Origin: a virus
Strand: one strand, 5' to 3'
IMG/VR virus record: IMGVR_UViG_3300045988_105372
Span: 51,462-115,461 of that record
Length of the DNA stretch: 64,000 bases
Shown here: piece by piece, positions 1 through 64,000 of the stretch
Layout: every line of letters starts with the position of its first letter
Position numbering within the stretch: the stretch's first letter is position 1
Notes under the pieces: model-generated
Databases searched by the model: none
What the model saw: only the letters and a program-made list of their open reading frames with translations
What the model was told of the DNA's origin: nothing
Made by a program: the position numbers and the translations under genes

Positions 1-380
1 ATACCTTTAGTTCCTACATTACTATTATCATCAATAGTAGCATTAGCAGTATTATCAGACTTTACAAAATTATGAATAAATTTAATATCCCTAGTAGCAT
101 GATTTCTAATATCTTCACGTTCTTTACGATATAGAATATATTTTTTAGCTACGTCATGATACCCTAAATCCATTAGGAGTTCCTCAATTTGGTCTTGAAT
201 ATCCTCAATAGATTGATCTTCAGTCTCTACTACAGAATTAGTTATCTCAGTAACTGCTCTGTAAATATCTTCGTCCATTGTTTTACTAGAATTTTGGGTA
301 ATTCCAAAAGCCTTTAGTACAGCATCTCTAATTTTGTTTCTGTTAAACTCTTCTTTAATTCCGTCTCTCTTTATTACCAT
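1..380 (-). CDS. ATP-cone domain protein, probable ribonucleotide reductase (NrdD-like) N-terminus; partial, continues past window start
   Basis: manual minus-strand translation from ATG at 378-380: MVIKRDGIKEEFNRNKIRDAVLKAF... matches ATP-cone consensus (KRDG..E.F...KI..A); open to window edge. Confidence 0.55.
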   Translation of the reverse strand, partial: MVIKRDGIKEEFNRNKIRDAVLKAFGITQNSSKTMDEDIYRAVTEITNSVVETEDQSIEDIQDQIEELLMDLGYHDVAKKYILYRKEREDIRNHATRDIKFIHNFVKSDNTANATIDDNSNVGTKG

Positions 381-469
381 AAATAACATTTATAAATTAA
401 CATTTTAAATCATCTACGAAATAAGCACTATAATACTAGTACTGAACTAATAATATAGTGCTTATATAG

Positions 470-1813
470 TTATTTCAAAATTAAATTTTTTGTTTCATCT
501 AAAAAAGAGAGTGTATCTATTATTTTAGAATTAGAATAATTATAAGGAATTTCTATCAATTCTAATTTTCCTGGATGTTTACTACATATTTTTCTTAATA
601 AATTATCTCTTCTAATTTGTTTTTGAAAATCTTCTTGACTATTATGAAAAAATGGGATAAATTCATAATGTTGCTTTCCATTATATTCTATTATATAAAT
701 ACAATCATTATGTTTCACTATGAAATCTACTATAATTTTATTAGAATTACGTGCTATTTCCTTAGTCTTTATCTCATATTGAAATTTATATTTACAATGA
801 TATTTGTTTAATAAACTTTTTATAAATAATTCTCCTTTACTAGGCTCTATTTGTTCTCTAGCACATTCAGGGCATTTACACCCCTTTAAATGATTGCCTG
901 GTAATTGCTCAAATTTACCATGCTTTGGGCAAATAATAGTAATTGGAGTTTTATAATTTATATAATTAACTTCGCTATAATCATATTTCCAACCATGAAC
1001 TTCTCTAGCTTTTCTTATAAAATCTTCTTTAGTTAAAGTATAAGATTCTATAGCACAATCTGGACAATATCCATGATGGTATATTAAAGTTGATGCTAAT
1101 ATATTAAAATCTCCATGTTTTGGACAAGTTAAAATTACTGAATTAGTTATTCCAGTATAAACAGTTTTATTTGTAGTATATTCGGGATGAATTTTCTCAC
1201 ATTCTTTAATAAATTCATCTTGAGTAAATCTGAAAGTATTAGTACATTTAGGACATCCATTTTTACAATTTAAATGCTGGTAAGGTAACTACCAAAATTC
1301 TCCATGTTCAGGGCATATAATACAAACTTTTTCTCTACTACCTTTAAAATCTACTTTTGAATAATCAAATTTATAATTATACTTTTCATTAGCAGCTTTT
1401 ACAAAATCCTCTTTGGATCTAATTACTTTAAAATCTTTACTTTTTCCTCGGCATTCCTTACAAGCACATTGTCCTTTTAAATGATTACTAACTGTTTGCC
1501 AAAATTCTCCATGTTCAGGGCATATGATACATACTTTGTTATTAGTGCCCGTATAGACTACTTTGGAATAATCATATTTATTATTCCAAATTTTATTTGC
1601 TTTTCGTATAAAGGTATCTAAATCAAATTTTTTACCTGAACAAATAGCACAACCTCGTCCCTATAAATGTGAATTTGCTTCTTGCACAAACACTCCATGA
1701 ATAGGACATATTATCTTAACTTTATCTTTTGATCTAGAAACTTCTACTAGGGAATAATCATACTTATTTCCATGAATTTCTTGAGCTTTTTTAATAAAAT
1801 ATTCTTTATTCAT
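470..1813 (-). CDS. multi zinc-ribbon protein (5 repeats of YDYSxV...K(V/I)xIICPxHGxFxQ...HLxGxxCxxC) with C-terminal PD-(D/E)xK-like (DUF559/Vsr-like, D...EYNGK) domain; two in-frame TAG codons at 1661-1663 and 1289-1291
   Basis: manual translation: open from ATG 1811-1813 to TAA 470-472 except 2 TAGs falling at conserved repeat positions (HL[TAG]G, EFW[TAG]); track only lists the 82-aa C-terminal fragment 470..718. Confidence 0.6.
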
Positions 1814-1873
1814 CTGTATTATGATTTAGTTAAGATGACTATATATAGATTTGTACAAGAAGCAAATAAATTT

Positions 1874-2668
1874 TTACAAATTTAAAATCTTTTTAAGTAA
1901 TACACATTTTTCAAATTTATTCATAATATCCTTATTATTATCATTTGAAATACCTTCTGTAAAACTATTATAAACATCAAACATTGAAGCTTCTCCATTA
2001 ATTCCTATATAATAATCAGATTTAGAATCTTCAAACATACGTTTATAAGAAGCTATAACTTCAGAAGTAGCTAACTTTATTTTACCAAAACCATTATCTT
2101 CAAATTCAGTTATAGCTTGTCTTACCCAATATCCTAAACTGATATTTATGTTAGATTCTGAGGTATTAAATTCAGTATTTTTCAAAGTTTTAAGGAAAAT
2201 TCCCAATGAATCAGTAGCTTCTACTAAAGTTTTTACAGGAGAATAATCCACAGGTTTATCAGGAGATAATTCAGAAACTCTTATATAACTAGGATTAAAT
2301 ACACACATATTTAAACATGCCATATTTAATCCTGTTCTAAAAAACTTTATTATAGGTTTTCTAGTATCTAATCCATATAACATATTTATAGTTTCTTTAT
2401 GATTATCTACTGAATATTCATTTGGTAATACTGCTTCTAACCATACTCTATTAAAAGTTAAATCAGCAGTATCTATATCACCATTTTTATTATAAGTGAT
2501 TTGATCAGGTAATTTTACATGTACTCTAATATCAGAAGTTAATTTTTGAACTCTTTCTAGAAAAGGCTCAATATATCCTCTAGTAGGAAGATAATCTTTA
2601 CCTTTAATACTAGTAGCTTTTCCTTTTAATACTTCTTCTAAAGTAAATTCAGTTGGCATTCTCTCCAT
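1874..2668 (-). CDS. hypothetical protein (264 aa)
   Basis: ORF track; member of tightly packed minus-strand array. Confidence 0.5.
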   Translation of the reverse strand: MERMPTEFTLEEVLKGKATSIKGKDYLPTRGYIEPFLERVQKLTSDIRVHVKLPDQITYNKNGDIDTADLTFNRVWLEAVLPNEYSVDNHKETINMLYGLDTRKPIIKFFRTGLNMACLNMCVFNPSYIRVSELSPDKPVDYSPVKTLVEATDSLGIFLKTLKNTEFNTSESNINISLGYWVRQAITEFEDNGFGKIKLATSEVIASYKRMFEDSKSDYYIGINGEASMFDVYNSFTEGISNDNNKDIMNKFEKCVLLKKILNL

Positions 2669-2885
2669 TGTATGTGAAAAACATTATGTTATCAATAATT
2701 TCTTTATCTAATAATTTTTGTACTAAATTATGCGGAGTATCTTCGGCATAATTAACTTTGTTTATATCTACACTAGTAATATATATCCACTTACTCCCGT
2801 TGTATAATATTTGCCCACAGGGATATGAATTTTTATAGCAGATAAGTAGTGTCTTGTTATCTTTAGTAATTTCATTAGTTACCAT
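2649..2885 (-). CDS. hypothetical protein (78 aa), overlaps downstream gene by 20 nt
   Basis: ORF track. Confidence 0.35.
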   Translation of the reverse strand: MVTNEITKDNKTLLICYKNSYPCGQILYNGSKWIYITSVDINKVNYAEDTPHNLVQKLLDKEIIDNIMFFTYNGENAN

Positions 2886-3499
2886 CTTAATGTAGTGAGA
2901 AACTCTTCATCAGATACTTCTTCAAAGTCTCCGTCTCCGTAAATAACATCTGAGATATTATATTCTACTATTTTAAACTCTGGTTTGCCATGACTATGCC
3001 AATATTCTGTAACATATTTTGCATTACAATTGGGACTAGGACCTAATGCAATACTACAAGAAAATTTATTAGTTTCATAGCAATGTCCTTTATAAAAGTT
3101 TTGACATTTCTTTATATAGTCAATAATAGTATTAACTTCTTCTGGGCAAGTAATAACTTCTTTTAGTGGGAGAACTTTTTTATAATCTCTATAAGCAGGT
3201 TTATCAGGAGTAGCTTCTTTATAATCATCTTCTATACCTCCTTCTAAGAGTTGCTTAATTAATATTTCAAAAGTATCATCCCAAGTATCCTTAATACCAT
3301 ATGCATACATATAAGTATCTCTTATATAATTAAAATTATCTTGAGATAAATAATGTCTAGCATATAAAGGATCTTTCTCACTATCTTTAAATCCATTCTT
3401 AATAAACTCATCCAAATCTATAGAAGGCTGAGCCCATCTATACATTTCTACAAAACACTTATGTAAAGCTTCCTGTAAAACATCTTCTCTATCAATCAT
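2879..3499 (-). CDS. hypothetical protein (206 aa)
   Basis: ORF track. Confidence 0.5.
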   Translation of the reverse strand: MIDREDVLQEALHKCFVEMYRWAQPSIDLDEFIKNGFKDSEKDPLYARHYLSQDNFNYIRDTYMYAYGIKDTWDDTFEILIKQLLEGGIEDDYKEATPDKPAYRDYKKVLPLKEVITCPEEVNTIIDYIKKCQNFYKGHCYETNKFSCSIALGPSPNCNAKYVTEYWHSHGKPEFKIVEYNISDVIYGDGDFEEVSDEEFLTTLRW

Positions 3500-3776
3500 C
3501 GTTGTTAGTATAAAATTCTAATAATTTAAAACTATCTGCTATATGTTTAATATCTATTAATTCATTGACTACTTCTAATAATGTATCTTTACATGTATCA
3601 AATTGAGCATTATCTATATTGTCATAAAAATACCACAACTCGGTATCTGAGCAATATGAAATTCTTCCTACAGCCATACCTTCTTTGTAAACAATAATTA
3701 TGCCTTTATAATCATCAGTAATAGCTGCTAAGTCTATAGTGTGTTCACTATTTTTAGGAATAGTAATATATTTCAT
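3492..3776 (-). CDS. hypothetical protein (94 aa), tandem paralog of 3780..4043
   Basis: ORF track; shared architecture IxL..T.D.SIDxSAI...GII.AYK...G.I.Y....EW.Y.D.I and C-terminal ADSFKLxxF. Confidence 0.5.
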   Translation of the reverse strand: MKYITIPKNSEHTIDLAAITDDYKGIIIVYKEGMAVGRISYCSDTELWYFYDNIDNAQFDTCKDTLLEVVNELIDIKHIADSFKLLEFYTNNDD

Positions 3777-3779
3777 TAT

Positions 3780-4043
3780 TTAAAAATCAACTAATTTAAA
3801 ACTATCGGCGTAATTACTAGCTATTACGTTTCTTAGTAAAGCTAATAAATTTTCGTTTCGTTTGTAACTACAGTTTATAGTAATATCATCTAAGTATACC
3901 CACTCATTATTATCATCGTCATATCCAATAAATCCTATTGGTTTATTACCTTTGTATGCTAAGATAATACCTTCAGTATTTGTATCTATAGCAGAGATGT
4001 CTATAGATTTATCGGATGTTTCTGGAAGTCTTATGTCCTTCAT
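3780..4043 (-). CDS. hypothetical protein (87 aa), tandem paralog of 3492..3776
   Basis: ORF track; paralogy visible by eye. Confidence 0.5.
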   Translation of the reverse strand: MKDIRLPETSDKSIDISAIDTNTEGIILAYKGNKPIGFIGYDDDNNEWVYLDDITINCSYKRNENLLALLRNVIASNYADSFKLVDF

Positions 4044-5569
4044 TAATTATTTCCTTTAATAGTTCCCATCAAAATATCTTTATCTTTTACAATAGTATAA
4101 TTAATACTCCATTTAGTATGTCCAAAATTAGCTGTAATATAATTACTACTACCATACATACTACCTACTGATATATAATCAAATCGTTTACCAGTAGTAT
4201 AAGCATAATTATGTAAATCACCTTTTACTACATAAATATGAGGACTACATATACCTTTTTCTGCTATATAATTAGCAAAGAATAATTCAGTCTGAGGATT
4301 TAAAGTAAGAGGAAATTGTCTAGTCTGAGAATTATTATCTTTACCATGAGCATATAGGAACTGATGATCTCCAATGATAAAGTTATCAATAGGATAGTTA
4401 CTAATATAACTCTTAATATTATATTTAGTTAAATATGCAGCTAAGAGTTTTTGATTTAACCATTCAAAATCCCCACCATGATTAGATTCTCCTATAGAGA
4501 GATAATTAAAATCTTCACTTTTTACTTTTACTGTAAGAGTAGCAAAAAACTCCATCATACACTCTATAAATGCTTCACTAATTTCTTTATTATCAAGAAT
4601 CTCAGGAAGCTCATGACCTCCTCTAGTAGTTTCTTTATTGAACCCATCAATAGAATCTCCAAGATTAACTACATATACAGAATGATATTCTTGTCCCACA
4701 AAAGATTCCACAATTCTAGATAATCTAGATTTAATTTCTGGAACATCATAAGAAGGTAACTGTACAAAACTACTATATTTAGCATTATAAGCTCCAATAT
4801 GTAAATCAGATAACCATATAATTAAATCAGGATATTTTGCTTCTTTATTATTAATATTTACTGGAAGCTCTTTATAATCCTTTACTGTATTTTTAATAGT
4901 ATCTTCTATAAGTTCCTTATTTAAAGACTTAGAGGTTTCCTTAGTTAACTTAGTAACTAAAGCTCTTAAATCCTTTACCTCATCTTTCTCTATTCTTTTT
5001 AAGAAATCATTCTCTTTTTCCCTAAGATGCATTTCTTTTAATTCATCCTCAGTATATTCTTCATACATATGAGGAGCAAATGGAGAGGATGCTTTAGTAA
5101 TATTAAAAGCTCGTAAAATTCTTTTAAAGTCAATAAGAGAATAATCTGGGAAATATCTGCTGACAATCTGCTGGGTTAAACCAGAACCGTAATAAGTATA
5201 CATTCTATATACACTATTCATTTCGTTTCTAGTAAAGACTCCTGTGATTGCGGGCTTATTTCTTCTGAAAATCTCAAACTTATATCCAGTAATTTTACCA
5301 GTCTCCTCGTCTCTTATTTCCCAAGTATTAGAAGCATCATCCGTATCTTTCTTTACTTCTTTTTTCTTAGTATCCTTTAGTCTATCATATAATTCCAATA
5401 TCTTCTTATCATCTTCATCTTTATTTTCTTTCTTTCTAAGATTTCTCATTGTAATATATACAGTATTTATATTTTTTCCTGATATAGTACACTGAGCTTT
5501 TAAAGAACGATTATTATTAATTGCATCATTAAAGAACTTAATATAAGAAGATTTTGTTGCTTGTTTCAT
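4043..5569 (-). CDS. calcineurin-like metallophosphoesterase domain protein (508 aa)
   Basis: motifs LSDLHIG (DxH), NLGDSIDG (GDxxD), ESNHGGD (GNH[DE]-like), YAHGK, GDLHNY in C-terminal half. Confidence 0.6.
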   Translation of the reverse strand: MKQATKSSYIKFFNDAINNNRSLKAQCTISGKNINTVYITMRNLRKKENKDEDDKKILELYDRLKDTKKKEVKKDTDDASNTWEIRDEETGKITGYKFEIFRRNKPAITGVFTRNEMNSVYRMYTYYGSGLTQQIVSRYFPDYSLIDFKRILRAFNITKASSPFAPHMYEEYTEDELKEMHLREKENDFLKRIEKDEVKDLRALVTKLTKETSKSLNKELIEDTIKNTVKDYKELPVNINNKEAKYPDLIIWLSDLHIGAYNAKYSSFVQLPSYDVPEIKSRLSRIVESFVGQEYHSVYVVNLGDSIDGFNKETTRGGHELPEILDNKEISEAFIECMMEFFATLTVKVKSEDFNYLSIGESNHGGDFEWLNQKLLAAYLTKYNIKSYISNYPIDNFIIGDHQFLYAHGKDNNSQTRQFPLTLNPQTELFFANYIAEKGICSPHIYVVKGDLHNYAYTTGKRFDYISVGSMYGSSNYITANFGHTKWSINYTIVKDKDILMGTIKGNN

Positions 5570-5640
5570 ACTTTTTTAAAAATTAGATAGCTGTTACGCC
5601 TTTATAAATAAAAGTATCTAGTAAAATAAAAGGTATCTAA

Positions 5641-5677
5641 ATTAAAAAAGGCAGATACTCTCGCGAGCACCTGCCTT
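5641..5677 (-). terminator. rho-independent terminator (stem AAGGCAG/CTGCCTT, then U-run on minus strand)
   Basis: hairpin 5648-5677 with A-run 5642-5648 on plus (U-run in minus sense), upstream of 5700..6380 start and downstream of 6473..6832... placed between genes. Confidence 0.5.
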
Positions 5678-5699
5678 ACTTTAAAAATTATGAATAAAA

Positions 5700-6380
5700 T
5701 TAAAATTCCAAACCAAAGAACATATAGCGACCATTCTTAGTACTCTTAGATGGAGTATAAGTTACAGTAGCTACTACTGGGTCAGAGCCAATAGACTCCT
5801 TACCCTGAACGATATCGATCTGACCCTTAAAGCCCTTCTTAATAAGTTCCTTAGCCATTTCCTTAGCTGCGGTCTTAGTAGGACGAATAACCTTTGTATC
5901 TGGTTCAACACGACCAGTATCGTTACCATCCTTATCAAGAATTGCTTCACCAGCCTTTTCGTTCTTTACACGCTCAGACTTCAAAGTCTTCAGTACTTCC
6001 TTTGTATCGTGGTCTACCAAATCAAACTTCTTCTGAGTATCACGCTTACCCTCAGTCTTAATATCAACAACCTTCCAAGGACGCTCACGTGTACTTACAA
6101 CAGCACTAGAAAGAGTTACAATGAAACCACTACCAGGAGCATTCTTAGTCTTTTTCTTCAAATACTCCAGCTTAAATTCCTTCTCATCATTAGAAGTTAC
6201 TTTAGCATTCTTCTCATGGAACTTCTTCCATGCCTGTGTTGCATCACCATTAATATGAAAATTCTCTTTCTCTACCTGTGCTACTGCTACTTCCTTTGTT
6301 TCTGCACTTACTTCAAAACTCTTAAAATTAAAAATTTCACTCATTTTCAAAAATATATTAACATTAATTCTTATTATCAA
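5700..6380 (-). CDS. hypothetical Lys/Glu-rich protein (226 aa); locally GC-richer than surroundings
   Basis: ORF track; composition. Confidence 0.5.
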   Translation of the reverse strand: MIIRINVNIFLKMSEIFNFKSFEVSAETKEVAVAQVEKENFHINGDATQAWKKFHEKNAKVTSNDEKEFKLEYLKKKTKNAPGSGFIVTLSSAVVSTRERPWKVVDIKTEGKRDTQKKFDLVDHDTKEVLKTLKSERVKNEKAGEAILDKDGNDTGRVEPDTKVIRPTKTAAKEMAKELIKKGFKGQIDIVQGKESIGSDPVVATVTYTPSKSTKNGRYMFFGLEF

Positions 6381-6472
6381 ATCATCTGCGATGTTTTTTC
6401 TTTATCTTTGTAAGGCTAATATAATCTATATTTTTTGCCTCCAAAAAGAAAATTATAAAAAAATTAATTTTT

Positions 6473-6832
6473 TTAGAATGGAAGAAATTTTCCCATTAAT
6501 TCTCTTATTTTTGTTGGCATATCTTTTGGTTGCACGCCAAATGTTGGAAAATCGGTACATCCATATGAAAAATCCTCAGTGATGATAGCAATAGCTTGTA
6601 TTGTATCTTCATCAAGACCTGTTTTTTCTGCTAATTTAGCAGTTACTTCATAATAAGTAACTCCAGGTTTTTTCTTCTTCATAGAATTTACCATATATCC
6701 AAGTAATGATATAAGTGCAAATTTTAAATTTATACTTTCCCCTAAAGACCCTAAACTAAAGTATTTACGATATAAATCGGAAAGTTTAGTATAATCAGGT
6801 CTCTTGAGTAATTCCGAATCCCTCATAACCAT
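6473..6832 (-). CDS. hypothetical protein (119 aa)
   Basis: ORF track. Confidence 0.45.
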   Translation of the reverse strand: MVMRDSELLKRPDYTKLSDLYRKYFSLGSLGESINLKFALISLLGYMVNSMKKKKPGVTYYEVTAKLAEKTGLDEDTIQAIAIITEDFSYGCTDFPTFGVQPKDMPTKIRELMGKFLPF

Positions 6833-7841
6833 GCATACAATAGAATGCTACTAATTTAAGAAGATGAGTAAACTCTTTAAATCCTTTATTAAAAAGTTCT
6901 CTAGTCATAGGAACTACTTTAGTATTAAAATTTGGAATAGTTTCTACTACTAAGAAATTACTTCTAATTTTAGGATTCTCAATGTTATAATTCTTCTTAG
7001 CAGCCATAGTTAATAACCAACTATATAAAGCCATCTCTCTATAATAGTGATATTTAATAAGAGCTCCTTTAGCAAAGTTATTTATTAAATCTCCTGTGGT
7101 TTTTAAATCATTTACAGTGATTATTCCTTCTTCTTTATCTATACTATAATTATCAAGTTTAGACTTAATTTTTAGTATAAAAGGTTTATGCTCTGGAGCC
7201 TCTACTAAAACATCTATAAGGAAAGCTATCTCATTACCAATAATTGGTTGTTCTAGTAATCCTTCAGGGTTTAGTAAAGATTGAATTTGCGTATCACTAT
7301 CTAGAGACTCTAGACAGACTTTCAGTTTAGCATGATTTTTAGGATCTGTAAATATTGGTGTTCTAGCATCATTATTTTCTTTTTCAAAAGCTTTTCTATC
7401 ATACCAGTATTGAGCACAGTCTGCTAACACTTTTTCTATTTTTTTATCTGACATTTTATCTTTATAATAATCGCATTTATCAGATGCTTCTAATATAATA
7501 TCATTAGTAACATTGATACCTTGTGTTTTCTTATAAATATAGTCTGCCATTGACCCCATTTTAGCAGTAGGTCTGCTAACATCTGTTAGAAAGAAGTCAT
7601 CAGGTTGTAAAACTAAAGTATGTAACCAACTACCAAATTCCAAACTAGTTGTATTTAACTTAGTCTTACCCCAATTATCAAAGAACTCTGTTGGAGAACC
7701 ATCTTGATCTGGATTTATCTTAGATAATCTAGAGTTTGAGATATAATTATTATACTTTTCTGAGAAATAAGTATTATCATCAATATCTTCAACTCTTAAA
7801 GTCTCTATCAGAGGTTTAATAGAAATTTGACTTAATTTCAC
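6795..7841 (-). CDS. hypothetical protein (348 aa)
   Basis: ORF track. Confidence 0.5.
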   Translation of the reverse strand: MKLSQISIKPLIETLRVEDIDDNTYFSEKYNNYISNSRLSKINPDQDGSPTEFFDNWGKTKLNTTSLEFGSWLHTLVLQPDDFFLTDVSRPTAKMGSMADYIYKKTQGINVTNDIILEASDKCDYYKDKMSDKKIEKVLADCAQYWYDRKAFEKENNDARTPIFTDPKNHAKLKVCLESLDSDTQIQSLLNPEGLLEQPIIGNEIAFLIDVLVEAPEHKPFILKIKSKLDNYSIDKEEGIITVNDLKTTGDLINNFAKGALIKYHYYREMALYSWLLTMAAKKNYNIENPKIRSNFLVVETIPNFNTKVVPMTRELFNKGFKEFTHLLKLVAFYCMHGYEGFGITQET

Positions 7842-8352
7842 GTAAGTAATTGTTAAAGTCTTCCGACTCTTTTATACATTCATACCCATATTCTATCTCT
7901 TCTTTATCTAAACTATAAATCTTACCATAAGGACCCCATTTTTCATTAGATTCAGAAGCTATTAATAAGCAAGGCAATCCTGCTAGATTCATCTGAATAA
8001 AATTACTAATAGAATCATCAATGAAAATATCAACTCTACCTTTTATATACCGAGCTTTATTAGCACGCTGGCACAAGACTTGATAAACAGGTTTACTAGG
8101 ATAACCATTATTCTTTAGCCATGTTTTACTATAGTCTTTATTGCATACTCTTTTAGTACAATATAATTCAGGTATAAAGTTTATTTTATTTTTTATTGGA
8201 AGATTTATCCACCATTCTCTGTCTTTTATTAAAACTTGTTGTACATTTTTTGTTATTTCTCCATCAGACTTAGGATATCCAAATCTTTTTAAATATGGAT
8301 TCATAAACTCATTTAATGTATCATCTAAATCTAAACCAATTCTTAATTTCAT
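7816..8352 (-). CDS. HAD-superfamily 5'(3')-deoxyribonucleotidase-like protein (178 aa)
   Basis: N-terminal MKLRIGLDLDDTLNEF = HAD motif I (DxDxT). Confidence 0.55.
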   Translation of the reverse strand: MKLRIGLDLDDTLNEFMNPYLKRFGYPKSDGEITKNVQQVLIKDREWWINLPIKNKINFIPELYCTKRVCNKDYSKTWLKNNGYPSKPVYQVLCQRANKARYIKGRVDIFIDDSISNFIQMNLAGLPCLLIASESNEKWGPYGKIYSLDKEEIEYGYECIKESEDFNNYLREIKSNFY

Positions 8353-8594
8353 AGATTAAATAATTCCTCAATATCTCTTATATATGTTACCCCAATACCT
8401 TTCTTAGCCAATTCAGCTCTGATATTTATCCAGCTATCATTGTTATCAAGAATAGCATATGTATCATCGTCTAAATTTAAGTACTTATCAACTTCTTCTT
8501 TAGCCTTTTCAACAGCTTCCTCATATGAAGATGCAGTTAACTTATGAAGTTTATTTTTATTACTCTGACAAATTGCAAAAATATAATTATTCAT
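8349..8594 (-). CDS. hypothetical protein (81 aa)
   Basis: ORF track. Confidence 0.4.
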   Translation of the reverse strand: MNNYIFAICQSNKNKLHKLTASSYEEAVEKAKEEVDKYLNLDDDTYAILDNNDSWINIRAELAKKGIGVTYIRDIEELFNL

Positions 8595-8779
8595 TTGGTA
8601 TTGTTATATATAATTATCATTATAATAATAAATAATATCATTATGGTAATTGGGAGTGATAAAAATATTACCACTGCTAATGTTATCCAACTCCATAACA
8701 ATATTCCAAAAATCTTAAGTAAAATTAATATTGTACTTATTATAAAATCTATTACTCCTAAGGCTAATAGTTCTCTCAT
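8591..8779 (-). CDS. small hydrophobic membrane protein (62 aa)
   Basis: ORF track; two hydrophobic helices. Confidence 0.35.
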   Translation of the reverse strand: MRELLALGVIDFIISTILILLKIFGILLWSWITLAVVIFLSLPITIMILFIIIMIIIYNNTK

Positions 8780-9285
8780 ATTAAATTATTACTTTTAGAA
8801 TAACATTCTAATAAAGTATAAAAGAAATCCATAGGAATCATTGCTATTGCTCCTGGACTAACACTACCTTCTGTTGGAGCCTTCTTCCAGCATAGCACAA
8901 ATGACTTGTCCTTATAAGGGCAAGAATTTTCTATCTTAAAATATGCTGGAGTATTAGCAGTATGTTTTGCTTGAATATTTATAGGTAATTTTCCAGACCT
9001 ATCAATTATATCAACTTTATTATTATCTGTAAACTTACTCTCTCCTCTAGCACTTACACACTCAGTATACCCCATATCTCTAAGATGATGAATTATATCT
9101 GCTTCCCATGCACTTCCTTTATTTCTAGATTTTTTAGCTTGATAACTCTTTTTAGTATGGCTATCTATCCATTCATATAAAGTGCCATCAGCCATTTTTC
9201 CAGATTTATTACATCTAATTTTAAGAGCTGCTTGACTTATTTTAGTTTTCTCAGAGCATTCCTCTATAGATGTATAATCGTGCAC
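8776..9285 (-). CDS. hypothetical protein (169 aa)
   Basis: ORF track. Confidence 0.45.
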   Translation of the reverse strand: MHDYTSIEECSEKTKISQAALKIRCNKSGKMADGTLYEWIDSHTKKSYQAKKSRNKGSAWEADIIHHLRDMGYTECVSARGESKFTDNNKVDIIDRSGKLPINIQAKHTANTPAYFKIENSCPYKDKSFVLCWKKAPTEGSVSPGAIAMIPMDFFYTLLECYSKSNNLI

Positions 9286-9331
9286 ATCGCCGTTTTTATA
9301 TGTTATTCTAATAGCAGTATTCAGATTCTAA

Positions 9332-10342
9332 TTACTTTTTGACATAGTTACTTAATTTTTTTATATAATACTTTATAAATTTTAAAGTATTCTGTCGACC
9401 ATATTTTTTATAAAAATCACTTATATCTTTTACTTTGAATTTATGAGGTATAAAGAAATAAAGTAATTCTGGATGATTTCTTCTTATCTTAGCCATATTA
9501 AACATTCCAGGTCTATCATTATCATAAAAAGTTACTATATAAGTAAATCTTTCTTTTAGATCATTTAACATATTTTCAGACAACCATTGTGTTTCACTAT
9601 TTGGAGCACAGGCTGTTACACCTAAACCTCTTAAACACATAGTATCCTTCATACTTTTAGTTATAACTAATAAAGTACCTTTTTTAGGTAACTGACTATA
9701 ACCCTGAACCTTTTTAGAGGGCCAATTTGTTAGAAATCTATATTCTTTACGTTTAGGATAATAAATTCTCCACAATTCTTTACCTTGCATTGTTCCTCCA
9801 TAATATCCGAAGATAAAGTTATCTTTGGTCTTTATAGTTTGAATATTACCATTTAAAAATACAGTACGACAAGAATATACTTTATATTTATTTAGTAATT
9901 CTAAAGAAACTCCTTGTTTACCCCACCATTTTAATTCATCTTCTGAGAAATCTTTTATTTCTACTCGTATATCTGCTGGCTCATTTGTTTTAACAAAAGA
10001 AGTGCTTGATTGTATTACAGAATGATAATTATTTTGTCCTTTTAATAAGCCAAAATCTTTAGCTATAATATCTAATGCTTGATGGTATTTACAAGCATAT
10101 TTAGTCATAACTACAGATATAAAGTTTCCATAAAAGCTCCCATTAAAATCATGGAATATAAGTTCTCCTTTAGAGTTACGAAAAAAGGAAGCCGTAGGAT
10201 TTTTATCTTTACGTAAAGGATTACAAATTAATTTTTTTGAAACTTTTACGCCAAGATAATACTCCATATAGGCTTCCTCTGTGTTATATTTAAGTAAGTA
10301 GTCCTTAGTAATATCTGGTTTATAAGAAAAATCTAATTCCAT
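9332..10342 (-). CDS. DNA primase (Toprim domain) (336 aa)
   Basis: LLVITKSMKDTMCL and FYDNDRPG resemble Toprim E and DxD motifs of DnaG-type primases. Confidence 0.55.
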   Translation of the reverse strand: MELDFSYKPDITKDYLLKYNTEEAYMEYYLGVKVSKKLICNPLRKDKNPTASFFRNSKGELIFHDFNGSFYGNFISVVMTKYACKYHQALDIIAKDFGLLKGQNNYHSVIQSSTSFVKTNEPADIRVEIKDFSEDELKWWGKQGVSLELLNKYKVYSCRTVFLNGNIQTIKTKDNFIFGYYGGTMQGKELWRIYYPKRKEYRFLTNWPSKKVQGYSQLPKKGTLLVITKSMKDTMCLRGLGVTACAPNSETQWLSENMLNDLKERFTYIVTFYDNDRPGMFNMAKIRRNHPELLYFFIPHKFKVKDISDFYKKYGRQNTLKFIKYYIKKLSNYVKK

Positions 10343-10365
10343 AAAAACTACTTACTTTATAATTA

Positions 10366-11136
10366 CTACATATCCGCCAGCATAGCATCGAAGTCTTCAT
10401 CTTGAGCCTCCTTGCCTTCAGTAGAGTCAATAGATTTAGCCTCTTCTGAATCAGCTGCTGGTACAGGAGTAGTAGGCTTACGCTTCTCCATATCCTCTTT
10501 CTGCTTAATCTCATAACTAGAGAATGACAATTTATCTTCCTCTAAGCTAGCAAAATTATCACGGATATAGAACTGTCCATCACTATTAATAGCTCCAATA
10601 TCAGGAATCTTAGCAAATACATTACCAGTTTCCTTTGAAATTCCCTTTTCATCCTTTTTCTTTTCCTTACGACCGCTAAGCTTTAAATAAAAGTTTTTAT
10701 TCATACAATGCTTAGTCAATACTGCCTGGAAAAGCTGCATGAATTGGTCAGTACTCTTACAAGCAGGAGCTTTAGTTATAAACAATTCTTTAGCTTTATC
10801 ACCACCTACTACTGTTATAATATGCAGCATAAAACCTTTAAGCTGTTCAAATGCTGAAGGAAGTACATATGGGAATTCTACGCCCTTAGAATCCTTTCTC
10901 TTACCCTCATATCTTTTAGCAGAACTTTCATTAGGATAAAACAATGATTCTTGATAAGTTCCTTGCTCTCCTTCAAAATGAAGTACCAGAGATTTCCAAG
11001 TTGTATTAGGGTCTTGCTTACCTTGACCCTCCTTAACTTCTATACTTTTTAACTGAACGAGATAAATTCCATAAGGACGAAGACCTTTCTTACTTGTAGG
11101 ATTAATATCACCAAGACCACCAAAATTTAAATTCAT
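10366..11136 (-). CDS. hypothetical protein (256 aa), acidic C-terminus (possible ssDNA-binding protein)
   Basis: ORF track; acidic tail DEDFDAMLADM typical of SSBs; weak. Confidence 0.45.
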   Translation of the reverse strand: MNLNFGGLGDINPTSKKGLRPYGIYLVQLKSIEVKEGQGKQDPNTTWKSLVLHFEGEQGTYQESLFYPNESSAKRYEGKRKDSKGVEFPYVLPSAFEQLKGFMLHIITVVGGDKAKELFITKAPACKSTDQFMQLFQAVLTKHCMNKNFYLKLSGRKEKKKDEKGISKETGNVFAKIPDIGAINSDGQFYIRDNFASLEEDKLSFSSYEIKQKEDMEKRKPTTPVPAADSEEAKSIDSTEGKEAQDEDFDAMLADM

Positions 11137-11148
11137 ATTGCTATATTA

Positions 11149-11754
11149 TTAAAGATTATCGAAATTAAAATCATTATCTGAGATTTCTGTATCATCTGCG
11201 TTGCCGTCAATAAGACTAGCCATTTCGTCATCTAATTCATCTTCTGATGCAATATCCTCTGCTTCAGGAACTACATCTTCTTTAATCTCAGGCTCTCGAT
11301 TACCTGTTAATATAAACAATCCATCAATTTTAGGATGTGGAGTGAAAGTAAACTCATTACCATGCTCAGCAAGGTTCTGGTTATTCTTTCCTCTATATGA
11401 AACTGCATTCTTCTGAGTTAATTTATTACCTGACTGCGTACCAAATGTTTCAGCAGCTCCGATAACTAAGCACTCCTTCTTATTAAGTTTCTGCTGTTTA
11501 ATGTCTACCTTATCTCCTGGTTCTACACCAAGAGCCTCAACAGCAGCCTTATTAAGAATATACTTATTCTCCTCAAGAATTAATAGTGGATTAGGATTTG
11601 TATCATCTACTTCTGAATCTTTCTTTTTAGAAGAAGACTTACGAGTAGACGGCTTCTTTACAGAATCATCTTTCAATTCACGTGTATCAGTAAAAATTTC
11701 TCCAGTTTCTTCATTAAGCCACTCGGACTTAATTGTCATTTTAATTAGCTTCAT
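11149..11754 (-). CDS. hypothetical protein (201 aa), acidic termini
   Basis: ORF track. Confidence 0.45.
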   Translation of the reverse strand: MKLIKMTIKSEWLNEETGEIFTDTRELKDDSVKKPSTRKSSSKKKDSEVDDTNPNPLLILEENKYILNKAAVEALGVEPGDKVDIKQQKLNKKECLVIGAAETFGTQSGNKLTQKNAVSYRGKNNQNLAEHGNEFTFTPHPKIDGLFILTGNREPEIKEDVVPEAEDIASEDELDDEMASLIDGNADDTEISDNDFNFDNL

Positions 11755-12496
11755 TTAAAATATTGTCATCATTATTGGTTTCATTATGGTCATCTGCGAT
11801 TTCTTCTTCTTCCTCACCATATTCAAAGTTATGGATAGTATCTAAAACCTTCTGCATATTAGGTTCAATCAGTTTATCTTTAAAACATCCATCAACACTA
11901 CGACAAGTATCATTACCATTGGTTTTGGTTCTAAAGAAATAACTAATATTGCCCTCATCATCAACCTGACGTTCAGTATATAAAATATAAGAAAATAAAC
12001 CATCAATATTTACAGTTCTATCCAACATTTTACCACTAGAATATAACTGCCAATGTTCATCGAGGTCAGTACCAGCATTAATAATATGACTAATGAATAC
12101 TACATTAAGATCTTCACGCAGTTCACTAGCTTCCATGATTAAATCATAGTAATTTTTAGCAAACACAACGTGCTTATCCCAACCTTTTTCAAGGGCAGAA
12201 TCCATTATATTATTTGAAAGACAATAGTTAGCATCATCTACGACTACTGTCTTAATATCAGAACGTAATTTATCAATAATCTTTAACCACTTACCAATAG
12301 TAGTATAATCATTAGACACAAGCCAATTTCCAACTGGCTTCTTATTTACAACTTCAGCTTTCTTGTACTTACGTCTAAATCCAGGAATTTGAAGTTGCTT
12401 GTTAGTACAACTAATGATAAATGTTGATTTATAATCTAAATAACGCAAAGAAGTGCTTTTTCCGGTACCACTCAAACCTGCTAAACCAATAATCAT
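11741..12496 (-). CDS. P-loop NTPase (251 aa), Walker A GLAGLSGTGKST at N-terminus
   Basis: Walker A at residues 4-15; kinase-like or RecA-like. Confidence 0.5.
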   Translation of the reverse strand: MIIGLAGLSGTGKSTSLRYLDYKSTFIISCTNKQLQIPGFRRKYKKAEVVNKKPVGNWLVSNDYTTIGKWLKIIDKLRSDIKTVVVDDANYCLSNNIMDSALEKGWDKHVVFAKNYYDLIMEASELREDLNVVFISHIINAGTDLDEHWQLYSSGKMLDRTVNIDGLFSYILYTERQVDDEGNISYFFRTKTNGNDTCRSVDGCFKDKLIEPNMQKVLDTIHNFEYGEEEEEIADDHNETNNDDNILNEAN

Positions 12497-13575
12497 AAAC
12501 TATAGTCTAATTTATTTTTCACTTTTTCATCTTTATCTTCATTCTTTATTGTATTATCTGTTGAACTGTTATTTGTAGCTCGATATCTAGAATAATCAAA
12601 GATTTCTTCTGGCTTAGGCATTTCCATCCACTTATTTACTGCTCCGTCAAAGAAACAGCAATCAGCTACTTGGTTTTCTCCATATCTTGACTTTAGTACA
12701 AGAATACTTCGAAACCTATAACCCATTTCTTTAACTTGGTAACCTCTATAAGTTGTTCTTTTATCAACTTGAGGATTATATACAGCTAAAATAATTTCAG
12801 AATTCTCTGAAACAGTGGATGTTTCCTTAATATCCTCCACCATTGGCTCCATGAAAGCTTCATTCTTTTTTCTTTCCATGTTAGCCACTGCTCTATTGGA
12901 TTGCATAACAATAATTGGAGATAATCCTGTTTTATTTCTAATGATAACTAATTTATTAGTATAATCATCAATTTCTCCTTTTCTGTTTCTTCCATTGGAT
13001 GGTTGGATCAATCCAACATGGTCAGTTACTGAAAGTATTACTTTTTCAGGGTCTTTCGGAATATATTTATTCTCTGTAAATTCTCCTTCTTTTTTAAGCT
13101 CTTCCATTGTAACTTTTATGAGCCTATCAGAATTAAAAGAGCCTTCGTATATAGTTAGTACTTTATATACTTTTTCTAGCCAATCATATCCTAGTTGTAC
13201 ATACTCATATAAATCATCAGGTAAAATATAATCTTTACCTATAGATAATATTTGTTTAGCAGTTACAACAATATGATAGGTATCATATAAATAGGTACTT
13301 AATAATTTAGCTATAATAAAGTCTTCTTTCATTTCAAGAGCAAAGAAAATAATTTTTAATTTATTATCTTCTAAATGTTCTTTTAAAGGAGCATATATGT
13401 AAGAATATAATACACATGAACTTTTACCTTGTCCTGAACTCGCAAATAAAAGAGTCATGGTACTTTTAGTAATACCTCCTATTAATTCTTCCAATTTAGG
13501 AAGACCCATACTAAATCCTTGATTAAATCCTTGTCTACCAAGCTCTATCGAACGTTTAAAACTTTCTAAACTCAC
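12493..13575 (-). CDS. DnaB-like replicative helicase C-terminal (RecA-fold) domain protein (360 aa)
   Basis: Walker A LLFASSGQGKSS, Walker B-like ILSVTDHVGLI. Confidence 0.5.
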   Translation of the reverse strand: MSLESFKRSIELGRQGFNQGFSMGLPKLEELIGGITKSTMTLLFASSGQGKSSCVLYSYIYAPLKEHLEDNKLKIIFFALEMKEDFIIAKLLSTYLYDTYHIVVTAKQILSIGKDYILPDDLYEYVQLGYDWLEKVYKVLTIYEGSFNSDRLIKVTMEELKKEGEFTENKYIPKDPEKVILSVTDHVGLIQPSNGRNRKGEIDDYTNKLVIIRNKTGLSPIIVMQSNRAVANMERKKNEAFMEPMVEDIKETSTVSENSEIILAVYNPQVDKRTTYRGYQVKEMGYRFRSILVLKSRYGENQVADCCFFDGAVNKWMEMPKPEEIFDYSRYRATNNSSTDNTIKNEDKDEKVKNKLDYSL

Positions 13576-14183
13576 AGAGTGGTGATTGAATTATAATTCA
13601 TACCTGAATCTCCATTCTTTAAAGCTTCAAGGTCTTCCCATTTTTCATCTACAATAAATGTAGCTAAGCTATAATTAATAATACCATTATCAGTATTAGC
13701 TTCCCAATCTAGTAAATCAATAATCTTTTTATGAAGTTCTTCATTCCAATGGATTTTCTTTCCATAAGTTCTATAAGCATCTTCAAGACTATTAAACTTT
13801 TTAGAAACACCTAGCATACTAGTTAAGCATCCATTAATATTTCTAAATCTAGGATAATGTTCTCTAAGTTCTTTTCCCATTTCAAAGGAACTCTTAGCTA
13901 AACATTTTAGGAAGTTTTTATTAAATGGTATCTCTTCAGGAACTAGTTTCATTCCTGGAATAATTTTATAACTTTTAAGGATAAGACCTTTATCTTGTAA
14001 AGATTTAAGTATATCTATAAAACTTCCTACATACTTTTTATCAATAGCCAAATACCTACGAAGATAATCTTCTGAATAATCTTCTATATAAGCATTAATA
14101 GCTTTAATAACAAATAATTCAGTAGGAGTAATATTATATTTTTCTAAAATTGTTATTTCTTCATCAATGTTTAAATCAAACAT
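13572..14183 (-). CDS. hypothetical protein (203 aa)
   Basis: ORF track. Confidence 0.45.
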   Translation of the reverse strand: MFDLNIDEEITILEKYNITPTELFVIKAINAYIEDYSEDYLRRYLAIDKKYVGSFIDILKSLQDKGLILKSYKIIPGMKLVPEEIPFNKNFLKCLAKSSFEMGKELREHYPRFRNINGCLTSMLGVSKKFNSLEDAYRTYGKKIHWNEELHKKIIDLLDWEANTDNGIINYSLATFIVDEKWEDLEALKNGDSGMNYNSITTL

Positions 14184-14261
14184 ACAGTAATTCGGATAAT
14201 TAAAAGTCTTCCATACTGTAATTAAGTTAATCTCTTCTCAGAGCGATATTAATACATAGAT

Positions 14262-15392
14262 TCAGAATCTAAAATCAAATTTAGGAACTATCTTTTCACC
14301 TGGGGTAAAGTCTTTACCTTGTAATACTTTATCCAATTCTGATTCGTCTATAGTTATAAAAGAATCTCCCTTATGAGAATCATAAAACCACTTGGTCTCT
14401 TGAGTCCTATTTAATACTATATTGAATATCTCTGCTGTCTTACCTTTTTCAAAGCGGATTGATCTTCCTCTCCGTTGACAAGCTCTAGTAGTTGAACTAT
14501 CTAATCCAAATATAATAGCTACAGAAAGACCTTTTACATCAAGTCCTTCATCAGCTTTTTTTACTGTAGATAATAGAGTCACCTTTCCAGAGTTAAAATC
14601 TTCAATAGCTGTAGCACTTCTTTTCTTAGAAGTTCTACTAGAATATACAGTAGCATTAGGAATTTTTTCTGCCATTTTAATATTATTAGCAAAAGTTATT
14701 ATTTTTTTATCCTTTCTAGCTTCTATAATTTTCTTTACTATTTCAATTTTCTTTGAATGATTATTTATGAAAGCTTTTTTCTCATGCATAGTAGACCAAA
14801 ATCTGATAGCATGATAATTTATATTTTGCAATACTTCAGATTTTTTGTTAGGATCACTACACATAGAATCTCTTAGGAGTAGTTTATTTCGCCAACCCAT
14901 AGGACCGGCTAATTTATTAACTAACTCCCAAGAGAATCCGAAGAATTCAAAATGAGAAATGAATTCTTTATTTATTTTTTCATATTCTTCTAAATCATCA
15001 ACATTTACTAAGACTAGATATTCTTTATATGGGCTAACCCAACCATTTGCAAGACAAGTATTAATATCAATAGTATCAATTACTGGACAGTATTTTGCTA
15101 ATATTTTATCTCTACCATCAAGACGCTCAAAAGTAGCTGTAAGACCTAAGATAAATTGGTATTTTACTACTTCAAATAATCTTACAAAAGTCTCAGCTGC
15201 ATATCTATGCGCTTCATCCAGTACTAAAAGATCATATTTGGCAGGATGTTTTATTACAGTGTTTATTATTTGTACATCACAACTTAATCCTAGCCCATTA
15301 GAATCTATATGACCACACCATTGTTTTTGTAAAGTTTCTGTTGGCACAATTATTAGTACTCGATATTGTGGAAAGTGTTTTAACACTGTTTT
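14262..15392 (-). CDS. SF2 (DEAH-box/SNF2-like) helicase, C-terminal exon/segment carrying KT of motif I, motifs Ia (LIIVPTETL), II (LDEAH), III (TATFER), V, VI (QRRGRSIR)
   Basis: ORF track 14262..15386 begins with GTG; in-frame extension AAA ACA (K T) gives ...KTVLKHFPQYRVLIIVPTE; motif I N-terminal part lies 350 nt upstream. Confidence 0.6.
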   Translation of the reverse strand, partial: KTVLKHFPQYRVLIIVPTETLQKQWCGHIDSNGLGLSCDVQIINTVIKHPAKYDLLVLDEAHRYAAETFVRLFEVVKYQFILGLTATFERLDGRDKILAKYCPVIDTIDINTCLANGWVSPYKEYLVLVNVDDLEEYEKINKEFISHFEFFGFSWELVNKLAGPMGWRNKLLLRDSMCSDPNKKSEVLQNINYHAIRFWSTMHEKKAFINNHSKKIEIVKKIIEARKDKKIITFANNIKMAEKIPNATVYSSRTSKKRSATAIEDFNSGKVTLLSTVKKADEGLDVKGLSVAIIFGLDSSTTRACQRRGRSIRFEKGKTAEIFNIVLNRTQETKWFYDSHKGDSFITIDESELDKVLQGKDFTPGEKIVPKFDFRF

Positions 15393-15741
15393 AATACAGT
15401 TTAGTCCTACTCTGGATTTCGATTTTGTTATCGTATAGTTTTTTATCTATACTTCTTACTATTACTAGCAAGTCCCGCATAAATTTTTACCCACTTATTT
15501 CAGTTGGGGTATCGAACACTCGTGGAGAAATTATATTCTAATGAAAATAGTCTAGCTATTAACTAGATTATTTATTAGTTTCATTCTCTATGCTGTACGG
15601 TGTAGAAGATTCTTTAATTTCTTCTATTACCTCGGTATTACCCTCTATAGGGCTTTCACCGATTTTGCTCGATGATAATTCCGAAGATTCCTCTATCGGA
15701 ACGGCATCGTAATTAACAGGTATATGACCCGCTTTTACAGT
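15393..15741 (-). other. ~349-bp intervening element inside helicase Walker A (between GFG and KT codons); candidate intron or other insertion
   Basis: upstream ORF ends ...GTIVASTGFG then loses helicase similarity; downstream resumes KTVLKHF; flanked by ACTGTAAAA / ACTGTATTAAAA direct repeats; contains R/S-like CCAGAGTAGGACTAAAC. Confidence 0.35.
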
Positions 15742-15873
15742 ACCAAATCCAGTAGATGCGACTATTGTCCCTACACAACGATTTTTTATCCATTTTCTAC
15801 GACACTCTTCTTGTCGTTCATCTCTAGTGATTTTATGAAATAGTTCTCCTTCAATCAGAGAGTTTGTAGCCAT
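15568..15873 (-). CDS. helicase N-terminal segment (Q-motif region + first half of Walker A ...VGTIVASTGFG) followed by out-of-context 57-aa tail
   Basis: ORF track; ASTGFG matches AxTGxG of SF2 motif I. Confidence 0.5.
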   Translation of the reverse strand: MATNSLIEGELFHKITRDERQEECRRKWIKNRCVGTIVASTGFGTVKAGHIPVNYDAVPIEESSELSSSKIGESPIEGNTEVIEEIKESSTPYSIENETNK

Positions 15874-16837
15874 TGTAATCAGCTACTGCTTTGATTTGTT
15901 TAATACGCTTCTCCCACTCTGAAGCTTGCCATCTAACCTTATTTTCGAGATGCAGTAAAACTTTATCTCTTAAGGTTTCCAATTGTACTTTAGTCAGATC
16001 ATTATAACGCTTATCATATTTATCCTTACGGAAGGTAAGCATTGCGCTAAACTCTTTTAGAGTTAAGCCTTTTCTATCATCAATTTTTAAAACAAGACCT
16101 TTTCTGTCTTCAGGATTCTTAGGGTCTCTCAATTTAATATTTAGAAGTTCAGCAACTTGCTTAATTCTATCTATTAAACGACCATTCTCGTCTTTCTTAT
16201 TTAATTCTAATAACTCAGAACGTGTAAACCACAATCCAAGCTCAGTAATAAATGTAAGAGTAATGTGTTTACGGACACATTTACCTAAAGCAGATAAACA
16301 AGCTTCTCTAACGATATACAATGGTAATGAAGCAAACATGGTAAATGAATCTTCATCACTATTCATAATATCATTAAGGGTCCACTCTTTAAAGAGAGTC
16401 TCTGCAATAGCACTAACATTTGTCTCGCCCTCACCACTTTCTGCATTCTCTTTAGCAAACTGTTCTGCCTGAGCAGTAATCTGCTGATTGAGCATATTAA
16501 AGAAACTAGTTCTTACAATACCTTGTCTAGTACTACCTTCACCTGGGTACAATAGCCAAATTAAGAACAACTCAGCATTACAGCGAGTTCTTTGATCTTC
16601 AATCTGTTCCAACAAAACTCGTCGTCCAGGATTTTCATAGTTGTCACTATAAAGCATTGATTCACAATGTTTATATGCTTTACGTAATTCTTCTTCAGTC
16701 ATATCTACCATTTTCATAGAAGACTGAATGCGTTCACCATCTACAATTTTTCTGGAACCTTTCCAGAGAAATGTTTCTACATCATTATTCTTAGCTTCAA
16801 AAGCTTGATTGAGTTTATCACCTAAAACTGTTGTCAT
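15851..16837 (-). CDS. hypothetical protein (328 aa)
   Basis: ORF track. Confidence 0.5.
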   Translation of the reverse strand: MTTVLGDKLNQAFEAKNNDVETFLWKGSRKIVDGERIQSSMKMVDMTEEELRKAYKHCESMLYSDNYENPGRRVLLEQIEDQRTRCNAELFLIWLLYPGEGSTRQGIVRTSFFNMLNQQITAQAEQFAKENAESGEGETNVSAIAETLFKEWTLNDIMNSDEDSFTMFASLPLYIVREACLSALGKCVRKHITLTFITELGLWFTRSELLELNKKDENGRLIDRIKQVAELLNIKLRDPKNPEDRKGLVLKIDDRKGLTLKEFSAMLTFRKDKYDKRYNDLTKVQLETLRDKVLLHLENKVRWQASEWEKRIKQIKAVADYNGYKLSD

Positions 16838-16853
16838 AAATCTTAAAGATTAT

Positions 16854-17192
16854 TTATTGTATTATTATATCATCTACGTTTTTAGGTCTCTGAGGGACAA
16901 ACTTAATAAACCAGACATTATTATATCTGTATTTCTGTTGTGTGTCTCCATCGTACCATTCATCTATCCCTGCTATTACAGGCTTCACTTCGAGATAACC
17001 AATATCCCCATAATTTATAGTAGCAGCGCTCCAATTAGGAGGTTGAGTACACATAAGGTATTTAGTCTTTTCTCTAAGCTTATCCTCATTATCTAACAAT
17101 TCGAATACATATATCACATAGCCTAAGCTATCATTAAATTTCTCAAGTAATTTACTATAAACAACCATTAATTGATAAATAAATTTCCGCAA
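16854..17192 (-). CDS. hypothetical protein (112 aa)
   Basis: ORF track. Confidence 0.45.
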   Translation of the reverse strand: MRKFIYQLMVVYSKLLEKFNDSLGYVIYVFELLDNEDKLREKTKYLMCTQPPNWSAATINYGDIGYLEVKPVIAGIDEWYDGDTQQKYRYNNVWFIKFVPQRPKNVDDIIIQ

Positions 17193-17400
17193 TAATATGG
17201 TAATCCTTTTTCAAGGCGTAAATATTATTTATCAATTTTTAGTAATTTTAGTTATCTAGGATTATAATTTCTGCATCCATACTTAGCAAAATTACATTTA
17301 AGCATGCCCATATTTACTAAGCATTTATATCTTTTACAATTCTTACAATCTCTATCTGGAAATTTAAATTTCTTACCGTCAGTATCCTTTATGTAAGTAT

Positions 17401-17766
17401 CTAATGTATTAGAGCACATATTATAGATAATATACTTATACCTCCAAATAAATAATTCAATTTTGATAATTTTTTATTTTGTATATACAATTCATTATTT
17501 TTATCAGATTGAATCTTTATTTGATAATTTTTATATGTTAGCGTACTATCCAGCGTATTTACTAAAGATTTGTAGTTATTTATTTGAATTTTTTGTAGAC
17601 TATCATTTACTAGTAAATATTTATGCTCATTAAAAATAAGATTAGTTATTTTTAATTGATACGGTGTCAATAAGAAGTTTTCTCCCGACTTCTTGAATGT
17701 AGTTTGTGAAAAACTGCATGTCGCTATCAGGAGACTGCTTAATAATATTGTCCTTCTCTTTAACAT
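17401..17766 (-). CDS. putative secreted/lipoprotein (start trimmed to MLKRRTILLSSLLIATCSF signal peptide)
   Basis: ORF track 17401..17814; signal-peptide-like N-terminus from internal Met. Confidence 0.4.
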   Translation of the reverse strand: MLKRRTILLSSLLIATCSFSQTTFKKSGENFLLTPYQLKITNLIFNEHKYLLVNDSLQKIQINNYKSLVNTLDSTLTYKNYQIKIQSDKNNELYIQNKKLSKLNYLFGGISILSIICALIH

Positions 17767-17974
17767 AGATAGTTTTATTATAGTAGATAGCAGTATCACA
17801 CTTATCGATATCAACTTTAATAGAATTTTTCTTACTATTTAATGAGTCTATTTTTCTTTCTAAGGTATCTGTAGGCATTACAGTAGTAGATTTAAACCCT
17901 TTATATAAAAAGATAGTAGCTCCTATAATAGTAATAAAAATTAATATTAAAATTAATCTATCTAAAAGTTTCAT
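17642..17974 (-). CDS. membrane-anchored hypothetical protein (110 aa)
   Basis: ORF track; N-terminal TM helix; 3' end overlaps next gene by ~125 nt in another frame. Confidence 0.4.
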   Translation of the reverse strand: MKLLDRLILILIFITIIGATIFLYKGFKSTTVMPTDTLERKIDSLNSKKNSIKVDIDKCDTAIYYNKTIYVKEKDNIIKQSPDSDMQFFTNYIQEVGRKLLIDTVSIKNN

Positions 17975-18408
17975 TAATCTGCTACTGCCTTATTATATAA
18001 AGCTGCTTTTTGAGCTAAAGCTTTAGTTTTTTCTTTAGCTTTTTCATATTTATCTTTAGCTTTAGCATATGCCACACTATACTGCTCAGGATATTGTTTT
18101 ACGTGATTAACTTCATTATCAAGTATATATTTTACAGTCTCAATATTAAGAAGTCCTGCTCTACCTAATAGTACGTTGGTATTTCTATCACTAATACTTT
18201 TACCATAAGCAATTTTCTTACCAAGTTCGTTGTTGTGTTTATCTACCGGATTACAGAAAGATACTCCAAAACTAAGAACTCTAGTAGGATTTTCAAATAC
18301 AGCACTTTCTCTAAGAACAGCGCATACTACAAAGTAATGATCTTTACCTTCAAAGTCTACAAAACTACCTTCTCTGTAATCTACAAGTTTCTGCTTAGTG
18401 TTTGTCAT
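17974..18408 (-). CDS. hypothetical protein (144 aa)
   Basis: ORF track. Confidence 0.45.
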   Translation of the reverse strand: MTNTKQKLVDYREGSFVDFEGKDHYFVVCAVLRESAVFENPTRVLSFGVSFCNPVDKHNNELGKKIAYGKSISDRNTNVLLGRAGLLNIETVKYILDNEVNHVKQYPEQYSVAYAKAKDKYEKAKEKTKALAQKAALYNKAVAD

Positions 18409-18674
18409 AATTTTTTAAATTTGGAATTATTAATAATATAATCTAGAGGAGCTGATACTAAGTCAATGGATTTTATAATTCTGTATCCAATTTTTTTAGT
18501 AACTTGTATCCTCTCTTTAAGAGGTTTACTTGAAGATATAAACTTGCTACCTAGCAATTCCTCTCTATCTTTATAGTGAGCATATGCTGTAAGTTCATAG
18601 ACGAACATCTTAGAAACTGTAATGTCTCTATGATGTTCGTCTCTCCAAGTAGTTATAGGAATGGACTTAATCAT
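18405..18674 (-). CDS. hypothetical protein (89 aa)
   Basis: ORF track. Confidence 0.4.
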   Translation of the reverse strand: MIKSIPITTWRDEHHRDITVSKMFVYELTAYAHYKDREELLGSKFISSSKPLKERIQVTKKIGYRIIKSIDLVSAPLDYIINNSKFKKL

Positions 18675-18988
18675 TCCTCCATCAAAGTAGTATTGTTAGG
18701 AGTTTCCCCCACAATATCATATAATCTATGAAGTTCTTTTGTATAGGAATCTAAATATTGTTGCATAGTAAAAGCCTTTTCAGAATTAGCTTTAGCTACT
18801 CTATATCTAGCAATTGATGCCATAGCTCCAGATAAGGTTAATCCATATCCTGCTAAAGTAAGTTCCTCTCTAGCCTCTCTAGTTTTAGATTTGGCATTAA
18901 TGGTCTTCATAATATATAAATCCCAATGAGGACAACTTTCATCATTTGTTGAAGATCTTAATTCAAAATCAGACTCTTTAATTATCAT
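18671..18988 (-). CDS. hypothetical protein (105 aa)
   Basis: ORF track. Confidence 0.4.
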   Translation of the reverse strand: MIIKESDFELRSSTNDESCPHWDLYIMKTINAKSKTREAREELTLAGYGLTLSGAMASIARYRVAKANSEKAFTMQQYLDSYTKELHRLYDIVGETPNNTTLMEE

Positions 18989-19247
18989 AGATTACTTTGA
19001 TCCAATACCACCAGGTCTTGTTGTTGCATTCTTTACTGTTTGAGGGAGCTTATCCCACCATACCTGCTTCTGACGAAGTCTTTCAAGCTTTGCCTTATAC
19101 TTCATTTTAACTAGAATTGAAAATTAAAAGAAAATTAATCATCTGTGTAATATTAAAATTATCTAGGTAAAATACCATAATTTAGTCATAGACACATCTA
19201 GAATAGCCTACAAACTTCTAAATTTAGAATCATGAACAATTTATCAC

Positions 19248-19286
19248 TCTAGAAATGAAAATGTCTTAGAGAGACTCTGAGACATT
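19248..19286 (-). terminator. rho-independent terminator (AATGTCT...AGACATT then UUUCAUUU)
   Basis: hairpin 19260-19286 directly after stop of small ORF 19266..19445. Confidence 0.4.
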
Positions 19287-19445
19287 ACCTTCAAAGTGCT
19301 CATCAGCATACTTACGAGCATCTTTGATATCATCGAAATATCTACTTGGTTTTAATCGGTCACTACGTTTTACCGCAATTTTACCACCAGTAGTACGATA
19401 AATAGTAATAGTGTCCACTGTTGCTTTTACAATTTCTTTAGCCAT
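19266..19445 (-). CDS. small hypothetical protein (59 aa), below ORF-track cutoff
   Basis: manual translation MAKEIVKATVDTITIYRTTGGKIAVKR...; start 2 nt after stop of upstream gene. Confidence 0.35.
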   Translation of the reverse strand: MAKEIVKATVDTITIYRTTGGKIAVKRSDRLKPSRYFDDIKDARKYADEHFEGNVSESL

Positions 19446-19447
19446 AA

Positions 19448-19663
19448 TTAATTATTTTTAAAAATTTTACTTAAAGTTTCTGTTAATTCAGGGTACAGGT
19501 AATACAGTGCTAATAACGTATTTATAATTGGACATACTAATATTAATATTGTTATTATATTAGTAGGAACATTAATTTCAGTCCATCTGTCTATAACAGC
19601 AAATGCAGATCCAATATAAATAGTTATACCTGCAACAATTATTATTGATATAACTAAATACAT
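19448..19663 (-). CDS. small membrane protein (71 aa)
   Basis: ORF track; two TM helices. Confidence 0.4.
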   Translation of the reverse strand: MYLVISIIIVAGITIYIGSAFAVIDRWTEINVPTNIITILILVCPIINTLLALYYLYPELTETLSKIFKNN

Positions 19664-20076
19664 TATTCTAATAATTCTAAACTAGCATTACTAGCTAATT
19701 CATCCGCTAGATTATTACCAAAACAATCTTGATGTCCCCTAACATGGGTAAATTTAATATTTTTTATTAAAGATTTAACTCTTTCATATTCTTTATCTAA
19801 AATATTCCAGAGCTCTACATTCTTTTTTTTCTTCCATCCTTTAGTAAGACATCCTAATACATATTGACTGTCACTTATAAATTCTACTTCATCTATTGGA
19901 GTTTTAATGGATTTAAAAGCACATAGCATAGCAATTAATTCCATTTTATTATTAGTAGTATGTTTAAAGCCTTTAGAGTATTTTTTAAATACTTTATCAT
20001 CCTTCATCCATACTATTCCAATACCTCCCTGGTCAATAGAAGATTTATAAGCACCATCAGTATAAATCTGTAACAT
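19663..20076 (-). CDS. rnhA: ribonuclease HI (137 aa)
   Basis: IYTDGA...E...D...HVRGHQD...NNLADELA catalytic DEDD(H) pattern of RNase H fold. Confidence 0.7.
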   Translation of the reverse strand: MLQIYTDGAYKSSIDQGGIGIVWMKDDKVFKKYSKGFKHTTNNKMELIAMLCAFKSIKTPIDEVEFISDSQYVLGCLTKGWKKKKNVELWNILDKEYERVKSLIKNIKFTHVRGHQDCFGNNLADELASNASLELLE

Positions 20077-20078
20077 AG

Positions 20079-20405
20079 TTATAAAGATATGTAATCTGCA
20101 TATTCAAATACTATTCCGTTCTTTTCAGGATCAAAATACGTTGTAGACATACAAAAAGTATCAAAACTATGAGCTTTTCTATAACCATTTAATAAATCTC
20201 TGACGTATTCTTCAGTATCACTTATTGTGGAAATATAACAGTGTCCCTCACCTTTAATAACAATTCGTATATCTGAAGCATCATCTAAATCTCCAGTACT
20301 AGAACTAATTTCCCAAGTTCTATTATCTGTAAATAATGCTTCTAACTCTAAATTAATGTCATGAATTAAGTCAGGGTCTAATTCATTTTTATTTATAATG
20401 ATCAT
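20079..20405 (-). CDS. hypothetical protein (108 aa)
   Basis: ORF track. Confidence 0.4.
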   Translation of the reverse strand: MIIINKNELDPDLIHDINLELEALFTDNRTWEISSSTGDLDDASDIRIVIKGEGHCYISTISDTEEYVRDLLNGYRKAHSFDTFCMSTTYFDPEKNGIVFEYADYISL

Positions 20406-20546
20406 TTTTATTCCAAAGTATTAAATAACAACGTTCTCCTTCTAAATTTGAATACCACAATATACATTGGTTATCTGTAATATCTAATCTTGGATCAATT
20501 ATAATTATTACCAAAATAATAGTTATAATAAGTCCCAAAATATACA

Positions 20547-21356
20547 TTAGATAACCTTAAACATTGTAACATTCTCAGGAAGATTGTCCCAGTCTTTATA
20601 AGAATTAGTAAACCATACGTGATTAAAATTTTCTGACAGATTCTTTATACCCTTAGGATTTACCATATGAGTAACTGCGATATTCAAACGTTCCTTAGGA
20701 ACACCTAAAGTATTAAATGCTTTAGCAATACCACAAAAAGTGCCTCCACCATCACATAAATCATCAAGAATTAATAATGGTTTATCACTAATTATTTCAG
20801 GATTGTCTATTTTAATCTCTAAGATTCTTCCAGTAGTTAAATCTCGAACTTTACTACAAGTAATTGCTGTACGATTATATCTGAATTCATTTCTCTTTTC
20901 AGCTCCAGCATCTGGGAAAACTAATTGAAATTCTTTCCAAGTATTATTAGATGGATTCTTTTCAGCGTAAAGAGGCATGAATTTAACTCCGAATCTAGGA
21001 TCATAATAAACATCAGAATGAGGTTCTAAAATTTCAATAGTCTCTGCATTACAATTTTTTAATACATTTAAGACTATTTTTAAAGTGAATGGTCTATTGA
21101 AAACCATTACTCGATCCATTCTCATACTCATTAAGTAATAGATATTTATTTTATATAGAACTTCATGTCTATCAAGGATATCTAAAACTTGCATAAGTAT
21201 AAATAAGTCTTCAGCATTAGTAATTCTACATTGCACTAATACTTGCTCCTTATGGCTGAATTCTTCTAATGAAATTTGAACTTCCCCATCAGGGAATCTA
21301 GAGATAGAATACTTAATATCACTATCTTCTAAATGTACTAAATTTAATTGTTGCAT
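20547..21356 (-). CDS. ribose-phosphate pyrophosphokinase (Prs)-like phosphoribosyltransferase-fold protein; candidate ADP-ribose pyrophosphate synthetase (Adps) of NARP1
   Basis: PRPP/PRTase loop LLILDDLCDGGGTF; sits 2 genes from NAMPT-like gene. Confidence 0.55.
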   Translation of the reverse strand: MQQLNLVHLEDSDIKYSISRFPDGEVQISLEEFSHKEQVLVQCRITNAEDLFILMQVLDILDRHEVLYKINIYYLMSMRMDRVMVFNRPFTLKIVLNVLKNCNAETIEILEPHSDVYYDPRFGVKFMPLYAEKNPSNNTWKEFQLVFPDAGAEKRNEFRYNRTAITCSKVRDLTTGRILEIKIDNPEIISDKPLLILDDLCDGGGTFCGIAKAFNTLGVPKERLNIAVTHMVNPKGIKNLSENFNHVWFTNSYKDWDNLPENVTMFKVI

Positions 21357-21838
21357 AATTTATAAATATAAAGAGTTATTGTTGAATCATTAGCAAAAAG
21401 TTCTTGGAGCATAGGATAAACTACTCCGTCCCAATCTCCTCCTGCTAATCCACATCCTAATTTATAAGGAATGCCTATCTCTGTAATCTCGTTATCTTTA
21501 CAAAAGTCTTTTAAATCTAATAAAGCTTTTTTAAGAGCATCATAATCAGTATGCCTATTTTCAAAAGGAGCTACTGATTCAGTGAAAGAATATTCTCCAA
21601 ATAAATTAGCTACGAGATTAATAGGTTCATCTCCTGTTATACATACTTGACATTTCCCTAATAATTTTTTAGAATATTTAAAATATTTACAATAATTGGC
21701 ATATCGTGTATATACGCTATTCCATTTATTTTTAATAGCCTTAGCTATACCTGCCCCCATTACTCCTAAACAATTAGTTTGATGGGCTATAAGAGGTAAG
21801 TTTGATTGGAGTAAATCTCCATTAACAACTTCTATCAT
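21344..21838 (-). CDS. macro domain (ADP-ribose-binding/hydrolysing) protein (164 aa)
   Basis: IAHQTNCLGVMGAGIAKAI ... GIPYKLGCGLAGGDW macro-domain glycine-rich motifs. Confidence 0.6.
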   Translation of the reverse strand: MIEVVNGDLLQSNLPLIAHQTNCLGVMGAGIAKAIKNKWNSVYTRYANYCKYFKYSKKLLGKCQVCITGDEPINLVANLFGEYSFTESVAPFENRHTDYDALKKALLDLKDFCKDNEITEIGIPYKLGCGLAGGDWDGVVYPMLQELFANDSTITLYIYKLCNN

Positions 21839-23388
21839 ACTAATGTTGAATTTACACGTTCACGAATTTCAGAAAGAGAATATTCTCTTACTAATTCTCC
21901 ATCTACAAAGACTGTTTTAAGACAACCTTGCAGTTCTGCATCCTTGGTCTGCTGGTCATAAGCGACATACTTACCATCCTCTTTTTCAACTCTTATAAGA
22001 CCTTTGAGAGAGTTCTTTGTTCCATCATCAGTCTTTGGGTGCTTATAGATTTCTATAAGTTTACCATTAATGGTGCATGCGGTCGCTTTAACTGCGAAAC
22101 CCAAAGAATCTCTACTCTTAAACTGATAAGTATAAGATCCAATACCTAGAACAAGATTACAAGCTGCCATATGAGCGTTTTCCAATCTAGCATAGATATC
22201 ACGCTGACGCTCCAGAGTAATAGAATCTCCATAAAGCAATCCAACCTTGGTACTTGGATAACGATAGTCATTTACAGTAGTATTCCATCCAAAGATTTTT
22301 CCTAGCATATAATATGCTCCATAGTACTGACCTTCAGATACTTCTACATAATGATTTTCATCATCGTCCATAAATGGATTGAAATCACAGTAATACTTAC
22401 CTTCTTTCATAGCAGTATGATAGTGAGGATTTGTACGAAGACCACAAATAATGTCTACTGGATCACCACTATCAGGACGAATTACTACTCGACCAACACG
22501 TTTCATAATATCTGCCTTAAGCTTAGGCAAGAATTTCTCAACTACCTGCCAAAAATCCCAAGTATCAGATACTATTGAGATAATACCTGTTGGATATAAG
22601 TCATTAATAAGACGGCGGTATGTTTCAATCTCACCATCCTCACCTCCTGCGCACATTACTGAATGTTCCGAAGCCGGAACAGTTGCAGCTACAAGTTCTT
22701 CAGTAACATTTGCATTGTAATAATGTTCTACTGCTTCAATAGCAGGAATTGTTTCACTACCACAGAATGAAGTCATATGAGCCATACCGGAGATAATAGC
22801 AGCATCAAGTCCTGCCATACCTCTCATTGAGAAATCGTGACAAGAGAAACCTAGATTTACTTCCTCTGGGAATCCAGTCTTTCTAGCATGTTCCATAAGT
22901 CTCTTTTTATAGAGACGAGCACTTGTTGCAGAAGTACAAGGGAGCCATAGAGTACAACTAATTAAAGTTTCCAAGTAATTAGTCAACCAGAAGAAATCAG
23001 GAAGAGTGTTCTTAATAGTCATCATAGGTACTCTTATAGGACAGATAGAACCTTCAGGAAGAGCTTTAATTTCAATAGGAAGATACCCCAGATCATAAAG
23101 TTCTTCAATATGCTTTGTCCCAACCTGGTTAAGGTCTACAAAGTTACCTACACGATAAGCAAATTGCTTAATAGCTTCTTCCTTAGGAAGAGCAAACCAT
23201 TTGTTAAATTCCTCTATCAAATACTTCTTTACAAAGTACTGAATACCAAATACTACAGAACCTTCTGTAGCTTCTGGGAAGTAACGATTACTTCTAGGAG
23301 TCCAGTTACTATAGACCATTTGTGTACCCTCTGGGTACATACGATGATGACCAAGCTTGTAGCCATCAGTTGCATTAATAATTTCCAT
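21835..23388 (-). CDS. nadV: nicotinamide phosphoribosyltransferase (NAMPT/NadV) family protein; candidate nicotinamide ADPR transferase (Namat)
   Basis: 517 aa; N-terminal NATDGYKLGHH...YSNWTPRS and overall length typical of NAMPT family. Confidence 0.65.
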   Translation of the reverse strand: MEIINATDGYKLGHHRMYPEGTQMVYSNWTPRSNRYFPEATEGSVVFGIQYFVKKYLIEEFNKWFALPKEEAIKQFAYRVGNFVDLNQVGTKHIEELYDLGYLPIEIKALPEGSICPIRVPMMTIKNTLPDFFWLTNYLETLISCTLWLPCTSATSARLYKKRLMEHARKTGFPEEVNLGFSCHDFSMRGMAGLDAAIISGMAHMTSFCGSETIPAIEAVEHYYNANVTEELVAATVPASEHSVMCAGGEDGEIETYRRLINDLYPTGIISIVSDTWDFWQVVEKFLPKLKADIMKRVGRVVIRPDSGDPVDIICGLRTNPHYHTAMKEGKYYCDFNPFMDDDENHYVEVSEGQYYGAYYMLGKIFGWNTTVNDYRYPSTKVGLLYGDSITLERQRDIYARLENAHMAACNLVLGIGSYTYQFKSRDSLGFAVKATACTINGKLIEIYKHPKTDDGTKNSLKGLIRVEKEDGKYVAYDQQTKDAELQGCLKTVFVDGELVREYSLSEIRERVNSTLV

Positions 23389-23878
23389 TAATTGATTCTT
23401 TTAATGTTAAACCTATACTATATTTATAAAACACTTCAGTTATATAACTCTTAGTTTTTTTGTGGATTTTCATATGAGGCTGTTGTTTAAGCCACCATGT
23501 ATATTCTCTTCTAGGGTCAGCTCCATATGTTTTAGCTGCTGCTAAATAATCACATATAAGTTCTAGAACATATTTTTTAGGCATTTTAGCAGGAATTCCT
23601 CCATTATCTAAGGAATGTATCCAATATTCATAATGATGAGGATTTCTTCCTCTATGGTGAAGGAATGTTTGACTATATCCTAATATTCTACACTCATTCG
23701 CTAAAGAGCTCATTTTATCATCCCAATACTTAATAGCTCTTGAAAATTCTGTAAAACTAAATTTAGACAAATCATGAGTAATACCTTGCCAATATAATCC
23801 TATTTGAAAGCAATATTTAGCAACATAATACTTATGAGTTAAGATTCGCTTTATTAATTTCAACCAAACTAAGTTCAT
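23375..23878 (-). CDS. hypothetical protein (167 aa), His-rich patch HHRGRNPHHYEYW
   Basis: ORF track. Confidence 0.45.
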   Translation of the reverse strand: MNLVWLKLIKRILTHKYYVAKYCFQIGLYWQGITHDLSKFSFTEFSRAIKYWDDKMSSLANECRILGYSQTFLHHRGRNPHHYEYWIHSLDNGGIPAKMPKKYVLELICDYLAAAKTYGADPRREYTWWLKQQPHMKIHKKTKSYITEVFYKYSIGLTLKESINGNY

Positions 23879-24102
23879 AATGCTGATAATTTATTTATAT
23901 AAATATCTGAATATTTCTTTCCAAGTTTTTGCATTATACTATAGAAACTTCTTCTAAAACTGCTATCTTTCATACACAATATCTTTATATTAGAAATTAA
24001 ATCTTCTGGTATATGTGCTTCAGAATATTCTTTAGACACTATTTCAGAAGATTTAATTAATTCTACTAATAAAGATACTTGATTAGCTTTTTGATAATTC
24101 AT
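23875..24102 (-). CDS. hypothetical protein (75 aa)
   Basis: ORF track. Confidence 0.35.
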   Translation of the reverse strand: MNYQKANQVSLLVELIKSSEIVSKEYSEAHIPEDLISNIKILCMKDSSFRRSFYSIMQKLGKKYSDIYINKLSAL

Positions 24103-24284
24103 AAGTGAGAATCCCTAATTGCTGTATAATATCCTAGAATAAAAAAGTCTTTACACTTTCCTAACTCTCTATTAAACATTAATAGATATATAGGAGACTC
24201 TGCAATTAATGTTTTCCAAGCTTTATTTACTTTTATTTCAAGAGTATCTGAATTCATAATCCTTCTTTTTCTAAGGAATTCCAA
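24099..24284 (-). CDS. hypothetical protein (61 aa)
   Basis: ORF track. Confidence 0.3.
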   Translation of the reverse strand: MEFLRKRRIMNSDTLEIKVNKAWKTLIAESPIYLLMFNRELGKCKDFFILGYYTAIRDSHL

Positions 24285-24320
24285 TAGTCTGCTTCTAGAT
24301 CATTCCAATAATCATCTAGA

Positions 24321-24548
24321 TCACTTATAATATCTGTTAGATCTTCCATCAGGTATACAATATAAAATTAGCAATATAATACAGAGTATAATTATAAGTC
24401 CTATTCCTATTAAGAATGGGCTAAAAACAACTAACCATGAAATATCTGAATGTAAAATAACTTTAGCAACTAATAAAATAATAAAAGTTACTGGAATAAC
24501 CCATCCTCCACATCCTAAATTTACATTTACTTTATCACTTGACAACAT
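24321..24548 (-). CDS. small membrane protein (75 aa)
   Basis: ORF track; hydrophobic. Confidence 0.35.
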   Translation of the reverse strand: MLSSDKVNVNLGCGGWVIPVTFIILLVAKVILHSDISWLVVFSPFLIGIGLIIILCIILLILYCIPDGRSNRYYK

Positions 24549-24717
24549 TTAATAAAGACTTTATATAATCAATAGATTCCTTCACAGATAAGCAGCCTCC
24601 ACTCTTTAACATAATGTAAGAGCTTTCACCAACTTCTTCTACTAAGGAAATATCATCTACGGCTATTAAATATCTTCTATTAATATTGTCATTGTCTAAT
24701 GTTAAATCAATAAACAC
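24535..24717 (-). CDS. hypothetical protein (60 aa)
   Basis: ORF track. Confidence 0.3.
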   Translation of the reverse strand: MFIDLTLDNDNINRRYLIAVDDISLVEEVGESSYIMLKSGGCLSVKESIDYIKSLLNVVK

Positions 24718-24782
24718 ATTTAATCATATTAATAATTTTCTATAATAATCATCTACGTTATGATAAGTAAGATAATATAATA

Positions 24783-24983
24783 CTATAAAGATTTAATTCT
24801 AGTACAGATCGTTTCTACAGCATTATTAAACTCTTGCTTATTACTATCTAAAATAGTTTCTCTTAAAAACCCTAAATATGAAGTACTACGACTAGTAATA
24901 GATGGTAATTTAAGATTTACTACAATACATTTATTACCATCTATTCTAATTCGTAATGCTCCACACTTTTTATACTTAACCAT
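24783..24983 (-). CDS. hypothetical protein (66 aa)
   Basis: ORF track. Confidence 0.3.
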   Translation of the reverse strand: MVKYKKCGALRIRIDGNKCIVVNLKLPSITSRSTSYLGFLRETILDSNKQEFNNAVETICTRIKSL

Positions 24984-25091
24984 TTAAATTAATAAATATT
25001 AGTAATGCTAATACAAAAATAGGGACTAATAAGATAAACTTACTAGTCCCTTTCTCCTTGCCATCAAAGGCTTCTACAATTTCTTTTAATG

Positions 25092-25514
25092 TCATCTGTT
25101 CATCATATAATTAAAAAATTTATTTTTTGGAAGAGTTCTTAATAATTTTAAAGTATCACTTGCGTAGAAATATCCATCAGTATAATAGTGACTTCCTTCA
25201 GGAATTATAAATAAACCTATAGTATCAATAGATTCATCAATATCAAAACTATTATGTGTATCTCCACGACATTCATATCTTCCAGCATAAGGACTTACTA
25301 TCTTTATATTATATCCAAAAGAATGTAGTCCTATATCTACAGATACACTATTCTTATTTCTGTCTAAGTATGATGTATAAGTTTCTCCTATATTATATCT
25401 ATAATTAAATATTGGTGAATAATAACCTAACCTACCATAATTTATTAGAGCTTTCCATACACATATGTTAGAAGTAGCTACACATTCTTCTTTATATCGC
25501 AAATATAAACACAT
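25092..25514 (-). CDS. member of 4-copy paralog family (MC[WL]... VYK, GYHS(Y/F), FIIP(K/E)G motifs) (140 aa)
   Basis: shared motifs with 43463..43858, 44324..44761, 44765..45208. Confidence 0.45.
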   Translation of the reverse strand: MCLYLRYKEECVATSNICVWKALINYGRLGYYSPIFNYRYNIGETYTSYLDRNKNSVSVDIGLHSFGYNIKIVSPYAGRYECRGDTHNSFDIDESIDTIGLFIIPEGSHYYTDGYFYASDTLKLLRTLPKNKFFNYMMNR

Positions 25515-25897
25515 TATTTAAGAATTTTAACTTTTACATGTTTGATACTGATTCGTTTAGAATTTTTGGGGTGTATTAATATATCAATACGATGTTTATG
25601 TCTTTTATTCATAACATCCCTAACTTCATATATCCCAAATCCTTCTATAAATACTTTTTTAGGTTTATTCTTTGGAAATAAATAAAGTAAATCACGAGAT
25701 ATAGCACACCACTTAATTTTATTATGTTTTAAATGGTGTAAATTTATTTTAGAACCATCAGCTGTAACTAATGGTTTACTGTCACATTGACTCTTTACTG
25801 GCTGATAACAAGTAAGAGTTACATGAGTTATTGTTTGAGCAATACTTTTAGTGCATAAGAAACATAATAATATTAATATAAATTTAAATCTTCTCAT
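25514..25897 (-). CDS. secreted protein with signal peptide (127 aa)
   Basis: MRRFKFILILLCFLCTKSIAQ signal peptide. Confidence 0.45.
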   Translation of the reverse strand: MRRFKFILILLCFLCTKSIAQTITHVTLTCYQPVKSQCDSKPLVTADGSKINLHHLKHNKIKWCAISRDLLYLFPKNKPKKVFIEGFGIYEVRDVMNKRHKHRIDILIHPKNSKRISIKHVKVKILK

Positions 25898-25912
25898 TAT
25901 AAATAATCTTTA

Positions 25913-26314
25913 TTAGTTATGGTATATATTACCACTCATAGTACTAACATTTCCACCAACATTACCACAAGTAACATCACCACTCATTGTTAATACTCCA
26001 CCTTTAACGTCTTTACAAGTTACATCACCACTAGCCGTATTAATAGTTGTAACATCTCCTGTAACTGAAACATTACCACTACCAGTATGTACACTAGCTA
26101 CATTACCTTCTATTTTCACTTCTATAGATGGACTTTTAAGATCTTCTCTTAATTTTCCATTTACATAAATTTTACCATTATTAATACTAATGGTTTGTGC
26201 TCCTTCTATTTTAACATTGTTAATCCAAGTAGTACCATTAATATCATTTAATGTTGTTTCAATTGTATTAATTATTTCCATAATATATAAAATTTTTAAA
26301 ATGTATACAAACAA
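25913..26314 (-). CDS. bactofilin-like beta-helix repeat protein (133 aa)
   Basis: repeats of G(N/D)V(S/T)V/TGDVT...: VKIEGNVASVHTGSGNVSVTGDVTTINTASGDVTCKDVKGGVLTMSGDVTCGNVGGNVSTMSGNIY. Confidence 0.45.
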   Translation of the reverse strand: MFVYILKILYIMEIINTIETTLNDINGTTWINNVKIEGAQTISINNGKIYVNGKLREDLKSPSIEVKIEGNVASVHTGSGNVSVTGDVTTINTASGDVTCKDVKGGVLTMSGDVTCGNVGGNVSTMSGNIYHN

Positions 26315-26370
26315 AAAAAGTCGAGCTTATTGCCCGACTCAACATCAGTAAGTACCCCTTTGGTACTTAC
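26307..26370 (-). terminator. tandem-hairpin rho-independent terminator ending the upstream tRNA array transcript
   Basis: hairpins AGTCG...CGACT (26319-26339) and GTAAGTACC-CCTTT-GGTACTTAC (26348-26370); A-run 26307-26319 on plus = U-run on minus. Confidence 0.5.
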
Positions 26371-26740
26371 AAATTAAATAATAAGATTAAATAATTGGAG
26401 GCATGTATAATCTACAATACTGATTAGCATACCAAGTCCAACCCTTCTTAAATGCTTTTAAAGTTCTTTTTAAAATTTTCATCATAATAAATCAAATTTA
26501 AAGTTTAACTTATAAAATATCTAGGAGGAGAGTTTAAAAAATTAAGAATCCCAGGTAAATCACCCCTGTTAGAGACATGGTCTCTATTTTTATTATTTAG
26601 GATTCTATAGGAATGCAAAAAACCATCGAATCATTCCAGTTCGTAGGTTCTACGACACCTAATAGGCGAGTATGCATCGTTGAGAGGCACCCTATAAGTT
26701 ACGTTGCTCCTGTAACTAGTATTCTAGAGCTTTATCATAG

Positions 26741-26818
26741 TGTGAGATGTGGGAATCAAACCCACGCAAGCCTTCACATTGGAAGTGTGATGTGCGCCTT
26801 CAACTACACTAATCTCAC
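26741..26818 (-). tRNA. tRNA-Gly(UCC)
   Basis: manual cloverleaf: acceptor GTGAGAT/ATCTCAC, anticodon arm TCACA-CTTCCAA-TGTGA, T-arm GTGGG-TTTGATT-CCCAC. Confidence 0.6.
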
Positions 26819-26830
26819 ATTGTTTAATAG

Positions 26831-26904
26831 TGGAGCGTAGGAGATTCGAACTCCTAAGAATGCCTGCGTGCAAAGCAGGTGCTGACCATTTGAGCCGACG
26901 CCCC
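26831..26904 (-). tRNA. tRNA-Ala(UGC)
   Basis: acceptor GGGGCGT/ACGCTCC (G3:U70 present), anticodon arm CCTGC-TTTGCAC-GCAGG, T-arm TAGGAG-TTCGAAT-CTCCTA. Confidence 0.7.
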
Positions 26905-26914
26905 AAATTGGAGA

Positions 26915-27391
26915 TTACTCTCCAGTTAATTGTTTTATTTTAAGTTTAGCTTGTGTTAATTTATATATTAAATCAGATATAGTATTTTTATTATCTTTAA
27001 GCTGCTTTCTAAGACCTTTAATAGCTAATTTCATGCTATTAAAGTCTTTCAAATTATTTGCCATAGATTCTAATTCTCTAAAAGACTTAGTATCATCAAA
27101 TAAAGATATATTAACTTTAGCTCTTAACTCTCTAATTTTAAGATTCTGTTTCTCAATCTCATTTTCTAAAGACTGAATCTTATTATTTAAAGATTCTATA
27201 CCAAGTCCATTTTCTAATTCATCTATATAGGATTCTAATTCTCCGATTTTTTGTTCTAATCCAGCATAATGCTTTTTTCTTTCAGCATCATACTCTTTAA
27301 ACCTATTTATTTTGCTTTTTAAAACAGCTATAATAAAATCCTTTTTATCATAAAAGTTTGCGTCAGATTGATAATTAAAAGTTTTTTTCAT
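26915..27391 (-). CDS. coiled-coil protein (158 aa)
   Basis: ORF track; heptad-rich LE/IE sequence. Confidence 0.45.
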   Translation of the reverse strand: MKKTFNYQSDANFYDKKDFIIAVLKSKINRFKEYDAERKKHYAGLEQKIGELESYIDELENGLGIESLNNKIQSLENEIEKQNLKIRELRAKVNISLFDDTKSFRELESMANNLKDFNSMKLAIKGLRKQLKDNKNTISDLIYKLTQAKLKIKQLTGE

Positions 27392-27413
27392 ATTATTTAT
27401 TTTTTTTAATTAG

Positions 27414-27485
27414 TTGTGGGTATTGGACTCGAACCAATGACCGTTTGCTTATGAGACAAACAAGCTACCACTGCTACAACCCACG
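27414..27485 (-). tRNA. tRNA-Met(CAU) (C1:A72 mismatch)
   Basis: anticodon arm TTTGT-CTCATAA-GCAAA, T-arm ATTGG-TTCGAGT-CCAAT. Confidence 0.6.
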
Positions 27486-27494
27486 ATATTAAAG

Positions 27495-27566
27495 AGCTTC
27501 AAGTAGGATTTGAACCTACGACCCGCACTTTACAAGAATGCTGCACTACCACTGTGCTATTGAAGC
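27495..27566 (-). tRNA. tRNA-Thr(UGU)
   Basis: acceptor GCTTCAA/TTGAAGC, anticodon loop CTTGTAA, T-arm GTAGG-TTCAAAT-CCTAC. Confidence 0.65.
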
Positions 27567-27712
27567 TTAAATAAAGGCGAATATGGCATTAGACGGGCGA
27601 ACTATCGTGACCATATTCTAATAATACATTGAGCTATCAGGCATACTCGTGGATCGCCACCGCTACCTCTAACAACCGCCTAGTTAAATGCTAGGTCCTC
27701 TCCATTATTTGC

Positions 27713-27788
27713 GGAATATAAGGGACTCGAACCCTTAGTTTTACTAGAGTGACAGTCTAGTTCCCTTACCAACAGGGCTTAATACTCC
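27713..27788 (-). tRNA. tRNA-Asp(GUC)
   Basis: anticodon arm CTAGA-CTGTCAC-TCTAG, T-arm AAGGG-TTCGAGT-CCCTT, acceptor GGAGTAT/ATATTCC. Confidence 0.65.
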
Positions 27789-27799
27789 ATGTGTCTTTG

Positions 27800-27880
27800 C
27801 GCCTAGACTAGGATTCGAACCTAGGAACCTTTCGGGGCAAGTTAACAGCTTGCTGCCGTTGACCACTTGGCTATCTAGAC
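27800..27880 (-). tRNA. tRNA-Asn(GUU) with unusually long (11-nt, CCCGAAAGG mini-hairpin) variable region
   Basis: anticodon arm GCAAG-CTGTTAA-CTTGC, T-arm CTAGG-TTCGAAT-CCTAG, acceptor GTCTAGA/TCTAGGC. Confidence 0.5.
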
Positions 27881-27891
27881 GAAAGTCCTGA

Positions 27892-28047
27892 TTAATCAGG
27901 ACATACAGTTGAATCAATAGCAGTAGTATCAACTACTGTAGTATCAACATTAATAGAATCATTTGAAGTTGAATTTACTGAATTATTTGAACCAGTAGAA
28001 CAACTCAAGAGTGTAAATAACACACTAAATACAAGTAATTTCTTCAT
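27892..28047 (-). CDS. small lipoprotein (51 aa; MKKLLVFSVLFTLLSCSTG lipobox)
   Basis: manual translation; signal peptide + LSC lipobox; stop inside palindrome CCTGATTAATCAGG. Confidence 0.4.
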   Translation of the reverse strand: MKKLLVFSVLFTLLSCSTGSNNSVNSTSNDSINVDTTVVDTTAIDSTVCPD

Positions 28048-28116
28048 TTTTTATTCTTTTTTATCGTATTGACTATTATAAATCTAAATTTTATTATTCA
28101 AAATATAATTTTAATA

Positions 28117-28156
28117 AAATTTAAAAATGAACCGAGAACTTCCCAATTCTCGGTTC
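28117..28156 (-). terminator. rho-independent terminator (10-bp stem GAACCGAGAA/TTCTCGGTTC + U-run)
   Basis: hairpin 28129-28156, A-run 28117-28128 on plus. Confidence 0.5.
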
Positions 28157-28327
28157 TGTGTACTAAGGTAAGTACGACCCTTCCAATTTCATGTTGAAAT
28201 CTTCAAAAAAGTCAGTATATTTATAGATATATACATCTGGGAATCAGGTTAATCGTAAAATTCGTAACTATAACAGTCCTAACCCGTTTGTGATATAAAT
28301 ATAATTTAACTATAAAAATTATAAAAG

Positions 28328-28549
28328 TTAATTTTTGTTTACTTTATTATTTTTAATTAAATTATTTATTTCTGTCTCTGTGAGTTCTATCTTGTAATCC
28401 CCATAACTTAAAGAATAATTAAAATCAAATAAATAGACAAATTTATTATCTATATATTGAGCACATTGTGGAATTACACTAATATTAATAACTGTAAATT
28501 TAATATTGTCTAAGACAATACTTTCATACAATTTAAATTTGCTAGTCAT
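28328..28549 (-). CDS. hypothetical protein (73 aa)
   Basis: ORF track. Confidence 0.35.
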   Translation of the reverse strand: MTSKFKLYESIVLDNIKFTVINISVIPQCAQYIDNKFVYLFDFNYSLSYGDYKIELTETEINNLIKNNKVNKN

Positions 28550-28587
28550 AATAAACCAAAAGAGGGAACTCTAAATAGAGTCCCCTC
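28549..28587 (-). terminator. rho-independent terminator (GAGGGAACTCT...AGAGTCCCCTC)
   Basis: ~11-bp imperfect stem followed by UUUUGGUUUAUU in minus sense. Confidence 0.45.
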
Positions 28588-28714
28588 AAAAGATTGAGTT
28601 TCCTTTTAATTATCACGACTATAATTCACGTTTCACAACGTTCAATAAGTATTCCTTATTACTGATGCTATTATAGTTGTGAATTTTTTTTCTAAAAATA
28701 AAATCTTAAAAATT

Positions 28715-29083
28715 TTAATTCTGAATCATAGCACGAAGCTCTTCAATAGATTTATTCTCAAGAGCTTCGTCCTCTTTCTTTGCGATAAGCTCAGCAATAC
28801 GTTTGTTACGAGCATCAATCTGTGCTCTATTAATATTGTCTTTACGAGCCTTTAATTTAATATTAATTACATCTTTTACGATGCTGAAACGAAGTTCATC
28901 ATCATTTTCTTCAGCTGGAAGCTCTTCAATGAAAGACTTCTTAGGAGCCTCACTAATTTTCTTATCCAGCATAATAGCTAAAGTGTTAAGATTCTGCAGA
29001 GATAAGTCGAACAAATCTTCTGTAGTAATCATACCCTTGTTTGTCTTAAAACGTAATTTCTTTTGTAATGCTTCTTTGTACAT
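28715..29083 (-). CDS. hypothetical protein (122 aa)
   Basis: ORF track. Confidence 0.45.
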   Translation of the reverse strand: MYKEALQKKLRFKTNKGMITTEDLFDLSLQNLNTLAIMLDKKISEAPKKSFIEELPAEENDDELRFSIVKDVINIKLKARKDNINRAQIDARNKRIAELIAKKEDEALENKSIEELRAMIQN

Positions 29084-29095
29084 TGTTGTTAATTA

Positions 29096-30160
29096 TTAAA
29101 TGTTTACTTTATAAATTTTACCTGAATCTACTCTAACCATAAGTGAATTACGAGAAGTAGCTATAAATCCTAAACCACTCATCTGATTATTATCATAAGG
29201 AGTTAAAGCTTTAGATGCTAATACTTCAAATACTCTCTTATGATTCTTAGTGAGTTCGTCTTTAAGATACTCATTAAAATATCCACGAACAGCATCTGGA
29301 TTCTTACAATCCTTCAACATAAAGAAATAGTGCTTAGCACCTACCTTATTATTTCCCCAGTAATTTGGAGATAAACATATAGCAGACACTTCAACAAAGT
29401 TCTGAGTCTTTACTCCCCAAATTTCTTTAGATGCTGTAGTACTACTTAAATGTTCTTTAGTAAAGATAACTTCACGTCCATTAGAAGTAAAGTCTAATAC
29501 TGGAACATCGCTCTTATGAGGGACGTCTTTATCATACACATAAGTATGAACAACTCCATTGAGTTCTACTTCTACTTCAAATCCTAAATCAATATTTTCA
29601 ACTTTAGCAAAGTTGTTAATAAATACTTTATAAGTACCTGCTTTAGGAATTCCTGAGAAAATGATATTTTCTACAGCATTGCGAGAGAATTTCTTAGGAT
29701 TATTACGTTCTTCAAAAGCACTACCTCCACAGGCATTCATATCTACATCAAGAAGGTCTGCTTTATTACCATAATAAATGTGTCCATAAGGACTATCCAT
29801 ATGTAAATCTAAATCATCGTAATTATACCAATGAAGAGAGATTCTCATATAGCCATCTACCTTACCTCCTACTTCTTTAACACGTTGTTTAATAGCATCA
29901 GAGATATTACCATTATATGCCCAAGCAAACCCATTATTCCATTTAAACATAGAAGGAGCTTCTTTATTAACTGGGGCAGTAAGAGTTACTAAATTATTAT
30001 TTAACTTATTGTCAAAGAATAATTCAAGCTTACTAGCCTTAGAAACAATATTATTAAGGAACTCTTCCATAGTTGTTGGAATCGCAGTCTTCTCAAAGTC
30101 TGTAGCAGTTTTGCTAGTATTAGAAGTTTCATTCATAAGAGAATCAAATCCTCCTAACAT
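29096..30160 (-). CDS. C-terminal part (354 aa) of a ~680-aa protein split by a 13-bp tandem duplication
   Basis: removing one copy of ACTCAGGTAGAAA (30286-30311) fuses 30270..31142 in-frame to this ORF. Confidence 0.5.
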   Translation of the reverse strand: MLGGFDSLMNETSNTSKTATDFEKTAIPTTMEEFLNNIVSKASKLELFFDNKLNNNLVTLTAPVNKEAPSMFKWNNGFAWAYNGNISDAIKQRVKEVGGKVDGYMRISLHWYNYDDLDLHMDSPYGHIYYGNKADLLDVDMNACGGSAFEERNNPKKFSRNAVENIIFSGIPKAGTYKVFINNFAKVENIDLGFEVEVELNGVVHTYVYDKDVPHKSDVPVLDFTSNGREVIFTKEHLSSTTASKEIWGVKTQNFVEVSAICLSPNYWGNNKVGAKHYFFMLKDCKNPDAVRGYFNEYLKDELTKNHKRVFEVLASKALTPYDNNQMSGLGFIATSRNSLMVRVDSGKIYKVNI

Positions 30161-30269
30161 TCTCTTACGAGTTTCTCTATTTACAAAGATAACATCTTCA
30201 ATAGATATATCTTCTACTTTAGCATGACGACGCTCTAAAGCATCTTCATAGCCAAGTTCTACTACAGTT

Positions 30270-31142
30270 TTATAAGCATTTTCTACCTGAGTTTTCTACC
30301 TGAGTTTTAGTGATAATACCCTTAGGTCTCTTATAATTATAAGGAGCAACCATAGCTTCAAACTTCTTAACTGAACTTTCAACATTGTTAGTATCAGTTA
30401 TGTCTTTAAGAAGCTGACCTATAGCACTATTAAGTATATGTGTTACAGCATCAGGAAGTACACAAGAAGATATCCAAGCATAATTATCTAACTCAAAACC
30501 TTCCAAGTGCTTATTCTCTATTGTATCAAGAGCAGTCTTTAAAGCACTCACTTGACGTAGATAAGTGTCACCTCTATAGAGGTTATCATCTGCAATTAAG
30601 TCTAATACTGTTTGTACAGAATTATAGTTAATTTCAGATAAAGTTCTTATCCATACATCATGTGAAGATTTAGCACCTGCACGGAATGTTGGAGTCTGAG
30701 ACTTATCCATAATTAAATTACTTGTAGGAGTAGCATAAAAATGGTTCCAAGTAATTATTTCTTTAGAAGGTAGTATTTGCTGATTACATTTACAACCCAT
30801 TGTAGTCTCTTCCGTAACAAATGCATTCCTAATTTTAGTATTTTTAAGCACTTGTAACATATTGTCTACAACTTTAGCAAACATTCCTTCAGCATGAACA
30901 TCCTCCCAGTAAGAATGTATTTTATAATTCTCATCTACAGAGACTAATGCTCCATAGCGAGTAATGAAATGTTTACAATTTACACAGTTAAATTCTTGAC
31001 GTACGGCTCCTTCAGGGAAAGATTCCATATAAGCCATCCATAAAAATTCTTTTTGAGTGTCAAGAATAAAGAGATGCTTGTTCTCTTTAATCATCTTATT
31101 ACATGCTTCTGTAACAAGATTTCTAAAATCTAAGTATTCCAT
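30270..31142 (-). CDS. N-terminal part (290 aa) of split ~680-aa protein; frame terminated 9 codons after the 13-bp duplication
   Basis: ORF track; see 30286-30311 repeat. Confidence 0.5.
   Translation of the reverse strand: MEYLDFRNLVTEACNKMIKENKHLFILDTQKEFLWMAYMESFPEGAVRQEFNCVNCKHFITRYGALVSVDENYKIHSYWEDVHAEGMFAKVVDNMLQVLKNTKIRNAFVTEETTMGCKCNQQILPSKEIITWNHFYATPTSNLIMDKSQTPTFRAGAKSSHDVWIRTLSEINYNSVQTVLDLIADDNLYRGDTYLRQVSALKTALDTIENKHLEGFELDNYAWISSCVLPDAVTHILNSAIGQLLKDITDTNNVESSVKKFEAMVAPYNYKRPKGIITKTQVENSGRKCL
30286..30311. repeat. perfect 13-bp tandem duplication ACTCAGGTAGAAA x2 (minus sense) causing a +13 frameshift
   Basis: plus strand TTTCTACCTGAGT TTTCTACCTGAGT. Confidence 0.8.
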
Positions 31143-31190
31143 AAAATTTTTAAAAGTTAGAAAAAGAGGGAGAGATTATTCCCTCCCTCT
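31143..31190 (-). terminator. rho-independent terminator (AGAGGGAG...CTCCCTCT + U-run)
   Basis: GC-rich 8-bp stem 31165-31190, A-rich 31143-31164 on plus. Confidence 0.5.
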
Positions 31191-31204
31191 GTGATACTTA
31201 ATGT

Positions 31205-32758
31205 TTATACATTTACATTGGTGTTTTCTACATCGCCATTAACGTTAACATTCTTATTAACCTTAGCATCAATGGTGTTAGCCTTCATAATGTCTGCCAT
31301 ATCTACACCTGTGGCATCTTTTACAATGTCACGAGTCTGCTTAATAATAGCAGGTACATTACCAGAAATACCAGAAGCCTCAGAACCATTAGTTCCATAA
31401 ACTGTCATATTGCTAATCTTACTCATAGGTTCAGCAATATACTTAGCCATATCAGGAAGAACTTTCTCATTAAGTTTAGAAAGCATGTCAATTACAGCAA
31501 TAGAGCCATACTTACTGTATGCTTCAGCCTTCTTCTGCATAGCCTCAGCTTCTGCAAGACCCTTAGCCTTCACACCTTCAGCTTCTGCCAAAAGTTTAGC
31601 TTTAGTACCTTCAGCTTCTGCAGTCAAGGTCTGTTGAGTAGCATATGCTTCAGCTTCACCCTTAGCACGAATACCTGCTGCCTCCTGCTCCTGAGAATAA
31701 CGATTAGCTTCAGCCTTAGCTTTTACAGCCTTAGCAGTTTGCTCTGCTTTATAAGCTTCAGCCTCAGCCTCACGCTTCTGCTTCTCCAAAGCAGCCTGAG
31801 CATCAATTTCTGTCTGATACTTGTCAGCATCAGCCTTAGCATTTACATCTGCAAGATACTCATTCTGCTTAATCTTAATCTTCTCCTCAGACAAGGTCTG
31901 TTCTTTACGAGTCTTCTCAATATCAGCATCTACAGTCTTGATATTAATAGTTTTCTGCTGCTCTTGCTGCTGAATTTCATATGCGGCATCAGATTCAGCC
32001 TTCTTAATATCAGATAATCTCTTCAGTTCGGCTCTCTTAATAGCTAATTCATTATTACGTTCAGCAATAATGGTGTCAGCCTTTACTCGTGCTTCATTAG
32101 CCTCATTGTCAGCCTCAGCCTGAGCCTTAGCTACATCTCTATCAGCATTAGCACGGGTAATCTTAGCATTCTTCTGAATAGCTGCTGTATTATCAGCTCC
32201 CAAATCACGGATCAAGCCTTTCTCATCAGTAATATTCTGAATATTGCAAGACAAAATCTCAAGACCTAACTTAGTCATATCAGGAGCTGCCTTCTTCTGA
32301 ATTTCATCAGAGAATGCATCTCTATCAGTGTTAATCTTAATCAAGTCAAGAGAACCTACTACTTCACGCATATTACCCTCCAAAGAATCTTTCACTTGAG
32401 CTGCAATCTGCACAGAATTCATATTCAAGAAGTTCTTAGCTGCAAGTCTAGTGCCTTCTGTATCAGGTTTTACCCTAACTTTACATACGGCATCTACCAT
32501 TACATCCAAGAAATCATGAGTAGGAACTGGTTGTGAAGTCTTAACATCAACTGTTACTTGACCAAGATATACTTTATCTAATCGTTCAAGTACAGGAATT
32601 TTTACTCCACCACCACCGATAAGTACTCGTGGCTCCTTACGAAAACCTGAAAGAATGTACGCCATCGAAGGAGGAGCTTTAACATACATTGTAGCAATAA
32701 TAACAAGCAGTACAATAATAACGACTGCGATAACACCAATAAGAACTAAATGTTCCAT
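31205..32758 (-). CDS. flotillin-like SPFH/band-7 domain protein with N-terminal TM helix and long Ala/Glu-rich coiled coil (517 aa)
   Basis: TM helix LVLIGVIAVVIIVLLVIIA, SPFH-like region, EAEA/KAKA coiled-coil repeats. Confidence 0.55.
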   Translation of the reverse strand: MEHLVLIGVIAVVIIVLLVIIATMYVKAPPSMAYILSGFRKEPRVLIGGGGVKIPVLERLDKVYLGQVTVDVKTSQPVPTHDFLDVMVDAVCKVRVKPDTEGTRLAAKNFLNMNSVQIAAQVKDSLEGNMREVVGSLDLIKINTDRDAFSDEIQKKAAPDMTKLGLEILSCNIQNITDEKGLIRDLGADNTAAIQKNAKITRANADRDVAKAQAEADNEANEARVKADTIIAERNNELAIKRAELKRLSDIKKAESDAAYEIQQQEQQKTINIKTVDADIEKTRKEQTLSEEKIKIKQNEYLADVNAKADADKYQTEIDAQAALEKQKREAEAEAYKAEQTAKAVKAKAEANRYSQEQEAAGIRAKGEAEAYATQQTLTAEAEGTKAKLLAEAEGVKAKGLAEAEAMQKKAEAYSKYGSIAVIDMLSKLNEKVLPDMAKYIAEPMSKISNMTVYGTNGSEASGISGNVPAIIKQTRDIVKDATGVDMADIMKANTIDAKVNKNVNVNGDVENTNVNV

Positions 32759-32836
32759 AAATTTGTAAATGTTTAAATAATAAAAATTAAATATCTAAGA
32801 ACTAACTGATGTTAATTCCAAGGGGGCATTTATTTT

Positions 32837-33991
32837 TTATAATTCGTAATTTACAAGACCTGTAGCTTTACTTGTAGAATAGCAACTATTAATTATATAT
32901 ATTCTAATATTCCCATAATCAGTCATAGTTACTACATATTTTTCTTTAATACTTACCATCAATATACGATCATCCTCAAAATAATCTCCAGGTTCCAGAT
33001 ATTTTAACTCTTTATCCTCAGTAGTGGAACCATAATCCTCATTGAACTTAGTAGACCATTCATTATAGAATTTTCTTTCTTCACTAGTATATTTCTCCCA
33101 ATCTTTCTTTTTAATTTCTTTAAACTTATAAAAAGCTTTTAATATATTCTTTATATTTTCAGGAGTAAATTTCAAGTCACAATGTCTGATTTGTACTTCT
33201 CTATACAAATAAGTAAATCTAGAGAATTCAATATTAAAAGTTTCTTTAATATTAGGAAGAGCTTTCACTCCATGAATATTAATTTCAGTTGCTATAGCTT
33301 TAATTAAGTCTATAGTAATAATATTCATAGAATGAGTTAACTCTATAACCTTCTCTATAGCAGTTTTATCTTCCAAGATATCATTAAGAATCTCTCTAGT
33401 AACTTCCTCAGAAAGATTACTGAAAGACTTTTTATATCTTATTCTAGAAGGTCTACCAAGAAGATTTGGGTCTACATTTAACTCATTAGTAGTAAGTAAA
33501 AATACCTTACGATAAATAGAGTTATAAGTACCATCCATGAAAGAAAGAACATCAGAAGAATTTTTAAATTCTTTCTCATATTCATCAAAGAAGAAGATAC
33601 AGTCAAAATCAATAGATGTAGATAAATATTTTATTAATTTACTATTAGTATCAACCCCCATTGATTGCACTAAGATTACAGGAAGCTGTAAACGATTACA
33701 AAGTTCCTTTGCAACGACCGTCTTACCAGTTCCTTTGATTCCATCTAGCAGAACACCTAAATTTCCTGTAGTGTTCTCATATGTCTTTAAGACATAATCA
33801 ATAAATTTTTGGTTTAGACCATACAGTTTGTAATCAAACGTAAAAGACTCAGCGATTTTACTTAAGTAAAATCCAGTCATTGAGACTTTTACTTCATAAA
33901 TACCTTTCGGTAATCCTTCAGGATGAGATACTGTTGTTGCACTACCCTGACTAAAAACGTTGCCATCTTGCAACCAAATTTGTTTACCCAT
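32837..33991 (-). CDS. AAA+ ATPase (384 aa)
   Basis: Walker A GIKGTGKT, Walker B IFFFDEYEK. Confidence 0.6.
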   Translation of the reverse strand: MGKQIWLQDGNVFSQGSATTVSHPEGLPKGIYEVKVSMTGFYLSKIAESFTFDYKLYGLNQKFIDYVLKTYENTTGNLGVLLDGIKGTGKTVVAKELCNRLQLPVILVQSMGVDTNSKLIKYLSTSIDFDCIFFFDEYEKEFKNSSDVLSFMDGTYNSIYRKVFLLTTNELNVDPNLLGRPSRIRYKKSFSNLSEEVTREILNDILEDKTAIEKVIELTHSMNIITIDLIKAIATEINIHGVKALPNIKETFNIEFSRFTYLYREVQIRHCDLKFTPENIKNILKAFYKFKEIKKKDWEKYTSEERKFYNEWSTKFNEDYGSTTEDKELKYLEPGDYFEDDRILMVSIKEKYVVTMTDYGNIRIYIINSCYSTSKATGLVNYEL

Positions 33992-34105
33992 TTTGATAAA
34001 TGTTTAATAATTACTTTAATAAATTTATAAGAATATCTATGTTATATAACATATTATCAATTATTTTAATAGAGTTATTAATATGTTCTTCCATAATTAA
34101 CAGTT

Positions 34106-34150
34106 AAAATTAAACAAAAATCCCTGAACTATAATAATAGCCCAGGGATT
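34106..34150 (-). terminator. rho-independent terminator (AATCCCTG...CAGGGATT + UUUUUG)
   Basis: 8-bp stem, 16-nt loop, U-run in minus sense. Confidence 0.4.
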
Positions 34151-34182
34151 AAAAACAAATAATAAAAACAGTTCTATGAACT

Positions 34183-34300
34183 AGTGGAGCATTGGAGAGT
34201 CGAACTCCAGTCTTGCATATTTGCATCAAAACGTTCTTACAGCATAGGTTTTAAAGACTATCCTTGTCTGTTAGGGTTGACAAGATTAGCATTGCCAACT
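34183..34300 (-). ncRNA. tRNA-like element: perfect T-arm TGGAG-TTCGACT-CTCCA and 3' acceptor-like ATGCTCCA but no canonical D/anticodon arms
   Basis: manual inspection; lies in 650-nt non-coding region. Confidence 0.25.
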
Positions 34301-34646
34301 TCCACCACTCTGTTCCTAAAGTATACAGAGAACTAATAAAGAAATAAAAGAATAATGCACCTTTCCGTTCCCAAGCAAGTGCTGCTCGGTTTCTTAGGCT
34401 GCAATAGCGTAAGAAACAGGAGTCATATTGATAACTCTAGCGATTATTGTTTTGTTGTCTCTCCAACTGTCTTGCTGTGTTTCTTATCTCCTATACAATC
34501 AAAACCACGAATGCCCCAATTTAAAAGAGTCCTAAGTTAGAACTCTTTTATAAATTAGTGTCTACCACGTAAATAATTGTAATTATTATACCAATCATCT
34601 GGATCTATTCTATCTTCATTATCCATAATTTAAAACTTAATTAATG

Positions 34647-34976
34647 TTAAAAACTAAATTGAATATCTCTATTGACATCTAATAATCCTCCTTGCCAATT
34701 AGATTGAATATCCATACTAAACCATGTACCATATTTAGTTCTTGCAAACCAAATAAGATGATCGTCGTACTCAGGAATATAACAACCTATAAAATAGTCA
34801 GTATCTCCATTCCATATCCAACTACAGTTAAGAGCACTATTAACTAAATGTATCTTTAGATGTATATCAGCTTTATTAAAAGGAATTACTTTCTTTATAT
34901 AAGCTTTATATAACCTACTTGGTGAACATTTACCATCATCAAAGAAATTATAAATCTGTCTCTTTTTCGGAATCAT
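34647..34976 (-). CDS. hypothetical protein (109 aa)
   Basis: ORF track. Confidence 0.45.
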   Translation of the reverse strand: MIPKKRQIYNFFDDGKCSPSRLYKAYIKKVIPFNKADIHLKIHLVNSALNCSWIWNGDTDYFIGCYIPEYDDHLIWFARTKYGTWFSMDIQSNWQGGLLDVNRDIQFSF

Positions 34977-35574
34977 TAATCATACATTGTCTTAATATAG
35001 CTTCATTAACTATATTATCATTTGCTCTTGCGAGTTTATCTAGTAATTCCAGATTAAATTCTTCTTTTTGAAACTTGAATTGAATCCAATTAGGTTCAAA
35101 TTCTCTGTAATCTAGATGAGACAGAGGTTCATCTGTATTTAATACATATTTAACTAGTCTAGTTAAACGTTCTCCAGCTAGTTTAGATACTACAAAACCA
35201 GATAAATCATAACCTACACCTCTACTTCTCCAATATTCACCAACTTCAGGTTTAGAATCCGGAGCAACATAGAACATTTTATAATAATCTGAAGACTCTA
35301 AAGTTACATAAGTACCTAACTGACTACTACAACATATACCTAAACCAATATTAGAATACAAATTTCCATCACGCTCTAATGTAAGAAATACTGGAACTTT
35401 ATCAGGGTCTAAATTATTAATCTCACAATTACGTAGTGCAGTGTGAACATACTCAAGTAATTTAGATACTGATATAGTACTTAGTTTAGTATCTTCTTCA
35501 CTTTTGTTCTCTTTAATGGCAGCATCAGAACATCTAGTGTGCCAATTTTTCCATTTATCTCCTTCTAAATACAT
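34948..35574 (-). CDS. hypothetical protein (208 aa)
   Basis: ORF track. Confidence 0.45.
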   Translation of the reverse strand: MYLEGDKWKNWHTRCSDAAIKENKSEEDTKLSTISVSKLLEYVHTALRNCEINNLDPDKVPVFLTLERDGNLYSNIGLGICCSSQLGTYVTLESSDYYKMFYVAPDSKPEVGEYWRSRGVGYDLSGFVVSKLAGERLTRLVKYVLNTDEPLSHLDYREFEPNWIQFKFQKEEFNLELLDKLARANDNIVNEAILRQCMINDSEKETDL

Positions 35575-35683
35575 AGCAATTAACTTATATAATACAATAA
35601 AAAAGTCATAGAAACAATTAATATTCCTATCATAATAAAGAATAGAATTATAAATTGAATATCTGCATTCATATTATAAATAC

Positions 35684-35893
35684 TTAATCACCTCCAGGCA
35701 GGCTATCTAAATACTGTGGAATAGTTACTTCAGTATTATTCTTCTCTTTTTCAAGTTGCTGAATAGCATTTGACTGTCTATCTACAATTATTTGCAATTC
35801 CAGAATTTTTGCTTTCTGATAATAGTAGCTAGGAACTGACCAAGCTAAAACAATTATAAAACAAATTGTTGGTAATATCCAAAGTTTATTCAT
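35684..35893 (-). CDS. small membrane-anchored protein (69 aa)
   Basis: ORF track; N-terminal TM. Confidence 0.35.
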   Translation of the reverse strand: MNKLWILPTICFIIVLAWSVPSYYYQKAKILELQIIVDRQSNAIQQLEKEKNNTEVTIPQYLDSLPGGD

Positions 35894-35912
35894 ATTTTTT
35901 ATTTTTTTATTT

Positions 35913-36152
35913 TTAACACCAAATTACATAAACTCCATGGTTCCCCTTATAACGAAGACTAATCTCAAATCCTAACTCTTTAAGGTAATTATAATATTTG
36001 TCAACATTAGTTGGCGGAAGTATAGAACCAATCCAAGCTGCATAATTACCTTTACTAGCTTCTTTAATTATAGCAAAGTTTATTTGATCTAATATATGTG
36101 GGTCTAATACAGCAGACCTAGATATAGTCTTTGCTTCTGTTGCTTTAGTCAT
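35913..36152 (-). CDS. hypothetical protein (79 aa)
   Basis: ORF track. Confidence 0.35.
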   Translation of the reverse strand: MTKATEAKTISRSAVLDPHILDQINFAIIKEASKGNYAAWIGSILPPTNVDKYYNYLKELGFEISLRYKGNHGVYVIWC

Positions 36153-36553
36153 AACTTTTTAATTTTTAAACTAGCATCTTTAAACCATATATTAAGTCTA
36201 TCTATGGCACTTTCCCATTCAGATTGAGAGCAGATTTTATAATATTTTAAAAAGTTAGTATTATCTGCATTAAATTGGTATATACCTATACATTTACCAC
36301 CAGGAGTGATTTTAGTTACAGTATATCCAGTACCATCATTGATAACTACTTTTAGATAAGATGTGTTATCTTTATAGTAAGGATGTTCTCTAAGAGCGTG
36401 ATTACTAACTTGCAGTTTTTTAGCTCTTATATTATTTATTATTTCTCCTATAATATTCTCTATATTATCTCTTTGACTTAGAAACTTTATTTTAAGTTTT
36501 TCCAAGTCCTCAATAGACATTTCCGAATAGTTATTTATATTTTCTGTTTCCAT
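36149..36553 (-). CDS. hypothetical protein (134 aa)
   Basis: ORF track. Confidence 0.45.
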   Translation of the reverse strand: METENINNYSEMSIEDLEKLKIKFLSQRDNIENIIGEIINNIRAKKLQVSNHALREHPYYKDNTSYLKVVINDGTGYTVTKITPGGKCIGIYQFNADNTNFLKYYKICSQSEWESAIDRLNIWFKDASLKIKKL

Positions 36554-36555
36554 AA

Positions 36556-36855
36556 CTATAATTTTTTTAATATTTTTACATTCTTAATTAATGGCTCACC
36601 ATCAGTACCAGTTTCATCTAACAAATCACCGGTTACTAGATATTTATTGCCAGTAAAGTATTTTACATTATATATAAAATCATTAAATGCCATCTCATTT
36701 GTTAGAGATGGAAGAACAGGAGAGTATATTCCATTTATGTTTTTATGAGCTTCATAAACAGACACACCCTTTTCTTTACCTATTACTTCATTATTATTGT
36801 TCCATATAGATGAACATTCATCATCTGGAATTTCACCAAATCTATAGAATATCAT
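36556..36855 (-). CDS. hypothetical protein (99 aa)
   Basis: ORF track. Confidence 0.4.
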   Translation of the reverse strand: MIFYRFGEIPDDECSSIWNNNNEVIGKEKGVSVYEAHKNINGIYSPVLPSLTNEMAFNDFIYNVKYFTGNKYLVTGDLLDETGTDGEPLIKNVKILKKL

Positions 36856-37001
36856 TTATTTTTTTAAGTTCTATACTACTAAATGCCAAAAATATCCATC
36901 TACTAGTTGAGATATATCTGGTTCTAAACTTTTTAGGTCTTTGAGAATGGAGTATGTAAATTCTTCTAAGATCTCTAAGTCATTGTCACTGTTATTCATG
37001 T

Positions 37002-37352
37002 TCAGTTCTCTTTAATACCTAGAATATCGTTGATTTTCCTTTCAATAAACTCATCAGAAGTATTTTCTTTTATTAGAGCATCAATGTCAGGCAACTCTAC
37101 ATCAACTTTATCTTCTTGTACTTTTGAAGTGAGCATACCAATTACTAATTTCGCCCAAGGACTATTAGCCATATTTGTTAATGAATCCTTTTGGATTTCA
37201 TAAGCTTTCTTTAATTCTCCATTATCACGGAAATATCTGAGAACATCTGTTAGTGCAGCAACAAAGTTTTTATCAGACATTGAATTATTTTTAGCCTCTT
37301 CCAGTTTAATCATTAGAAAAAGCAATGATGAATGTAAATCTGTTTTGCTCAT
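37002..37352 (-). CDS. hypothetical protein (116 aa)
   Basis: ORF track. Confidence 0.4.
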   Translation of the reverse strand: MSKTDLHSSLLFLMIKLEEAKNNSMSDKNFVAALTDVLRYFRDNGELKKAYEIQKDSLTNMANSPWAKLVIGMLTSKVQEDKVDVELPDIDALIKENTSDEFIERKINDILGIKEN

Positions 37353-37354
37353 AA

Positions 37355-37732
37355 CTATTCTTCTCTTATACCAAATGGAGTTCCATCTGCAAATGTATAT
37401 TCTTTAATAGCATCTGAATAATTAATAGTATCATCAACATCTGTTATAAGACTATACTCGATTTCTCCTATTAGTTTAGTCCATCCAAATGGTTGATGCT
37501 TTTGCATTTCTGCCCAACACTCTTCTGCATTCTTGAATGGACGATACTTTGGTTCTGGCTTGATGCGATATTCTGTATTATTCCAAAACTCAATCTCTTT
37601 CATTTCCGTCCAATCATTCATATCTTGCCAACTTTTGCTTAATGCACTCGGCTTTGTCCTACACTCAATTGCCTCTCCTTCTGCAAAAGCTTGCAGAATA
37701 GGATAAAATTTTTTAGCTTGATTTCTGTTCAT
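37355..37732 (-). CDS. hypothetical protein (125 aa)
   Basis: ORF track. Confidence 0.4.
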   Translation of the reverse strand: MNRNQAKKFYPILQAFAEGEAIECRTKPSALSKSWQDMNDWTEMKEIEFWNNTEYRIKPEPKYRPFKNAEECWAEMQKHQPFGWTKLIGEIEYSLITDVDDTINYSDAIKEYTFADGTPFGIREE

Positions 37733-37737
37733 ATTAA

Positions 37738-38082
37738 TTATAATTTGATTGGAAAACCATGAACATAAACTTCACGATTGTCATAAGTACCATCTTTTTT
37801 CTCCATATGGAAGAAAAGGGTCAAACTCAATGTCGCACACATAAACCTTTCCGATGGTGAACGATATGGAACTATTCTGGAAAGCTGACCTACACGTCCA
37901 TCCTCATCCATAATCTTATCTCCAATTTTAACAGGCAAGGCTTTAATATAGTCTTCTTGAAATTGTTTCATTTCTTGAAGTAGCTCATCGCGTCTTACAT
38001 TTAATTTGTCCCTTTTATCTATAAAAGATCTAATAATTTCTAGCCATCTTTCTGCATTCCTTTCTACTTCTTCTTTAGTCAT
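37738..38082 (-). CDS. hypothetical protein (114 aa)
   Basis: ORF track. Confidence 0.4.
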   Translation of the reverse strand: MTKEEVERNAERWLEIIRSFIDKRDKLNVRRDELLQEMKQFQEDYIKALPVKIGDKIMDEDGRVGQLSRIVPYRSPSERFMCATLSLTLFFHMEKKDGTYDNREVYVHGFPIKL

Positions 38083-38513
38083 ATTCTATTTACTTCTTTT
38101 ATAGTAATATTAACACGGAATGAGAATCCATTACCTATTTTATACACTCTATGACCAACATAGACAGTTTTAATTTCGTAGGAGTGCTTCAATTCTTTAG
38201 TTTTAGATTGATTTTTGTAAAACTCTGGAACTCTATTTACTTCCCACCAAGAACCTCCTTCATCGCCACGAGATTCTATCCATACAGGTTCTTTAGTATC
38301 TTTATCTTGACAATAAACCATACCACGAACTTTATCATACATAAAGATTGATTCTACCTCAAAATCTACGTCTTCTAGAGTGGCATAAAATTTACAATAT
38401 TCATCAAATTTAACAAAAGATTCTTCATCATTGTATAAGTCTATTTTGAGTATTTCTAGATTATTCTTTTCGACAATTTCTAGAATTGACTTTTTAACAT
38501 TTATTTTACCCAT
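38079..38513 (-). CDS. hypothetical protein (144 aa)
   Basis: ORF track. Confidence 0.45.
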   Translation of the reverse strand: MGKINVKKSILEIVEKNNLEILKIDLYNDEESFVKFDEYCKFYATLEDVDFEVESIFMYDKVRGMVYCQDKDTKEPVWIESRGDEGGSWWEVNRVPEFYKNQSKTKELKHSYEIKTVYVGHRVYKIGNGFSFRVNITIKEVNRI

Positions 38514-38817
38514 TATTCATCCTCTAATTCTTTAAGTGCATCCTCAATATTGCCCATAGCCTTCCAAAGAAGATTATGCTGAGTAGCACCGCCTTTATTG
38601 TATTCATCAAGCTGACTGAATGCTTGACTTAATAATTCCTTAATTTTGCTCATTACTTTCTCTCCTTTGTATTACATGTTGCTTGGTCTCCTTCATAGTA
38701 AGGAGCACCAACTTTAGGTAATACTTGAGTATCCATATTACAGGAACATTGCATCACCCAAGGTGCGTTTACCTTTCCACATCTAGGGCATATCCATCCT
38801 TCTTGTGCCATATTATT

Positions 38818-39072
38818 TTATTTTTTAAAAACTACCGCAGAATCTACTGGTGTATTTCCTTCATACGTGATACGTAATTCAGTTTTACCTTTATATACAT
38901 CGATTGCTCGTGGTCTACTATTTATGTATCCAATAATAAGTAATAAACCAGTTATAAATCCTACATAAGATATTATAACACCTATTTTTTCATCAGATTC
39001 ATGTATGATTGCTATTTCTAAACAAATAGTAAGAATCACAAGAAGGATTCCTAATATTAACCAAATTAACAT
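38818..39072 (-). CDS. small membrane protein (84 aa)
   Basis: ORF track; two TM helices. Confidence 0.35.
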   Translation of the reverse strand: MLIWLILGILLVILTICLEIAIIHESDEKIGVIISYVGFITGLLLIIGYINSRPRAIDVYKGKTELRITYEGNTPVDSAVVFKK

Positions 39073-39116
39073 TTCTTTTATTTTATCTTCTCCCTTTTAT
39101 AGGAAAGAGTGATTAA

Positions 39117-39380
39117 TTACTCAACTATAACTTTCCAATCTTCTGCTAAGATATCACACTGAGTTGGAGTATAGAATCCAACATCACCATCTTTGCAGCG
39201 AATAGCAATGTATTCCTTATACAGAACTTTTCCATCTTTATCAGCAATAGAGTTTTCTATACCTGTCCTAGCTGGATAGTTTGCCGATGGAACATAATAA
39301 AGAAATTTATCTCCACTCCAACATTCACGTCTTACTTTCTTGCCATTTTTAATGGCTTCAATCATTTCTTGTATTTTCAT
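39117..39380 (-). CDS. hypothetical protein (87 aa)
   Basis: ORF track. Confidence 0.4.
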   Translation of the reverse strand: MKIQEMIEAIKNGKKVRRECWSGDKFLYYVPSANYPARTGIENSIADKDGKVLYKEYIAIRCKDGDVGFYTPTQCDILAEDWKVIVE

Positions 39381-39569
39381 ATTATTTATATATTACTCTG
39401 TTACTTTCTCATAAGTCTTATCAAAAATATCAGGCTTATAAGGATAGAACTCTCCGTTTATACCTTTGATGATGTAATCACCAATATTAGCTTTCATATT
39501 ACCTTCTAATGTGGGAATATAAAACCCATTTTTATCTTTAACATCATCAATGGTTATTACTATTTATGT

Positions 39570-39712
39570 ATGAGAGTATTAAACATTTATTTGATTTGGA
39601 CACTCTTCTGTTTCATCAGGAACAGAAATTTCGTCCCACATATCACACTTACCTTCATCATTGTAGATACACGGTCTGTGACAGATTCCTCTAATATCTT
39701 CTCTTAGCATAT
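39570..39712 (-). CDS. small Cys-rich protein (~47 aa, MLREDIRGICHRPCIYNDEGKCDMWDE...)
   Basis: manual translation; below track cutoff; coordinates approximate. Confidence 0.3.
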
Positions 39713-39717
39713 GTACA

Positions 39718-39897
39718 TTATACTTTTTTATTATTCATTATATAAGCCAGATCGTGTACTTTGTGGTACATTTGACAAACATCTTCAAGACTTCTTGTGT
39801 CCAAATCATAGTACATCCTTCCGTAACTTTCAGTTATTACTACAACCTGTCTGTCACGGAGGATTCGCCATATCATTCTCAATTTATGTTTCATATG
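39718..39897 (-). CDS. small hypothetical protein (~59 aa, MKHKLRMIWRILRDRQVVVITESYGRMYYDLDTRS...)
   Basis: manual translation; coordinates approximate. Confidence 0.3.
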   Translation of the reverse strand, partial: HMKHKLRMIWRILRDRQVVVITESYGRMYYDLDTRSLEDVCQMYHKVHDLAYIMNNKKV

Positions 39898-39899
39898 CT

Positions 39900-40130
39900 T
39901 TACTTTTTATGATGATTATACTTTTTGATAGCATCCTTCTTAGAAGCTGCCATGATTTTAATTCCCTTAATAGTAAACTCATGTTGCTCCTTTGGCTGAC
40001 ACTTTTGTTTATTAGAAGAAATGTTGCCTTTAGGAATAGCTAATGGTGTATTTCCAAAGCATGCAGGGAAATCGCCTATCAGATAGTCCAATTCAGCTTG
40101 CATGCCAATCATTGATAATAATCCACTCAT
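39900..40130 (-). CDS. hypothetical protein (76 aa)
   Basis: ORF track. Confidence 0.35.
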   Translation of the reverse strand: MSGLLSMIGMQAELDYLIGDFPACFGNTPLAIPKGNISSNKQKCQPKEQHEFTIKGIKIMAASKKDAIKKYNHHKK

Positions 40131-40365
40131 ATTTTTACTCCTTAATTTCTTTAAAGATTATATTCTTTTGGTCTGAACGTTCCTTAGTACTACAAGAATA
40201 GTGTTTCTTCATTCTTTACAGCCATTTACGATGTTTCTTTTCCCATTCATCTAAAGAAAGAGCTTCATCTATCTTGCCTAATAATCTCATGTGTTGATAG
40301 TAACTATTATAAGAATCAATTTTTGCTTTATATATATCTCCAATTTTTCTTCTCATTACCATACG

Positions 40366-40788
40366 CTATTTCTTTTTATCAAATCTATTATTAATAATAT
40401 CTTTTGGTAGTATGTCAGATAAATAAGCCCACTTAATGATTTGGCATCTACTAATTGAATGTCTCCAAGATTCTTTATTCCAAAGAATGGATTCTTTAAA
40501 TTGTAGATAAGTATTGTTATCAAAACCAAGGGTAATAATATCGCTCTTACTCTTATCTGGTTCTTCTGTATTTGGATGCCACAAGTCCTTCAAGAATTCA
40601 TTAATAGCCCACTTAGCACCCTCCATAAAAGCATCTTTATAACAAGCTTGAAAATAATCCGAAATATATGATTCTTCTGAATGTTGCTTAGCAGCATCTT
40701 CTATTTTCTTATCGTCCATCATATTTTTAAGTTTTATAGTGACCTCCACGACCAGTATTGTTCTGGGGCTAAGAAGGTATATGGGCAT
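40366..40788 (-). CDS. hypothetical protein (140 aa)
   Basis: ORF track. Confidence 0.45.
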   Translation of the reverse strand: MPIYLLSPRTILVVEVTIKLKNMMDDKKIEDAAKQHSEESYISDYFQACYKDAFMEGAKWAINEFLKDLWHPNTEEPDKSKSDIITLGFDNNTYLQFKESILWNKESWRHSISRCQIIKWAYLSDILPKDIINNRFDKKK

Positions 40789-40833
40789 AAAGCCTTAACT
40801 TACTTTCGCTCATTCTGTGTCGTGGAGGTTGTA

Positions 40834-41544
40834 CTATTCAGGATTATTTCTTGTGCCTAGAAGATGTTCATTACCTTCGTAAGGAATACAATATTTACGA
40901 CTAAATCCGATACACCGAAAAGGATATTGTGATTCTTCTCTATAATGAGAAAAGAGGTCAGCTTCCCATACATCATCTTTCTCATTTCGTCCCAATACTT
41001 TATCGAATGTCTTAAACTCACACTTAGGCTTTTCAATCTCCAAAGTTTCAAGATTGAGCTTGCCATCCAAACGCTTCTCTATGGTGTTAATGTAGGTCTG
41101 AGCAATATCCTTATCTTCAAGGGAATATCTTTCAGTTGTGCATAAGAATTCTTCGTAATATACGATTTTATTCTTATCTTCACTGTTAAGGTAATGCTTA
41201 CAATAAAAACTTGTATAAGTATCATCGTACCATTTGTCAAAGATAACCTCTGTGCCACCATCATTACTTATCAGTACATCACCTTTTTCCCATTGGAACT
41301 TAGACCAATCACGCATTTCCTTAGATGGGAAGATAATACATTCTCCGCCATCATACATATTACCAAATTTAATTAAGGTACATTCTCCAGATTGTGTTAA
41401 ACCAAATTTTGAAGTACAGAAGTTTATTTTAAAAATTTCATCTGTTACTGCTTCAGAACTACATTTACCGTGAATCATAGAATACAATTTAGTACCCCTT
41501 GGTTTATTCTTCAAGATTTCTGCTATATTAAGTTTCTGTTCCAT
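40834..41544 (-). CDS. hypothetical protein (236 aa)
   Basis: ORF track. Confidence 0.5.
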   Translation of the reverse strand: MEQKLNIAEILKNKPRGTKLYSMIHGKCSSEAVTDEIFKINFCTSKFGLTQSGECTLIKFGNMYDGGECIIFPSKEMRDWSKFQWEKGDVLISNDGGTEVIFDKWYDDTYTSFYCKHYLNSEDKNKIVYYEEFLCTTERYSLEDKDIAQTYINTIEKRLDGKLNLETLEIEKPKCEFKTFDKVLGRNEKDDVWEADLFSHYREESQYPFRCIGFSRKYCIPYEGNEHLLGTRNNPE

Positions 41545-41703
41545 AATCTACTTAATTTTAATAAAACATATTGTATATTATATCTTCATATTTAAGTTTA
41601 TCTATTACTTTATTCAAGTAATCGATAGCCACTTTACAATCAGGTCTAAATTTTTTTATCTCAGAAACTAGTTGCTCTAAATCTGATAATCTAGTATTCA
41701 TAA

Positions 41704-42102
41704 TTAACTATTAACACTAGTTACAATAGAGTTTAAAACTTTATTCCAATTAGATTCTGGTCTTTCTTCAAAATCTAGATCTTGAAAATCCTTCATTACA
41801 GCAAGATAAGCATCTTTAAATTGGTGAGGAGTAATCTTTTCCCAATCTTCAATATCATATATATAAGAATAGTCTCTAGTGATACAATCCTTATCTAAAC
41901 ATATATAATATATGTAATTATCTTTTATCGAAACAATTTTTATTAAATCATTCCATTTTGTATTTAAGTAACAATCACCAACAGTAAACTTAGAAATTGC
42001 ATTTCTCTTTTCTAGTGCTTTAATTTTACTATAAAGATTATTACTTTCTTCTTGTAATTTCTTATATGTATTTTTTAGTTCTTCTAATGTTTCCATAATC
42101 AA
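41704..42102 (-). CDS. hypothetical protein (132 aa)
   Basis: ORF track. Confidence 0.45.
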   Translation of the reverse strand: MIMETLEELKNTYKKLQEESNNLYSKIKALEKRNAISKFTVGDCYLNTKWNDLIKIVSIKDNYIYYICLDKDCITRDYSYIYDIEDWEKITPHQFKDAYLAVMKDFQDLDFEERPESNWNKVLNSIVTSVNS

Positions 42103-42716
42103 TTTTTATAAATGGCATCAAGAATATCTCTAAAATTAGGATTATCTATTACTGCTTGAGCATCTTTTTTATTTTTAAAATAGATGTTATTAGAAATAGT
42201 CGCCCAATAATAATCTACTTTATAGATATCGCCCTTATATATAATAAAATATTTATATTCATTTTTATCACTCCAGTTTGGCTTCCAATCCCCATTATAA
42301 TATTTAGCAATATTCATTAGTCTACTTAAAGCAACTAACTTAGAGGCATTGCTTTCATTGATAATTATACTCTTACAATTCTTGCCTAGCTTTAAGGTAT
42401 CTTCAACATCTTCATAAGTAATAGTACTCTGCTTAAATCTAACTATACCTTTAGCTAAATCACTATTTTCTAAATCTATCTTCATTCCTTCAGGAATATC
42501 AATAGTTAATTGATTATTCTTTATTTCCATATTATTTATTTCTTTAAATATTATACCAGTTTTATCAGTTCTGCTAACATCAGTACAAAGACCTAAAGAT
42601 TCCCTAATTGAGAAACAATGATCATGCAAAATACAACAATCATCACATGTAATACCCTTTACTACTTGATAGGTTTTACCATCACAAGTAAATATTTCAC
42701 CTAATTTTCTTTCCAT
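42099..42716 (-). CDS. hypothetical Cys-rich protein (205 aa)
   Basis: ORF track. Confidence 0.45.
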   Translation of the reverse strand: MERKLGEIFTCDGKTYQVVKGITCDDCCILHDHCFSIRESLGLCTDVSRTDKTGIIFKEINNMEIKNNQLTIDIPEGMKIDLENSDLAKGIVRFKQSTITYEDVEDTLKLGKNCKSIIINESNASKLVALSRLMNIAKYYNGDWKPNWSDKNEYKYFIIYKGDIYKVDYYWATISNNIYFKNKKDAQAVIDNPNFRDILDAIYKN

Positions 42717-42736
42717 AATTCTTTTGTATTATATGC

Positions 42737-43084
42737 TTAACTTTTAAAATGTTTAACTATATAATCTAGAGCTTTGTCATACTCTTCTCTAGTGCACTCT
42801 CTACAATATGCATTACTGAAGGCTCTATAATAAGGATAAACTTCCATGGTAGCATACAGCTCAGATGTATTAACTTCATACACAAATATAACATCTTCTT
42901 TAATATCATAGACTTTACAGTATAAACCATTATTATCAGTATAATAGCCCTTCTTGATATTCTTTAATACTATTTTATCTCTTAGCTCATTAATCTTATT
43001 TACTAAAGCTGTATCTTGCGCACTTAATAGAGTTCGTTGCTTTTGCAATTCTCTAATTTGATTAAAAATTTCTTGATTGTCCAT
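42737..43084 (-). CDS. hypothetical protein (115 aa)
   Basis: ORF track. Confidence 0.45.
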   Translation of the reverse strand: MDNQEIFNQIRELQKQRTLLSAQDTALVNKINELRDKIVLKNIKKGYYTDNNGLYCKVYDIKEDVIFVYEVNTSELYATMEVYPYYRAFSNAYCRECTREEYDKALDYIVKHFKS

Positions 43085-43104
43085 AATTTATTTGTTAATG
43101 TATT

Positions 43105-43147
43105 AAATATAAAAAGGAGTATACTAACTAAAAGTTAATATACTCCT
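43105..43147 (-). terminator. rho-independent terminator (9-bp stem AGGAGTATA/TATACTCCT + UUUUUAUAUUU)
   Basis: hairpin 43115-43147; A-run on plus 43105-43115. Confidence 0.5.
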
Positions 43148-43462
43148 ATGAAACCTGGCATTTCAGTCTATCAAAGACTTTGGAGAAGTAATACGAATCG
43201 AACGTACTTCGACTACTTAGATAATAATCATGTTTCGCCTTATCACCTGTCCTACATACTCCGGATTATGTAGGTAACTTCTCTTTTCCCTAATTAGGTA
43301 CAACGATTGAAACTTCGCAGTGGGGGGATTTACGAATCTAACGTACTTTGAAACTTTCGTTTACAAATTCCTGGGGGTTACTAGAATTACCCATTCATTG
43401 TTTCCGTTTCTTATCAATCTGCCCTATAATATTCGCGACTATATAGGTATCCCCCAAATTGG

Positions 43463-43858
43463 TTATTCTTCTAATAATCCTAAATATTTAATATCAGTAC
43501 TAACTACTTCTCTATATGCATAGTTGATATATACAGTAGCACCTACTGGAATTTCAAATATTCCTATTTCAGCACAATACATTCTACCCTTAGCCATTTC
43601 TTCAGTTAAGTATGAATGATAACCTTCATGTATATAAAAACGATCATAATTCCAAAGTTCTCCCACACATCCCATAACAGATCTACACCTTTCAAATTTA
43701 GGTCCTATCTTTACTGTAGGCATAGTCTGAGATTTATAGTATCTAAAATTTTGATATAAACTTATAAAGATACCTAAAGTTTTTGCCGTGCCTACTTTAT
43801 AAACTTTCAAAGGCTTCTTCAATACAATTGGAGTTGCCATATAATTTGACCAACACAT
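43463..43858 (-). CDS. MCW-family paralog (131 aa)
   Basis: N-terminal MCW, VYKVG, GYHSY motifs shared with 3 other genes. Confidence 0.5.
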   Translation of the reverse strand: MCWSNYMATPIVLKKPLKVYKVGTAKTLGIFISLYQNFRYYKSQTMPTVKIGPKFERCRSVMGCVGELWNYDRFYIHEGYHSYLTEEMAKGRMYCAEIGIFEIPVGATVYINYAYREVVSTDIKYLGLLEE

Positions 43859-43884
43859 AATTTAATTATTAAATTGTTTTACTA

Positions 43885-44103
43885 TTATTTAAATAATTCT
43901 ATAATTCTCCAATAGATGATTGTATGATAAATACTATATTGTAATATCCAAAATAACAATAGAAGTGTACTATACGTCCCTATTCCAAAACTATAAAATA
44001 TTCGTTTATCTGAATAACTGGAACTAGTATACATTCCCATAAATATAGCAATATAAAGTATTATCATAAATATAGCCATTATTAATTGAATAAACCAAGG
44101 CAT
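43885..44103 (-). CDS. small membrane protein (72 aa)
   Basis: ORF track; hydrophobic. Confidence 0.35.
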   Translation of the reverse strand: MPWFIQLIMAIFMIILYIAIFMGMYTSSSYSDKRIFYSFGIGTYSTLLLLFWILQYSIYHTIIYWRIIELFK

Positions 44104-44105
44104 AA

Positions 44106-44327
44106 TTATTTATATGTATTGGCATCCAAATCAATAGCTGTCATTCCTTCTTTAAATTTAGAATAAATAACTATCTTATGAGGTTTCTTTTTAGAATCAT
44201 ACATTATTTCTAATGTTTTATTCTCATAAGCCCAGCTTCTCTTACCTGTCCACGTGTCAGGATAATTATAACTATTAACTAAAGTAACAATTAATAATAA
44301 TCCTATAATTAATAATGCTTTTTTCAT
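44106..44327 (-). CDS. small secreted protein (73 aa, signal peptide)
   Basis: MKKALLIIGLLLIVTLVNS signal peptide. Confidence 0.4.
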   Translation of the reverse strand: MKKALLIIGLLLIVTLVNSYNYPDTWTGKRSWAYENKTLEIMYDSKKKPHKIVIYSKFKEGMTAIDLDANTYK

Positions 44328-44761
44328 AATTTTATATATTTACCTGTGTAAATAATGTTAGAAGAAACTAATTCTTCACCACAATTTTCATAATATGTAG
44401 AACCTTTAGGTATAATAAAAGTTGCCACGTAATACCTATTACGCATATTTATACATCCTCTAGTATTACCCAATAAAATTGTCCTAGAAGCAATCCCTAT
44501 CTCATTAAAAGGTAAAGATATACTTTTATAAGAATGATAACCTGAGTAAATTATTCCTAAATTAGAAGGTAATAATTGGGGTAATTTTACCCCATCTACT
44601 ATAGGAACTAACGTAGTTACTCTATTTAATCCTTTTGGACAATACATATAACTTTGGTATAAACTTAAAAACTCTTTAGTAGTTTCAATTATATATCCAA
44701 GTTTATATACTACAATATCTCTTTCTGCTATTCTAGCAGGACCTGTACCTGTCCAACACAT
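44324..44761 (-). CDS. MCW-family paralog (145 aa)
   Basis: MCW..VYKLG..GYHSY..FIIPKGSTYY. Confidence 0.5.
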   Translation of the reverse strand: MCWTGTGPARIAERDIVVYKLGYIIETTKEFLSLYQSYMYCPKGLNRVTTLVPIVDGVKLPQLLPSNLGIIYSGYHSYKSISLPFNEIGIASRTILLGNTRGCINMRNRYYVATFIIPKGSTYYENCGEELVSSNIIYTGKYIKL

Positions 44762-44764
44762 AAT

Positions 44765-45208
44765 TTATAATTTTAAATATTTACCAGTATAAATGATTTT
44801 ATCAGACACAATTTCCCCACAATTATTAATAGTATAGACAGCACCTTTAGGAATTATAAAAGTTGCTATATAACTATCATTTTCAAAAGGTATAAACATT
44901 CTTCTATTTCCAAATATCATACGTTTGCATCTATATACTCCCTTGACTTTGTGAAAAGCAGAATTACATACAAATTGTACTCCAGTATAACTATGATAAG
45001 CTTTTTCTATCTTAATCGTCCCATATCTTCTAGCTATCTCATTACATTCAAGGGTTGGTATTTTATATAATATATTTGCAGTATAATTAAAGTTTTTAAC
45101 GATAGATACACATGATTGCTTATTAGCCAATGTAACTAGTTTATAAACTTCAATATCTTTATCTGCAACTTGATATTTTACATTTCTTAAAATTTCTATC
45201 CAACACAT
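44765..45208 (-). CDS. MCW-family paralog (147 aa)
   Basis: MCW..VYKLV..AYHSY..FIIPKGAVYT. Confidence 0.5.
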   Translation of the reverse strand: MCWIEILRNVKYQVADKDIEVYKLVTLANKQSCVSIVKNFNYTANILYKIPTLECNEIARRYGTIKIEKAYHSYTGVQFVCNSAFHKVKGVYRCKRMIFGNRRMFIPFENDSYIATFIIPKGAVYTINNCGEIVSDKIIYTGKYLKL

Positions 45209-45210
45209 AA

Positions 45211-45420
45211 TTATTTAATTAATTTATAATCACCAACTTCAAATCCTTCTTCAATAGAACTTAAAGTCCAATCCTCATCCCAGTTATCTACATCATAAGG
45301 ACATATTAATTCAATTTTAGCATAATTAGATGCTCTATCTAATTCCAAAATTTTATAATATAAATAACTCACTTTAGTGAAATTAAATACATCACCCACT
45401 TTTAACTTTATTTTTTCCAT
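45211..45420 (-). CDS. hypothetical protein (69 aa)
   Basis: ORF track. Confidence 0.35.
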   Translation of the reverse strand: MEKIKLKVGDVFNFTKVSYLYYKILELDRASNYAKIELICPYDVDNWDEDWTLSSIEEGFEVGDYKLIK

Positions 45421-45441
45421 ATGTTAATGTGTTATTTAATT

Positions 45442-45483
45442 AAACAAAAAAAGAGCCTAACTAGATTAACTAATTAGACTCTT
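45442..45483 (-). terminator. rho-independent terminator closing the tRNA array (AAGAGCCTAA...TTAGACTCTT + U7)
   Basis: 10-bp stem (1 mismatch), A-run 45442-45451 on plus. Confidence 0.45.
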
Positions 45484-45513
45484 TAAAATAGAATAATATA
45501 ATAAAAGAAATAG

Positions 45514-45589
45514 TGCTCAGAGTGGGGCTTGAACCCACATGTGACCATTACCGTTTCTACTGTGTATAAGACAGAGCGGATATCCGAGC
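45514..45589 (-). tRNA. non-canonical tRNA-like gene (76 nt): good acceptor GCTCGGA/TCTGAGC and T-arm GTGGG-TTCAAGC-CCCAC, but no normal D-arm; internal hairpin CTGT-CTTATAC-ACAG (possible UAU anticodon)
   Basis: manual folding. Confidence 0.3.
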
Positions 45590-45598
45590 ATTTAAAAG

Positions 45599-45668
45599 AT
45601 GTGTCTGAGGGTCGTTAATCCTCTCCTTTCTCAGTCAAGAGAACGTTGCAACTTGCCACTAAGACACA
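45599..45668 (-). tRNA. non-canonical tRNA-like element adjacent to previous (acceptor TGTGTCT/AGACACA, 6-nt anticodon-like loop, atypical T-loop)
   Basis: manual folding; weak. Confidence 0.2.
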
Positions 45669-45797
45669 CTGTTTTTGAGTTTTTGTAAGTCCTCCGACTT
45701 ATTAAAGTTTTCGCACAATTTTGATAAGAGCTCTACTTTCACAAGCAAAACTCTTTTATTTTTAACAACTTATAAATTAAAATAATGATAGAAAAAG

Positions 45798-45869
45798 GAA
45801 ATGCGGACAGATTTGAACTGCCAATCTTCTACTCTACGATAGACGCTCTAGCTATTGAGCTACGCATTT
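45798..45869 (-). tRNA. tRNA-like gene with 4-bp anticodon stem and 8-nt loop UCGUAGAG (canonical acceptor AAATGCG/CGCATTT, D-arm GCTC/GAGC, T-arm GGCAG-TTCAAAT-CTGTC)
   Basis: manual folding. Confidence 0.4.
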
Positions 45870-45896
45870 CTATATATACTAGTATTGCTATATAGC

Positions 45897-45937
45897 CTTA
45901 TTTAAAAACTCATACTACTTTCGCAAGCAGTATGAGT
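45897..45937 (-). terminator. hairpin (9-bp stem ACTCATACT/AGTATGAGT, loop ACTTTCGCAAGC) followed by U-run in minus sense
   Basis: perfect 9-bp inverted repeat; loop shares TACTTTCRCAAGCA with hairpin at 45740-45770. Confidence 0.4.
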
Positions 45938-46013
45938 TAATGTGTAAGTCATTTTATTGACTTATCAACTCAACTACAAGAAATTCATCAATTTTCACAA
46001 ATTAATAATTAAT

Positions 46014-46093
46014 ATGTCGCTTAGACGGGATTCGAACCCGTAAGACCATTCCTGGTCAAGGGATTTTCCTACTACACTTGCTTTTATACAAGC
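46014..46093 (-). tRNA. tRNA-like gene with canonical T-arm ACGGG-TTCGAAT-CCCGT but aberrant D/anticodon region (loop TTGACCA)
   Basis: manual folding. Confidence 0.3.
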
Positions 46094-46096
46094 TAA

Positions 46097-46201
46097 CTTA
46101 AATAAAGGGATTCGAACCCTTAATCCTCAAGAGATATTTAATGACGACTTTAGAGGCGCTTCCGTCAATCTGCTGCCGTATACCAATTCCGCCATATTTA
46201 A
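46097..46201 (-). tRNA. 105-nt tRNA-like gene (acceptor TTAAATA/TATTTAA, T-arm AAGGG-TTCGAAT-CCCTT) with ~30 extra nt in the body (contains CUCUAAAG)
   Basis: manual folding. Confidence 0.3.
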
Positions 46202-46694
46202 GTTATTGTAGTCTGGACTATTTTATTACCTTATCAATTAACTTCGAAGTAAGGAATTAGGTTTTACCTCTCTCAATGAGCGTCTCCTTTTTTACATAAT
46301 GCATTATTATTATAACCTTATTACTAAGGATGAAGTCTAAACCATTCCTTTTAATTAACTTAGGTATCTCCTCTATAGTCTCTACACATTTATGCTGTAA
46401 CACTCCAATTTACATTTAAGATAGATTAGCGTTCTATCACAATTTAGCTCGTCACCACCAAAACCTATGTTACCATAAGTGAGGCTTCTGTCGCAAGTTA
46501 ATTAGATTTCTGAATACTGCTTCTATAATCATTACTCTGCTTCTTACACAGATGCTAACCTTTTTACAATTAGTAATTAACTTGTTTAATTAGGGAGATT
46601 CTACTTCTATTATTTCTAATAGAGCACTCAAATTCACCATTACTGGTGTTCCAAAAGTCCCTCGTGTATCCCAGTTTCACCACTAAGCGATAAA

Positions 46695-46726
46695 GCAACT
46701 AATTATCTGCTAGTTGCCAACAATAT
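46695..46726 (-). repeat. 32-nt repeat GCAACTAATTATCTGCTAGTTGCCAACAATAT (hairpin GCAACTA/TAGTTGC); second copy at 49157-49188
   Basis: identical by eye in both copies; precedes tRNA-Arg at 49 kb and a degenerate tRNA-Gln-like remnant here. Confidence 0.7.
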
Positions 46727-46757
46727 TTATTTTATAAATCCTATAACTATTATGGTA

Positions 46758-47117
46758 TTACAGTTGTTTTAACATATTTGTAGCTACATATAATGAAATA
46801 TCCACAGTTGTATGAATATCATCATTTAATTTTAAGATATATGTATTATTTTCATCATTCTTTCTAGTTATCTCAGATATGTATTTATGATTTATTAAAA
46901 ATCCTTGTGTTGCAAGAATAAAATTAATACATAAAACACGTGAAATATTTTTTAATGAACAACACACAATAATACTATTGCCATGAACATCTATTATAGT
47001 ACTATATTTACCAGATGTTTTTATACATACAATGTCATTTATGTTTATTTGTCTGTACTCTCGTCCCTTAAACACTAAAAATGTATCAGAGTCAATCTGT
47101 ATTGTTTTTATTTCCAT
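46758..47117 (-). CDS. hypothetical protein (119 aa)
   Basis: ORF track. Confidence 0.45.
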   Translation of the reverse strand: MEIKTIQIDSDTFLVFKGREYRQININDIVCIKTSGKYSTIIDVHGNSIIVCCSLKNISRVLCINFILATQGFLINHKYISEITRKNDENNTYILKLNDDIHTTVDISLYVATNMLKQL

Positions 47118-47122
47118 ATCTC

Positions 47123-47512
47123 TTAACCCATAATAAAACGAGCATCTACAATATTTTCAGGATGATGAATAGTTTTAGTTAATCCTATCATCGCCCATTT
47201 CACAATATCAGAATGTTTAACTCCACTTTTAAGTTCATGGTAAAACATTAAATCATAAGCTTCTCCACTTTTAAAAGTTACTTTGATTTTAAATGTAGGC
47301 TTTTCATCATTTCTAATAAGTTCGTCCATTTCTTCATCAGTTACCATGTAACTGAACAGAGGATTAGAAAGATGTTCTTTTTTGTACCTCTTTTCAAGTT
47401 CAGCTAAATTTAACTTTGCACACTTGAGTACATGTTTACAACCAAATTTCTTAGCACTTTCTATTTGTGCTATTAAATTGGTTTTACTAATAAAATAATC
47501 TTGTCTTGTCAT
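47123..47512 (-). CDS. hypothetical protein (129 aa)
   Basis: ORF track. Confidence 0.45.
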   Translation of the reverse strand: MTRQDYFISKTNLIAQIESAKKFGCKHVLKCAKLNLAELEKRYKKEHLSNPLFSYMVTDEEMDELIRNDEKPTFKIKVTFKSGEAYDLMFYHELKSGVKHSDIVKWAMIGLTKTIHHPENIVDARFIMG

Positions 47513-47703
47513 AATTTATCTATAATTAATGTGTTAATAATCTATTTAAATAATAGGCGATTTTCACTGGTTATATTTAAACTATTCCATTGTCCTCAGC
47601 TATCTAACGTTCTTTCTCTTTTTAACCCAAATGATTAATTTTAAGGTAATTACGCTATTTAATAGAGTCGCTGAGAGTTGTTTAGTACCTATTTATTAAT
47701 TAG

Positions 47704-47776
47704 TAGAGGATGACAGAGTTGAACTGCCTATTAGGGAGTCAAAGTCCCTCGTGTGAAACCGTTACACTAATCCTCC
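47704..47776 (-). tRNA. tRNA-Gln(UUG)
   Basis: acceptor GGAGGAT/ATCCTCT, anticodon arm AGGGA-CTTTGAC-TCCCT, T-arm GGCAG-TTCAACT-CTGTC. Confidence 0.65.
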
Positions 47777-47826
47777 GAATAAAATACTATTCTCACGAAC
47801 CATATTTTATATTACAAGTATGAATA

Positions 47827-47917
47827 AAGCGGAGAAAGAAGGATTCGAACCTTCGAGCCATGTAATATGACTAACACCTTAGCAGGGTGCCACTTTCGAC
47901 CACTCAGTCATTTCTCC
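47827..47917 (-). tRNA. tRNA-Ser(GCU), type II with long variable arm
   Basis: acceptor GGAGAAA/TTTCTCC, anticodon arm GCACC-CTGCTAA-GGTGT, variable arm ~18 nt, T-arm GAAGG-TTCGAAT-CCTTC. Confidence 0.7.
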
Positions 47918-47922
47918 AATAA

Positions 47923-47950
47923 AGCTTCCTATCTTCACAGACAAGAAGCC
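47923..47950 (-). promoter_or_regulatory. hairpin with conserved loop CTATCTTCACAGAC (family 1) immediately 5' of tRNA-Ser
   Basis: stem GCTTC/GAAGC; loop identical to 48115-48128. Confidence 0.5.
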
Positions 47951-48029
47951 TAACAACTCTTTAACGTTATAAAGTCCGCTGACTTTATATTTTAAACATT
48001 AATCGTATTAGTTTTTTAAATATGGAAGA

Positions 48030-48103
48030 GTAGCACTAGCGATGCTCGAAATCGCCTTTGGATCTTGAAAGAATCCCGTCCTAACCAGCTAGACGATAGT
48101 GCC
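48030..48103 (-). tRNA. tRNA-Glu(UUC)
   Basis: anticodon arm GGATT-CTTTCAA-GATCC, T-arm GCGAT-TTCGAGC-ATCGC, acceptor GGCACTA/TAGTGCT. Confidence 0.65.
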
Positions 48104-48108
48104 AAGTA

Positions 48109-48136
48109 GATTCTCTATCTTCACAGACTGAGAATC
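48109..48136 (-). promoter_or_regulatory. hairpin with conserved loop CTATCTTCACAGAC (family 1) immediately 5' of tRNA-Glu; different stem (GATTCTC/GAGAATC)
   Basis: loop identical to 47929-47942; stems not homologous but complementary. Confidence 0.5.
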
Positions 48137-48178
48137 TCGTGTATTACAAATGAATACTTTTAATAAATTAAAAATTAA

Positions 48179-48252
48179 TGGTGCTCCCTGACAGTACTGA
48201 CCTGTCTTCCCGAAATTAAAAGTTTCGTGCTTCACCTTAAAGCTTAGAGAGC
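48179..48252 (-). tRNA. tRNA-Lys(UUU), CCA encoded, atypical T-loop GUCAGUA
   Basis: acceptor GCTCTCT/AGGGAGC-A-CCA, D-arm GCTT/AAGC, anticodon arm CGAAA-CTTTTAA-TTTCG. Confidence 0.55.
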
Positions 48253-48296
48253 TAATTTATAATCTTATTTTGCATAGAATTTTATTCTTGTATATA

Positions 48297-48371
48297 GTGG
48301 AGATACGTGGAATCGAACCACAATCTCGGGATTTTCAGTCCCGCGCTCTGACCTTCTGAGCTATATCTCCA
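48297..48371 (-). tRNA. tRNA-Phe(GAA)
   Basis: acceptor GGAGATA/TATCTCC, D-arm GCTC/GAGC, anticodon arm CGGGA-CTGAAAA-TCCCG, T-arm TGTGG-TTCGATT-CCACG. Confidence 0.75.
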
Positions 48372-48478
48372 TAGCCCACATTTCTATAAAGGAGAATAGT
48401 GGTAACACCTACCTATACTAATAAATTTATTAGTCAGGATTTATCCAAACACACTAACAATATATCAAATTAAATTTG

Positions 48479-48561
48479 TACGGTAGAAAGGATTCGAACC
48501 AATGACCTTCTCGAAATGACCTATTATAAAAGAGATGCTCTAACCACTGAGCTACTACCGT
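48479..48561 (-). tRNA. tRNA-like gene (83 nt) with canonical acceptor/D-arm but anticodon stem TCTC/GAGA enclosing 19 nt (contains direct repeat AGGTCATT x2)
   Basis: manual folding; T-arm region ATTGGTTCGAATCCTTT identical to 48992..49072. Confidence 0.4.
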
Positions 48562-48616
48562 AAGTACTAGTTTATATCGGAAAACTAGTAAAACGTTAAC
48601 ACATTATTATGGAAAC

Positions 48617-48967
48617 TTAAAAGCCAAATGAAAACATGGTATTTGCGGAAGTACTAAGAGTTACATAAGGAATTTTATTTCTTACTGTAATAAAGACAAT
48701 AAAGCGTCTTCCTGTATTAACCTCTCCACAATTATGGATTTCTACTCCATCTTTCATTTCAGAAGAGTATATTTTTAATACCATTTTACCAAACTTACTA
48801 TTATTAAAAGTAATAGTTTTTCTAGCTTCATTATATACTACTGAAGTTTTAATGTAAAATGGGTCACTCCATTCACCATCTTGATAAACAGTGATAGAAC
48901 CATAATTAAACGCATGAGCTATTGTAGTTAATACAATAAAACTCATTAATAAAATAATCTTTTTCAT
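48617..48967 (-). CDS. secreted protein with signal peptide (start trimmed to MKKIILLMSFIVLTTIAHA)
   Basis: ORF track 48617..49015; upstream 16 codons would overlap tRNA-like gene. Confidence 0.45.
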   Translation of the reverse strand: MKKIILLMSFIVLTTIAHAFNYGSITVYQDGEWSDPFYIKTSVVYNEARKTITFNNSKFGKMVLKIYSSEMKDGVEIHNCGEVNTGRRFIVFITVRNKIPYVTLSTSANTMFSFGF

Positions 48968-48991
48968 ATTACTCAATCTTTTTAATGTTAG

Positions 48992-49072
48992 TACGGAGTA
49001 AAGGATTCGAACCAATATAACCTCTCTATGAATTGTGGAAATGAGGTGCTCTAGCCATTAAGCTAACTCCGT
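48992..49072 (-). tRNA. tRNA-like gene (81 nt) with anticodon stem ACCTC/GAGGT enclosing 20 nt; paralog of 48479..48561
   Basis: manual folding. Confidence 0.4.
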
Positions 49073-49077
49073 ATATG

Positions 49078-49152
49078 TGGTCCTAATGCGGCTCGAACGC
49101 ATAACATCGAATTTAGAAGATTCGTACTCTAATCCAGTTGAGTTATAGGACC
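49078..49152 (-). tRNA. tRNA-Arg(UCU)
   Basis: acceptor GGTCCTA/TAGGACC, D-arm ACTC/GAGT, anticodon arm CGAAT-CTTCTAA-ATTCG, T-arm ATGCG-TTCGAGC-CGCAT. Confidence 0.75.
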
Positions 49153-49156
49153 AAGT

Positions 49157-49188
49157 GCAACTAATTATCTGCTAGTTGCCAACAATAT
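49157..49188 (-). repeat. second copy of 32-nt hairpin repeat GCAACTAATTATCTGCTAGTTGCCAACAATAT, 4 nt upstream of tRNA-Arg 5' end
   Basis: identical to 46695-46726. Confidence 0.7.
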
Positions 49189-49205
49189 ATATGAACTTTA
49201 CAGAA

Positions 49206-49469
49206 TTACTCTATTATTTCAGTTTCAGATATACACCATTTACCATTAATTTTAACGGCTTCTACCTGTTTATTATTTACTGTCTCAAGAGATACTTTAT
49301 TTTCTAAAGTTCTATTGAACGAAATAATGTATTTGTTAGCCTCTTCTTTAGAATTGACTACACGAGACTGAATGCTATTGTTAATAACATTATATATCTT
49401 TCTTAAAACTTTCATAATTATAATTTTTATAAAGTTAATAGTATATAGAGCATTGTTTCTCAACAACAC
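49206..49469 (-). CDS. hypothetical protein (87 aa)
   Basis: ORF track. Confidence 0.4.
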   Translation of the reverse strand: MLLRNNALYTINFIKIIIMKVLRKIYNVINNSIQSRVVNSKEEANKYIISFNRTLENKVSLETVNNKQVEAVKINGKWCISETEIIE

Positions 49470-49584
49470 TCTACTATAGTTTCAAATATCCATTGTAAAA
49501 GTAAAAATTTGTTAATTTCAAATTTTATAGTTTAAATCATCATATTTTGCAAATTTTAAACTTTAATACAATACAAAGACAATT

Positions 49585-50100
49585 TTATAGTATGTCTGCA
49601 ATATCCACATCATTATCTCCTGGATCTGGATAATCTTCAATATCACATGTTGTATCATCCTCATTATATTTTGAATGATAAGCAATGTGCTCTAACTTAT
49701 TAATAATATTGTTTACTTTAGCTAATCTATTATAAGTAGAATCCAAAGCCTGATTTAAAGCGTTTGCAATAACTTTACACATAGTATGCATAGCTTTATC
49801 TCTCACAATTCGATTAGCTACTACCTGGTCGTCCTCATCATTTTTACTTAAAGTAATTTTAGAAACGACTGTTACAGTAGAATTATCAACAGTAAGTCCC
49901 CAAGAAGCAAGGTTTTTAATGAAAATCTTTCTTTCTTTAGAAGTCGCAATTTTAAGGAATACAGAAGTATCAGCACTTGAAACTTTTATATTAGCTCCTT
50001 CTAAGTAATCCATTATGTACTCTAAATCACAAGACATAGTACAAAACGTACTGTTACCAACTCTCTCAATGCTGTACTTTACTTTCTTAATTGTCTGCAT
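49585..50100 (-). CDS. hypothetical protein (171 aa), acidic C-terminus
   Basis: ORF track. Confidence 0.45.
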   Translation of the reverse strand: MQTIKKVKYSIERVGNSTFCTMSCDLEYIMDYLEGANIKVSSADTSVFLKIATSKERKIFIKNLASWGLTVDNSTVTVVSKITLSKNDEDDQVVANRIVRDKAMHTMCKVIANALNQALDSTYNRLAKVNNIINKLEHIAYHSKYNEDDTTCDIEDYPDPGDNDVDIADIL

Positions 50101-50482
50101 TTTCTTTCGTTTTAGATTGTTTGAACAATTTAATGATGCCTTTTAAAGCATATTCTGGAACATTGCCACAAAGACATCCACCATTTACATACAGTTTAAT
50201 ATTACCATAAGTAAATTTAGTAATCTCAAGATTCCCTTCAGCGCCATTAGATTCATTCTCTAACCATACTGGAAAATCTTTCCATTCATCTACAGTTAAT
50301 GATTCATCAATAACTGAATGTTCTTCAATAGTCGGTTTCAGAGCTTTAAAATGCTTTAAGACTAAAGTCTTATGCACTGAATCAGCAAACTCTAGTTTCT
50401 TTGGTTTCTTGCTAAGAAAGAAGTAATCTTCACCAATCTTAGCCACAACATTTTTCTGTTTAACATTAAATAATAATTCCAT
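50087..50482 (-). CDS. hypothetical protein (131 aa)
   Basis: ORF track. Confidence 0.45.
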   Translation of the reverse strand: MELLFNVKQKNVVAKIGEDYFFLSKKPKKLEFADSVHKTLVLKHFKALKPTIEEHSVIDESLTVDEWKDFPVWLENESNGAEGNLEITKFTYGNIKLYVNGGCLCGNVPEYALKGIIKLFKQSKTKENADN

Positions 50483-50493
50483 AATTTTTAAAA

Positions 50494-50892
50494 TTAATAG
50501 TTATATCTACTTAGTTCAAGATCAACTTCAGAAATTAATCTAGATTTATATGTAGCTAATGCTGTTTTATAAGTTTCAGAGTCAGCTTCATAATGACCTT
50601 CGATATATTCTAAAGTTCCCTCTTTGAACATTACAGTTTTAGATGATAAGTTATCTGATAGAAATACTATTCCATCAGATGTCAAAGATTTACTTCTAGT
50701 AAATCCTTTATTATACATATTAATATGTATATACAAACAATCGTAGAGACTTAAAGCATTGTTTATATTGCTTCTTATATCTCTTAGCTGATTAAGTTTT
50801 ACTTGTTTTATTACTTTATTATGATTGGCAATAGCCCAAATCACACATAGAATAAAAGCAAGTATAACAATTCCTAGCAAACCTTTATCCAT
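50494..50892 (-). CDS. membrane-anchored protein (132 aa)
   Basis: ORF track; N-terminal TM helix. Confidence 0.45.
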   Translation of the reverse strand: MDKGLLGIVILAFILCVIWAIANHNKVIKQVKLNQLRDIRSNINNALSLYDCLYIHINMYNKGFTRSKSLTSDGIVFLSDNLSSKTVMFKEGTLEYIEGHYEADSETYKTALATYKSRLISEVDLELSRYNY

Positions 50893-51244
50893 ATATTCTT
50901 GGTTCTGTATTAATGTTTTTAGAACTCATATATTGGTAAAGCCATTTAACATTATTTACAACAAAAGTGTTACCTTTTATATCTGTAAATAATATTTTCT
51001 TGTACTTATCCATAATCAGTCCCGATAATACTAACAAAGGATTTCTAATATATGCTGCAAATGTTCCCCCCTTTATACTTTCTCCAGAAATAATTCTTAA
51101 TGTATTATTAAGATATTGATATTTCTTATTGAAAGCATTAGCATAGTTAGCATGTGTAGTCTTAGAAATATTGTACTCTGCATCAATCTGTGCTGAGAGC
51201 ATTATTACTAATTCTCCCAGAGTATTGTGATTCATTGTCACCAT
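50885..51244 (-). CDS. hypothetical protein (119 aa)
   Basis: ORF track. Confidence 0.45.
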   Translation of the reverse strand: MVTMNHNTLGELVIMLSAQIDAEYNISKTTHANYANAFNKKYQYLNNTLRIISGESIKGGTFAAYIRNPLLVLSGLIMDKYKKILFTDIKGNTFVVNNVKWLYQYMSSKNINTEPRIYG

Positions 51245-51408
51245 TGATAAATTCCTCCCAAAGATAATTGTGCTTGTAATGTTTCTAAGTCACTCTTGAT
51301 TGGAAGTTCTTTACCATGAATAGCTTTGTACTCCTTACTTACTTGTGCAATAGTTTTCTTTTTAGAAAAGACTAATGCTGTAATCTTAATAATGTCTTTT
51401 GTCTCCAT
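51238..51408 (-). CDS. small protein (56 aa, METKDIIKITALVFSKKKTIAQVSKEYKAIHGKELPIKSDLETLQAQLSLGGIYQW); stop overlaps start of next gene (ATGGTGA)
   Basis: manual translation; translational-coupling overlap. Confidence 0.4.
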   Translation of the reverse strand: METKDIIKITALVFSKKKTIAQVSKEYKAIHGKELPIKSDLETLQAQLSLGGIYQW

Positions 51409-51504
51409 TTTTTTAAACTATTTAATTATTAATAATGTGCCATCACCTTTCTCATTAAGAGTCTGCTACTTTGGATATGTAGGATGTAGGTTTACACTAG
51501 AGCT

Positions 51505-51525
51505 CTATCTATCACAGACCGAACT
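51505..51525 (-). promoter_or_regulatory. family-1 motif CTATCTATCACAGACCGAACT within small inverted repeat (TAGAG...CTCTA)
   Basis: 19/21 identity with 51589-51609; core shared with 47929/48115 copies. Confidence 0.45.
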
Positions 51526-51540
51526 CTAATATTTGTCTTT

Positions 51541-51574
51541 GTAATCTATTGTGCTTATGGACATAATAGATTAC
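51541..51574. repeat. 10-bp perfect inverted repeat GTAATCTATT...AATAGATTAC between the two family-1 motif copies
   Basis: seen directly. Confidence 0.6.
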
Positions 51575-51588
51575 TAAAGTAACTAGCC

Positions 51589-51609
51589 CTATCTGTCACA
51601 GACCGAACT
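51589..51609 (-). promoter_or_regulatory. family-1 motif CTATCTGTCACAGACCGAACT
   Basis: see 51505-51525. Confidence 0.45.
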
Positions 51610-51763
51610 AGCGAAAATGATCTAAACTGTATATTGTTGATAACTATTTTATTTTAAAAATACATAAGTCTTGTCTTATGATTAACTAATTTTCTTTCCA
51701 AGATGCCAACTATTTATTATACTCTATAGTACTAGAGTACAGAGATTATCTTCATTCTTTTAC

Positions 51764-52138
51764 TTAATAAACTTCACTTCTTAAAGATTCATAGCCTTCA
51801 TACATTGGAAATTCTGAGTTAAGAGTAATCTTAATAAAGACTCTGTCGTCGATAGTTACAAGTCCTACAGTTTTAATATTGCGATTACAATTATCAAAAC
51901 TAGTACAAATAACTGTATTAGAGGTAAAATCTGCTACGCCTTTAAAACCCATATCAACAAGAACTTTACACATTGGTGTCAAGTAATAAATTTTACCTTC
52001 TTTAATAACACAAGAAGAAAATGGAATTACTCTATCACTAATGTGATAAGTTCTAGCATCATGATCTATTATGAGAGCTTTACCGGCAAGACTCTCACAA
52101 CCTGATACAATTTTTTTATTTAATTTCTCTGTATTCAT
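51764..52138 (-). CDS. hypothetical protein (124 aa)
   Basis: ORF track. Confidence 0.45.
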   Translation of the reverse strand: MNTEKLNKKIVSGCESLAGKALIIDHDARTYHISDRVIPFSSCVIKEGKIYYLTPMCKVLVDMGFKGVADFTSNTVICTSFDNCNRNIKTVGLVTIDDRVFIKITLNSEFPMYEGYESLRSEVY

Positions 52139-52577
52139 CGATTACATCAATTAAGTCTTGGAATGTATATTTTCCAATATCTGATTTATCTTCAACCCAA
52201 TAAAGAGCTTTAGCAATCTGTTTGAGTTCAGACTTAGTTAATTCACCCAACTTATATTGCTGAATTTTTTTAACTAGTCTTTGCATAGTATCATAAGCAT
52301 TATAAGAAAAAGTATGTTCTCCACCAGATTTTCTAGTGTATGTAATATATTTACTATCACAATACTTTACATTATCTGAATGCTTAATAAGACCATTAGC
52401 ACAAGCATTCATTCGAGCTTCCAAAGCTTCTACTATAATATTAGTATAAGCCTCAAATACTTCTTCTGCAAACTTCTTGAAATCTCTTTTTGATGGAGTT
52501 TCAGAGAAATTTACTTTTTTAATAGGAATAGTCACAGAAATTGTATATTCCTTCTCATTTTGAAATACATTTATCAT
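52116..52577 (-). CDS. hypothetical protein (153 aa)
   Basis: ORF track. Confidence 0.45.
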   Translation of the reverse strand: MINVFQNEKEYTISVTIPIKKVNFSETPSKRDFKKFAEEVFEAYTNIIVEALEARMNACANGLIKHSDNVKYCDSKYITYTRKSGGEHTFSYNAYDTMQRLVKKIQQYKLGELTKSELKQIAKALYWVEDKSDIGKYTFQDLIDVIDEYREIK

Positions 52578-52659
52578 AAATTCATTTTTTTAAAATCATC
52601 GTATGCTATTTTACTCATTCCTATAAGTAGAATAATTAAAATAATATTTTGTAAAAATA

Positions 52660-53124
52660 TCATAACTTATAATTATTTTGTTGGTACTCTGCTACTAATA
52701 ACTTAGCATTATCTGCAAGTGCTATAATGTTAGATTTTAACAATCTTTTATACGCACATAAGACAATGTCATAGCATGTCTGTGTAGAATCATATGGTTC
52801 TTCTTTACGATCTTCCCATTGTGCAATGGTTAAAGTATTAAGACCATAGATTCCTCCAATATAAACCTCATTTATTGTCATAAGGTTTATATCTTTAGTT
52901 CTAAACATTCCATATTTATCTGGACCAAGGTTAGCATTACGAAACCCTTTACGCCAAATTCTTTTATGGAGTATCATACACTCAGATAGAGTATTGGCAT
53001 TACCAATTTTAGTAAGCCAACACTCATAACTATTAACAAGACCTTGTTGAAGTTTATAATCTGCAACATTCTTGTTTAATTCCCTTTTATGGAAAATTTT
53101 ATTCCAAATGTTGTATTTCTTCAT
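52660..53124 (-). CDS. hypothetical protein (154 aa)
   Basis: ORF track. Confidence 0.45.
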   Translation of the reverse strand: MKKYNIWNKIFHKRELNKNVADYKLQQGLVNSYECWLTKIGNANTLSECMILHKRIWRKGFRNANLGPDKYGMFRTKDINLMTINEVYIGGIYGLNTLTIAQWEDRKEEPYDSTQTCYDIVLCAYKRLLKSNIIALADNAKLLVAEYQQNNYKL

Positions 53125-53129
53125 TTTAT

Positions 53130-53429
53130 TTAAATAGCTAAATTATTTATAAGTTTAAATATCGCAGTATCAATAGATACATAATACATTTTTCGTTGTG
53201 TAAATTTCCCATTAATTATAAGATTCATCAACTTAGCTAATTCTACTGAATATGGAATATTAGTAGCTTTTACCAAGAGTTGGACTGCATAATTATGAGA
53301 TTTACGATTGGCTACAGCTATGTTATGTGTTTTAATAACTTGTTTACGCCAATGTAAGTGTTCTTTAGTTTTTATCTCTCGCAGATACAATTGATGTACC
53401 TGCAAGAGACTTGATCGACCTGTTAACAT
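53130..53429 (-). CDS. hypothetical protein (99 aa)
   Basis: ORF track. Confidence 0.4.
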   Translation of the reverse strand: MLTGRSSLLQVHQLYLREIKTKEHLHWRKQVIKTHNIAVANRKSHNYAVQLLVKATNIPYSVELAKLMNLIINGKFTQRKMYYVSIDTAIFKLINNLAI

Positions 53430-53440
53430 ATTATATGGAA

Positions 53441-53692
53441 TTATTTATTCATATTTACTTGGATTTTTGTATTACTTCTATCCAATGCTTTATACACAGG
53501 ATCATCAGCATACATACCTCTAGCTACAACATTGTTGTAGTATCTATCGACTTCGCTAATTTGATTAGCTTGGTTACGTACTACATTACGTAAGTCAGAG
53601 TTTTCTGACTGAAGAGTAGCTATTGTAAATAACAATGCTACAACTACTATCCCTAAAAGAATAGTAGAGATTACAAAGATATTCTTTTTCAT
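53441..53692 (-). CDS. membrane-anchored protein (83 aa)
   Basis: ORF track; N-terminal TM. Confidence 0.4.
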   Translation of the reverse strand: MKKNIFVISTILLGIVVVALLFTIATLQSENSDLRNVVRNQANQISEVDRYYNNVVARGMYADDPVYKALDRSNTKIQVNMNK

Positions 53693-53724
53693 TTCCGTAA
53701 AGTTTATTTGTTTAACTAAAAAGT

Positions 53725-53750
53725 GAGCAGTTTATAGTCTTACTCAGGAC
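53725..53750 (-). promoter_or_regulatory. family-3 promoter-like motif (GAGCAGTTTATA + hairpin GTC-TTACTCAG-GAC), 30-60 nt upstream of 53441..53692 start
   Basis: minus sense CCTGAGTAAGACTATAAACTGCTC; shared with 55237-55262 and 55733-55758. Confidence 0.45.
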
Positions 53751-53771
53751 TCGAACGGACTAAAACAATCA

Positions 53772-54206
53772 TCAAATGATATCCCACTCTCTGAGAGCTT
53801 CTAGTGGTGTAGCACCATTATTAAGCTCTCTTTGTACCTCTTCCTCAAGGTTAAATTTAGCTGCAATACGAAGTGCATCTTCAGCAGTTTTAACCATTGA
53901 AGATTTAGCAGTTTTTACAACCACTTCTGTTTTAGTAGTAACTTTAATTTGTTTAGCTACTACATATTTACTCGAAAGAATGAGTATAATCAACATCATA
54001 ACGCTCATTGCTTCCTCATTACTTTTTGGAGTAAGTTCATTGAGATACTTTACTGCGGAATTTCTTCTAGTGTTTCCGTAAACCACCGCACTCTCAGAGT
54101 CTGCTGCTATGAGCAACTCCTCTGATTTAAACAATACTTTTATCATTTTTTTATGTGTTAATGTGTTAAACAATAGAACTCCAGTCAGGTTATAACCCTG
54201 ATACAA
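53772..54206 (-). CDS. hypothetical protein (144 aa)
   Basis: ORF track. Confidence 0.45.
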   Translation of the reverse strand: MYQGYNLTGVLLFNTLTHKKMIKVLFKSEELLIAADSESAVVYGNTRRNSAVKYLNELTPKSNEEAMSVMMLIILILSSKYVVAKQIKVTTKTEVVVKTAKSSMVKTAEDALRIAAKFNLEEEVQRELNNGATPLEALREWDII

Positions 54207-54237
54207 TGCTTTTATTTACTGGAGTTATAATGAATAA

Positions 54238-54747
54238 TTATCTTACGAATCCTGGAACGGATACGATGAATCCGTCTTTTCTGATACAATCTGGATGACC
54301 TGTAGCCGGAGCTACTACATCTGTTCTGCCTTTCTCTTTTGCTGCTGCTAATACCATTGCTGACACAATATAAATTGTGCCTTCTTCTGGCTCAGGAAGA
54401 TTTTCAATCTCACCGTAGAACACTGTGGAAATACCACAGCAAAAGTTGCTAAATTGGTTCTCAACACGAGCAACTTTACCTGATGGATGGTACTCTGTAC
54501 CATTGTTCAAAGTTATAGTGTGAGGTGTTAAGTTAATAAACTTATTAGGAATAATCTCGAAATTTCTTCTTTGAAGATTATCAAGATCTCCTTCAGTACC
54601 ATCAAGTTCTTTATAGTGGCACTTATACATAAGTACACCGCTCATAGTTGACCAATGACCAGTGATAACACCAGTCACACTGGTATCCTCAGTGCCTAAT
54701 GCAAAGAGGATTACTTTAGTTCCATTTTTTACGATATTCTTTTCCAT
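54238..54747 (-). CDS. hypothetical protein (169 aa)
   Basis: ORF track. Confidence 0.45.
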   Translation of the reverse strand: MEKNIVKNGTKVILFALGTEDTSVTGVITGHWSTMSGVLMYKCHYKELDGTEGDLDNLQRRNFEIIPNKFINLTPHTITLNNGTEYHPSGKVARVENQFSNFCCGISTVFYGEIENLPEPEEGTIYIVSAMVLAAAKEKGRTDVVAPATGHPDCIRKDGFIVSVPGFVR

Positions 54748-55236
54748 ATTGTTAATGTGTTAAATTTATATTCATAGATACCTAATAACGTACAACTGTT
54801 ACTAGGTATTTCGTCCAGCCTCATCAGTATGAATTTTATAGTCTCCTGGTTGACTAAACAATTTCTCTTACTCCTTGTTTAAGGGAAGCCTCTCTTTTAG
54901 CACCGAGGTTATCGCTTTAATAAATAATGTAGAGTCCTTCAACACTTACTATCCCCTCCACTAATTGTCTTTACGCTTTCTTACTTCTAAAGTCTTTTTA
55001 ATACTTTACCAGTAATACTTTCAATGTGTTACGACGTGCTAAATACTGCCTGTACAAACCTATAAAAGGATAAACATCCGTTCTACTATTTAGCTATATA
55101 CTAGGATGATTTTTCAACTTAATTTAAAACATATTAGATAGGAACAGGTTTTACACAATACCCTGTATTACTTTCCGACTGTAGTACGGCAACCTATAGC
55201 TAGATATATCCTAGCCAGATTTTTTAGATTAAACAC

Positions 55237-55262
55237 AGCAGTTTATACACTTGCTCAGGTGT
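55237..55262 (-). promoter_or_regulatory. family-3 promoter-like motif (AGCAGTTTATACAC-TTGCTCAG-GTGT) with no ORF within 40 nt downstream; heads a 490-nt non-coding stretch
   Basis: minus sense CCTGAGCAAGTGTATAAACTGCT. Confidence 0.4.
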
Positions 55263-55278
55263 TTTGTTATATACACAT

Positions 55279-55467
55279 TTAATCAAAAATGTAATATACT
55301 AACACTTTGTTTGCAGCCTTTACATATGAAATGCAAGGTATGTTTAATGATTTGGTGAATTTGTCTGCTAAGTCATTATTATGAAATATTATTTCAATTC
55401 CACATTCTGATATAAAGCAGCTTTGAATACTATTATCTGCTTTTCCTTTTTCGATTATTGCTTTCAT
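55279..55467 (-). CDS. hypothetical protein (62 aa)
   Basis: ORF track. Confidence 0.3.
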   Translation of the reverse strand: MKAIIEKGKADNSIQSCFISECGIEIIFHNNDLADKFTKSLNIPCISYVKAANKVLVYYIFD

Positions 55468-55478
55468 ATTTAATGTTA

Positions 55479-55700
55479 TTATTGTTCATTACCAACAACA
55501 GTTATGGATTTAATATCTTTATATTCAAGAATAATATTATTCATGTATTCATTACTAAATACTATTCTATCAAGATACTCATATTTATTCATTCCATAAG
55601 CATTAGTTATAACACCACCATTAGTAATAATAACTCCATGTACTTTCTCAATATTTGCACATAAGATATTTACTATATCATTTAATACATTTCTATCCAT
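55479..55700 (-). CDS. hypothetical protein (73 aa)
   Basis: ORF track. Confidence 0.35.
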   Translation of the reverse strand: MDRNVLNDIVNILCANIEKVHGVIITNGGVITNAYGMNKYEYLDRIVFSNEYMNNIILEYKDIKSITVVGNEQ

Positions 55701-55732
55701 AATTTTAATGTTAAAGAGTTAATAATCTAGTT

Positions 55733-55758
55733 AAGAGCAGTTTATACACATGCTCAGG
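55733..55758 (-). promoter_or_regulatory. family-3 promoter-like motif (AGCAGTTTATACAC-ATGCTCAG-GTGT), ~40 nt upstream of 55479..55700 start
   Basis: minus sense CCTGAGCATGTGTATAAACTGCT. Confidence 0.45.
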
Positions 55759-55767
55759 TGTTTGTGG

Positions 55768-56070
55768 TTATCTACAAATATCAATATCCATATCAGCCCC
55801 TCGATTTGCTTCAAACGCGTCCCAATCAAAACCTTCTTTTGCAACTTTTAAACTATGCTCTACTTCAGTTGCATAAGATTTAAGTTGTTTATAGAATGTA
55901 ATTTTACCGGTGTGTGTTATAGACTGTCTGTATAGTTTATAGCTACGTTCAGGATGTTTTGTAGCCTCTCTTCTTCCCCATTTAGTTAGTTGATGAGGAT
56001 TGAGTCCTATTTTACACATTGTCAAATCATCACCAACAATTGTGTATACTACAATATAAAAATACTGCAT
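55768..56070 (-). CDS. T5orf172/GIY-YIG-related domain protein (100 aa)
   Basis: FYIVVYTIVGDDLTMCKIGLNPHQLTKWGRR resembles T5orf172 domain. Confidence 0.45.
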   Translation of the reverse strand: MQYFYIVVYTIVGDDLTMCKIGLNPHQLTKWGRREATKHPERSYKLYRQSITHTGKITFYKQLKSYATEVEHSLKVAKEGFDWDAFEANRGADMDIDICR

Positions 56071-56313
56071 AACTTTATACGATTTACCTTATACTATCGC
56101 GAGGTTTTTAAATGAATATTAAGCACTTTAGTTTTAAGACCTATAAACCACGTTGAGGTATGCTTTGCGTTATAGGATTTCGTCTAAAGTAAACTTTAGA
56201 CAGGGATTTCAACCTATGGAATAAAAACCTTTTTGTTTGTTTTATTTTATTTGTGTTTTGTTATTTTTAGTAAAACATCTTACAAAGAATAAAAATATTA
56301 TTGTATAAAATTC

Positions 56314-56515
56314 TTATAAATTGTTTGATGTGATGATGATTTTTGGAGTGATATATAAGTTGGTTTTAGTGAGAGAGATTGGGAAATTGAGGAAAGGTTT
56401 GTTTGATGGATGGGAGTTCGTGTGCACACAAACTCATACCAATCCATACAAACAACTAACCTTCCTCACCCAATCCCAACTTATCCCCCACCAATTCCAA
56501 CTATCTCTCCAAACA
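56314..56515. repeat. long imperfect inverted repeat: C-free arm (56314-56418) and G-free arm (56425-56515) around perfect palindrome GTGTGCACAC (56420-56429)
   Basis: base composition and reverse-complement similarity checked by eye (GGAGAGATAG...ATTGGGTGAGGAAGGTTAGTTGTTTGTATGGATTGG vs GGAGTGATAT...ATTGGGAAATTGAGGAAAGGTTTGTTTGATGGATGGG). Confidence 0.6.
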
Positions 56516-56689
56516 GCATATTTGACCACGATAACTTTATCATTTTCAATGAGCAACATAAAAATTCCAACAATTTGTGTCGGAAGTTGAACATTGTAGA
56601 ATTCCAAAGTTTCGAGATCAACAAGCTTATTTTTTCCATAAACTCCCTTTATAGTTCTGAACATATACAAAAATACAAAGAAATTTATA

Positions 56690-56727
56690 AAAAAAATTTT
56701 AAAGGAGAGAGATTACTCTCTCCCCTT
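56690..56727 (-). terminator. rho-independent terminator (AGGAGAGAG...CTCTCTCCCCT + U-run) after 56732..57145
   Basis: 9-bp GC-rich stem, A-run on plus 56690-56703. Confidence 0.55.
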
Positions 56728-56731
56728 TTCT

Positions 56732-57145
56732 TTACTTAGTACCAATTACGTTATTAAAACGTTTTGCTCCACCATAGTTTTCAAGAGTTTCAATATCAGC
56801 TGTGAAACCTTTGAAACCCTTCTCGTTGATGATTTTAACGGCGTCATCAACATCAGCCGCTCCAGGTGCCAACATAGCCAGCACTCGGTTACAATTAATA
56901 GTACGAACGCCATCTAATCCCTCTATAGTGACGTTAGCCATGGTGGCAACTACTGCCTTTGAGGCAGCAATTCCTCTCATAACATCACCTGGCATTGGTT
57001 GTTCACTAGCTGACACTGAAGTGTCATCAGTGAATGTAAATTTGATACCTGTGGCTTTGCCGTTCAATGCAGCCTGAATGGCTGCAGCACCCATGCTTAC
57101 TTGGCGGAGTGTCAAATTGCCACCGCCCTTAACTGAAATTTTCAT
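56732..57145 (-). CDS. hypothetical protein (137 aa), ~43% GC vs ~30% locally (possibly highly expressed or acquired)
   Basis: ORF track; composition. Confidence 0.5.
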   Translation of the reverse strand: MKISVKGGGNLTLRQVSMGAAAIQAALNGKATGIKFTFTDDTSVSASEQPMPGDVMRGIAASKAVVATMANVTIEGLDGVRTINCNRVLAMLAPGAADVDDAVKIINEKGFKGFTADIETLENYGGAKRFNNVIGTK

Positions 57146-57549
57146 AATCTTTAACTTTTTAAAATGTTTGTTAATTTTTTGTTTGGTTTTTACTCCAAAT
57201 ATGTGGGGGGCTCTAAGGGGCAGTGAACACCCGTGTAAATCACTAAATTTAATTAAAAATTAACTACTTCAATAAAAGCCATTAATGTAACAGTTCCTAA
57301 AAAATAACGGGGGGGAATATATAAAGTAACCTTAAAAATTTTAAAATTTTAAAAATGTAAAATATTTTTCACGTATAAGATAAGAAGAGTATTTTCATAA
57401 CTCCTTGATTATCAGACACTTACAAATTTTTTATGCACTCACAGATTTATTTTATTCATTGGAGGATTCACTTCATTCATTCCTACATTTGTTCTATTCA
57501 TAATTTTTGTGACATAATTTTTGTGAATTTATTTTGAATCATATAAAAA

Positions 57550-58029
57550 ATGAATAAATTAATTTTAATTAAAACAAATGTTAATATGAAACAAATAGAA
57601 TCAATTAAAGTTGGAGTGGGTGGAGAGATATTATCAGCTGAAGTTAAAACTATTAAAACTGTTAGTGCTGAACAATTCTGCCAGATATATTTAAGAGATA
57701 ATGAAGAATTTTATAAGTTATCTAAAGCAGAGTCTAATGTATTAGCTGTTTTATGGTATACTTCTAATTATTATGAAGATAAAGATAGGGCACTTCCAGG
57801 AAATAAGATTTCTTTAGATGAAGAACTTAGAGATACTATTAAAATTAAAACTAACTTAGCTGCTGGAACTATACGTAATACTATTACTTCTTTAGTAAAG
57901 AAAAAGATGTTATTAAAAGATTCTAGATATAAAGCTGTTTACTATTTAAATCCTGAATACTTTTTTAAAAGTAAAATATCTGATAGAACTCAAATTATAA
58001 AAAATATAATTGAGTATAAGTTTATTTAG
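57550..58029 (+). CDS. putative winged-helix DNA-binding / RepL-like replication-regulatory protein (159 aa)
   Basis: first gene of a short plus-strand block; weak resemblance to RepL-type proteins; tentative. Confidence 0.4.
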   Translation: MNKLILIKTNVNMKQIESIKVGVGGEILSAEVKTIKTVSAEQFCQIYLRDNEEFYKLSKAESNVLAVLWYTSNYYEDKDRALPGNKISLDEELRDTIKIKTNLAAGTIRNTITSLVKKKMLLKDSRYKAVYYLNPEYFFKSKISDRTQIIKNIIEYKFI

Positions 58030-58239
58030 TAATTGAATTTTTAAAATTTTAATTTTAATTTCTTAAAATATTAACTTTTACAAAAATTAACTTTTAATAT
58101 TCTCTACCTCGACTATATTACTCGTGTAATCAAAAAGAGATATTAAATGAATAAAGAACAACTAATACAAAGTATTAAAGACCTTCCTGATTAGTATAAT
58201 ATAAATTTATAGGTTATTGATAATGTAATTCATATAACC

Positions 58240-58449
58240 ATGACTAAAAAGGTAGATGAATTTGAAGAATATTGTAGTAAATTAGATGATGAAACATTTA
58301 ACAATGCTTGTCTAATATTTGGAATTATCTCAGATATATCTTTAGAAGATTTTTCTTCTAATTTAGATAATTCTAAATATAAAAAATATAAACAAGAATT
58401 TAAACACATAGTTGATTTTTTAAATGATAGAAACATTACAAAAAATTAA
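58240..58449 (+). CDS. hypothetical protein (69 aa)
   Basis: ORF track; plus-strand block. Confidence 0.35.
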   Translation: MTKKVDEFEEYCSKLDDETFNNACLIFGIISDISLEDFSSNLDNSKYKKYKQEFKHIVDFLNDRNITKN

Positions 58450-58636
58450 TAAGATAGTTCCTAATCTTACAGTATCTCAATTAATAGAACTAGTAAATAT
58501 TATTAATGGACCTAAATTAACTATAGACAATATGGTTTTAAAAGATATACCACATAATGGGTTTATTACAGTAGACACTAATAGTATTAAAACTACTTCT
58601 ACTGAAAATCCTTTTAGTGTTAGTAGTTATCTATAA
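58424..58636 (+). CDS. hypothetical protein (70 aa)
   Basis: ORF track. Confidence 0.35.
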   Translation: MIETLQKINKIVPNLTVSQLIELVNIINGPKLTIDNMVLKDIPHNGFITVDTNSIKTTSTENPFSVSSYL

Positions 58637-58940
58637 AGATAATATTCTCCTATGGTGTAATGGTTAGCACAGAAGACTCTTAATATAAGGAGCTTTATAT
58701 GGCGACATATATTGAAACTCTTCCCCTAATAAACCGAAACCTCGAATATAGTAATATATTCTTTGGCGAGGGCTTACTAAATTAACTTATAAAAGTTATA
58801 AATGGCGTAGAGACTATACAGGGAAGCATCTCTAGTAGATGAAGAAATAGTCCAGACTACAACATCCTAATAGGATGGCTTATGTAAAAGTAAGAGTAGT
58901 ATGAAATCTTTTAGTCAGGGTTCGAATCCTTGTGGGAGAA
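58636..58940 (+). tRNA. intron-containing amber suppressor tRNA, tRNA-Sup(CUA), Gln-like D-arm; exons 58636-58670 and 58904-58940
   Basis: exon1 TCTCCTA-TG-GTGT-AATGGTTA-GCAC-A-GAAGA-CUCU; exon2 AAA-TCTTT-TAGT-CAGGG-TTCGAAT-CCTTG-TGGGAGA-A; spliced anticodon loop CUCUAAA. Confidence 0.7.
58671..58903 (+). other. 233-nt group I intron in anticodon loop (between positions 35 and 36) of the suppressor tRNA
   Basis: 5' splice after U pairing to G of internal guide GGAG (P1 CUCU/GGAG), terminal G at 58903, core-like AGAGACTATAC ... AATAGTCCAGACTAC (P7 GACUA/UAGUC). Confidence 0.6.
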
Positions 58941-58941
58941 C

Positions 58942-59223
58942 ATGATAGCAGCAATTTATGAATTAAATGGTAAGATTTTAAAAACAACTAATCTTACTAA
59001 AAAATTAAAACGATTAAAATCAGAACCTAAGATTCTATTTCAATTAGAAAATGGAACAGAAGCTGATTTAGACCAATGGATTAAAGACAACCAAAATATA
59101 AATTCTAATTTAGAAGAAGATATAGAAATTAAAAAATATCATTATAGAAATCCAATTACAGGATATACAATGACTTCTATATATGATAATCTAGATGTTA
59201 ATGGTTATATAAAAATTGATTAA
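58942..59223 (+). CDS. hypothetical protein (start trimmed to MIAAIYELNGK so as not to overlap tRNA 3' exon)
   Basis: ORF track 58930..59223. Confidence 0.4.
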   Translation: MIAAIYELNGKILKTTNLTKKLKRLKSEPKILFQLENGTEADLDQWIKDNQNINSNLEEDIEIKKYHYRNPITGYTMTSIYDNLDVNGYIKID

Positions 59224-59412
59224 TGACTAACAAAGAATTAAAAGACTTAAAGTCTAAAATGAACAAAGTACTTAATGAAGTACAGTAGATTATTGATACT
59301 ATAGGAGATAATGATTTACAAGATAATCAATTAACTCTTGATTTTTGTGATAAGTTAAATGAATTATCTGTTACTTATTAATAAATATTTGGGGATGGAT
59401 ATTTATTAATTT

Positions 59413-59460
59413 AAAAAAATAGCCGAGGCTTCTCATTTGAGAAACTTCGGCTATTGTGGT
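59413..59460. terminator. bidirectional rho-independent terminator between convergent plus block and minus late block
   Basis: hairpin AGCCGAGG-CTTCTCA-TT-TGAGAAA-CTTCGGCT (59421-59453) flanked by A8 upstream and T-rich downstream. Confidence 0.55.
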
Positions 59461-59465
59461 TTTAA

Positions 59466-60602
59466 TTATTTTATATATAAAAAATTTCCTCCGCCCGTAT
59501 TTTGAGCATCATATTTTAGTAAGTCATCTCTAGTAAATATTTTATCAAAAGTTCTTAATCCTGAATGATAAGTACCATTATCTAAAGTATATAAATCTAC
59601 TGTTTTAACATTGTTTCTAGATTTCATAGCTTCTATCTCATCTCTAATATTATCTATACTTCCGGAAACTAAACGAACTTCTTTACCCGCCTATATAATT
59701 ATTCTTCCTCCAGCTATAGAACCATATTCATCAGTTCTATTATTATTAGCTAAAAAATTTAGTCTGTTATTTACAGATTTACCATTTACTATAGCATTTA
59801 ATATAGGACTTTTTCTAGAACCATTAGAATTACTTTCCATGAATAATACATTATCTTTAGAATCTGTTTTAAAACCAGTAACTGTATTTTTAAATGTTGG
59901 AGAAATCATACTTCCATTAGGAATATCTGAATATTTACCAAAAACAAATTTACCAATAGAATCTATACCTATATAATTCTAATTATTAGGAGATATGCTT
60001 TCTTTAGATTTGAAATTAGAAAAAGCAGTAATAGGAGCTGCTACACTATTTATAGGAGTATAATCACCTCTATTTCTATAACCAAAAGTATGCTTTGTTA
60101 AATTTATGGATTCTGGTATACGATATCTTCTAGAGTTTATTTTAGTAGTATCATTTATAGTATAACTATTTGGAGATATTTCTATTTCTAAATTTTCTCT
60201 CCTCTTATTTTTAGTTACTTTTTTATTAGAAATTTTAATTCTTTTACTAGTATGCTCAGGTTCTGAATCAAAAAATAACTATAGTTTTCTACTTAATCCA
60301 TTTCCTACTAAATTAATCAACTATTTACCACGTTCCCACATTGTTTCTTCTTTCTATTTAGAAGTAGATATTTTTTTAGCAGTGGGCATTTCTTTATATT
60401 TTGCAGGATGGTATACTAAGGTAGATGTTGGTTTAGTAGGATCTACTCCTTTAGCCTAAACCTATGGAAATATTATACTATTAGCTTTATCAGAATTAAT
60501 TTTAAAAGGGACTTTATTTGATTTTCTTCTACCATACAACTACCCATCTTCATACCAATAATCATATATTGAATCATTGTTAGTAATTACCTATACAGCC
60601 AT
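59466..60602 (-). CDS. late-region protein (378 aa) with 10 in-frame TAG codons; function unknown (virion-type gene block)
   Basis: manual translation: frame open for 379 codons with no TAA/TGA in ~72% AT DNA; ends ...NTGGGNFLYIK-TAA. Confidence 0.5.
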
Positions 60603-61723
60603 GGTGTTCTTACTATTACTGGAGTTCCTAACTTATCTAATATTTTTAATCCTAATACAGCTTTACTGTCTAAATCATATGAACTCCATTTCTACTTATA
60701 TTCATCAGGATTAAACTTCCAAATATCTTGTGCTCTATATACTTTCTTACCATTAGATGTTCCTTCCTAAACTAAATGTCCAGCAGCATCAACTCCATTA
60801 TCTCCAAAGTCTAGATTATTATTAGCACCTTTCCAAGGAGTTTTATTAGTTATATTAGAAGCTTTCTACATAGATTTCTTAGTAAAGAAATCTAAAGTTT
60901 CAGTATTTTCATATACAGGAATATCTTTATATGGATATATCTTTCTTATATAATTCTCATGTGGACCATAATCTACATTTATTTTCTTTACTCCATAAGA
61001 AGGATTTATAGTTTTATTATATAAATAAGCATCAATCATATCATTACCTTTAGCTGCTTTCTAAAATCCAGTATATGCTTCAGGAGCATAGGTATTGTAA
61101 CCTACACCAGTTGATATATAAGACAATACTCCAGCATGCTTTTTAGGACTTGCCTTATGCATATTATATACTATGTCTTCTATAGGATTCGCATTATTAG
61201 AAGTTCTCATAGCTACTTCTACTCCACGTTTTAAAGGAGCTTTTACAGCATATCCTATTGCAGGAAGCATTACTAAATAATTACTAGCTTTAGTTGGATT
61301 CTTAGATATATCTAAAGCACCTTTAGTATAATCATATACTGCCTAAGCGGCTGGAGCTAAAGCATAACCTATTCCTGAATTAACTAATGCTTTAATAGGA
61401 CTAGTATTATTATTCCAACTATCTACTTCTCTAGCATAAGCTCCTTTTATAGGATGGGTTCTATTCTTATTACTATAATTATATAATTTAGAATGAGTAT
61501 GTCCTACCTATTTTATAGTCCCTCTATTATCTACAAATACATCTTGTACCCCATTTAAAGTTCTAACGGGAATAACTCTCTACTAATATTTAGCACCAAG
61601 ATATGAAGATTTAAATCTAGGATGATTTAGTCTATTATAATATTCCATATCTATAGCCATCTATTTATTCCGAGTATTATTATTTACTCCTTTATTTTGT
61701 TTACTCTCATCTACTATTGGCAT
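60587..61723 (-). CDS. late-region protein (378 aa) with 9 in-frame TAG codons; contains VGHTHS patch
   Basis: manual translation from ATG 61721-61723 to TAA 60587-60589; track fragment 61061..61270 is an internal piece. Confidence 0.5.
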
Positions 61724-61937
61724 ATTTATACTTTATTTTTCCATATACTAGTTATACTATCAATTCCTAGTAATCCCATACAACAATATAAAACTGTATC
61801 TATCATATCAGGAGCTTGTATCTAACTAATAGAACAGTATATTAGAATAATTAAACTTACTATCCATCCTAATATTCCACACACTCTTTTACTACTTATT
61901 CCAGTATGTGCTGTTATTAATTTAATTAAAAACTATT

Positions 61938-63308
61938 TCATTTCTAAGAATTATTTAAGAACGGTAAACTCATACCTATAGGTGCTGCTATTCTGAGTGC
62001 ATTAGAATCTAACTCAGGAATAGTTAATCGAGAATCTCGTAATATATTTCCAGTTATTCCTTTAAGAGGTATTCTATTTCTTTTCATATTAAGTGGAATT
62101 AAAAAATCCTCATTTATTTCATACTCAATATTAGGATCATTACCTATTATATTAGAAGCTTTATACTAGTTAAGCTACGTTTTTGGTATATCTATATACT
62201 ATAATTCTATAGAATTGTCAACTCCTTCTTTTATAGCTTTTCTTCGAGTATTAGAAGCATATATTAATGTTTTTCTTGGGTTATCAGTAAACCACATTCC
62301 TGTATATTTAGCTGTTCCATCCGGAGATGGAGTAAATTTACCATTAGTACCAGAAGCTCTATATAATCTTACCATACCCTAATCTAATTTAGGTTTCTAA
62401 AATATTCCTACTTCAATAGGTTCTTTAGTTCCCTTCATAGTAAGTTGTCTAGTTCCATTCTAGATAAATCCAAAGTCTTTACCAAATCTATTTATACCAT
62501 GAATACCTCCTTTAGATATAGAACCCCAAGTAGAGAGATTAGCACCTTCAGGTACTTCATCTGCTACCTTAGCAAATAGCTACATTTTATTACCATAACT
62601 TAGACCATTTCTATCTGTTTTAAAATGAACTGAATAATTATTAGGTTCAATATCCTTTACTAGTTCAAATCTTTGATTAGGCTATTGTTTAAAGAAATAA
62701 GAAGTAGCTTCATTTCCTTCAGCTTTTCCAGTACTCCAAGCCTTTCTAGTAGGTTTATAATAAGATAACTGCATAATAGGATTATCTCCTGTTGTATATT
62801 CTTTAGCAGCTAAGTTATTAGTAATTCCTTGAGATACATTTTTAGTTAAATTTCCAGCAGTTTCATTAAGTAAACTATTTCTTGCCCAATGTGAAACGGC
62901 ATTCTAACCCATTTTAGAAAGAGCTATTTTGCCTAAACTCAATCCTAAATTTCCTGCAGCAGTTCCTACTATAAATTCTCCTACTGGATCAGCTCCTGAC
63001 ATAGCCCCTGCTTGAGGATTAGTACTAGTTTTAGTATTTCCCTACTAATCCTTTACTGTAACTACCTCACTATGAGGCACACTCCTCTTAGCTAAAGCTA
63101 TCCTCTCTTTAATTGGTAGATTATTATATTTAGCTTTTAAATTTTTAGCAACAGGCTATAATCTATTTTTTAAATTAGTAGGATTAAGAATTCCCGTAGA
63201 TTGAGCGTTTCTAGTTATTTCCTAATCCTACTTAGATTGTTGCCACGGTAATCCAGTGGTTTTAAAATTTAATTTACCTGCTTTCTAATATTTAGGTATC
63301 CATTTCAT
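61938..63308 (-). CDS. late-region protein (456 aa) with ~17 in-frame TAG codons
   Basis: manual translation from ATG 63306-63308 (MKWIPKY[TAG]KAGKLNFK...) to TGA 61938-61940. Confidence 0.5.
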
Positions 63309-64000
63309 ATCTCTTTAAATATTTATTCCATAACTATCGATCTCTTTCATCTACAAAATTTAGAAATTCTTGTAATTCATTCAATTGTATATTTATATCT
63401 TTCATTTCTTTAGATATATTTTATATTGATCATAAGGATTATCTATATATCTCTATGTAGGAGTCACTGTAATTTCAGGCAGTACAACTCCGCCTTTATA
63501 AATCATAGTAGTCTAACCATCCTAATTACCATCTGCAGTTCCAAATAATGTAAGATTTGGATTTTGCATTCCGAAATCAGTTAAATAAAATTTGATTCCT
63601 GATTTATTAAATTTGCCCCTAGAAGGGTGTGTAGGATGATTACTTAATTTTACATTATCAAGATAATGTTCTCTAGAATTAGGAGTTAACTAAGACAATA
63701 ACTTATTATTAACGTTATTATAATTTCCATTCCCATATTTTACCTAATTAGGAAATTCCCAAATTATATTAGCTAGAGCTCCTGTAGTAAAACTTCCACC
63801 CTACTATAACTACTATGGAGTAGGCAAAACTTTACCTTTTTGATATTTAGGAACTAATTTAAGCATTTCTAAATTTATTTATATATTTTGCAACATTAGT
63901 GCCATTAGCATCAGCGCCTCCTGCAATACCATACTTATAATAATTTTTAGTCCATTTTGGATTTAACCATGATGCTGCTATAGCTTCTCCAGTAGCTGCT
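63292..64000 (-). CDS. late-region protein, 3' end only (continues beyond window), TAG-containing; stop TAA overlaps next start
   Basis: manual translation ...LQEFLNFVDERDR[TAG]LWNKYLKRYEMDT-TAA. Confidence 0.4.

What the first reader, a model, noticed from the sequence alone, without database searches (positions are those of the whole stretch)
45514..49072. Family of non-canonical tRNA-like genes with enlarged or irregular anticodon arms interleaved with normal tRNAs
The 45.5-49.2 kb array also encodes clean tRNAs (Gln, Ser, Glu, Lys, Phe, Arg). At least seven further genes have perfect acceptor stems and TTCGAAT-type T-arms but aberrant middles. Two paralogs (48479..48561 and 48992..49072) have identical T-arms (ATTGGTTCGAATCCTTT) and anticodon stems (TCTC/GAGA; ACCTC/GAGGT) that enclose 19-20 nt instead of 7; one of them contains a direct repeat AGGTCATT x2. 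One gene has a 4-bp stem with an 8-nt loop UCGUAGAG. One is 105 nt long and contains CUCUAAAG. Two (45514-45668) lack a recognisable D-arm. Bacteria lack a tRNA-splicing endonuclease, so these are short self-processed insertions, 8-nt-loop (frameshift or alternative) decoders, decoys, or regulatory tRNA-like RNAs.
Basis: seen in the sequence. Interest (0 to 1): 0.65.

Follow-up and report, generated by a model that had tools for sequence, protein, structure and literature searches.

The report
Phage operon of remodelled tRNA look-alikes
A gut-phage tRNA operon mixes six ordinary tRNAs with one tRNA split by a self-splicing intron, one probably working tRNA with a re-wired core, and five conserved tRNA-shaped RNAs that lack a usable anticodon loop, so these five are probably tRNA mimics and not unusual decoders.

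Summary
All genes lie on the minus strand of 45.5-49.2 kb.

The "family" is four different things:
1. The "105-nt tRNA" (46201-46097) sits in the intron's P9a loop. It belongs to a widespread phage family whose anticodon region is a covariation-supported pseudoknot. CUCUAAAG is part of that pseudoknot, not an anticodon loop.
2. X1 and X2 are paralogs with a 4-bp stem, a 17-20-nt loop and two U·U mismatches in the T stem. Phage crAss001's "tRNA-OTHER" is the same type.
3. E and F keep the acceptor end but swap anticodon arms. Loops are 5-8 nt, mostly 6.
4. G is a likely tRNA-Ile(UAU) with a normal 7-nt loop and a re-wired D domain.

Compensatory changes argue against pseudogenes. Variable loop lengths argue against frameshift decoders and against short spliced introns.

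Best reading: X1, X2, D, E and F are non-decoding tRNA mimics, cut out like tRNAs. Their function is inferred, not shown. Lak-phage "enigmatic tRNA introns" were reported in 2019. I found no published description of these families.

The parts
49077..49152 (-). Canonical tRNA-Arg(UCU), first gene of the array. It is preceded by the hairpin GGCAACTAGCAGATAATTAGTTGC (49180-49157).
   Evidence: ARAGORN. Rfam RF00005 59.5 bits.
48992..49072 (-). X1: a tRNA-shaped RNA. It has the acceptor ACGGAGU/ACUCCGU and a normal D arm. A 4-5-bp stem (A)CCUC/GAGG(U) encloses the 18-nt loop AUUUCCACAAUUCAUAGA. The T arm AUUGG-UUCGAAU-CCUUU has U.U mismatches at 50-64 and 51-63.
   Evidence: Rfam 47.4 bits with an 11-nt insert in the loop. 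With its intron option, ARAGORN calls it 'Stop(tta)' with an 11-nt intron. Variants in relatives change the would-be U33, and 6 of 18 loop positions differ in L023.
48617..48967 (-). 116-aa ORF with an N-terminal signal-peptide-like segment, flanked by the paralogs X1 and X2.
   Evidence: ORF list. No Pfam or PHROG family. The X1-ORF-X2 order is kept in all relatives.
48479..48561 (-). X2: paralog of X1. Acceptor ACGGUAG/CUACCGU. The 4-bp stem UCUC/GAGA encloses the 19-nt loop UUUUAUAAUAGGUCAUUUC. It has the same T arm as X1 and the direct repeat AGGUCAUU x2.
   Evidence: Rfam 54.3 bits. The loop is 17, 19 or 20 nt in relatives, and one relative lost 14 nt between the repeats. The closest outside relative is the crAss001 'tRNA-OTHER'.
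48298..48370 (-). Canonical tRNA-Phe(GAA).
   Evidence: 72.9 bits.
48179..48252 (-). tRNA-Lys(UUU): a clean cloverleaf with a normal CUUUUAA loop, an unusual T loop GUCAGUA, and an encoded CCA.
   Evidence: Read from the sequence. MFE fold is a cloverleaf, z = -2.5. ARAGORN finds it only with -ps80 or -mt.
48031..48103 (-). Canonical tRNA-Glu(UUC).
47830..47917 (-). Canonical class II tRNA-Ser(GCU).
47704..47776 (-). Canonical tRNA-Gln(UUG).
46655..46689 (-). 5' exon of tRNA-Leu(UAA): CGCUUAGUGGUGAAACUGGGAUACACGAGGGACUU, ending at U34.
   Evidence: ARAGORN -i finds the split gene at 46016-46689. The intronless homolog in L009/L010 reads ...GAGGGACUUAAAAUCCCU.... The joined exons give ARAGORN tRNA-Leu(taa), 86 nt.
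46068..46654 (-). 587-nt group I intron. The guide sequence AAUUU-GAGU (46634-46626) pairs with the exon end ACUU, with U.G at the splice site. P7 is AGACUAU (about 46383-46375) with AUAGUC (46221-46215). P9 ACUACA/UGUAGU encloses P9a and P9b. The terminal G is at 46068.
   Evidence: Alignment with the same intron in Lak-B1. The core matches introns in crAss-like primase genes at 76%. Absent from 9 syntenic relatives. Rfam RF00028 does not reach E <= 5 here, but it hits a sister intron in the same Lak-B1 tRNA at 46.6 bits.
46097..46201 (-). D: a 105-nt tRNA-shaped module in the intron's P9a loop. Its acceptor stem UUAAAUA/UAUUUAA continues the P9a stem. It has a Leu-like D arm, and an H-type pseudoknot replaces the anticodon and variable arms (GACGG/UCGUC and CCUC/GAGG).
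   Evidence: Rfam tRNA 33 bits. Exactly this segment is absent from the Lak-B1 intron. The family was collected from 49 and 57 IMG/VR stretches (two overlapping pattern searches) plus crAss-like cr60_1. On 30 sequences, 97.5% of cells pair against 77.9% when shuffled, and 15 pairs show changes on both sides.
46017..46067 (-). 3' exon of tRNA-Leu(UAA): AAAAUCCCU, a long variable arm, T arm ACGGG-UUCGAAU-CCCGU, CUAAGCG and discriminator A.
45798..45869 (-). E: a tRNA-shaped RNA with acceptor AAAUGCG/CGCAUUU and T arm GGCAG-UUCAAAU-CUGUC. The anticodon arm is UCUAU-CGUAGA-GUAGA (5 bp with a 6-nt loop, or 4 bp with 8 nt). The D loop has no GG.
   Evidence: Rfam 49.5 bits. ARAGORN reports a 2-nt 'anticodon'. 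In 23 variants the stem is paired in 106 of 115 cells, with 2-4 pair types per position. Loops are 5 nt in 3 variants, 6 nt in 17, 7 nt in 1 and 8 nt in 2.
45600..45668 (-). F: a tRNA-like hairpin cluster directly upstream of G. The closing stem is UGUGUCU/AGACACA. The arm is UUCUC-UUGACU-GAGAA. A T-like arm GAGG-AUUAACGAC-CCUC has a 9-nt loop. There is no canonical D arm.
   Evidence: The arm is replaced with full compensation in relatives (CCCUG-CUAGCAAU-UAGGG, CUCUG-CUAGCAAG-UAGAG). Not found by Rfam or ARAGORN.
45514..45589 (-). G: a probable tRNA-Ile(UAU) with a re-wired D domain. Acceptor GCUCGGA/UCUGAGC with A73. A 3-bp helix CCG/CGG closes over the anticodon arm. The 7-nt loop is CUUAUAC. 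A GG-containing strand UAAUGGUCACAU comes next, followed by T arm GUGGG-UUCAAGC-CCCAC.
   Evidence: Four homologs plus a GAU paralog show full compensation in the acceptor, T stem, 3-bp helix and anticodon stem. A canonical tRNA-Ile(UAU) occupies the same slot in L001.

Best explanation
The segment is a minus-strand tRNA operon of a gut phage that recodes TAG and is related to crAss-like and Lak phages. Besides six ordinary tRNAs it carries three kinds of unusual gene.

(a) tRNA-Leu(UAA) is interrupted between U34 and A35 by a 587-nt group I intron and matures by self-splicing. A tRNA-shaped module, D, rides in the intron's P9a loop.

(b) Two tRNAs are structurally re-wired but probably still decode. 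G is an Ile(UAU) tRNA whose short D helix closes over the anticodon arm. Lys(UUU) has an odd T loop.

(c) Five RNAs (X1, X2, D, E, F) are tRNA-shaped but do not decode. They keep the acceptor stem and a T or T-like arm, which is the part that RNase P, RNase Z and the CCA-adding enzyme read; X1, X2 and D also keep the D/T-loop elbow. Their anticodon arm is rebuilt into something else:
- a pseudoknot in D;
- a 4-bp stem with a 17-20-nt loop in X1 and X2;
- a normal stem with a 5-8-nt loop that changes quickly in E and F.

Proposed mechanism for (c), inferred and not shown: they are transcribed with the array and cut out like tRNAs. They then persist as stable tRNA mimics that act in trans through the rebuilt arm. 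They would act as decoys, sponges or regulators for a tRNA-binding host or phage factor, for example anticodon nucleases or tRNA-modifying enzymes. They are kept off the ribosome. In X1 and X2 the two U.U mismatches lie in the T-stem pairs that set EF-Tu affinity.
For: Shown
- Group I intron: ARAGORN -i finds the split gene. The joined exons give a clean 86-nt tRNA-Leu(taa). Intronless homologs fix the junction. Guide-sequence pairing with U.G, the terminal G and P7 are read from the sequence. The same intron occurs in Lak-B1, and its core matches primase-gene introns of crAss-like phages.
- D: exactly this segment is missing from the Lak-B1 intron. In the family, all 7 acceptor pairs and 4 of 5 T-stem pairs change on both sides. 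Both pseudoknot helices show compensatory doubles. Paired cells are 97.5% against 77.9% when shuffled and 38-58% when the partner is slid.
- X1/X2: three compensatory pairs in the acceptor stem and one in the anticodon stem separate the two paralogs. Loop length is polymorphic, and positions that would be U33 or the anticodon vary.
- crAss001-type relatives: the arm is a helix of about 10 bp with two compensatory pairs under a conserved 13-16-nt loop.
- E: 23 variants have a paired stem with 2-4 pair types per position, and 22 of 23 loops are not 7 nt.
- G: full compensation in four helices, a 7-nt loop with U33 and A37, and a canonical Ile(UAU) at the same slot in a relative.
- TAG recoding of ORFs at 59.4-63.3 kb.

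Inferred
- RNase P/Z release, EF-Tu avoidance and a decoy role. These rest on established knowledge of tRNA processing and of T-stem pairs 49-65, 50-64 and 51-63 as the tuners of EF-Tu affinity.
Against: - There are no expression, processing or binding data.
- Thermodynamic z-scores of the single sequences are unremarkable, from -0.7 to -2.0 for X1, X2 and E and +0.2 for D.
- Half of the intron-borne D copies in relatives carry deletions or a mismatch, so the window's D may be a passenger and not a working gene.
- The fast turnover of the E and F arms also fits relaxed constraint on that arm.
- Apparent conservation of the E acceptor and T arm, and of the D core, is partly forced by the search patterns used.
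- 27 ORFs of the window were scanned and none is a tRNA-binding partner, RNA ligase or nuclease.
- The five 'mimics' need not share one function.
Confidence: 0.45

Rival explanations
1. Processing or 'punctuation' elements acting in cis. Only the acceptor/T-arm half matters. The tRNA-shaped elements are there so that RNase P and RNase Z cut the long operon transcript at set points and leave structured, protected ends. This would release the ORFs embedded in the array: the 116-aa ORF between X1 and X2, and the two ORFs (129 aa and the 119-aa LytTR protein) that lie between tRNA-Gln and tRNA-Leu. The anticodon arm is then free to drift.
For: - X1 and X2 flank the small ORF in every relative.
- The crAss001-type element sits 30 nt upstream of a small ORF.
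- Acceptor and T arms are conserved while the anticodon loops of X1, X2, E and F vary in length and sequence.
- One X2 copy lost 14 nt of its loop region.
Against: - Ordinary tRNAs in the same array would serve equally well as cut sites.
- In D and in the crAss001-type family the rebuilt anticodon domain is the most conserved part.
- E lies between two terminator-like hairpins and is not next to an ORF.
- The arms of E and F are replaced wholesale yet stay perfectly paired, which is more than drift predicts.
Confidence: 0.2
2. Decaying tRNA genes and recombination scars. The array is a hypervariable cassette region, and the odd genes are pseudogenes on their way out.
For: - Cassettes are swapped between relatives that are 91-98% identical. 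Different Arg, Leu, Ile/Met and Trp genes occupy the same slots.
- Some copies are damaged: X1 in L008 lacks half its D arm, X2 in L013 lost 14 nt, and intron-borne D copies carry deletions.
- The crAss001 homolog is annotated as a pseudogene in GenBank.
Against: - Compensatory double substitutions keep every stem paired: D 97.5% of cells, the E anticodon stem 106 of 115, all helices of G, and the X1 versus X2 acceptor stems.
- The D family spans different phage families and keeps an invariant core.
- The large loop is shared by the paralogs X1 and X2 and by crAss001-type phages, so it is old and has been maintained.
Confidence: 0.15
3. Intron-containing tRNAs. The 9-18 extra nucleotides in the loops of X1, X2 and the crAss001 type are removed by a so far unknown phage or bacterial pathway, giving decoders. 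X1 would become a UUA ochre suppressor and the crAss001 type an Ile(GAU/AAU) tRNA.
For: - ARAGORN -i turns X1 into a 71-nt cloverleaf with anticodon UUA after removing 11 nt.
- The extended helix of the crAss001 type resembles an anticodon-intron helix.
- Lak phages have 79-114-nt 'enigmatic' tRNA introns (PMC6784885).
- Suppressor tRNAs are undetected in 60% of TAG-recoded phages.
Against: - There is no bulge-helix-bulge motif. The internal loop is symmetric and not staggered.
- The would-be exonic loop changes length between relatives: one extra base pair in the crAss001-type e-g variants, and 17, 19 or 20 nt in X2.
- The would-be U33 is C in half of the X1 variants, and the L023 loop differs at 6 of 18 positions.
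- A TAG-recoding phage needs CUA, not UUA.
- No ligase or endonuclease was found among the 27 ORFs scanned.
Confidence: 0.08
4. Non-standard decoders. The 8-nt loops would read four-base codons (+1 frameshift), the 6-nt loops two bases, or the 4-bp anticodon stems would allow 'superwobble' reading of stop codons.
For: - In the window E can be drawn as 4 bp with an 8-nt loop.
- ARAGORN reports 4-base 'anticodons' in L008 and L013.
- Some E variants (L100, L101) can be drawn as a 4-bp stem with the loop AUGUAAU, a Tyr GUA anticodon.
- tRNAs with 4-bp anticodon stems are known in bacteria (PMC13092985).
- Zeta-group crAss-like genomes are reported to contain frameshifted genes (PMC7886860).
Against: - Loop length (5, 6, 7 or 8 nt) and loop sequence differ between phages whose other genes are nearly identical. 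A decoder would not tolerate that.
- U33 is missing in the window's E (C33).
- The L097 variant closes the loop with C-G, which gives 6 nt.
- The D loop of the window's E has no GG.
Confidence: 0.05

Closest known systems
Group I intron in tRNA-Leu(UAA) of cyanobacteria and plastids, and other bacterial tRNA group I introns (for example Azoarcus tRNA-Ile, Patescibacteria)
   Same: Same host tRNA and same insertion point (U34|A35). U.G pair at the 5' splice site, a terminal G, and a P7/P3/P8 core. No ORF is encoded.
   Different: - It lies in a phage tRNA gene.
- It is 587 nt long, with large P8 and P9 insertions.
- It is not detected by Rfam RF00028 at E <= 5.
- It is present or absent among close relatives.
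- It carries a tRNA-shaped RNA module in P9a, where mobile introns usually carry a homing-endonuclease ORF.
'Enigmatic introns' of Lak megaphage tRNAs (Devoto et al. 2019, PMC6784885)
   Same: Gut phages that share sequence with this window. Their tRNA genes have insertions in the anticodon loop, and one insertion itself looks like a tRNA.
   Different: The Lak insertions are 79-114 nt and follow position 37. They are built as a 5' hairpin, then AUUAAAUUAAA, then a tRNA-like minihelix. Here the insertion is a true group I intron, and the other odd genes are free-standing tRNA-like RNAs. The tRNA-Leu introns of Lak-B are not among the tRNA introns listed in that paper.
Bacteroides phage crAss001 'tRNA-OTHER' pseudogene H3300_gt025 (NC_049977, 101478-101568)
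   Same: Same D arm (GCUCAGUGGUUAGAGC), same variable loop (RGGUC), and an enlarged 'anticodon' region of 25 nt. It shares the 3'-loop motif A-AGGU-NN-UU with X2.
   Different: Its arm is a helix of about 10 bp capped by a conserved 13-16-nt loop, its T stem is perfect and its discriminator is U. X1 and X2 have only a 4-bp stem and two U.U mismatches in the T stem.
Known tRNA mimics: the tRNA-like domain of tmRNA, the bacterial YrlA (Y RNA) tRNA-like module, tRNA-like structures of plant viruses, and mascRNA
   Same: They keep an acceptor/T-arm (and elbow) shape without a working anticodon, and are recognised by tRNA-processing enzymes. tmRNA and the viral structures also combine a tRNA shape with pseudoknots.
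   Different: D, X1, X2 and E are free-standing 70-105-nt genes with both ends in a 7-bp acceptor stem. In D the pseudoknot replaces the anticodon and variable arms. Apart from RF00005 (tRNA) itself, no Rfam family matches any of them at its gathering score.
Mitochondrial tRNAs without a D arm, and other natural non-canonical tRNAs (PMC7609411)
   Same: G has no conventional D stem-loop but keeps the acceptor stem, T arm and a canonical 7-nt anticodon loop.
   Different: G is phage-encoded. It keeps a 3-bp 'D' helix, but that helix encloses the anticodon arm, and a GG-containing strand is moved to the variable-region position.
Frameshift-suppressor tRNAs with 8-nt loops, and tRNAs with 4-bp anticodon stems (PMC13092985)
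   Same: E, X1 and X2 can be drawn with 4-bp anticodon stems. E can be drawn with an 8-nt loop.
   Different: Loop length and sequence are not conserved (5-8 nt in E, 17-20 nt in X2), and U33 is often missing. This does not fit a fixed decoding role.

Membership tests
Canonical tRNA (Rfam RF00005 cloverleaf) | 7-bp acceptor stem adjoining a 5-bp T stem with a 7-nt T loop (UUCRANY) | tested here: met
   Met for X1, X2, D, E and G. X1 and X2 have U.U at 50-64 and 51-63. F has a 4-bp stem and a 9-10-nt loop, so it does not meet this feature.
Canonical tRNA (Rfam RF00005 cloverleaf) | 5-bp anticodon stem with a 7-nt loop carrying U33 and a purine at 37 | tested here: not met
   X1 has an 18-nt loop and X2 a 19-nt loop (17-20 in relatives). 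E has 6 (or 8) nt, and 22 of 23 variants are not 7. D has a pseudoknot. F has 6 or 8 nt. The feature is met only by G (CUUAUAC), Lys, and Leu after splicing.
Canonical tRNA (Rfam RF00005 cloverleaf) | D stem-loop with G18 G19 between the acceptor stem and the anticodon arm | tested here: inconclusive
   Present in X1, X2 and D. In E the stem is present but the loop AAUAGCUA has no GG in the window. Absent in F. Re-wired in G, where CCG/CGG closes over the anticodon arm and the GG strand follows it.
Group I intron | 5' splice site after a U that pairs with G of an internal guide sequence; 3' splice site after a terminal G | tested here: met
   Exon ...ACUU| pairs with GAGU (46629-46626). The intron ends ...GUAGUAGG|AAAA. 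The junction is fixed by the intronless homolog and by ARAGORN on the joined exons.
Group I intron | Conserved catalytic core (P3-P7-P8) recognised by the Rfam RF00028 covariance model | tested here: inconclusive
   No RF00028 match at E <= 5 in the window. P7 AGACUAU/AUAGUC and the P3'/P8 start GAGGAGAUACC are read by eye and align with Lak-B1. RF00028 scores 46.6 bits (E 1e-10, gathering 50) on a sister intron in the same Lak-B1 tRNA. The core also matches crAss-like primase-gene introns by blastn.
Group I intron | Self-splicing with a guanosine cofactor | not testable with these tools
   This needs an in vitro splicing assay.
Archaeal/eukaryal protein-spliced tRNA intron | Bulge-helix-bulge motif (two 3-nt bulges on opposite strands, 4 bp apart) at the exon-intron borders | tested here: not met
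   The X1 and X2 loops have no such helix. The consensus fold of the crAss001 type has a symmetric internal loop and no staggered bulges.
Frameshift-suppressor / quadruplet-decoding tRNA | A conserved 8-nt anticodon loop with U33 and a fixed 4-base anticodon | tested here: not met
   E loops are 5 nt (3 variants), 6 nt (17), 7 nt (1) and 8 nt (2), with 12 different sequences. The window has C at the U33 position.
Amber-suppressor tRNA (CUA) | CUA in the middle of a 7-nt loop closed by a 5-bp stem | tested here: not met
   In D the C/U/A before UAAAG pairs with G/A/U upstream of the T arm (C-G 24, U-A 3, A-U 1, U.G 1 of 30), with a coupled indel. No stem-loop of the form YU-CUA-R sits in a tRNA context anywhere in the window.
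Theta (minimal HDV-like) ribozyme next to a tRNA (PMC10879173) | HDV-like nested double pseudoknot whose cleavage site abuts the tRNA 3' end | tested here: not met
   No HDV-like match in 45300-49400 at E <= 5. In relatives a weak match (RF02682, 23 bits, E 0.09) starts 1 nt after the end of tRNA-Leu (L005 4907-4961).

The most novel reading that the evidence does not exclude
The short-loop elements E and F may be 'codon-display' tRNA mimics. All 12 distinct E loops and all 4 distinct F loops contain a stop triplet. In the window E shows UAG. Close relatives show UAA and UGA, and each substitution turns one stop triplet into another.

Such a loop could pair with the anticodon loop of a suppressor tRNA. 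It would then work as a sponge that sets the time at which this TAG-recoding phage switches genetic code.

Alternatively, the loops may mimic the anticodon loop of tRNA-Leu(UAA) and so decoy a host nuclease.

The statistics are suggestive only. The stop set is one of 2 of 41,664 three-triplet sets that cover all 12 E loops. There are only about 7 independent arms, and the loops are A/U-rich.
Probability: 0.07. Interest if true: 0.85.

Novelty: new variant of a known kind. Interest (0 to 1): 0.6.

Why it matters
- Phage tRNA genes are usually counted and interpreted as decoders, for codon supply, stop-codon recoding or rescue from anticodon nucleases. In this array about a third of the tRNA-like genes cannot decode, yet compensatory evolution maintains them.
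- At least one class, the pseudoknotted D family, is spread across crAss-like phages. There it often sits 9 nt upstream of the amber-suppressor tRNA.
- These RNAs are therefore candidate tRNA mimics in the most abundant human gut phages. The finding also gives concrete families for covariance-model searches.
- It shows a group I intron carrying an RNA module where mobile introns usually carry a protein gene.
- It adds a tRNA core without a conventional D arm, found outside mitochondria.
- It explains why annotation pipelines report 'undetermined', 'pseudo' or 'Stop' tRNAs in these genomes.
- crAss001 can be grown in culture and carries an X2-type gene, so the mimic hypothesis can be tested directly.

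Tried and rejected
- D as the missing amber suppressor. Rejected: its 'CUA' covaries with a partner strand, and crAss-like genomes have a genuine CUA tRNA next to D.
- Reading X2 as a class II tRNA with anticodon UUA and a long variable arm, as ARAGORN does in relatives. Rejected: the L010 variant breaks that variable stem and shortens the loop by 2 nt.
- Bulge-helix-bulge or ribozyme motifs in the large loops. None found.
- Rfam at E <= 5 over the whole array. Nothing turned up beyond tRNA hits and chance matches, and there was no group I hit in the window.
- Single-sequence folding energies. They are not informative, with z from +0.2 to -2.0 for the odd elements.
- A search for a partner enzyme. 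Pfam and PHROGs on 27 ORFs found replication proteins, NAMPT, a flotillin-like protein and a LytTR DNA-binding protein. No RNA ligase, endonuclease or tRNA enzyme appeared.
- The D core in 185,579 bacterial and archaeal genomes. There was a single hit, on a 99-kb contig that looks like a phage.
- A literature search for published descriptions of these families. None was found beyond Devoto 2019 and general remarks that phage suppressor tRNAs may be non-canonical.
- Alternative T-arm pairing in X1 and X2 (AGAGG or GAAGG with CCUUU, 5 of 5 pairs). Noted, but there is no variation to test it.
As a result, the recoded codon of relatives could not be compared with their E-loop triplets.

Full report
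**Context**

The window is phage DNA. Its closest record is an unannotated human-gut 'Bacteriophage sp.' contig, MT835539 (79% of the region covered, 91.7% identity). Short segments are 87-96% identical to Lak megaphages and crAss-like phages.

Eleven syntenic IMG/VR contigs of 94-186 kb were retrieved through a neighbouring protein. When TAG is read as sense, ORFs at 59.4-63.3 kb and 0.5-1.8 kb lengthen markedly. The phage therefore recodes TAG in part of its genes, as reported for Lak and many crAss-like phages (PMC6784885; PMC7886860). No tRNA with a CUA anticodon loop exists in the window.

**Check of the observation**

All genes of the 45.5-49.2 kb array are on the minus strand.

ARAGORN and Rfam call five ordinary tRNAs: Arg, Phe, Glu, Ser and Gln. 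Lys(UUU), 48252-48179, is a clean cloverleaf with T loop GUCAGUA and an encoded CCA. It is found only at a relaxed threshold.

| Element | Coordinates | Rfam tRNA bits (gathering 29) |
|---|---|---|
| X1 | 49072-48992 | 47.4 |
| X2 | 48561-48479 | 54.3 |
| D | 46201-46097 | 33.0 |
| E | 45869-45798 | 49.5 |
| F | 45668-45600 | not found |
| G | 45589-45514 | not found |

The stated stems, the shared T arm ATTGGTTCGAATCCTTT, the AGGTCATT repeat, UCGUAGAG and CUCUAAAG are all present.

**A group I intron that was missed**

The seventh 'aberrant' gene is the 3' exon of tRNA-Leu(UAA). The 5' exon (46689-46655) ends ...GAGGGACUU. The 3' exon (46067-46017) begins AAAAUCCCU.

- With its intron option ARAGORN finds the split class II tRNA with a 587-nt intron.
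- The joined exons give a clean 86-nt tRNA-Leu(taa).
- Relatives L009 and L010 carry the same tRNA uninterrupted (...GAGGGACUUAAAAUCCCU...). This fixes the junction between U34 and A35.
- The intron has a guide sequence AAUUU-GAGU that pairs with the exon end, with U.G at the splice site. It also has a terminal G, P7 AGACUAU/AUAGUC, and a P9 domain.
- It aligns with an intron at the same place in a Lak-B1 tRNA. Its core matches introns in crAss-like primase genes at 76%.
- Rfam's group I model does not reach E <= 5 in the window. It does score 46.6 bits on a second intron in the same Lak-B1 tRNA.
- Nine syntenic relatives have an intronless Leu.

**The 105-nt element D**

In the Lak-B1 alignment exactly 46198-46104 is missing, and a short hairpin stands in its place. 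D is therefore an insertion in the terminal loop of P9a. Its acceptor stem continues the P9a stem.

D also occurs as a free-standing gene. In relatives it lies downstream of an intronless Leu. In crAss-like phages such as cr60_1 it lies 9 nt upstream of a genuine CUA suppressor tRNA.

On a hand-made structural alignment of 30 distinct sequences:
- 97.5% of cells form standard pairs, against 77.9% in shuffles (0 of 500 reach the observed value) and 38-58% when partners are slid.
- All 7 acceptor pairs and 4 of 5 T-stem pairs change on both sides.
- Helix GACGG/UCGUC has compensatory doubles: GACAG/UUGUC, GAUGG/UCAUC and, outside that alignment, GGCGG/UCGCC.
- Helix (G)CC-N/N'-GG just 5' of the T arm shows C-G, U-A, A-U and U.G at one position, C-G to U-A at another, and a coupled insertion in both strands.

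The two helices interleave, so D has an H-type pseudoknot in place of the anticodon and variable arms. CUCUAAAG is part of that pseudoknot and not an anticodon loop.

Four of eight distinct intron-borne copies in relatives carry deletions or a mismatch. All free-standing copies are intact. The window's intact copy may therefore be a passenger.

The D core occurs once in 185,579 bacterial and archaeal genomes, on a phage-sized contig.

**X1 and X2**

They are paralogs. Their acceptor stems differ at three pairs with full compensation, and their anticodon stems at one. This argues against decay since the duplication.

Both have a 4-bp stem and a large loop. The loop is unstable:
- X2 has 17, 19 or 20 nt in relatives, and one copy lost 14 nt between the AGGTCATT repeats.
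- In X1 the position that would be U33 is C in half of the variants, and the L023 variant differs at 6 of 18 loop positions.

ARAGORN's intron mode makes X1 a 'Stop(tta)' tRNA after removing 11 nt. That variation does not fit a conserved decoder, and the phage needs CUA, not UUA.

The T stem has U.U at 50-64 and 51-63. From established work on EF-Tu, those pairs tune its affinity, so weak binding is inferred. The same T arm occurs in an unrelated family of environmental-phage tRNA-like genes with loops of 3-13 nt.

The nearest outside relative of X2 is the 'tRNA-OTHER' pseudogene of Bacteroides phage crAss001. In 12 variants of that type the arm is a helix of about 10 bp. It has two compensatory pairs and a conserved apical loop of 13-16 nt, GAUU..UUAAAGGUA. 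There is no bulge-helix-bulge motif.

**E and F**

Twenty-three distinct E sequences keep the acceptor and T arms. This conservation is partly forced by the search pattern. Their anticodon arms differ:
- The 5-bp stem is paired in 106 of 115 cells, with 2-4 pair types per position.
- The loop is 5 nt in 3 variants, 6 nt in 17, 7 nt in 1 and 8 nt in 2, with 12 different sequences.
- A relative closes the window-type loop with C-G, so the window's loop is best read as 6 nt, CGUAGA.

F always lies just upstream of the last tRNA slot. It has no D arm and a 9-10-nt 'T' loop. Its arm is replaced wholesale with full compensation, with loops of 6 or 8 nt.

These features exclude a fixed quadruplet or doublet decoder.

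**G**

Four homologs and a paralog share one architecture. In order:
- an acceptor stem;
- a 3-bp helix (CCG/CGG or AGA/UCU) that closes over the anticodon arm;
- a 4-bp anticodon stem above a constant U.U;
- a 7-nt loop with U33 and A37 (CUUAUAC for UAU, CUGAUAA for GAU);
- RGAAA;
- a GG-containing strand;
- the T arm and A73.

Every helix shows compensatory change. MT835539 has a canonical tRNA-Ile(UAU) in the same slot. G is therefore most likely a working tRNA-Ile(UAU) with an unconventional core.

**Interpretation**

Shown:
- the intron;
- the nesting of D in P9a;
- the pseudoknot in D;
- the non-7-nt and unstable loops of X1, X2, E and F;
- the compensatory maintenance of all stems.

Inferred:
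- X1, X2, D, E and F are released by RNase P and RNase Z as tRNA mimics.
- They act through the rebuilt arm as decoys or regulators.

Rivals are cis-acting processing elements, decaying genes, unknown splicing, and non-standard decoding. They are weighed in the rival section. No partner enzyme was found among the 27 ORFs scanned.

**Prior knowledge**

Devoto et al. 2019 reported 'enigmatic introns' in Lak tRNAs, one of which looks like a tRNA. Those are 79-114-nt insertions of a different build.

Borges et al. and the papers on the Zeta group of crAss-like phages suggest that missing suppressor tRNAs may be non-canonical.

I found no published description of the D, E, G or X/crAss001-type families. 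I also found no report of a group I intron in a phage tRNA-Leu. The literature search covers only the library that was available.

**An unexplained pattern**

Every distinct E loop and every distinct F loop contains a stop triplet. Substitutions between close relatives convert UAG to UAA or to UGA. With about 7 independent arms and A/U-rich loops this is only suggestive.

Noticed in passing
window 54772-54856 (-): RAGATH-1 hammerhead ribozyme, 75 bits against a gathering score of 56.3.
   Followed up: no
window 34184-34517 (-): Phage-encoded tmRNA with tag peptide ARVINMTPVSYAIAA. Rfam 48.9 bits (gathering 47); ARAGORN agrees.
   Followed up: no
window 26740-27880 (-): A second tRNA cluster (Gly, Ala, Met, Thr, Asp, Asn). 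Several genes are over-long: Asn is 82 nt with a 12-nt variable arm, Gly is 79 nt, and the Gly Rfam match is only partial (33.7 bits).
   Followed up: no
window 47524-47692: Non-coding stretch between tRNA-Gln and the 129-aa ORF. It is 94-96% identical to Lak-A/C megaphages and 87% identical to crAss-like cr124_1 and cr7_1, far above the similarity of the flanks. No Rfam match. It may be a conserved leader, a promoter or a non-coding RNA.
   Followed up: partly
window 49180-49157 and 46718-46695 (-): The same 24-nt hairpin GGCAACTAGCAGATAATTAGTTGC lies 4-5 nt upstream of tRNA-Arg and of tRNA-Leu. It is kept in all relatives even when the tRNA behind it is a different gene. This looks like a cassette boundary or a processing or promoter signal.
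   Followed up: partly
window 48136-48109 and 47949-47924 (-): Two hairpins with different stems share the loop GUCUGUGAAGAUAG. They lie 5-6 nt upstream of tRNA-Glu and tRNA-Ser.
   Followed up: no
window 45950-45905 and 45750-45715 (-): E is flanked by two terminator-like hairpins that share the loop motif UUGYGAAA (GCTTGCGAAAGTAG and GCTTGTGAAAGTAG).
   Followed up: no
window 59469-63314 and 473-1825 (-): ORFs lengthen to 381-458 aa only when TAG is read as sense, which indicates amber recoding of part of the genome. No CUA tRNA is present in the window.
   Followed up: partly
L005 4907-5110 (also L006, L011, L012): Directly after an intronless tRNA-Leu comes a theta-like (minimal HDV-like) ribozyme. 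Its match to RF02682 is 23 bits (E 0.09) and starts 1 nt after the tRNA end. A free-standing D follows. The whole insert is bracketed by a 10-nt direct repeat of the tRNA 3' end (GTCTGAGCTA). L008 and L013 show the empty site.
   Followed up: partly
L002 (Lak-B1, MK250020) 3950-4550: The Lak-B1 homolog of this tRNA carries two group I introns, one in the D-loop region (RF00028, 46.6 bits) and one at U34|A35. ARAGORN finds no tRNA there.
   Followed up: partly
L001 (MT835539) 5287-5377 and 6162-6247; also L009, L010, L012: Relatives carry a 91-nt tRNA-Trp(CCA) and an 86-nt tRNA-Arg(UCU), both with long variable arms. That is a class II shape on isotypes that are normally class I.
   Followed up: no
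window 46758-47117 (-): A 119-aa LytTR DNA-binding-domain protein (Pfam E 1e-7) is encoded inside the tRNA operon, next to a 129-aa ORF with no known family.
   Followed up: no
window 13575-15386 (-): An SNF2-type helicase ORF starts in the middle of the ResIII domain (profile positions 123-164 only). Reading TGA as sense fuses it with the upstream 203-aa ORF into 626 aa. This may be a split gene, an intron or a read-through.
   Followed up: no

What the first reader, a model, noticed from the sequence alone, without database searches (positions are those of the whole stretch)
47923..51609. Hairpin family 1: conserved loop CTATCTNTCACAGAC(CGAACT) with non-homologous compensating stems, placed right before tRNAs and a gene start
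The identical 14-mer CTATCTTCACAGAC forms the loop of two hairpins whose stems are unrelated (GCTTC/GAAGC at 47923-47950; GATTCTC/GAGAATC at 48109-48136). These sit 8-14 nt 5' of tRNA-Ser and tRNA-Glu. Two longer copies (CTATCTATCACAGACCGAACT, 51505; CTATCTGTCACAGACCGAACT, 51589) flank a 10-bp perfect inverted repeat upstream of gene 51238..51408. A fifth copy of TCTGTCACAGACCG lies inside a small ORF at 39660-39678. Conserved loop plus freely varying complementary stem is the signature of a protein- or RNase-recognised RNA hairpin (boxB-like or processing site), or of a promoter embedded in an operator.
Basis: seen in the sequence. Interest (0 to 1): 0.55.

Follow-up and report, generated by a model that had tools for sequence, protein, structure and literature searches.

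The report
GUGA-capped RNA hairpins punctuating phage transcripts
The repeated "loop" is the conserved tip of a widespread RNA hairpin family in phages of gut Bacteroidales, absent from Rfam, that sits just before tRNAs, self-cleaving ribozymes or U-tracts and most likely marks and protects RNA 3' ends.

Summary
All genes here are on the minus strand, where the motif reads GUCUGUGA(A/UA/CA)GAUAG.

It is not a 14-nt loop. It is a small capped helix on a variable 6-10 bp stem: Y-G14 pair, N•A13 mismatch, G1•U12 wobble, a 3-bp pyrimidine/purine helix and a GUGA tetraloop.

The window holds seven solid members. The "fifth copy" near 39.67 kb is not a member.

In 2.26 Mb of IMG/VR loci I found 224 distinct hairpins, against 2 in reversed-sequence controls. 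Both helices covary. An uncompensated chimeric cap is almost never in a hairpin (2/90, against 95/114 and 68/107 for compensated caps). G•U outnumbers A•C 81:8, and 146 of 151 hairpins with a clear local coding strand lie on it. This is an RNA element, not a promoter.

What follows the stem:
- 45% have a U-rich tail (background 7.5%).
- 18% have a tRNA 5' end within 15 nt, mostly 2-7 nt.
- Some have a hatchet ribozyme 0-11 nt downstream.

Stem-bearing copies in bacterial genomes are almost all Bacteroidales. No Rfam family or paper matches.

Best reading: a 3'-boundary hairpin (terminator or processing-adjacent) whose cap is a recognition site for an unknown factor.

The parts
47922..47951 (-). 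Hairpin member (cap GUCU[GUGA]AGAU-AG at 47929-47942). Its stem ends 4 nt 5' of tRNA-Ser (47829-47917).
   Evidence: Sequence. CM 44.8 bits, E = 2e-9; 42.4 bits. MFE -17 kcal/mol, z = -5.05.
48108..48137 (-). Hairpin member (cap at 48115-48128). Its stem ends 4 nt 5' of tRNA-Glu (48030-48103).
   Evidence: CM E = 4e-8. MFE -13.6 kcal/mol, z = -2.44. Orthologues carry loop variants GUAA, GUGAU and GCGAU.
47779..47810 (-). Hairpin member with a compensated cap, GUUC[GUGA]GAAU-AG (47787-47800). It lies 2 nt 5' of tRNA-Gln (47703-47776).
   Evidence: CM E = 0.09 (R1) and 2.8e-6 (R2). Fold. The module is absent in relatives L001/L008/L009 and present in L075.
45907..45938 (-). Hairpin member with a compensated cap, GCUU[GCGA]AAGU-AG (45915-45928). 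It is followed by UUUUUA, with a tRNA-like gene about 35 nt downstream.
   Evidence: CM E = 0.0065 and 2.3e-7. MFE -18.8 kcal/mol, z = -6.79. Sequence.
45726..45755 (-). Hairpin member with a compensated cap, GCUU[GUGA]AAGU-AG (45733-45746), downstream of the tRNA-like gene 45797-45869.
   Evidence: CM E = 0.08 and 5.4e-7. MFE -15.4 kcal/mol, z = -5.51. Orthologues show U•G changing to U-A in the stem.
51582..51612 (-). Upstream copy of the tandem pair. The cap GUCU[GUGAC]AGAU-AG (51589-51603) has a 5-nt loop. The basal stem CUAGUUC/GGGCUAG needs two U•G pairs.
   Evidence: MFE -14 kcal/mol, z = -2.94; E = 3e-4.
51494..51532 (-). Downstream copy of the tandem pair (cap 51505-51519, loop GUGAU), about 85 nt upstream of the ATG of gene 51238..51408.
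   Evidence: (MFE -18.1 kcal/mol, z = -6.0). Across relatives the two bases after UAG are GG, AG, GA or AA opposite UU, and all of these pair in RNA.
51542..51575 (.). 10-bp perfect inverted repeat (GTAATCTATT...AATAGATTAC) between the tandem copies. It belongs to the 84-bp unit that is deleted in some relatives.
   Evidence: Sequence. L004 and L012 carry a single hybrid hairpin, with the 5' flank of one copy and the 3' flank of the other.
47703..48103 (-). The tRNA-Glu, tRNA-Ser and tRNA-Gln genes whose 5' ends abut three of the hairpins.
   Evidence: ARAGORN; Rfam tRNA.
39674..39688 (+). Not a family member.
   Evidence: No flanking stem, UUC in place of UAG, opposite orientation to the genes. 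No CM hit at E <= 10 or E <= 1.
5643..5680 (-). Weak or divergent relative: GGCAG-GU-GCUC[GCGA]GAGU-AU-CUGCC followed by UUUUUU. It looks like an ordinary intergenic terminator with a similar cap but no UAG.
   Evidence: R2 23.5 bits, E = 0.003. Sequence.
57252..57291 (-). Weak candidate: GCUU...AAGUAG with a 6-nt non-GNRA loop, followed by a U-run.
   Evidence: R2 21.9 bits, E = 0.0076. Sequence.

Best explanation
**What it is (shown).** These are members of a family of sense-strand RNA hairpins. The architecture is 5'-[variable 6-10 bp stem]-Y-N-G-(YYY)-GUGA-(RRR)-U-A-G-[stem']-3'.
- Y pairs with the last G.
- N faces the A.
- The first G forms a wobble pair with the U.
- The three-base-pair mini-helix covaries.
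- The loop is almost always GUGA.

**Where it sits (shown).** The hairpins lie in intergenic, ncRNA-rich stretches of Bacteroidales phage genomes.

**What it does (inferred).** They act in cis as transcript punctuation. An RNA 3' end is made just downstream, which leaves the hairpin as the 3'-terminal structure of the upstream RNA. The end can be made in three ways:
- intrinsic termination at a U-tract (about 45% of members);
- RNase P cutting at a tRNA 5' end 2-7 nt away;
- a hatchet ribozyme cutting at its own 5' end 0-11 nt away.

A terminal hairpin with almost no single-stranded tail should block 3' exonucleases and insulate neighbouring folds.

**The cap (inferred, more weakly).** The invariant G•U, A and G-Y features and the GUGA loop are not needed for stability. 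They are most simply a recognition surface for a trans-acting factor, phage or host, that is not yet identified.
For: **Structure.**
- 68-sequence alignment: 93% of cells paired against 35-48% when slid; covariation 0.748 against 0.186 shuffled.
- 119-sequence alignment: 11 of 13 pairs change on both sides; covariation 0.935 against 0.263; G1•U12 invariant; Y-G14 is UG in 69 and CG in 50.
- The cap helix forms in 133 of 136 hits when pairing is not required, and in 47 of 50 non-consensus caps. The loop is GUGA in 44 of those 50.
- Database test: compensated caps sit in hairpins in 95/114 and 68/107 contexts, the uncompensated chimera in 2/90.

**RNA level and strand.**
- G•U 81 against A•C 8 in the basal stems.
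- Coding strand 146 against opposite strand 5; 150 of 159 are intergenic.

**Specificity.**
- 224 hairpins against 2 in reversed-sequence controls.
- Among 120 exact 14-mer hits in bacterial genomes, about 100 have no stem. Of the ~15 with a convincing stem, 13 are Bacteroidales.

**3'-end placement.**
- 101 of 224 have at least 5 T in the 8 nt after the stem, against a background of 7.5%.
- T is enriched at +6 to +9 after G14, and that is the only conserved flank.
- 40 have a tRNA start within 15 nt, 32 of them at 2-7 nt.
- Hatchet ribozymes start 0-11 nt after the stem in L090, L029 and L082.
- Copies in host genomes follow ordinary genes and carry U-tracts.
Against: - There are no transcript-end data, so termination, processing order and protection are all inferred.
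- In this window only 1 of 7 members has a clear U-tract. The tandem pair abuts no known processing site.
- U-tract hairpins lying directly in front of tRNAs would block tRNA expression if they terminate efficiently.
- In the RAGATH-1 hammerhead, my reading of the window sequence places cleavage at the 3' end of the ribozyme, so adjacency to the cut fails there.
- Hairpins are no closer to upstream stop codons than to downstream starts (61 against 66).
- The hairpin in front of tRNA-Gln is absent in close relatives, so it is dispensable.
- No candidate binding protein was found. Neighbouring genes are ORFans.
- The loci were ascertained through exact 14-mers, so the frequencies are biased.
Confidence: 0.5

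Rival explanations
1. Regulated terminator or antiterminator site (boxB-like or PyrR-like). A phage protein binds the GUGA cap on nascent RNA. It either clamps weak AU-rich hairpins to enforce termination or loads onto RNA polymerase to suppress it, giving temporal control of tRNA and downstream gene expression.
For: - The GNRA-type loop, with tolerated 5-nt GNRA-N variants, resembles boxB loops (established knowledge). Loop variants are shown.
- 45% of members carry U-tracts.
- U-tract hairpins sit directly in front of tRNAs that must still be expressed.
- In temperate relatives the hairpins lie in a NinB/NinG-like region, which in lambda is the terminator-rich nin region (lambda from knowledge).
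Against: - No conserved boxA-like linear element lies next to the hairpins.
- There are many copies per genome, up to 6 in 1.3 kb.
- About half have no U-tract.
- No N-like or other RNA-binding protein was identified.
- Copies after ordinary host genes argue against a strictly phage-encoded partner.
Confidence: 0.17
2. The hairpin is itself the product, or the scaffold of a product. Cleavage at the downstream tRNA or ribozyme, plus upstream processing, releases small RNAs that end in the capped hairpin. These could be an sRNA family sharing a chaperone-binding 3' handle, or abundant decoys that titrate a host RNA-binding protein.
For: - Arrays of 3-6 hairpins spaced about 80-190 nt apart lie in long noncoding islands.
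- Hairpins are far from ORFs on both sides.
- They are adjacent to cleavage sites.
- The overall shape, a hairpin followed by a U-tail, matches bacterial sRNA 3' ends (established knowledge).
Against: - There is no conserved single-stranded seed or flank.
- There is no expression evidence.
- Many members are isolated and lie directly between two tRNAs.
Confidence: 0.12
3. DNA-level element: a single-stranded DNA hairpin or short homology block serving recombination or module shuffling (PeSL-, REP- or attC-like), or a small mobile insertion.
For: - An 84-bp deletion lies exactly between the tandem copies in L004 and L012.
- The tRNA-Gln hairpin module is present or absent among close relatives.
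- Similarity breakpoints against relatives repeatedly fall at hairpin edges.
- PeSLs in T4-type phages are a precedent (PMC4122927).
Against: - The 10:1 excess of G•U over A•C and the 58% U•G at the Y-G14 pair fit RNA rather than DNA.
- GUGA is an RNA-stabilising loop.
- Stems are unrelated between copies, so this is not copy-and-paste.
- Positioning within a few nucleotides of RNA processing sites has no DNA-level rationale.
- Recombination between repeats can be a by-product.
Confidence: 0.08
4. Promoter, for host or phage RNA polymerase, embedded between inverted repeats that act as an operator.
For: - The element always lies upstream of, and co-oriented with, transcribed units.
- There is a superficial resemblance of ...GTGACAGATAG to SP6/T7-class promoters (from memory).
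Against: - The conserved block covaries internally, and the uncompensated chimera is absent from hairpins.
- U-tracts follow it.
- No RNA polymerase gene was seen in the window: the largest ORF is 517 aa, and the ten large ORFs that were scanned hit replication, recombination and metabolic families.
- Sigma-70-like sites are not enriched.
- I saw no Bacteroidetes TAnnTTTG motif in or next to the cap (read by eye).
Confidence: 0.03

Closest known systems
Intrinsic (Rho-independent) terminators
   Same: A stable hairpin on the sense strand, followed in 45% of members by a U-rich tract. Copies in host genomes follow ordinary genes.
   Different: - The cap is sequence-conserved (G•U, unpaired A, G-Y, GUGA) and is not needed for stability.
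- About half the members have no U-tract and abut tRNAs or ribozymes instead.
- They cluster in ncRNA islands rather than at gene ends.
Lambda/P22 nut boxB hairpins bound by N
   Same: A small hairpin whose GNRA-type apical loop is the conserved, recognised part. A 5-nt GNRA-N loop is tolerated. It occurs in phage early regions that contain terminators.
   Different: - No boxA partner is present.
- There are dozens of copies with unrelated stems, rather than two sites with a fixed stem.
- Conserved features extend 4-6 positions below the loop.
- No N-like protein was found.
PeSL composite terminator/promoter cassettes of T4-type phages (PMC4122927, PMC2839356)
   Same: Repeated intergenic stem-loop modules in plastic regions of large phage genomes. 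Indels and module swaps occur at them.
   Different: PeSLs carry a conserved early promoter and act through DNA homology. Here there is no conserved flank or promoter, and conservation is in the RNA-structured tip, with covariation.
RNase III processing hairpins of T7 early RNA (R0.3, R1.1 and others; from knowledge)
   Same: Intercistronic hairpins in polycistronic phage RNA that end up as protective 3'-terminal stem-loops after cleavage.
   Different: In T7 the hairpin is itself the cleavage site and is longer, with an internal loop. Here cleavage appears to be supplied by the neighbouring tRNA (RNase P) or ribozyme, and the helices are only 12-16 bp.
RAGATH motifs, hatchet and hammerhead neighbourhoods in gut phages (Rfam RF02678, RF03152, RF03146 and others)
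   Same: Same genomic neighbourhoods. Hairpins lie next to Hatchet and RAGATH-1 hammerhead, and close to RAGATH-9, -12, -15 and -7-assoc RNAs.
   Different: None of these models, nor any other Rfam 15 family, covers the hairpin.
Histone mRNA 3' stem-loop and SLBP (functional analogy only; from knowledge)
   Same: A short conserved stem-loop placed just 5' of an endonucleolytic cut, which becomes the protein-bound 3' end of the RNA.
   Different: A eukaryotic system with a different sequence. No binding protein is known here.

Membership tests
Intrinsic terminator | Stable RNA hairpin on the transcribed strand | tested here: met
   MFE -8.4 to -18.8 kcal/mol, z = -2.4 to -6.8. Sense strand 146 against 5.
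Intrinsic terminator | U-tract immediately 3' of the stem | tested here: inconclusive
   Family: 101 of 224 (45%) against a 7.5% background. Window: clear only at 45907-45938. The simple terminator scan flags none of the seven.
Intrinsic terminator | RNA 3' ends generated in the U-tract | not testable with these tools
   Needs Term-seq or in vitro transcription.
Lambda-type nut site (boxA + boxB) | Hairpin with a GNRA or GNRA-like loop as the recognised element | tested here: met
   Loop GUGA in 191 of 224; other GNRA loops and 5-nt GNRA-N variants also occur.
Lambda-type nut site (boxA + boxB) | Conserved linear boxA-like element at a fixed distance | tested here: not met
   No position outside -2 to +14 carries information, apart from the T-rich tail.
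Lambda-type nut site (boxA + boxB) | Cognate N-like arginine-rich protein encoded nearby | tested here: inconclusive
   30 neighbouring window ORFs were scanned against Pfam: 27 had no hit, 2 had hits below the curated cut-off (2CompART, PDDEXK_14) and 1 was a LytTR DNA-binding domain protein. Small ORFans cannot be excluded.
Promoter (sigma-dependent or phage RNA polymerase) | Conserved double-stranded sequence with no requirement for internal complementarity | tested here: not met
   The cap helix covaries (UCU/AGA, CUU/AAG, UUC/GAA, UAU/AUA and others). The chimera UCU/AAG sits in hairpins in only 2 of 90 contexts.
PeSL-type composite terminator/promoter | Conserved early promoter attached to the stem-loop | tested here: not met
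   No conserved flank. Sigma-70-like sites number 38 against 42.6 expected.
PeSL-type composite terminator/promoter | Indels and module swaps bounded by the element | tested here: met
   An 84-bp deletion between the tandem copies, a hairpin indel before tRNA-Gln, and breakpoints at hairpin edges.
REP / attC-like single-stranded DNA hairpins | Conserved bases at the stem foot, similar stems among copies, function as DNA | tested here: not met
   Conservation is apical and the stems are unrelated. G•U 81 against A•C 8.
Any Rfam 15 family | Match to a curated covariance model | tested here: not met
   Nothing at the hairpins at gathering threshold, at E <= 5 on 4.5 kb, or at E <= 10 on slices of 261 and 371 nt.
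RNase III site (T7 R-site type) | About two helical turns of coaxial duplex with an internal loop at the cleavage site | tested here: inconclusive
   Total helix is 12-16 bp; the median basal stem is 7 bp, plus Y-G, a mismatch and 4 bp. Cleavage is not testable.
GUCCY-hairpin (Weinberg 2010, PMC2864571) | Hairpin with a conserved GUCCY in Bacteroidetes/Proteobacteria | not testable with these tools
   It is listed only in Table 1 of the paper, has no Rfam model and its alignment is not held. The consensus GUCUG or GUCCG does not fit GUCCY.

The most novel reading that the evidence does not exclude
The GUGA cap is a dedicated RNA "zip code". A conserved protein, from a Bacteroidales host or from the phage, reads the G•U / A / G-Y platform and the GUGA loop on hundreds of otherwise unrelated hairpins. 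It would define a post-transcriptional regulon that sets the fate of RNA 3' ends made by terminators, RNase P and self-cleaving ribozymes. In effect this would be a prokaryotic-viral counterpart of the histone stem-loop/SLBP or N/boxB systems, and it would give the puzzling phage ribozymes a concrete job: making ends next to the cap.
Probability: 0.3. Interest if true: 0.8.

Novelty: new variant of a known kind. Interest (0 to 1): 0.62.

Why it matters
- **Ribozyme function.** Gut phages of Bacteroidales carry dense islands of tRNAs, tmRNAs and self-cleaving ribozymes whose purpose is largely unknown. A single, easily searchable hairpin that sits within a few nucleotides of tRNA 5' ends, hatchet cleavage sites and U-tracts links these elements into one RNA-processing logic. 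It also offers a handle for finding the factor that reads it, through pull-down and mutagenesis.
- **Annotation.** The motif gives annotators a marker for transcript boundaries in genomes where promoters and terminators are poorly defined.
- **Evolution.** It may explain some module shuffling in tRNA arrays.
- **Fallback.** If the cap proves to be only a favoured terminator tip, the result is still a useful new RNA family with unusually clean covariation.

Tried and rejected
- **Rfam.** Searched four ways. Nothing at the hairpins.
- **Literature.** The DNA and RNA 14-mers, RAGATH, hatchet, GNRA/terminator/Bacteroides and crAss terms were searched. No description was found. The theta-ribozyme paper does not mention hairpins. 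The Weinberg 2015 paper is not held, and the 2017 supplements are not held.
- **K-turn, loop E, group II intron domain 5, Cas12a repeat, SRP, PP7/MS2 operators, TRAP/HutP/CsrA sites.** Compared by eye with the consensus and rejected, because the defining nucleotides are not in register. These comparisons rest on memory.
- **GUGA tetraloop docking into a CU:AG receptor within the cap.** Rejected as a general rule, because the UUC/GAA, UAU/AUA and UUU/AAA caps lack it.
- **Hammerhead stem III overlapping the cap in L073.** Considered and dropped, because the hairpin's own stem competes.
- **Bacteroidetes TAnnTTTG promoter motif upstream of the hairpins.** Not found by eye.
- **Sigma-70 scan.** Not enriched.
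- **Search for a partner protein.** Annotating 30 neighbouring window ORFs and the most widespread neighbour clusters gave ORFans, LytTR, GerE, NinG, DUF4494 and a protein that resembles lambda NinB only by eye, with no Pfam hit. No RNA-binding candidate emerged.
Rejected as a member.

Full report
**Setting.** The window is AT-rich (about 30% GC) and every gene and RNA gene lies on the minus strand.
- It carries replication and recombination genes, NAMPT, a tmRNA, two tRNA clusters and a RAGATH-1 hammerhead.
- Its closest record is an unannotated human-faecal phage scaffold, MT835539.1, at 93% identity.
- Related IMG/VR contigs are 94-181 kb long.

**Checking the observation.**
- The shared 8-mer occurs 5 times against 0.79 expected.
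- The two short copies lie between unrelated complementary arms. Their stems end 4 nt before tRNA-Ser and tRNA-Glu.
- The two long copies also have flanking stems.
- All fold as single long hairpins, with z-scores of -2.4 to -6.8.
- The "fifth copy" at 39674-39688 has the opposite orientation, ends in GATTC, has no stem and is not found by either covariance model. I do not count it.

**What the "loop" really is.** Most hits sit between unrelated inverted repeats.
- Aligned without gaps, 68 distinct examples show that position -k always pairs with position 12+k.
- The base at -2 is always C or U and pairs with the final G (UG 35, CG 33).
- G1 pairs with U12, positions 2-4 pair with 9-11, and GUGA is the loop.
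- 93% of cells are paired, against 35-48% when the partner is slid. Covariation is 0.748 against 0.186 for shuffles.
- The element is therefore a capped helix, not a 14-nt loop.

**More members in the window.** A model built from this alignment found three further members whose cap helix is changed on both strands:
- GCUU[GCGA]AAGU-AG at 45907-45938;
- GCUU[GUGA]AAGU-AG at 45726-45755;
- GUUC[GUGA]GAAU-AG at 47779-47810, 2 nt before tRNA-Gln.

**Testing the cap helix.**
- I dropped the pairing requirement but kept Y, G1, G-N-R-A, UAG and a basal stem. That gave 136 distinct hits, of which 133 form all three cap pairs.
- Of the 50 caps that differ from the searched 14-mer, 47 are fully paired, and 44 of the 50 have GUGA.
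- I then ran a designed test on the whole collection. The consensus cap sits in a hairpin in 95 of 114 contexts. The doubly compensated cap GCUUGUGAAAGUAG does so in 68 of 107. The uncompensated chimera GUCUGUGAAAGUAG does so in only 2 of 90.
- A 119-sequence alignment balanced over cap types gives 11 of 13 pairs with changes on both sides. G1•U12 is invariant, and covariation is 0.935 against 0.263.
- With the generalised pattern, 2.26 Mb of viral loci hold 224 distinct hairpins. Reversed sequences, which keep composition and palindromes, hold 2.

**RNA or DNA, and which strand.**
- Basal stems contain 81 G•U cells and 8 A•C cells.
- More than half of the Y-G14 pairs are U•G.
- Of 159 distinct contexts, the hairpin lies on the local coding strand in 146 and on the opposite strand in 5.
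- 150 of 159 are outside ORFs.
- In orthologues of the tandem copy, the two bases after UAG are GG, AG, GA or AA opposite UU. All of these pair only if G•U is allowed.
- Together with internal covariation of the conserved block, this rules out a double-stranded promoter or operator and makes a single-stranded DNA role unlikely.

**Context.**
- The only information outside the hairpin is T-richness 6-9 nt after the final G.
- Of the 224 hairpins, 101 (45%) have at least 5 T in the 8 nt after the stem, against a background of 7.5%.
- 40 have an ARAGORN tRNA starting within 15 nt, 32 of them at 2-7 nt. Many in the "other" class are followed by tRNA-like sequences that ARAGORN does not call.
- Hatchet ribozymes start 0-11 nt after the stem in L090, L029 and L082. 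From my own knowledge, hatchet cleaves at its 5' edge.
- RAGATH-1 hammerheads and a twister-like element lie a few tens of nucleotides downstream in other loci.
- Hairpins cluster in long noncoding islands, up to 6 in 1.3 kb, and are not preferentially close to upstream stop codons.

**Host range.** The same 14-mer in 185,579 bacterial and archaeal genomes serves as a control. About 100 of 120 hits have no stem and come from all phyla. The ~15 with a convincing stem include 13 from Bacteroidales: Prevotella, Segatella copri, Bacteroides and Bacteroidaceae MAGs. Some lie in prophage-like regions. Others follow ordinary metabolic genes and carry a U-tract.

**Dynamics.**
- L004 and L012 carry one hybrid hairpin where the window has the tandem pair. 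This is an exact 84-bp deletion between the repeats.
- The hairpin before tRNA-Gln is a 45-55 bp indel: present in the window and in L075, absent in L001, L008 and L009.
- Similarity breakpoints against relatives repeatedly fall at hairpin edges.
- The element is therefore dispensable at individual sites, and it is sometimes a recombination boundary, as PeSLs are in T4-type phages (PMC4122927).

**Interpretation.**
- Shown: this is a strand-specific, covarying RNA hairpin family with an invariant G•U / A / G-Y platform and a GUGA loop. It is enriched in Bacteroidales phages and placed immediately upstream of U-tracts, tRNA 5' ends and hatchet ribozymes.
- Inferred: the common denominator is that an RNA 3' end forms just downstream. 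The hairpin then becomes a terminal, exonuclease-resistant structure and an insulator between adjacent folded RNAs.
- Inferred, more weakly: the cap is a recognition site. The U-A closing pair, the wobble and the mismatch do not maximise stability, yet they are the most conserved features.
Neighbouring genes are almost all ORFans. The commonest neighbours in temperate relatives are GerE/LuxR, NinG and DUF4494 proteins, together with a protein that looks NinB-like to me but has no Pfam match.
- The rivals remain open: a regulated terminator or antiterminator, a released small RNA or decoy, and a DNA-level recombination module. The promoter reading is effectively excluded.

**Comparison and novelty.** No Rfam 15 model covers the hairpin, even in very small search spaces. 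No held paper contains the sequence or describes such an element.
- It works like an intrinsic terminator or processing-adjacent stabiliser, and it has a boxB-like recognised tip.
- It fails the membership tests for nut sites (no boxA), PeSLs (no promoter), REP/attC elements (apical conservation, RNA signature) and promoters.
- I file it as a new variant of a known kind.

**Caveats.**
- Model E-values are rough.
- All functional steps lack transcript data.
- The motif may have been listed in supplementary material that I could not read.

Noticed in passing
window 54772-54856 (-): RAGATH-1 hammerhead ribozyme (75 bits, E = 7e-11) in a 531-nt noncoding gap. By eye it is a type I-like hammerhead with cleavage near its 3' end. 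No capped hairpin lies directly upstream.
   Followed up: partly
window 48180-48253 (-): A tRNA-like gene called by neither ARAGORN nor Rfam. It has a good 7-bp acceptor stem, D and anticodon arms, anticodon loop CUUUUAA (UUU, Lys-like), an aberrant T-loop GUCAGUA and an encoded ACCA end. It lies 43 nt upstream of the tRNA-Glu hairpin.
   Followed up: partly
window 48992-49072, 48478-48561 and 45797-45869 (all -): Odd tRNAs. One is found only by Rfam (81 nt). One is an 84-nt 'tRNA-Tyr' with anticodon ATA. One is a 'tRNA-???' with a two-base anticodon. These could be introns, suppressor tRNAs or degenerate genes. The region 45421-46757 holds several more tRNA-like stretches.
   Followed up: no
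window 47533-47693 and 46356-46461: Noncoding stretches 95.7% and 89% identical to Prevotella Lak megaphage genomes. One contains 38 nt identical to the crAss-like phage cr116_1. No RNA family or ORF explains them.
   Followed up: no
window 34182-34517 (-): A phage-encoded tmRNA with tag peptide ARVINMTPVSYAIAA. Permuted tmRNAs occur in several hairpin-bearing loci (L097, L109, L117).
   Followed up: no
window 39671-39688: The near-palindrome GGTCTGTGACAGATTC shares 15 nt with the tandem hairpin cap but on the opposite strand and without a stem. It is conserved in MT835539.1. It could be a remnant of an inverted copy or a coincidental palindromic site. It lies in a 337-nt stretch with no ORF of 45 aa or more in my non-overlapping minus-strand ORF set. 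One search does list a 43-aa minus-strand ORF (39579..39710) that contains it.
   Followed up: partly
window 56000-62000: GC skew collapses to about 0 at 56-60 kb. Several noncoding gaps of about 1 kb lie here (57146-58229, 58437-59465, 59910-60865). This is possibly an origin, a regulatory region or an ncRNA-rich region.
   Followed up: no
L014 about 4340-4440, L024 about 5840-5930, L035 about 7400-7470: A conserved structured-looking element (CCGGUGU...UAUCCGGRARCAAG...CGYGAG) lies just upstream of the capped hairpin in tRNA arrays of temperate Bacteroidales phages. Rfam was not run on these loci. It may be a ribozyme or an unknown ncRNA.
   Followed up: no
L083 (- strand) 1971-3241; L097 57-811; L073 4190-4484: Arrays of 4-6 capped hairpins spaced about 80-190 nt apart, with one 776-nt gap in L083, inside long noncoding regions. 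The inter-hairpin units match no Rfam family, except one RAGATH-1 hammerhead and one sub-threshold twister-P1.
   Followed up: partly
window 46758-47117 (-) and 49585-50100 (-): A small LytTR DNA-binding domain protein (E = 1e-7) next to the ncRNA island. An ORF with a weak 2-component ADP-ribosyltransferase hit (E = 0.004, below cut-off) lies in the small-gene cluster downstream of the tandem hairpins.
   Followed up: no
window 47966-47993 (-): Another intergenic hairpin, AUAAAGUC-AGCG-GACUUUAU, lies between tRNA-Glu and the tRNA-Ser hairpin. It lacks the cap, so not all hairpins in the array belong to the family.
   Followed up: no

Follow-up and report, generated by a model that had tools for sequence, protein, structure and literature searches.

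A conserved small phage gene whose tail avoids C and whose 3′ untranslated tract avoids G: a possible RNA signal at a transcript end

Comparison with related phage sequences identifies a long strand-asymmetric inverted repeat, in the 64,000 nucleotides of phage DNA analysed here (the window), as the 3′ end of a small minus-strand gene together with the untranslated tract that follows it, and the base composition conserved in both parts suggests an undescribed RNA signal that ends or insulates the transcript of this gene. A preliminary description had placed the repeat in 660 nt of non-coding DNA. That placement is refuted: by its conservation, an open reading frame of 76 codons (ORF76; 56434–56664, minus strand, ATG at 56664, stop TGA at 56434–56436), which encodes the 76-aa protein MFRTIKGVYGKNKLVDLETLEFYNVQLPTQIVGIFMLLIENDKVIVVKYAVWRDSWNWWGISWDWVRKVSCLYGLV, is a real gene, and the whole right arm of the repeat is made up of its last 26 codons. 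What appears to be new is a gene tail and a 3′ tract written in complementary three-letter alphabets; the kind of element to which they would belong, an mRNA 3′ element with regulated access of a termination factor, is known.

The case for ORF76 as a gene is made at the protein level. In a search of 5.8 billion proteins, 39 protein clusters matched ORF76 at 71–97% identity, several of them with hundreds of members. For nucleotide comparisons, 26 distinct versions of the gene were taken from public phage and metagenome contigs; the product is 76 aa long in 25 of these variants and 77 aa in the other, 1-nt indels are found among variants in the non-coding arm of the repeat and none in the coding arm, and in codons 1–50 variable third positions outnumber variable second positions by 37 to 12, a pattern that is, on these counts, the signature of purifying selection on the protein. 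Gene order is kept as well: a gene of 133–139 aa is followed by ORF76, by a gap of about 170–370 nt and by a further gene, which encodes about 100 aa in the closest relatives and has other sizes elsewhere. The two plus-strand reading frames over the hairpin are unconserved, with open lengths of 42–93 codons among relatives; the preliminary description had set aside all the reading frames called here as artefacts, which by this comparison is correct for the plus-strand calls and incorrect for the minus-strand one. Scans of ORF76 and eight neighbouring ORFs against Pfam and PHROGs returned no informative or significant family, and of five matches in a profile search against 1.84 billion representative proteins, four are members or fragments of the same family (one distant, P0040) and the fifth is weak and partial. 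The AlphaFold model of the protein is poor (pLDDT 62, pTM 0.34).

The window is AT-rich phage DNA (30% GC) with tRNAs and a tmRNA, and its relatives are human gut contigs of about 95–183 kb. We infer that the host belongs to the Bacteroidales from the similarity of one gene, the NAMPT gene of the window, which is closest to the NAMPT of crAss-like Bacteroides phages. Scans of 185,579 bacterial and archaeal genomes for ORF76, and for the neighbouring element A described below, found zero copies and so gave no prophage-based host.

As the preliminary description had stated, the plus strand contains no C from 56314 to 56418 (105 nt; T42 G34 A29) and no G from 56425 to 56515 (91 nt; C39 A34 T18); neither base is missing over a longer run anywhere else in the window (runners-up of 70 nt and 84 nt, respectively), and the perfect palindrome GTGTGCACAC at 56420–56429 stands between the two stretches. 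The arms are likewise confirmed as imperfect reverse complements with indels, and an arm-against-arm alignment gives 63 matches, 15 mismatches (8 transitions and 7 transversions) and 16 gapped positions, or roughly two-thirds complementarity. A long bulged hairpin folds from either strand, with RNA fold energies of −85.1 kcal/mol for the minus strand (z −7.6) and −71.1 kcal/mol for the plus strand (z −5.9), and a DNA fold energy of −37.6 for the plus strand (z −5.8). In the minus-strand minimum free energy (MFE) fold, the longest unbroken helix is about 11 bp and bulges occur every 7–11 bp. At its apex the folds place a hairpin, GAGTTTGTG-TGCA-CACGAACTC (56414–56435, minus strand), which includes the palindrome and overlaps the stop codon; a short specific hairpin at or just past the stop also occurs in the second clade discussed below and in the folded homologues, with the exception of L018, where it is poor. 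The hairpin has no ribozyme core. Neither it nor element A matched Rfam 15 at the gathering score, and at E ≤ 10 the hairpin gave just chance matches to microRNA-precursor hairpins, far under threshold, and element A gave none. Adjacent C-free and G-free runs elsewhere in the window, at 57992–58110, were considered as a second example of the element and rejected: they are merely AT-rich and do not fold (z −0.9).

Read in the sense of the gene, the 5′ arm is ORF76 codons 51–76 (VWRDSWNWWGISWDWVRKVSCLYGLV; 56437–56514, minus strand), a C-free segment with 44% G and six TGG (Trp) codons, so that the G-free arm of the plus strand is the tail of the gene and the stop codon falls on the 5′ strand of the apical hairpin. 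The C-free arm of the plus strand is the reverse complement of the 3′ untranslated tract, 105 nt without G and with 32% C (56314–56418, minus strand), which begins 15 nt past the stop. This asymmetry of composition is kept in all 26 variants. Their last 26 codons contain 0–4 C (median 0) and 35–44% G; the 105 nt from position +15 past the stop contain 0–2 G (median 0), with a C content of 31–40% in 25 of the 26 and 23% in L018; and the G-free run begins at a median of 15 nt past the stop, between +9 and +17 in 24 variants. The peptide tail has a fixed part, with W52, W56, W58, W59, W63 and W65 near-invariant (six UGG codons within 14 codons, inside the arm predicted to pair with the 3′ tract), and 24 of the 26 variants end in UGA. 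Its variable residues exchange freely (DS/KE/RE/ES at some positions, N/S/K/E/G/R at others, with a minority of Q or T), and C-containing codons are seldom used despite these changes. C makes up 0.7% of third positions in the tail compared with 14% in codons 1–50, and G 41% compared with 19.5%.

Mismatches between the arms tell the same story. When, across the family, the 3′ arm was reverse-complemented and aligned with the 5′ arm under symmetric scoring, 328 purine-transition mismatches were counted, of which 176 would be G:U pairs in the sense RNA and 152 G:U pairs in the antisense RNA, and just 42 pyrimidine-transition mismatches, which place a C in the 5′ arm or a G in the 3′ arm. With so few of the latter against so many of the former, drift of U:A pairs to U:G is barred, although an RNA helix would tolerate such a change. 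Taken with the third-position frequencies, these counts mean that there is selection on nucleotide composition beyond that on the peptide alone, and the rule followed is no C in one arm and no G in the other. The preliminary description had also pointed to the many G-U pairs that the structure allows as RNA, which is true, but the wobble data in themselves pick no functional strand (176 versus 152); sense and antisense MFEs are similar across homologues too, and the choice of a strand by G:U counts or by these energies failed.

Whether the pairing itself is specific depends on the control. Whole-sequence shuffles destroy the asymmetry between the arms and therefore overstate the hairpin, and we consider their z-scores misleading; they were replaced by shuffles of single arms, in which the asymmetry of composition is kept. 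By this measure the long bulged hairpin claimed in the preliminary description remains strongly non-random in the window (native −81 versus −52 ± 4.8 kcal/mol, z about −6), and close relatives give z of −2 to −4.7, whereas the divergent lineages L015/L014/L044, L018, L034, L005 and L012 range from +1 to −1.7 (+1 in L018 and about −0.5 to −1.7 in the others). Arm-shuffled hairpins keep −45 to −55 of the native −55 to −81 kcal/mol, chimeric hairpins with arms from different genomes average −57.7 compared with −59.6 kcal/mol for native ones, and RNAalifold finds double changes at 3 of 31 consensus pairs of the hairpin, which is weak covariation. By these comparisons the conserved property is composition, not pairing register: since G pairs with both C and U, two arms restricted to such alphabets can zip (about 90 bp, bulged) in almost any register.

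More distant loci separate the two arms. In four of them (L002, L003, L006 and L007), which form a second clade, the syntenic ORF is 80 aa long and distantly similar; its tail is unrelated, of ordinary composition (6 C and 14–17 G in 81 nt) and not Trp-rich. A short GC hairpin stands at the stop, and a G-free C/A/U tract of 113–140 nt begins at +10–12 past it in three of the four loci (the G-free tract after the stop is 49 nt in L006), with weaker pairing between tract and tail. Since three of the four loci keep the tract beside an ordinary tail, the G-free tract is probably the shared, older feature, and the G-rich, C-free coding arm would be an elaboration within the ORF76 clade. The most distant homologue (P0040, in locus L046) has neither the G-free tract nor the C-free arm. 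There, a sequence near-identical to the RAGATH-1 hammerhead of L006 begins at the stop codon of the homologue; it scores below the Rfam gathering score, and a long insertion in one stem is the probable reason. A RAGATH-1 hammerhead (Rfam RF03152) is also present in the window itself, at 54772–54856, 1.3 kb downstream of the hairpin. Because the slot after the stop holds either a self-cleaving ribozyme or a G-free C-rich tract, these arrangements suggest that it serves the formation or insulation of a transcript 3′ end.

The gene and hairpin lie in a conserved block of about 610 nt (56120–56727), in which column identity among relatives is 90–100% and outside which it drops to about 50–70%. The block consists of a terminator, a promoter-like start, ORF76, the hairpin, an AT-rich segment, a variable A/C-rich spacer and element A. 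An intrinsic terminator, a hairpin with a T-run (56701–56728, minus strand), ends the upstream 137-aa gene and forms the left border of the block, with column identity of 0.98 compared with about 0.70 just upstream, and in the distant locus L046 the homologous gene is likewise preceded by the same hairpin; the terminator of the window, and the gene start at 56070 on the other side, are as the preliminary description gave them. A promoter-like start region (TTTCTTTGTATTTTTGTAT; 56665–56690, minus strand) stands directly before the ATG, with TAnnTTTG at 56668–56675 and TTCTTTGTA at 56674–56682. We caution that support for a promoter is weak, TAnnTTTG occurring 84 times in the window against an expectation of 92 and thus showing no enrichment, and that a scan for Bacteroides-type promoter motifs was uninformative; TTCTTTGTA, with just two exact minus-strand copies in the window (56674–56682 and 56281–56289), was rejected as a genome-wide promoter word. 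The second copy falls in the AT-rich segment (56270–56313, minus strand; identity up to 0.99), which contains the first Gs past the tract, repeats the ORF76 start region in TTATTCTTTGTAAGATGTTT and is near-identical to the start region of the L046 homologue, ATTCTTTGTAAAATGTTT; it is a candidate promoter or termination zone. Element A (56119–56232, minus strand) closes the block on the right, ahead of the next gene. Its two predicted hairpins and invariant single-stranded stretches are present in nearly all loci, the second clade included, and absent from L012 and L046, and with 2 compensatory pairs in its consensus fold it appears to be a structured-RNA-like module separate from the long hairpin.

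The tract has the composition of a loading site for the transcription termination factor Rho. Published criteria for such rut sites are a 78-nt window with more C than G and Cs spaced 11–13 nt apart, and natural rut sites are depleted in G, which has been explained as avoidance of structure (PMC6407284). The minus-strand segment 56345–56422, with 30 C and 1 G, is the most extreme C>G 78-nt window of its strand in the 64 kb (z 6.7; next best 4.1), and the tract contains chains of six Cs spaced 11–13 nt and 25 YC dinucleotides over 104 positions; both the C>G window and the C spacing are thus those of a rut site. Having no G, the tract is incapable of G-C or G-U pairs with itself, yet it is predicted to pair with the coding arm. 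The long hairpin is not an intrinsic terminator, because the sequence that follows, AAAAATCATCATCAC, has no T-run. A pause hairpin within 150 nt downstream is a further property expected of a Rho-dependent terminator; the hairpins of element A lie about 100–130 nt downstream of the tract but are not GC-rich. A terminator scan of the gene strand returned 56701–56728 and one match within the ORF76 coding sequence (56565–56585), with nothing at the long hairpin. At other ORFs of at least 50 aa, in the window and in the loci of six relatives, no stop codon is followed by a G-free C-rich tract of at least 60 nt; in the loci covered, the tract is specific to a single gene and not a general terminator design of the phage.

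The reading that we put forward, tentatively and with clearly less than even confidence, is that the tract directly after the stop is a rut-like site for loading of host Rho and that the coding arm, when untranslated, masks it. The G-free, C-rich tract would begin at the edge of the footprint of the terminating ribosome, and Rho loaded there would end or insulate the ORF76 transcript before the next gene. Ribosomes translating the tail would hold the G-rich, C-free coding arm open and leave the tract free for Rho; in untranslated RNA, or after termination, the arms would zip, hiding the tract and leaving a very stable 3′ structure. The three-letter rule would follow from this arrangement, since a G in the tract or a C in the coding arm would permit an arm to fold on itself, and restricted alphabets would prevent self-structure in both arms and let the mask tolerate drift, as fits the fuzzy pairing. 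On this view, G-richness would largely account for the six TGG codons of the Trp-rich tail, consistent with the absence of such a tail from the second clade. Because the predicted pairing hides the proposed rut site, Rho loading of this kind needs kinetic competition with ribosomes. Weak covariation (3 of 31 pairs), the lack of a wobble preference for the sense strand, a host assignment that comes from one gene and the occurrence of the tract at one gene only count against it; moreover, Rho is not expected to stop a phage RNA polymerase, which would weigh further against Rho loading if a phage enzyme transcribes the gene. In a fuller and more doubtful form, the two segments would make up a "fuzzy zipper" switch of gut (probably Bacteroidales) phages, in which adjacent G/A/U coding and C/A/U untranslated segments pair by composition as a mutation-robust, translation-sensitive mask of a Rho tract, and in which the need of the RNA has shaped codons and the Trp-rich tail.

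An alternative interpretation is that the hairpin serves RNA processing or stability, as an RNase III substrate or a barrier to 3′ exonucleases that separates the ORF76 message from the downstream gene or, given that the duplex has one coding strand, destroys this message in the manner of lambda sib. A long and stable hairpin (−85 kcal/mol) in the sense strand of most family members, placed between two genes, is what such a role would predict, phage mRNAs are commonly cut at intergenic hairpins (the RNase III sites of T7 are examples), and self-cleaving hammerheads are found in this slot in L046 and 1.3 kb downstream in the window; but we consider this role unlikely because it requires pairing and not a three-letter alphabet, leaving the exclusion of C and G unexplained, because specific pairing falls to the level given by composition alone in several lineages, because the second clade keeps the G-free tract with weak pairing, and because the helices are broken every 7–11 bp where this class of element is expected to have about two turns of near-unbroken double-stranded RNA. 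The preliminary description had listed a replication origin, a packaging or recombination site, a structured non-coding RNA precursor and a template-like element as candidates. A structured RNA is plausible, as an mRNA 3′ end and not as a free-standing precursor. An element acting as DNA is less probable still, whether as an origin primed from an R-loop of G-rich RNA and a C-rich template, as a cruciform, or as a site of packaging or recombination that is recognised by its strand-asymmetric arms. Its asymmetry would be symmetric under reverse complement, as observed, and wobble-type mismatches without strand preference, a nucleotide-conserved block with sharp borders in a mosaic region, AT-rich sequence adjoining the hairpin and a position a few kb from the contig end in several assemblies all fit it. 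Across the 64-kb window, however, GC skew is negative on both sides of the hairpin with no origin-type switch, the flat stretch of skew at 56–60 kb, which starts at the hairpin, coincides mainly with a small block of plus-strand ORFs, and there are no iterons, the three short two-copy direct repeats being at chance level; an origin is therefore unsupported. The arms, two-thirds matched with 16 gapped positions, are poor material for cruciform extrusion and fall short of a near-perfect inverted repeat, the polarity of the plus strand (G-rich, then C-rich) is opposite to that of an origin, contigs end on either side of the locus at variable distances, and the fixed position of the tract relative to the stop (+9 to +17 in 24 of 26 variants) suits a role in RNA or translation and not one in DNA. 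A retron or diversity-generating template has no support: the repeat is inverted, where template and variable repeats would be direct and differ at A; the arms differ mostly by G/A transitions that run both ways; the conserved 610-nt block, which holds just ORF76, could not accommodate a reverse transcriptase; and the eight neighbouring ORFs gave no significant Pfam family.

It is also conceivable, though very unlikely, that the repeat is a functionless, decaying inverted duplication of the 3′ end of the gene, free of C by virtue of a Trp/Gly-rich tail in an AT-rich genome. C-free codons exist for every tail residue (W, G, V, I, R, K, D, E, S and N), relatives show weaker complementarity than the window, as decay would predict, and a shuffled tail stays open with a chance of 0.09, which is not negligible. 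However, at synonymous third positions of the tail C is 20 times rarer, and G commoner, than in the N-terminal part of the gene, C-containing codons remain rare while variable residues change, and the tract is G-free in lineages diverged in sequence and in most of the clade with an unrelated tail, whereas a decaying copy would acquire G and C at the genomic rate. Least probable of all, and by our estimate highly improbable, is a sensor of Trp codons or of the nascent peptide, in which the speed of the ribosome, and with it the exposure of the tract, would be set by charged tRNA-Trp or by a Trp-rich arrest peptide, after the fashion of the trp leader or TnaC. The six near-invariant tryptophans (W52, W56, W58, W59, W63 and W65) fall precisely within the arm that would mask the tract, and the stop is UGA in 24 of 26 variants with the tract beginning at the edge of the terminating ribosome, but TGG is also expected from a G-rich, C-free alphabet and may be a by-product, the second clade lacks a Trp-rich tail, the neighbouring genes are unlinked to tryptophan and have no family match, and the protein bears no likeness to known arrest peptides. 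A search for the alternative terminator/antiterminator pair and Trp-related downstream genes of an attenuator found none.

Among known systems, the proposed Rho tract resembles the leaders in which access to a rut site is regulated, such as the tna operon of E. coli with its TnaC peptide, the mgtA and corA leaders of Salmonella, and CsrA-pgaA. As in Rho attenuators, a C-rich, G-depleted and presumably ribosome-free tract of about 80–100 nt lies right after the stop of a short ORF, and access to it is predicted to hinge on competing RNA structure and on translation of the ORF. Unlike in those systems, the mask is coding sequence that would pair by composition and not as a defined helix, and the ORF is a conserved 76-aa protein gene in a phage and not a short leader peptide. 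The hairpin also recalls sib of phage lambda, whose retroregulation acts on int, and the RNase III sites of T7, in that it lies at or past the 3′ end of a phage gene and could set the fate of the upstream message; those hairpins are about 50–60 nt with defined sequence and structure, and we know of none with one arm in 26 coding codons or with a C-free/G-free rule. The RAGATH-1 hammerhead (RF03152), found at the stop codon of the homologue in L046, shares the intergenic slot and may serve there as another way to generate a transcript end, although its self-cleaving structure is unrelated. The promoter-early stem-loop (PeSL) cassettes of T4-type phages are short regulatory cassettes with a terminator and a promoter that flank small ORFs, and the block described here, with its sharp borders, is similarly a conserved cassette of a terminator and a putative promoter by a small ORF in a mosaic region; PeSLs, to our knowledge, lack a long hairpin that overlaps a coding tail. 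Finally, in synthetic nucleic-acid circuits, three-letter strands omit one base so as to have less self-structure and stay free for their partner. This is an engineering practice whose principle the hairpin arms share, and we know of no description of it as a natural element. In the literature searched, on hammerheads and Rho-dependent termination in crAss-like phages and on RAGATH-1, no earlier description of the element was found.

What had been described as 660 nt of non-coding DNA is thus to be annotated as containing a conserved small gene, and the slot after its stop codon is one that hammerhead ribozymes use in relatives. If the proposed account is true, RNA structure would here be selected at the level of base composition and not of specific pairs, and searches based on covariation would overlook elements of this kind; a requirement of the nucleic acid would override codon usage and shape the C-terminus of a protein. 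It would also give a first handle on how the transcripts of early-region small genes are ended or insulated in large uncultured gut phages.

Within the window, the conserved block of about 610 nt (56120-56727) that contains the C-free/G-free hairpin is 90-100% conserved among phages with differing flanking genes, and its borders are sharp, identity there falling to approximately 50-70%. On sequence comparison, this pattern looks like modular shuffling, with a terminator/promoter cassette at one side of the block and the structured module element A at the other.

Element A (56119-56232, minus strand), a module some 110 nt long, is nearly invariant in sequence throughout all clades and is confined to this phage group. 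It contains two hairpins, GTCTAAAGT/ACTTTAGAC, which carries compensatory changes in the related loci L025 and L044, and CCTATAA/TTATAGG, as well as invariant single-stranded stretches, CGAAA and GGUC among them. Comparison with Rfam returned no match at E ≤ 10, and element A could be either a ribozyme not yet described or an element of a 5' UTR. Next to it lies an A/C-rich, G-free spacer of (CAAAA)-like units (56230-56275, minus strand), the length of which differs among relatives in a microsatellite-like manner.

The block also holds two minus-strand copies of the word TTCTTTGTA (56674-56682 and 56281-56289), the surroundings of which are duplicated along with the word itself. The second of these, ATTCTTTGTAAGATGTTT, matches almost exactly, ATG included, the start region of the homologous gene at L046, the locus of the most distant homologue of the conserved 76-aa gene ORF76. 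Because this copy opens only a 3-codon mini-ORF in the window, it may be what remains of a gene start that was duplicated, or else a second promoter.

In the window, a RAGATH-1 hammerhead ribozyme (54772-54856, minus strand) scores 75 bits against a gathering score of 56.3 and occupies an intergenic space 1.3 kb downstream of the hairpin; another was found at positions 1999-2083 of L006, a locus of the second clade. In L046, the hairpin is replaced by a near-identical hammerhead (~789-905, located by eye) that has a long insertion in a stem and begins where the ORF76 homologue has its stop codon.

Contig coordinates of L026, L027, L030, L041, L042 and L024 show that, in several independent assemblies 163-183 kb long, the locus sits within approximately 2-9 kb of one or the other contig end; this proximity may reflect the breaking of assemblies at a hypervariable region or a nearby physical genome end.

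Elsewhere, the window encodes, on the minus strand, a NAMPT-type nicotinamide phosphoribosyltransferase (21835-23388) that shares ~62% identity with counterparts in crAss-like Bacteroides phages, and, at 31205-32758, an SPFH/flotillin-like protein. Its translation-related genes include a phage-encoded tmRNA with the tag peptide ARVINMTPVSYAIAA (34182-34517, minus strand), two tRNA arrays (26740-27880 and 47703-49152) and an odd tRNA, called by ARAGORN, whose anticodon is unassigned (45797-45869, minus strand). Relatives carry a tRNA with the amber-suppressor anticodon CUA about 1.4 kb away from the ORF76 locus (L002, 1085-1156; L003, 136-207; L013, 4585-4656), and TAG is the stop codon in some homologues of the small gene. 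The presence of this suppressor tRNA suggests that TAG is recoded in this phage group.
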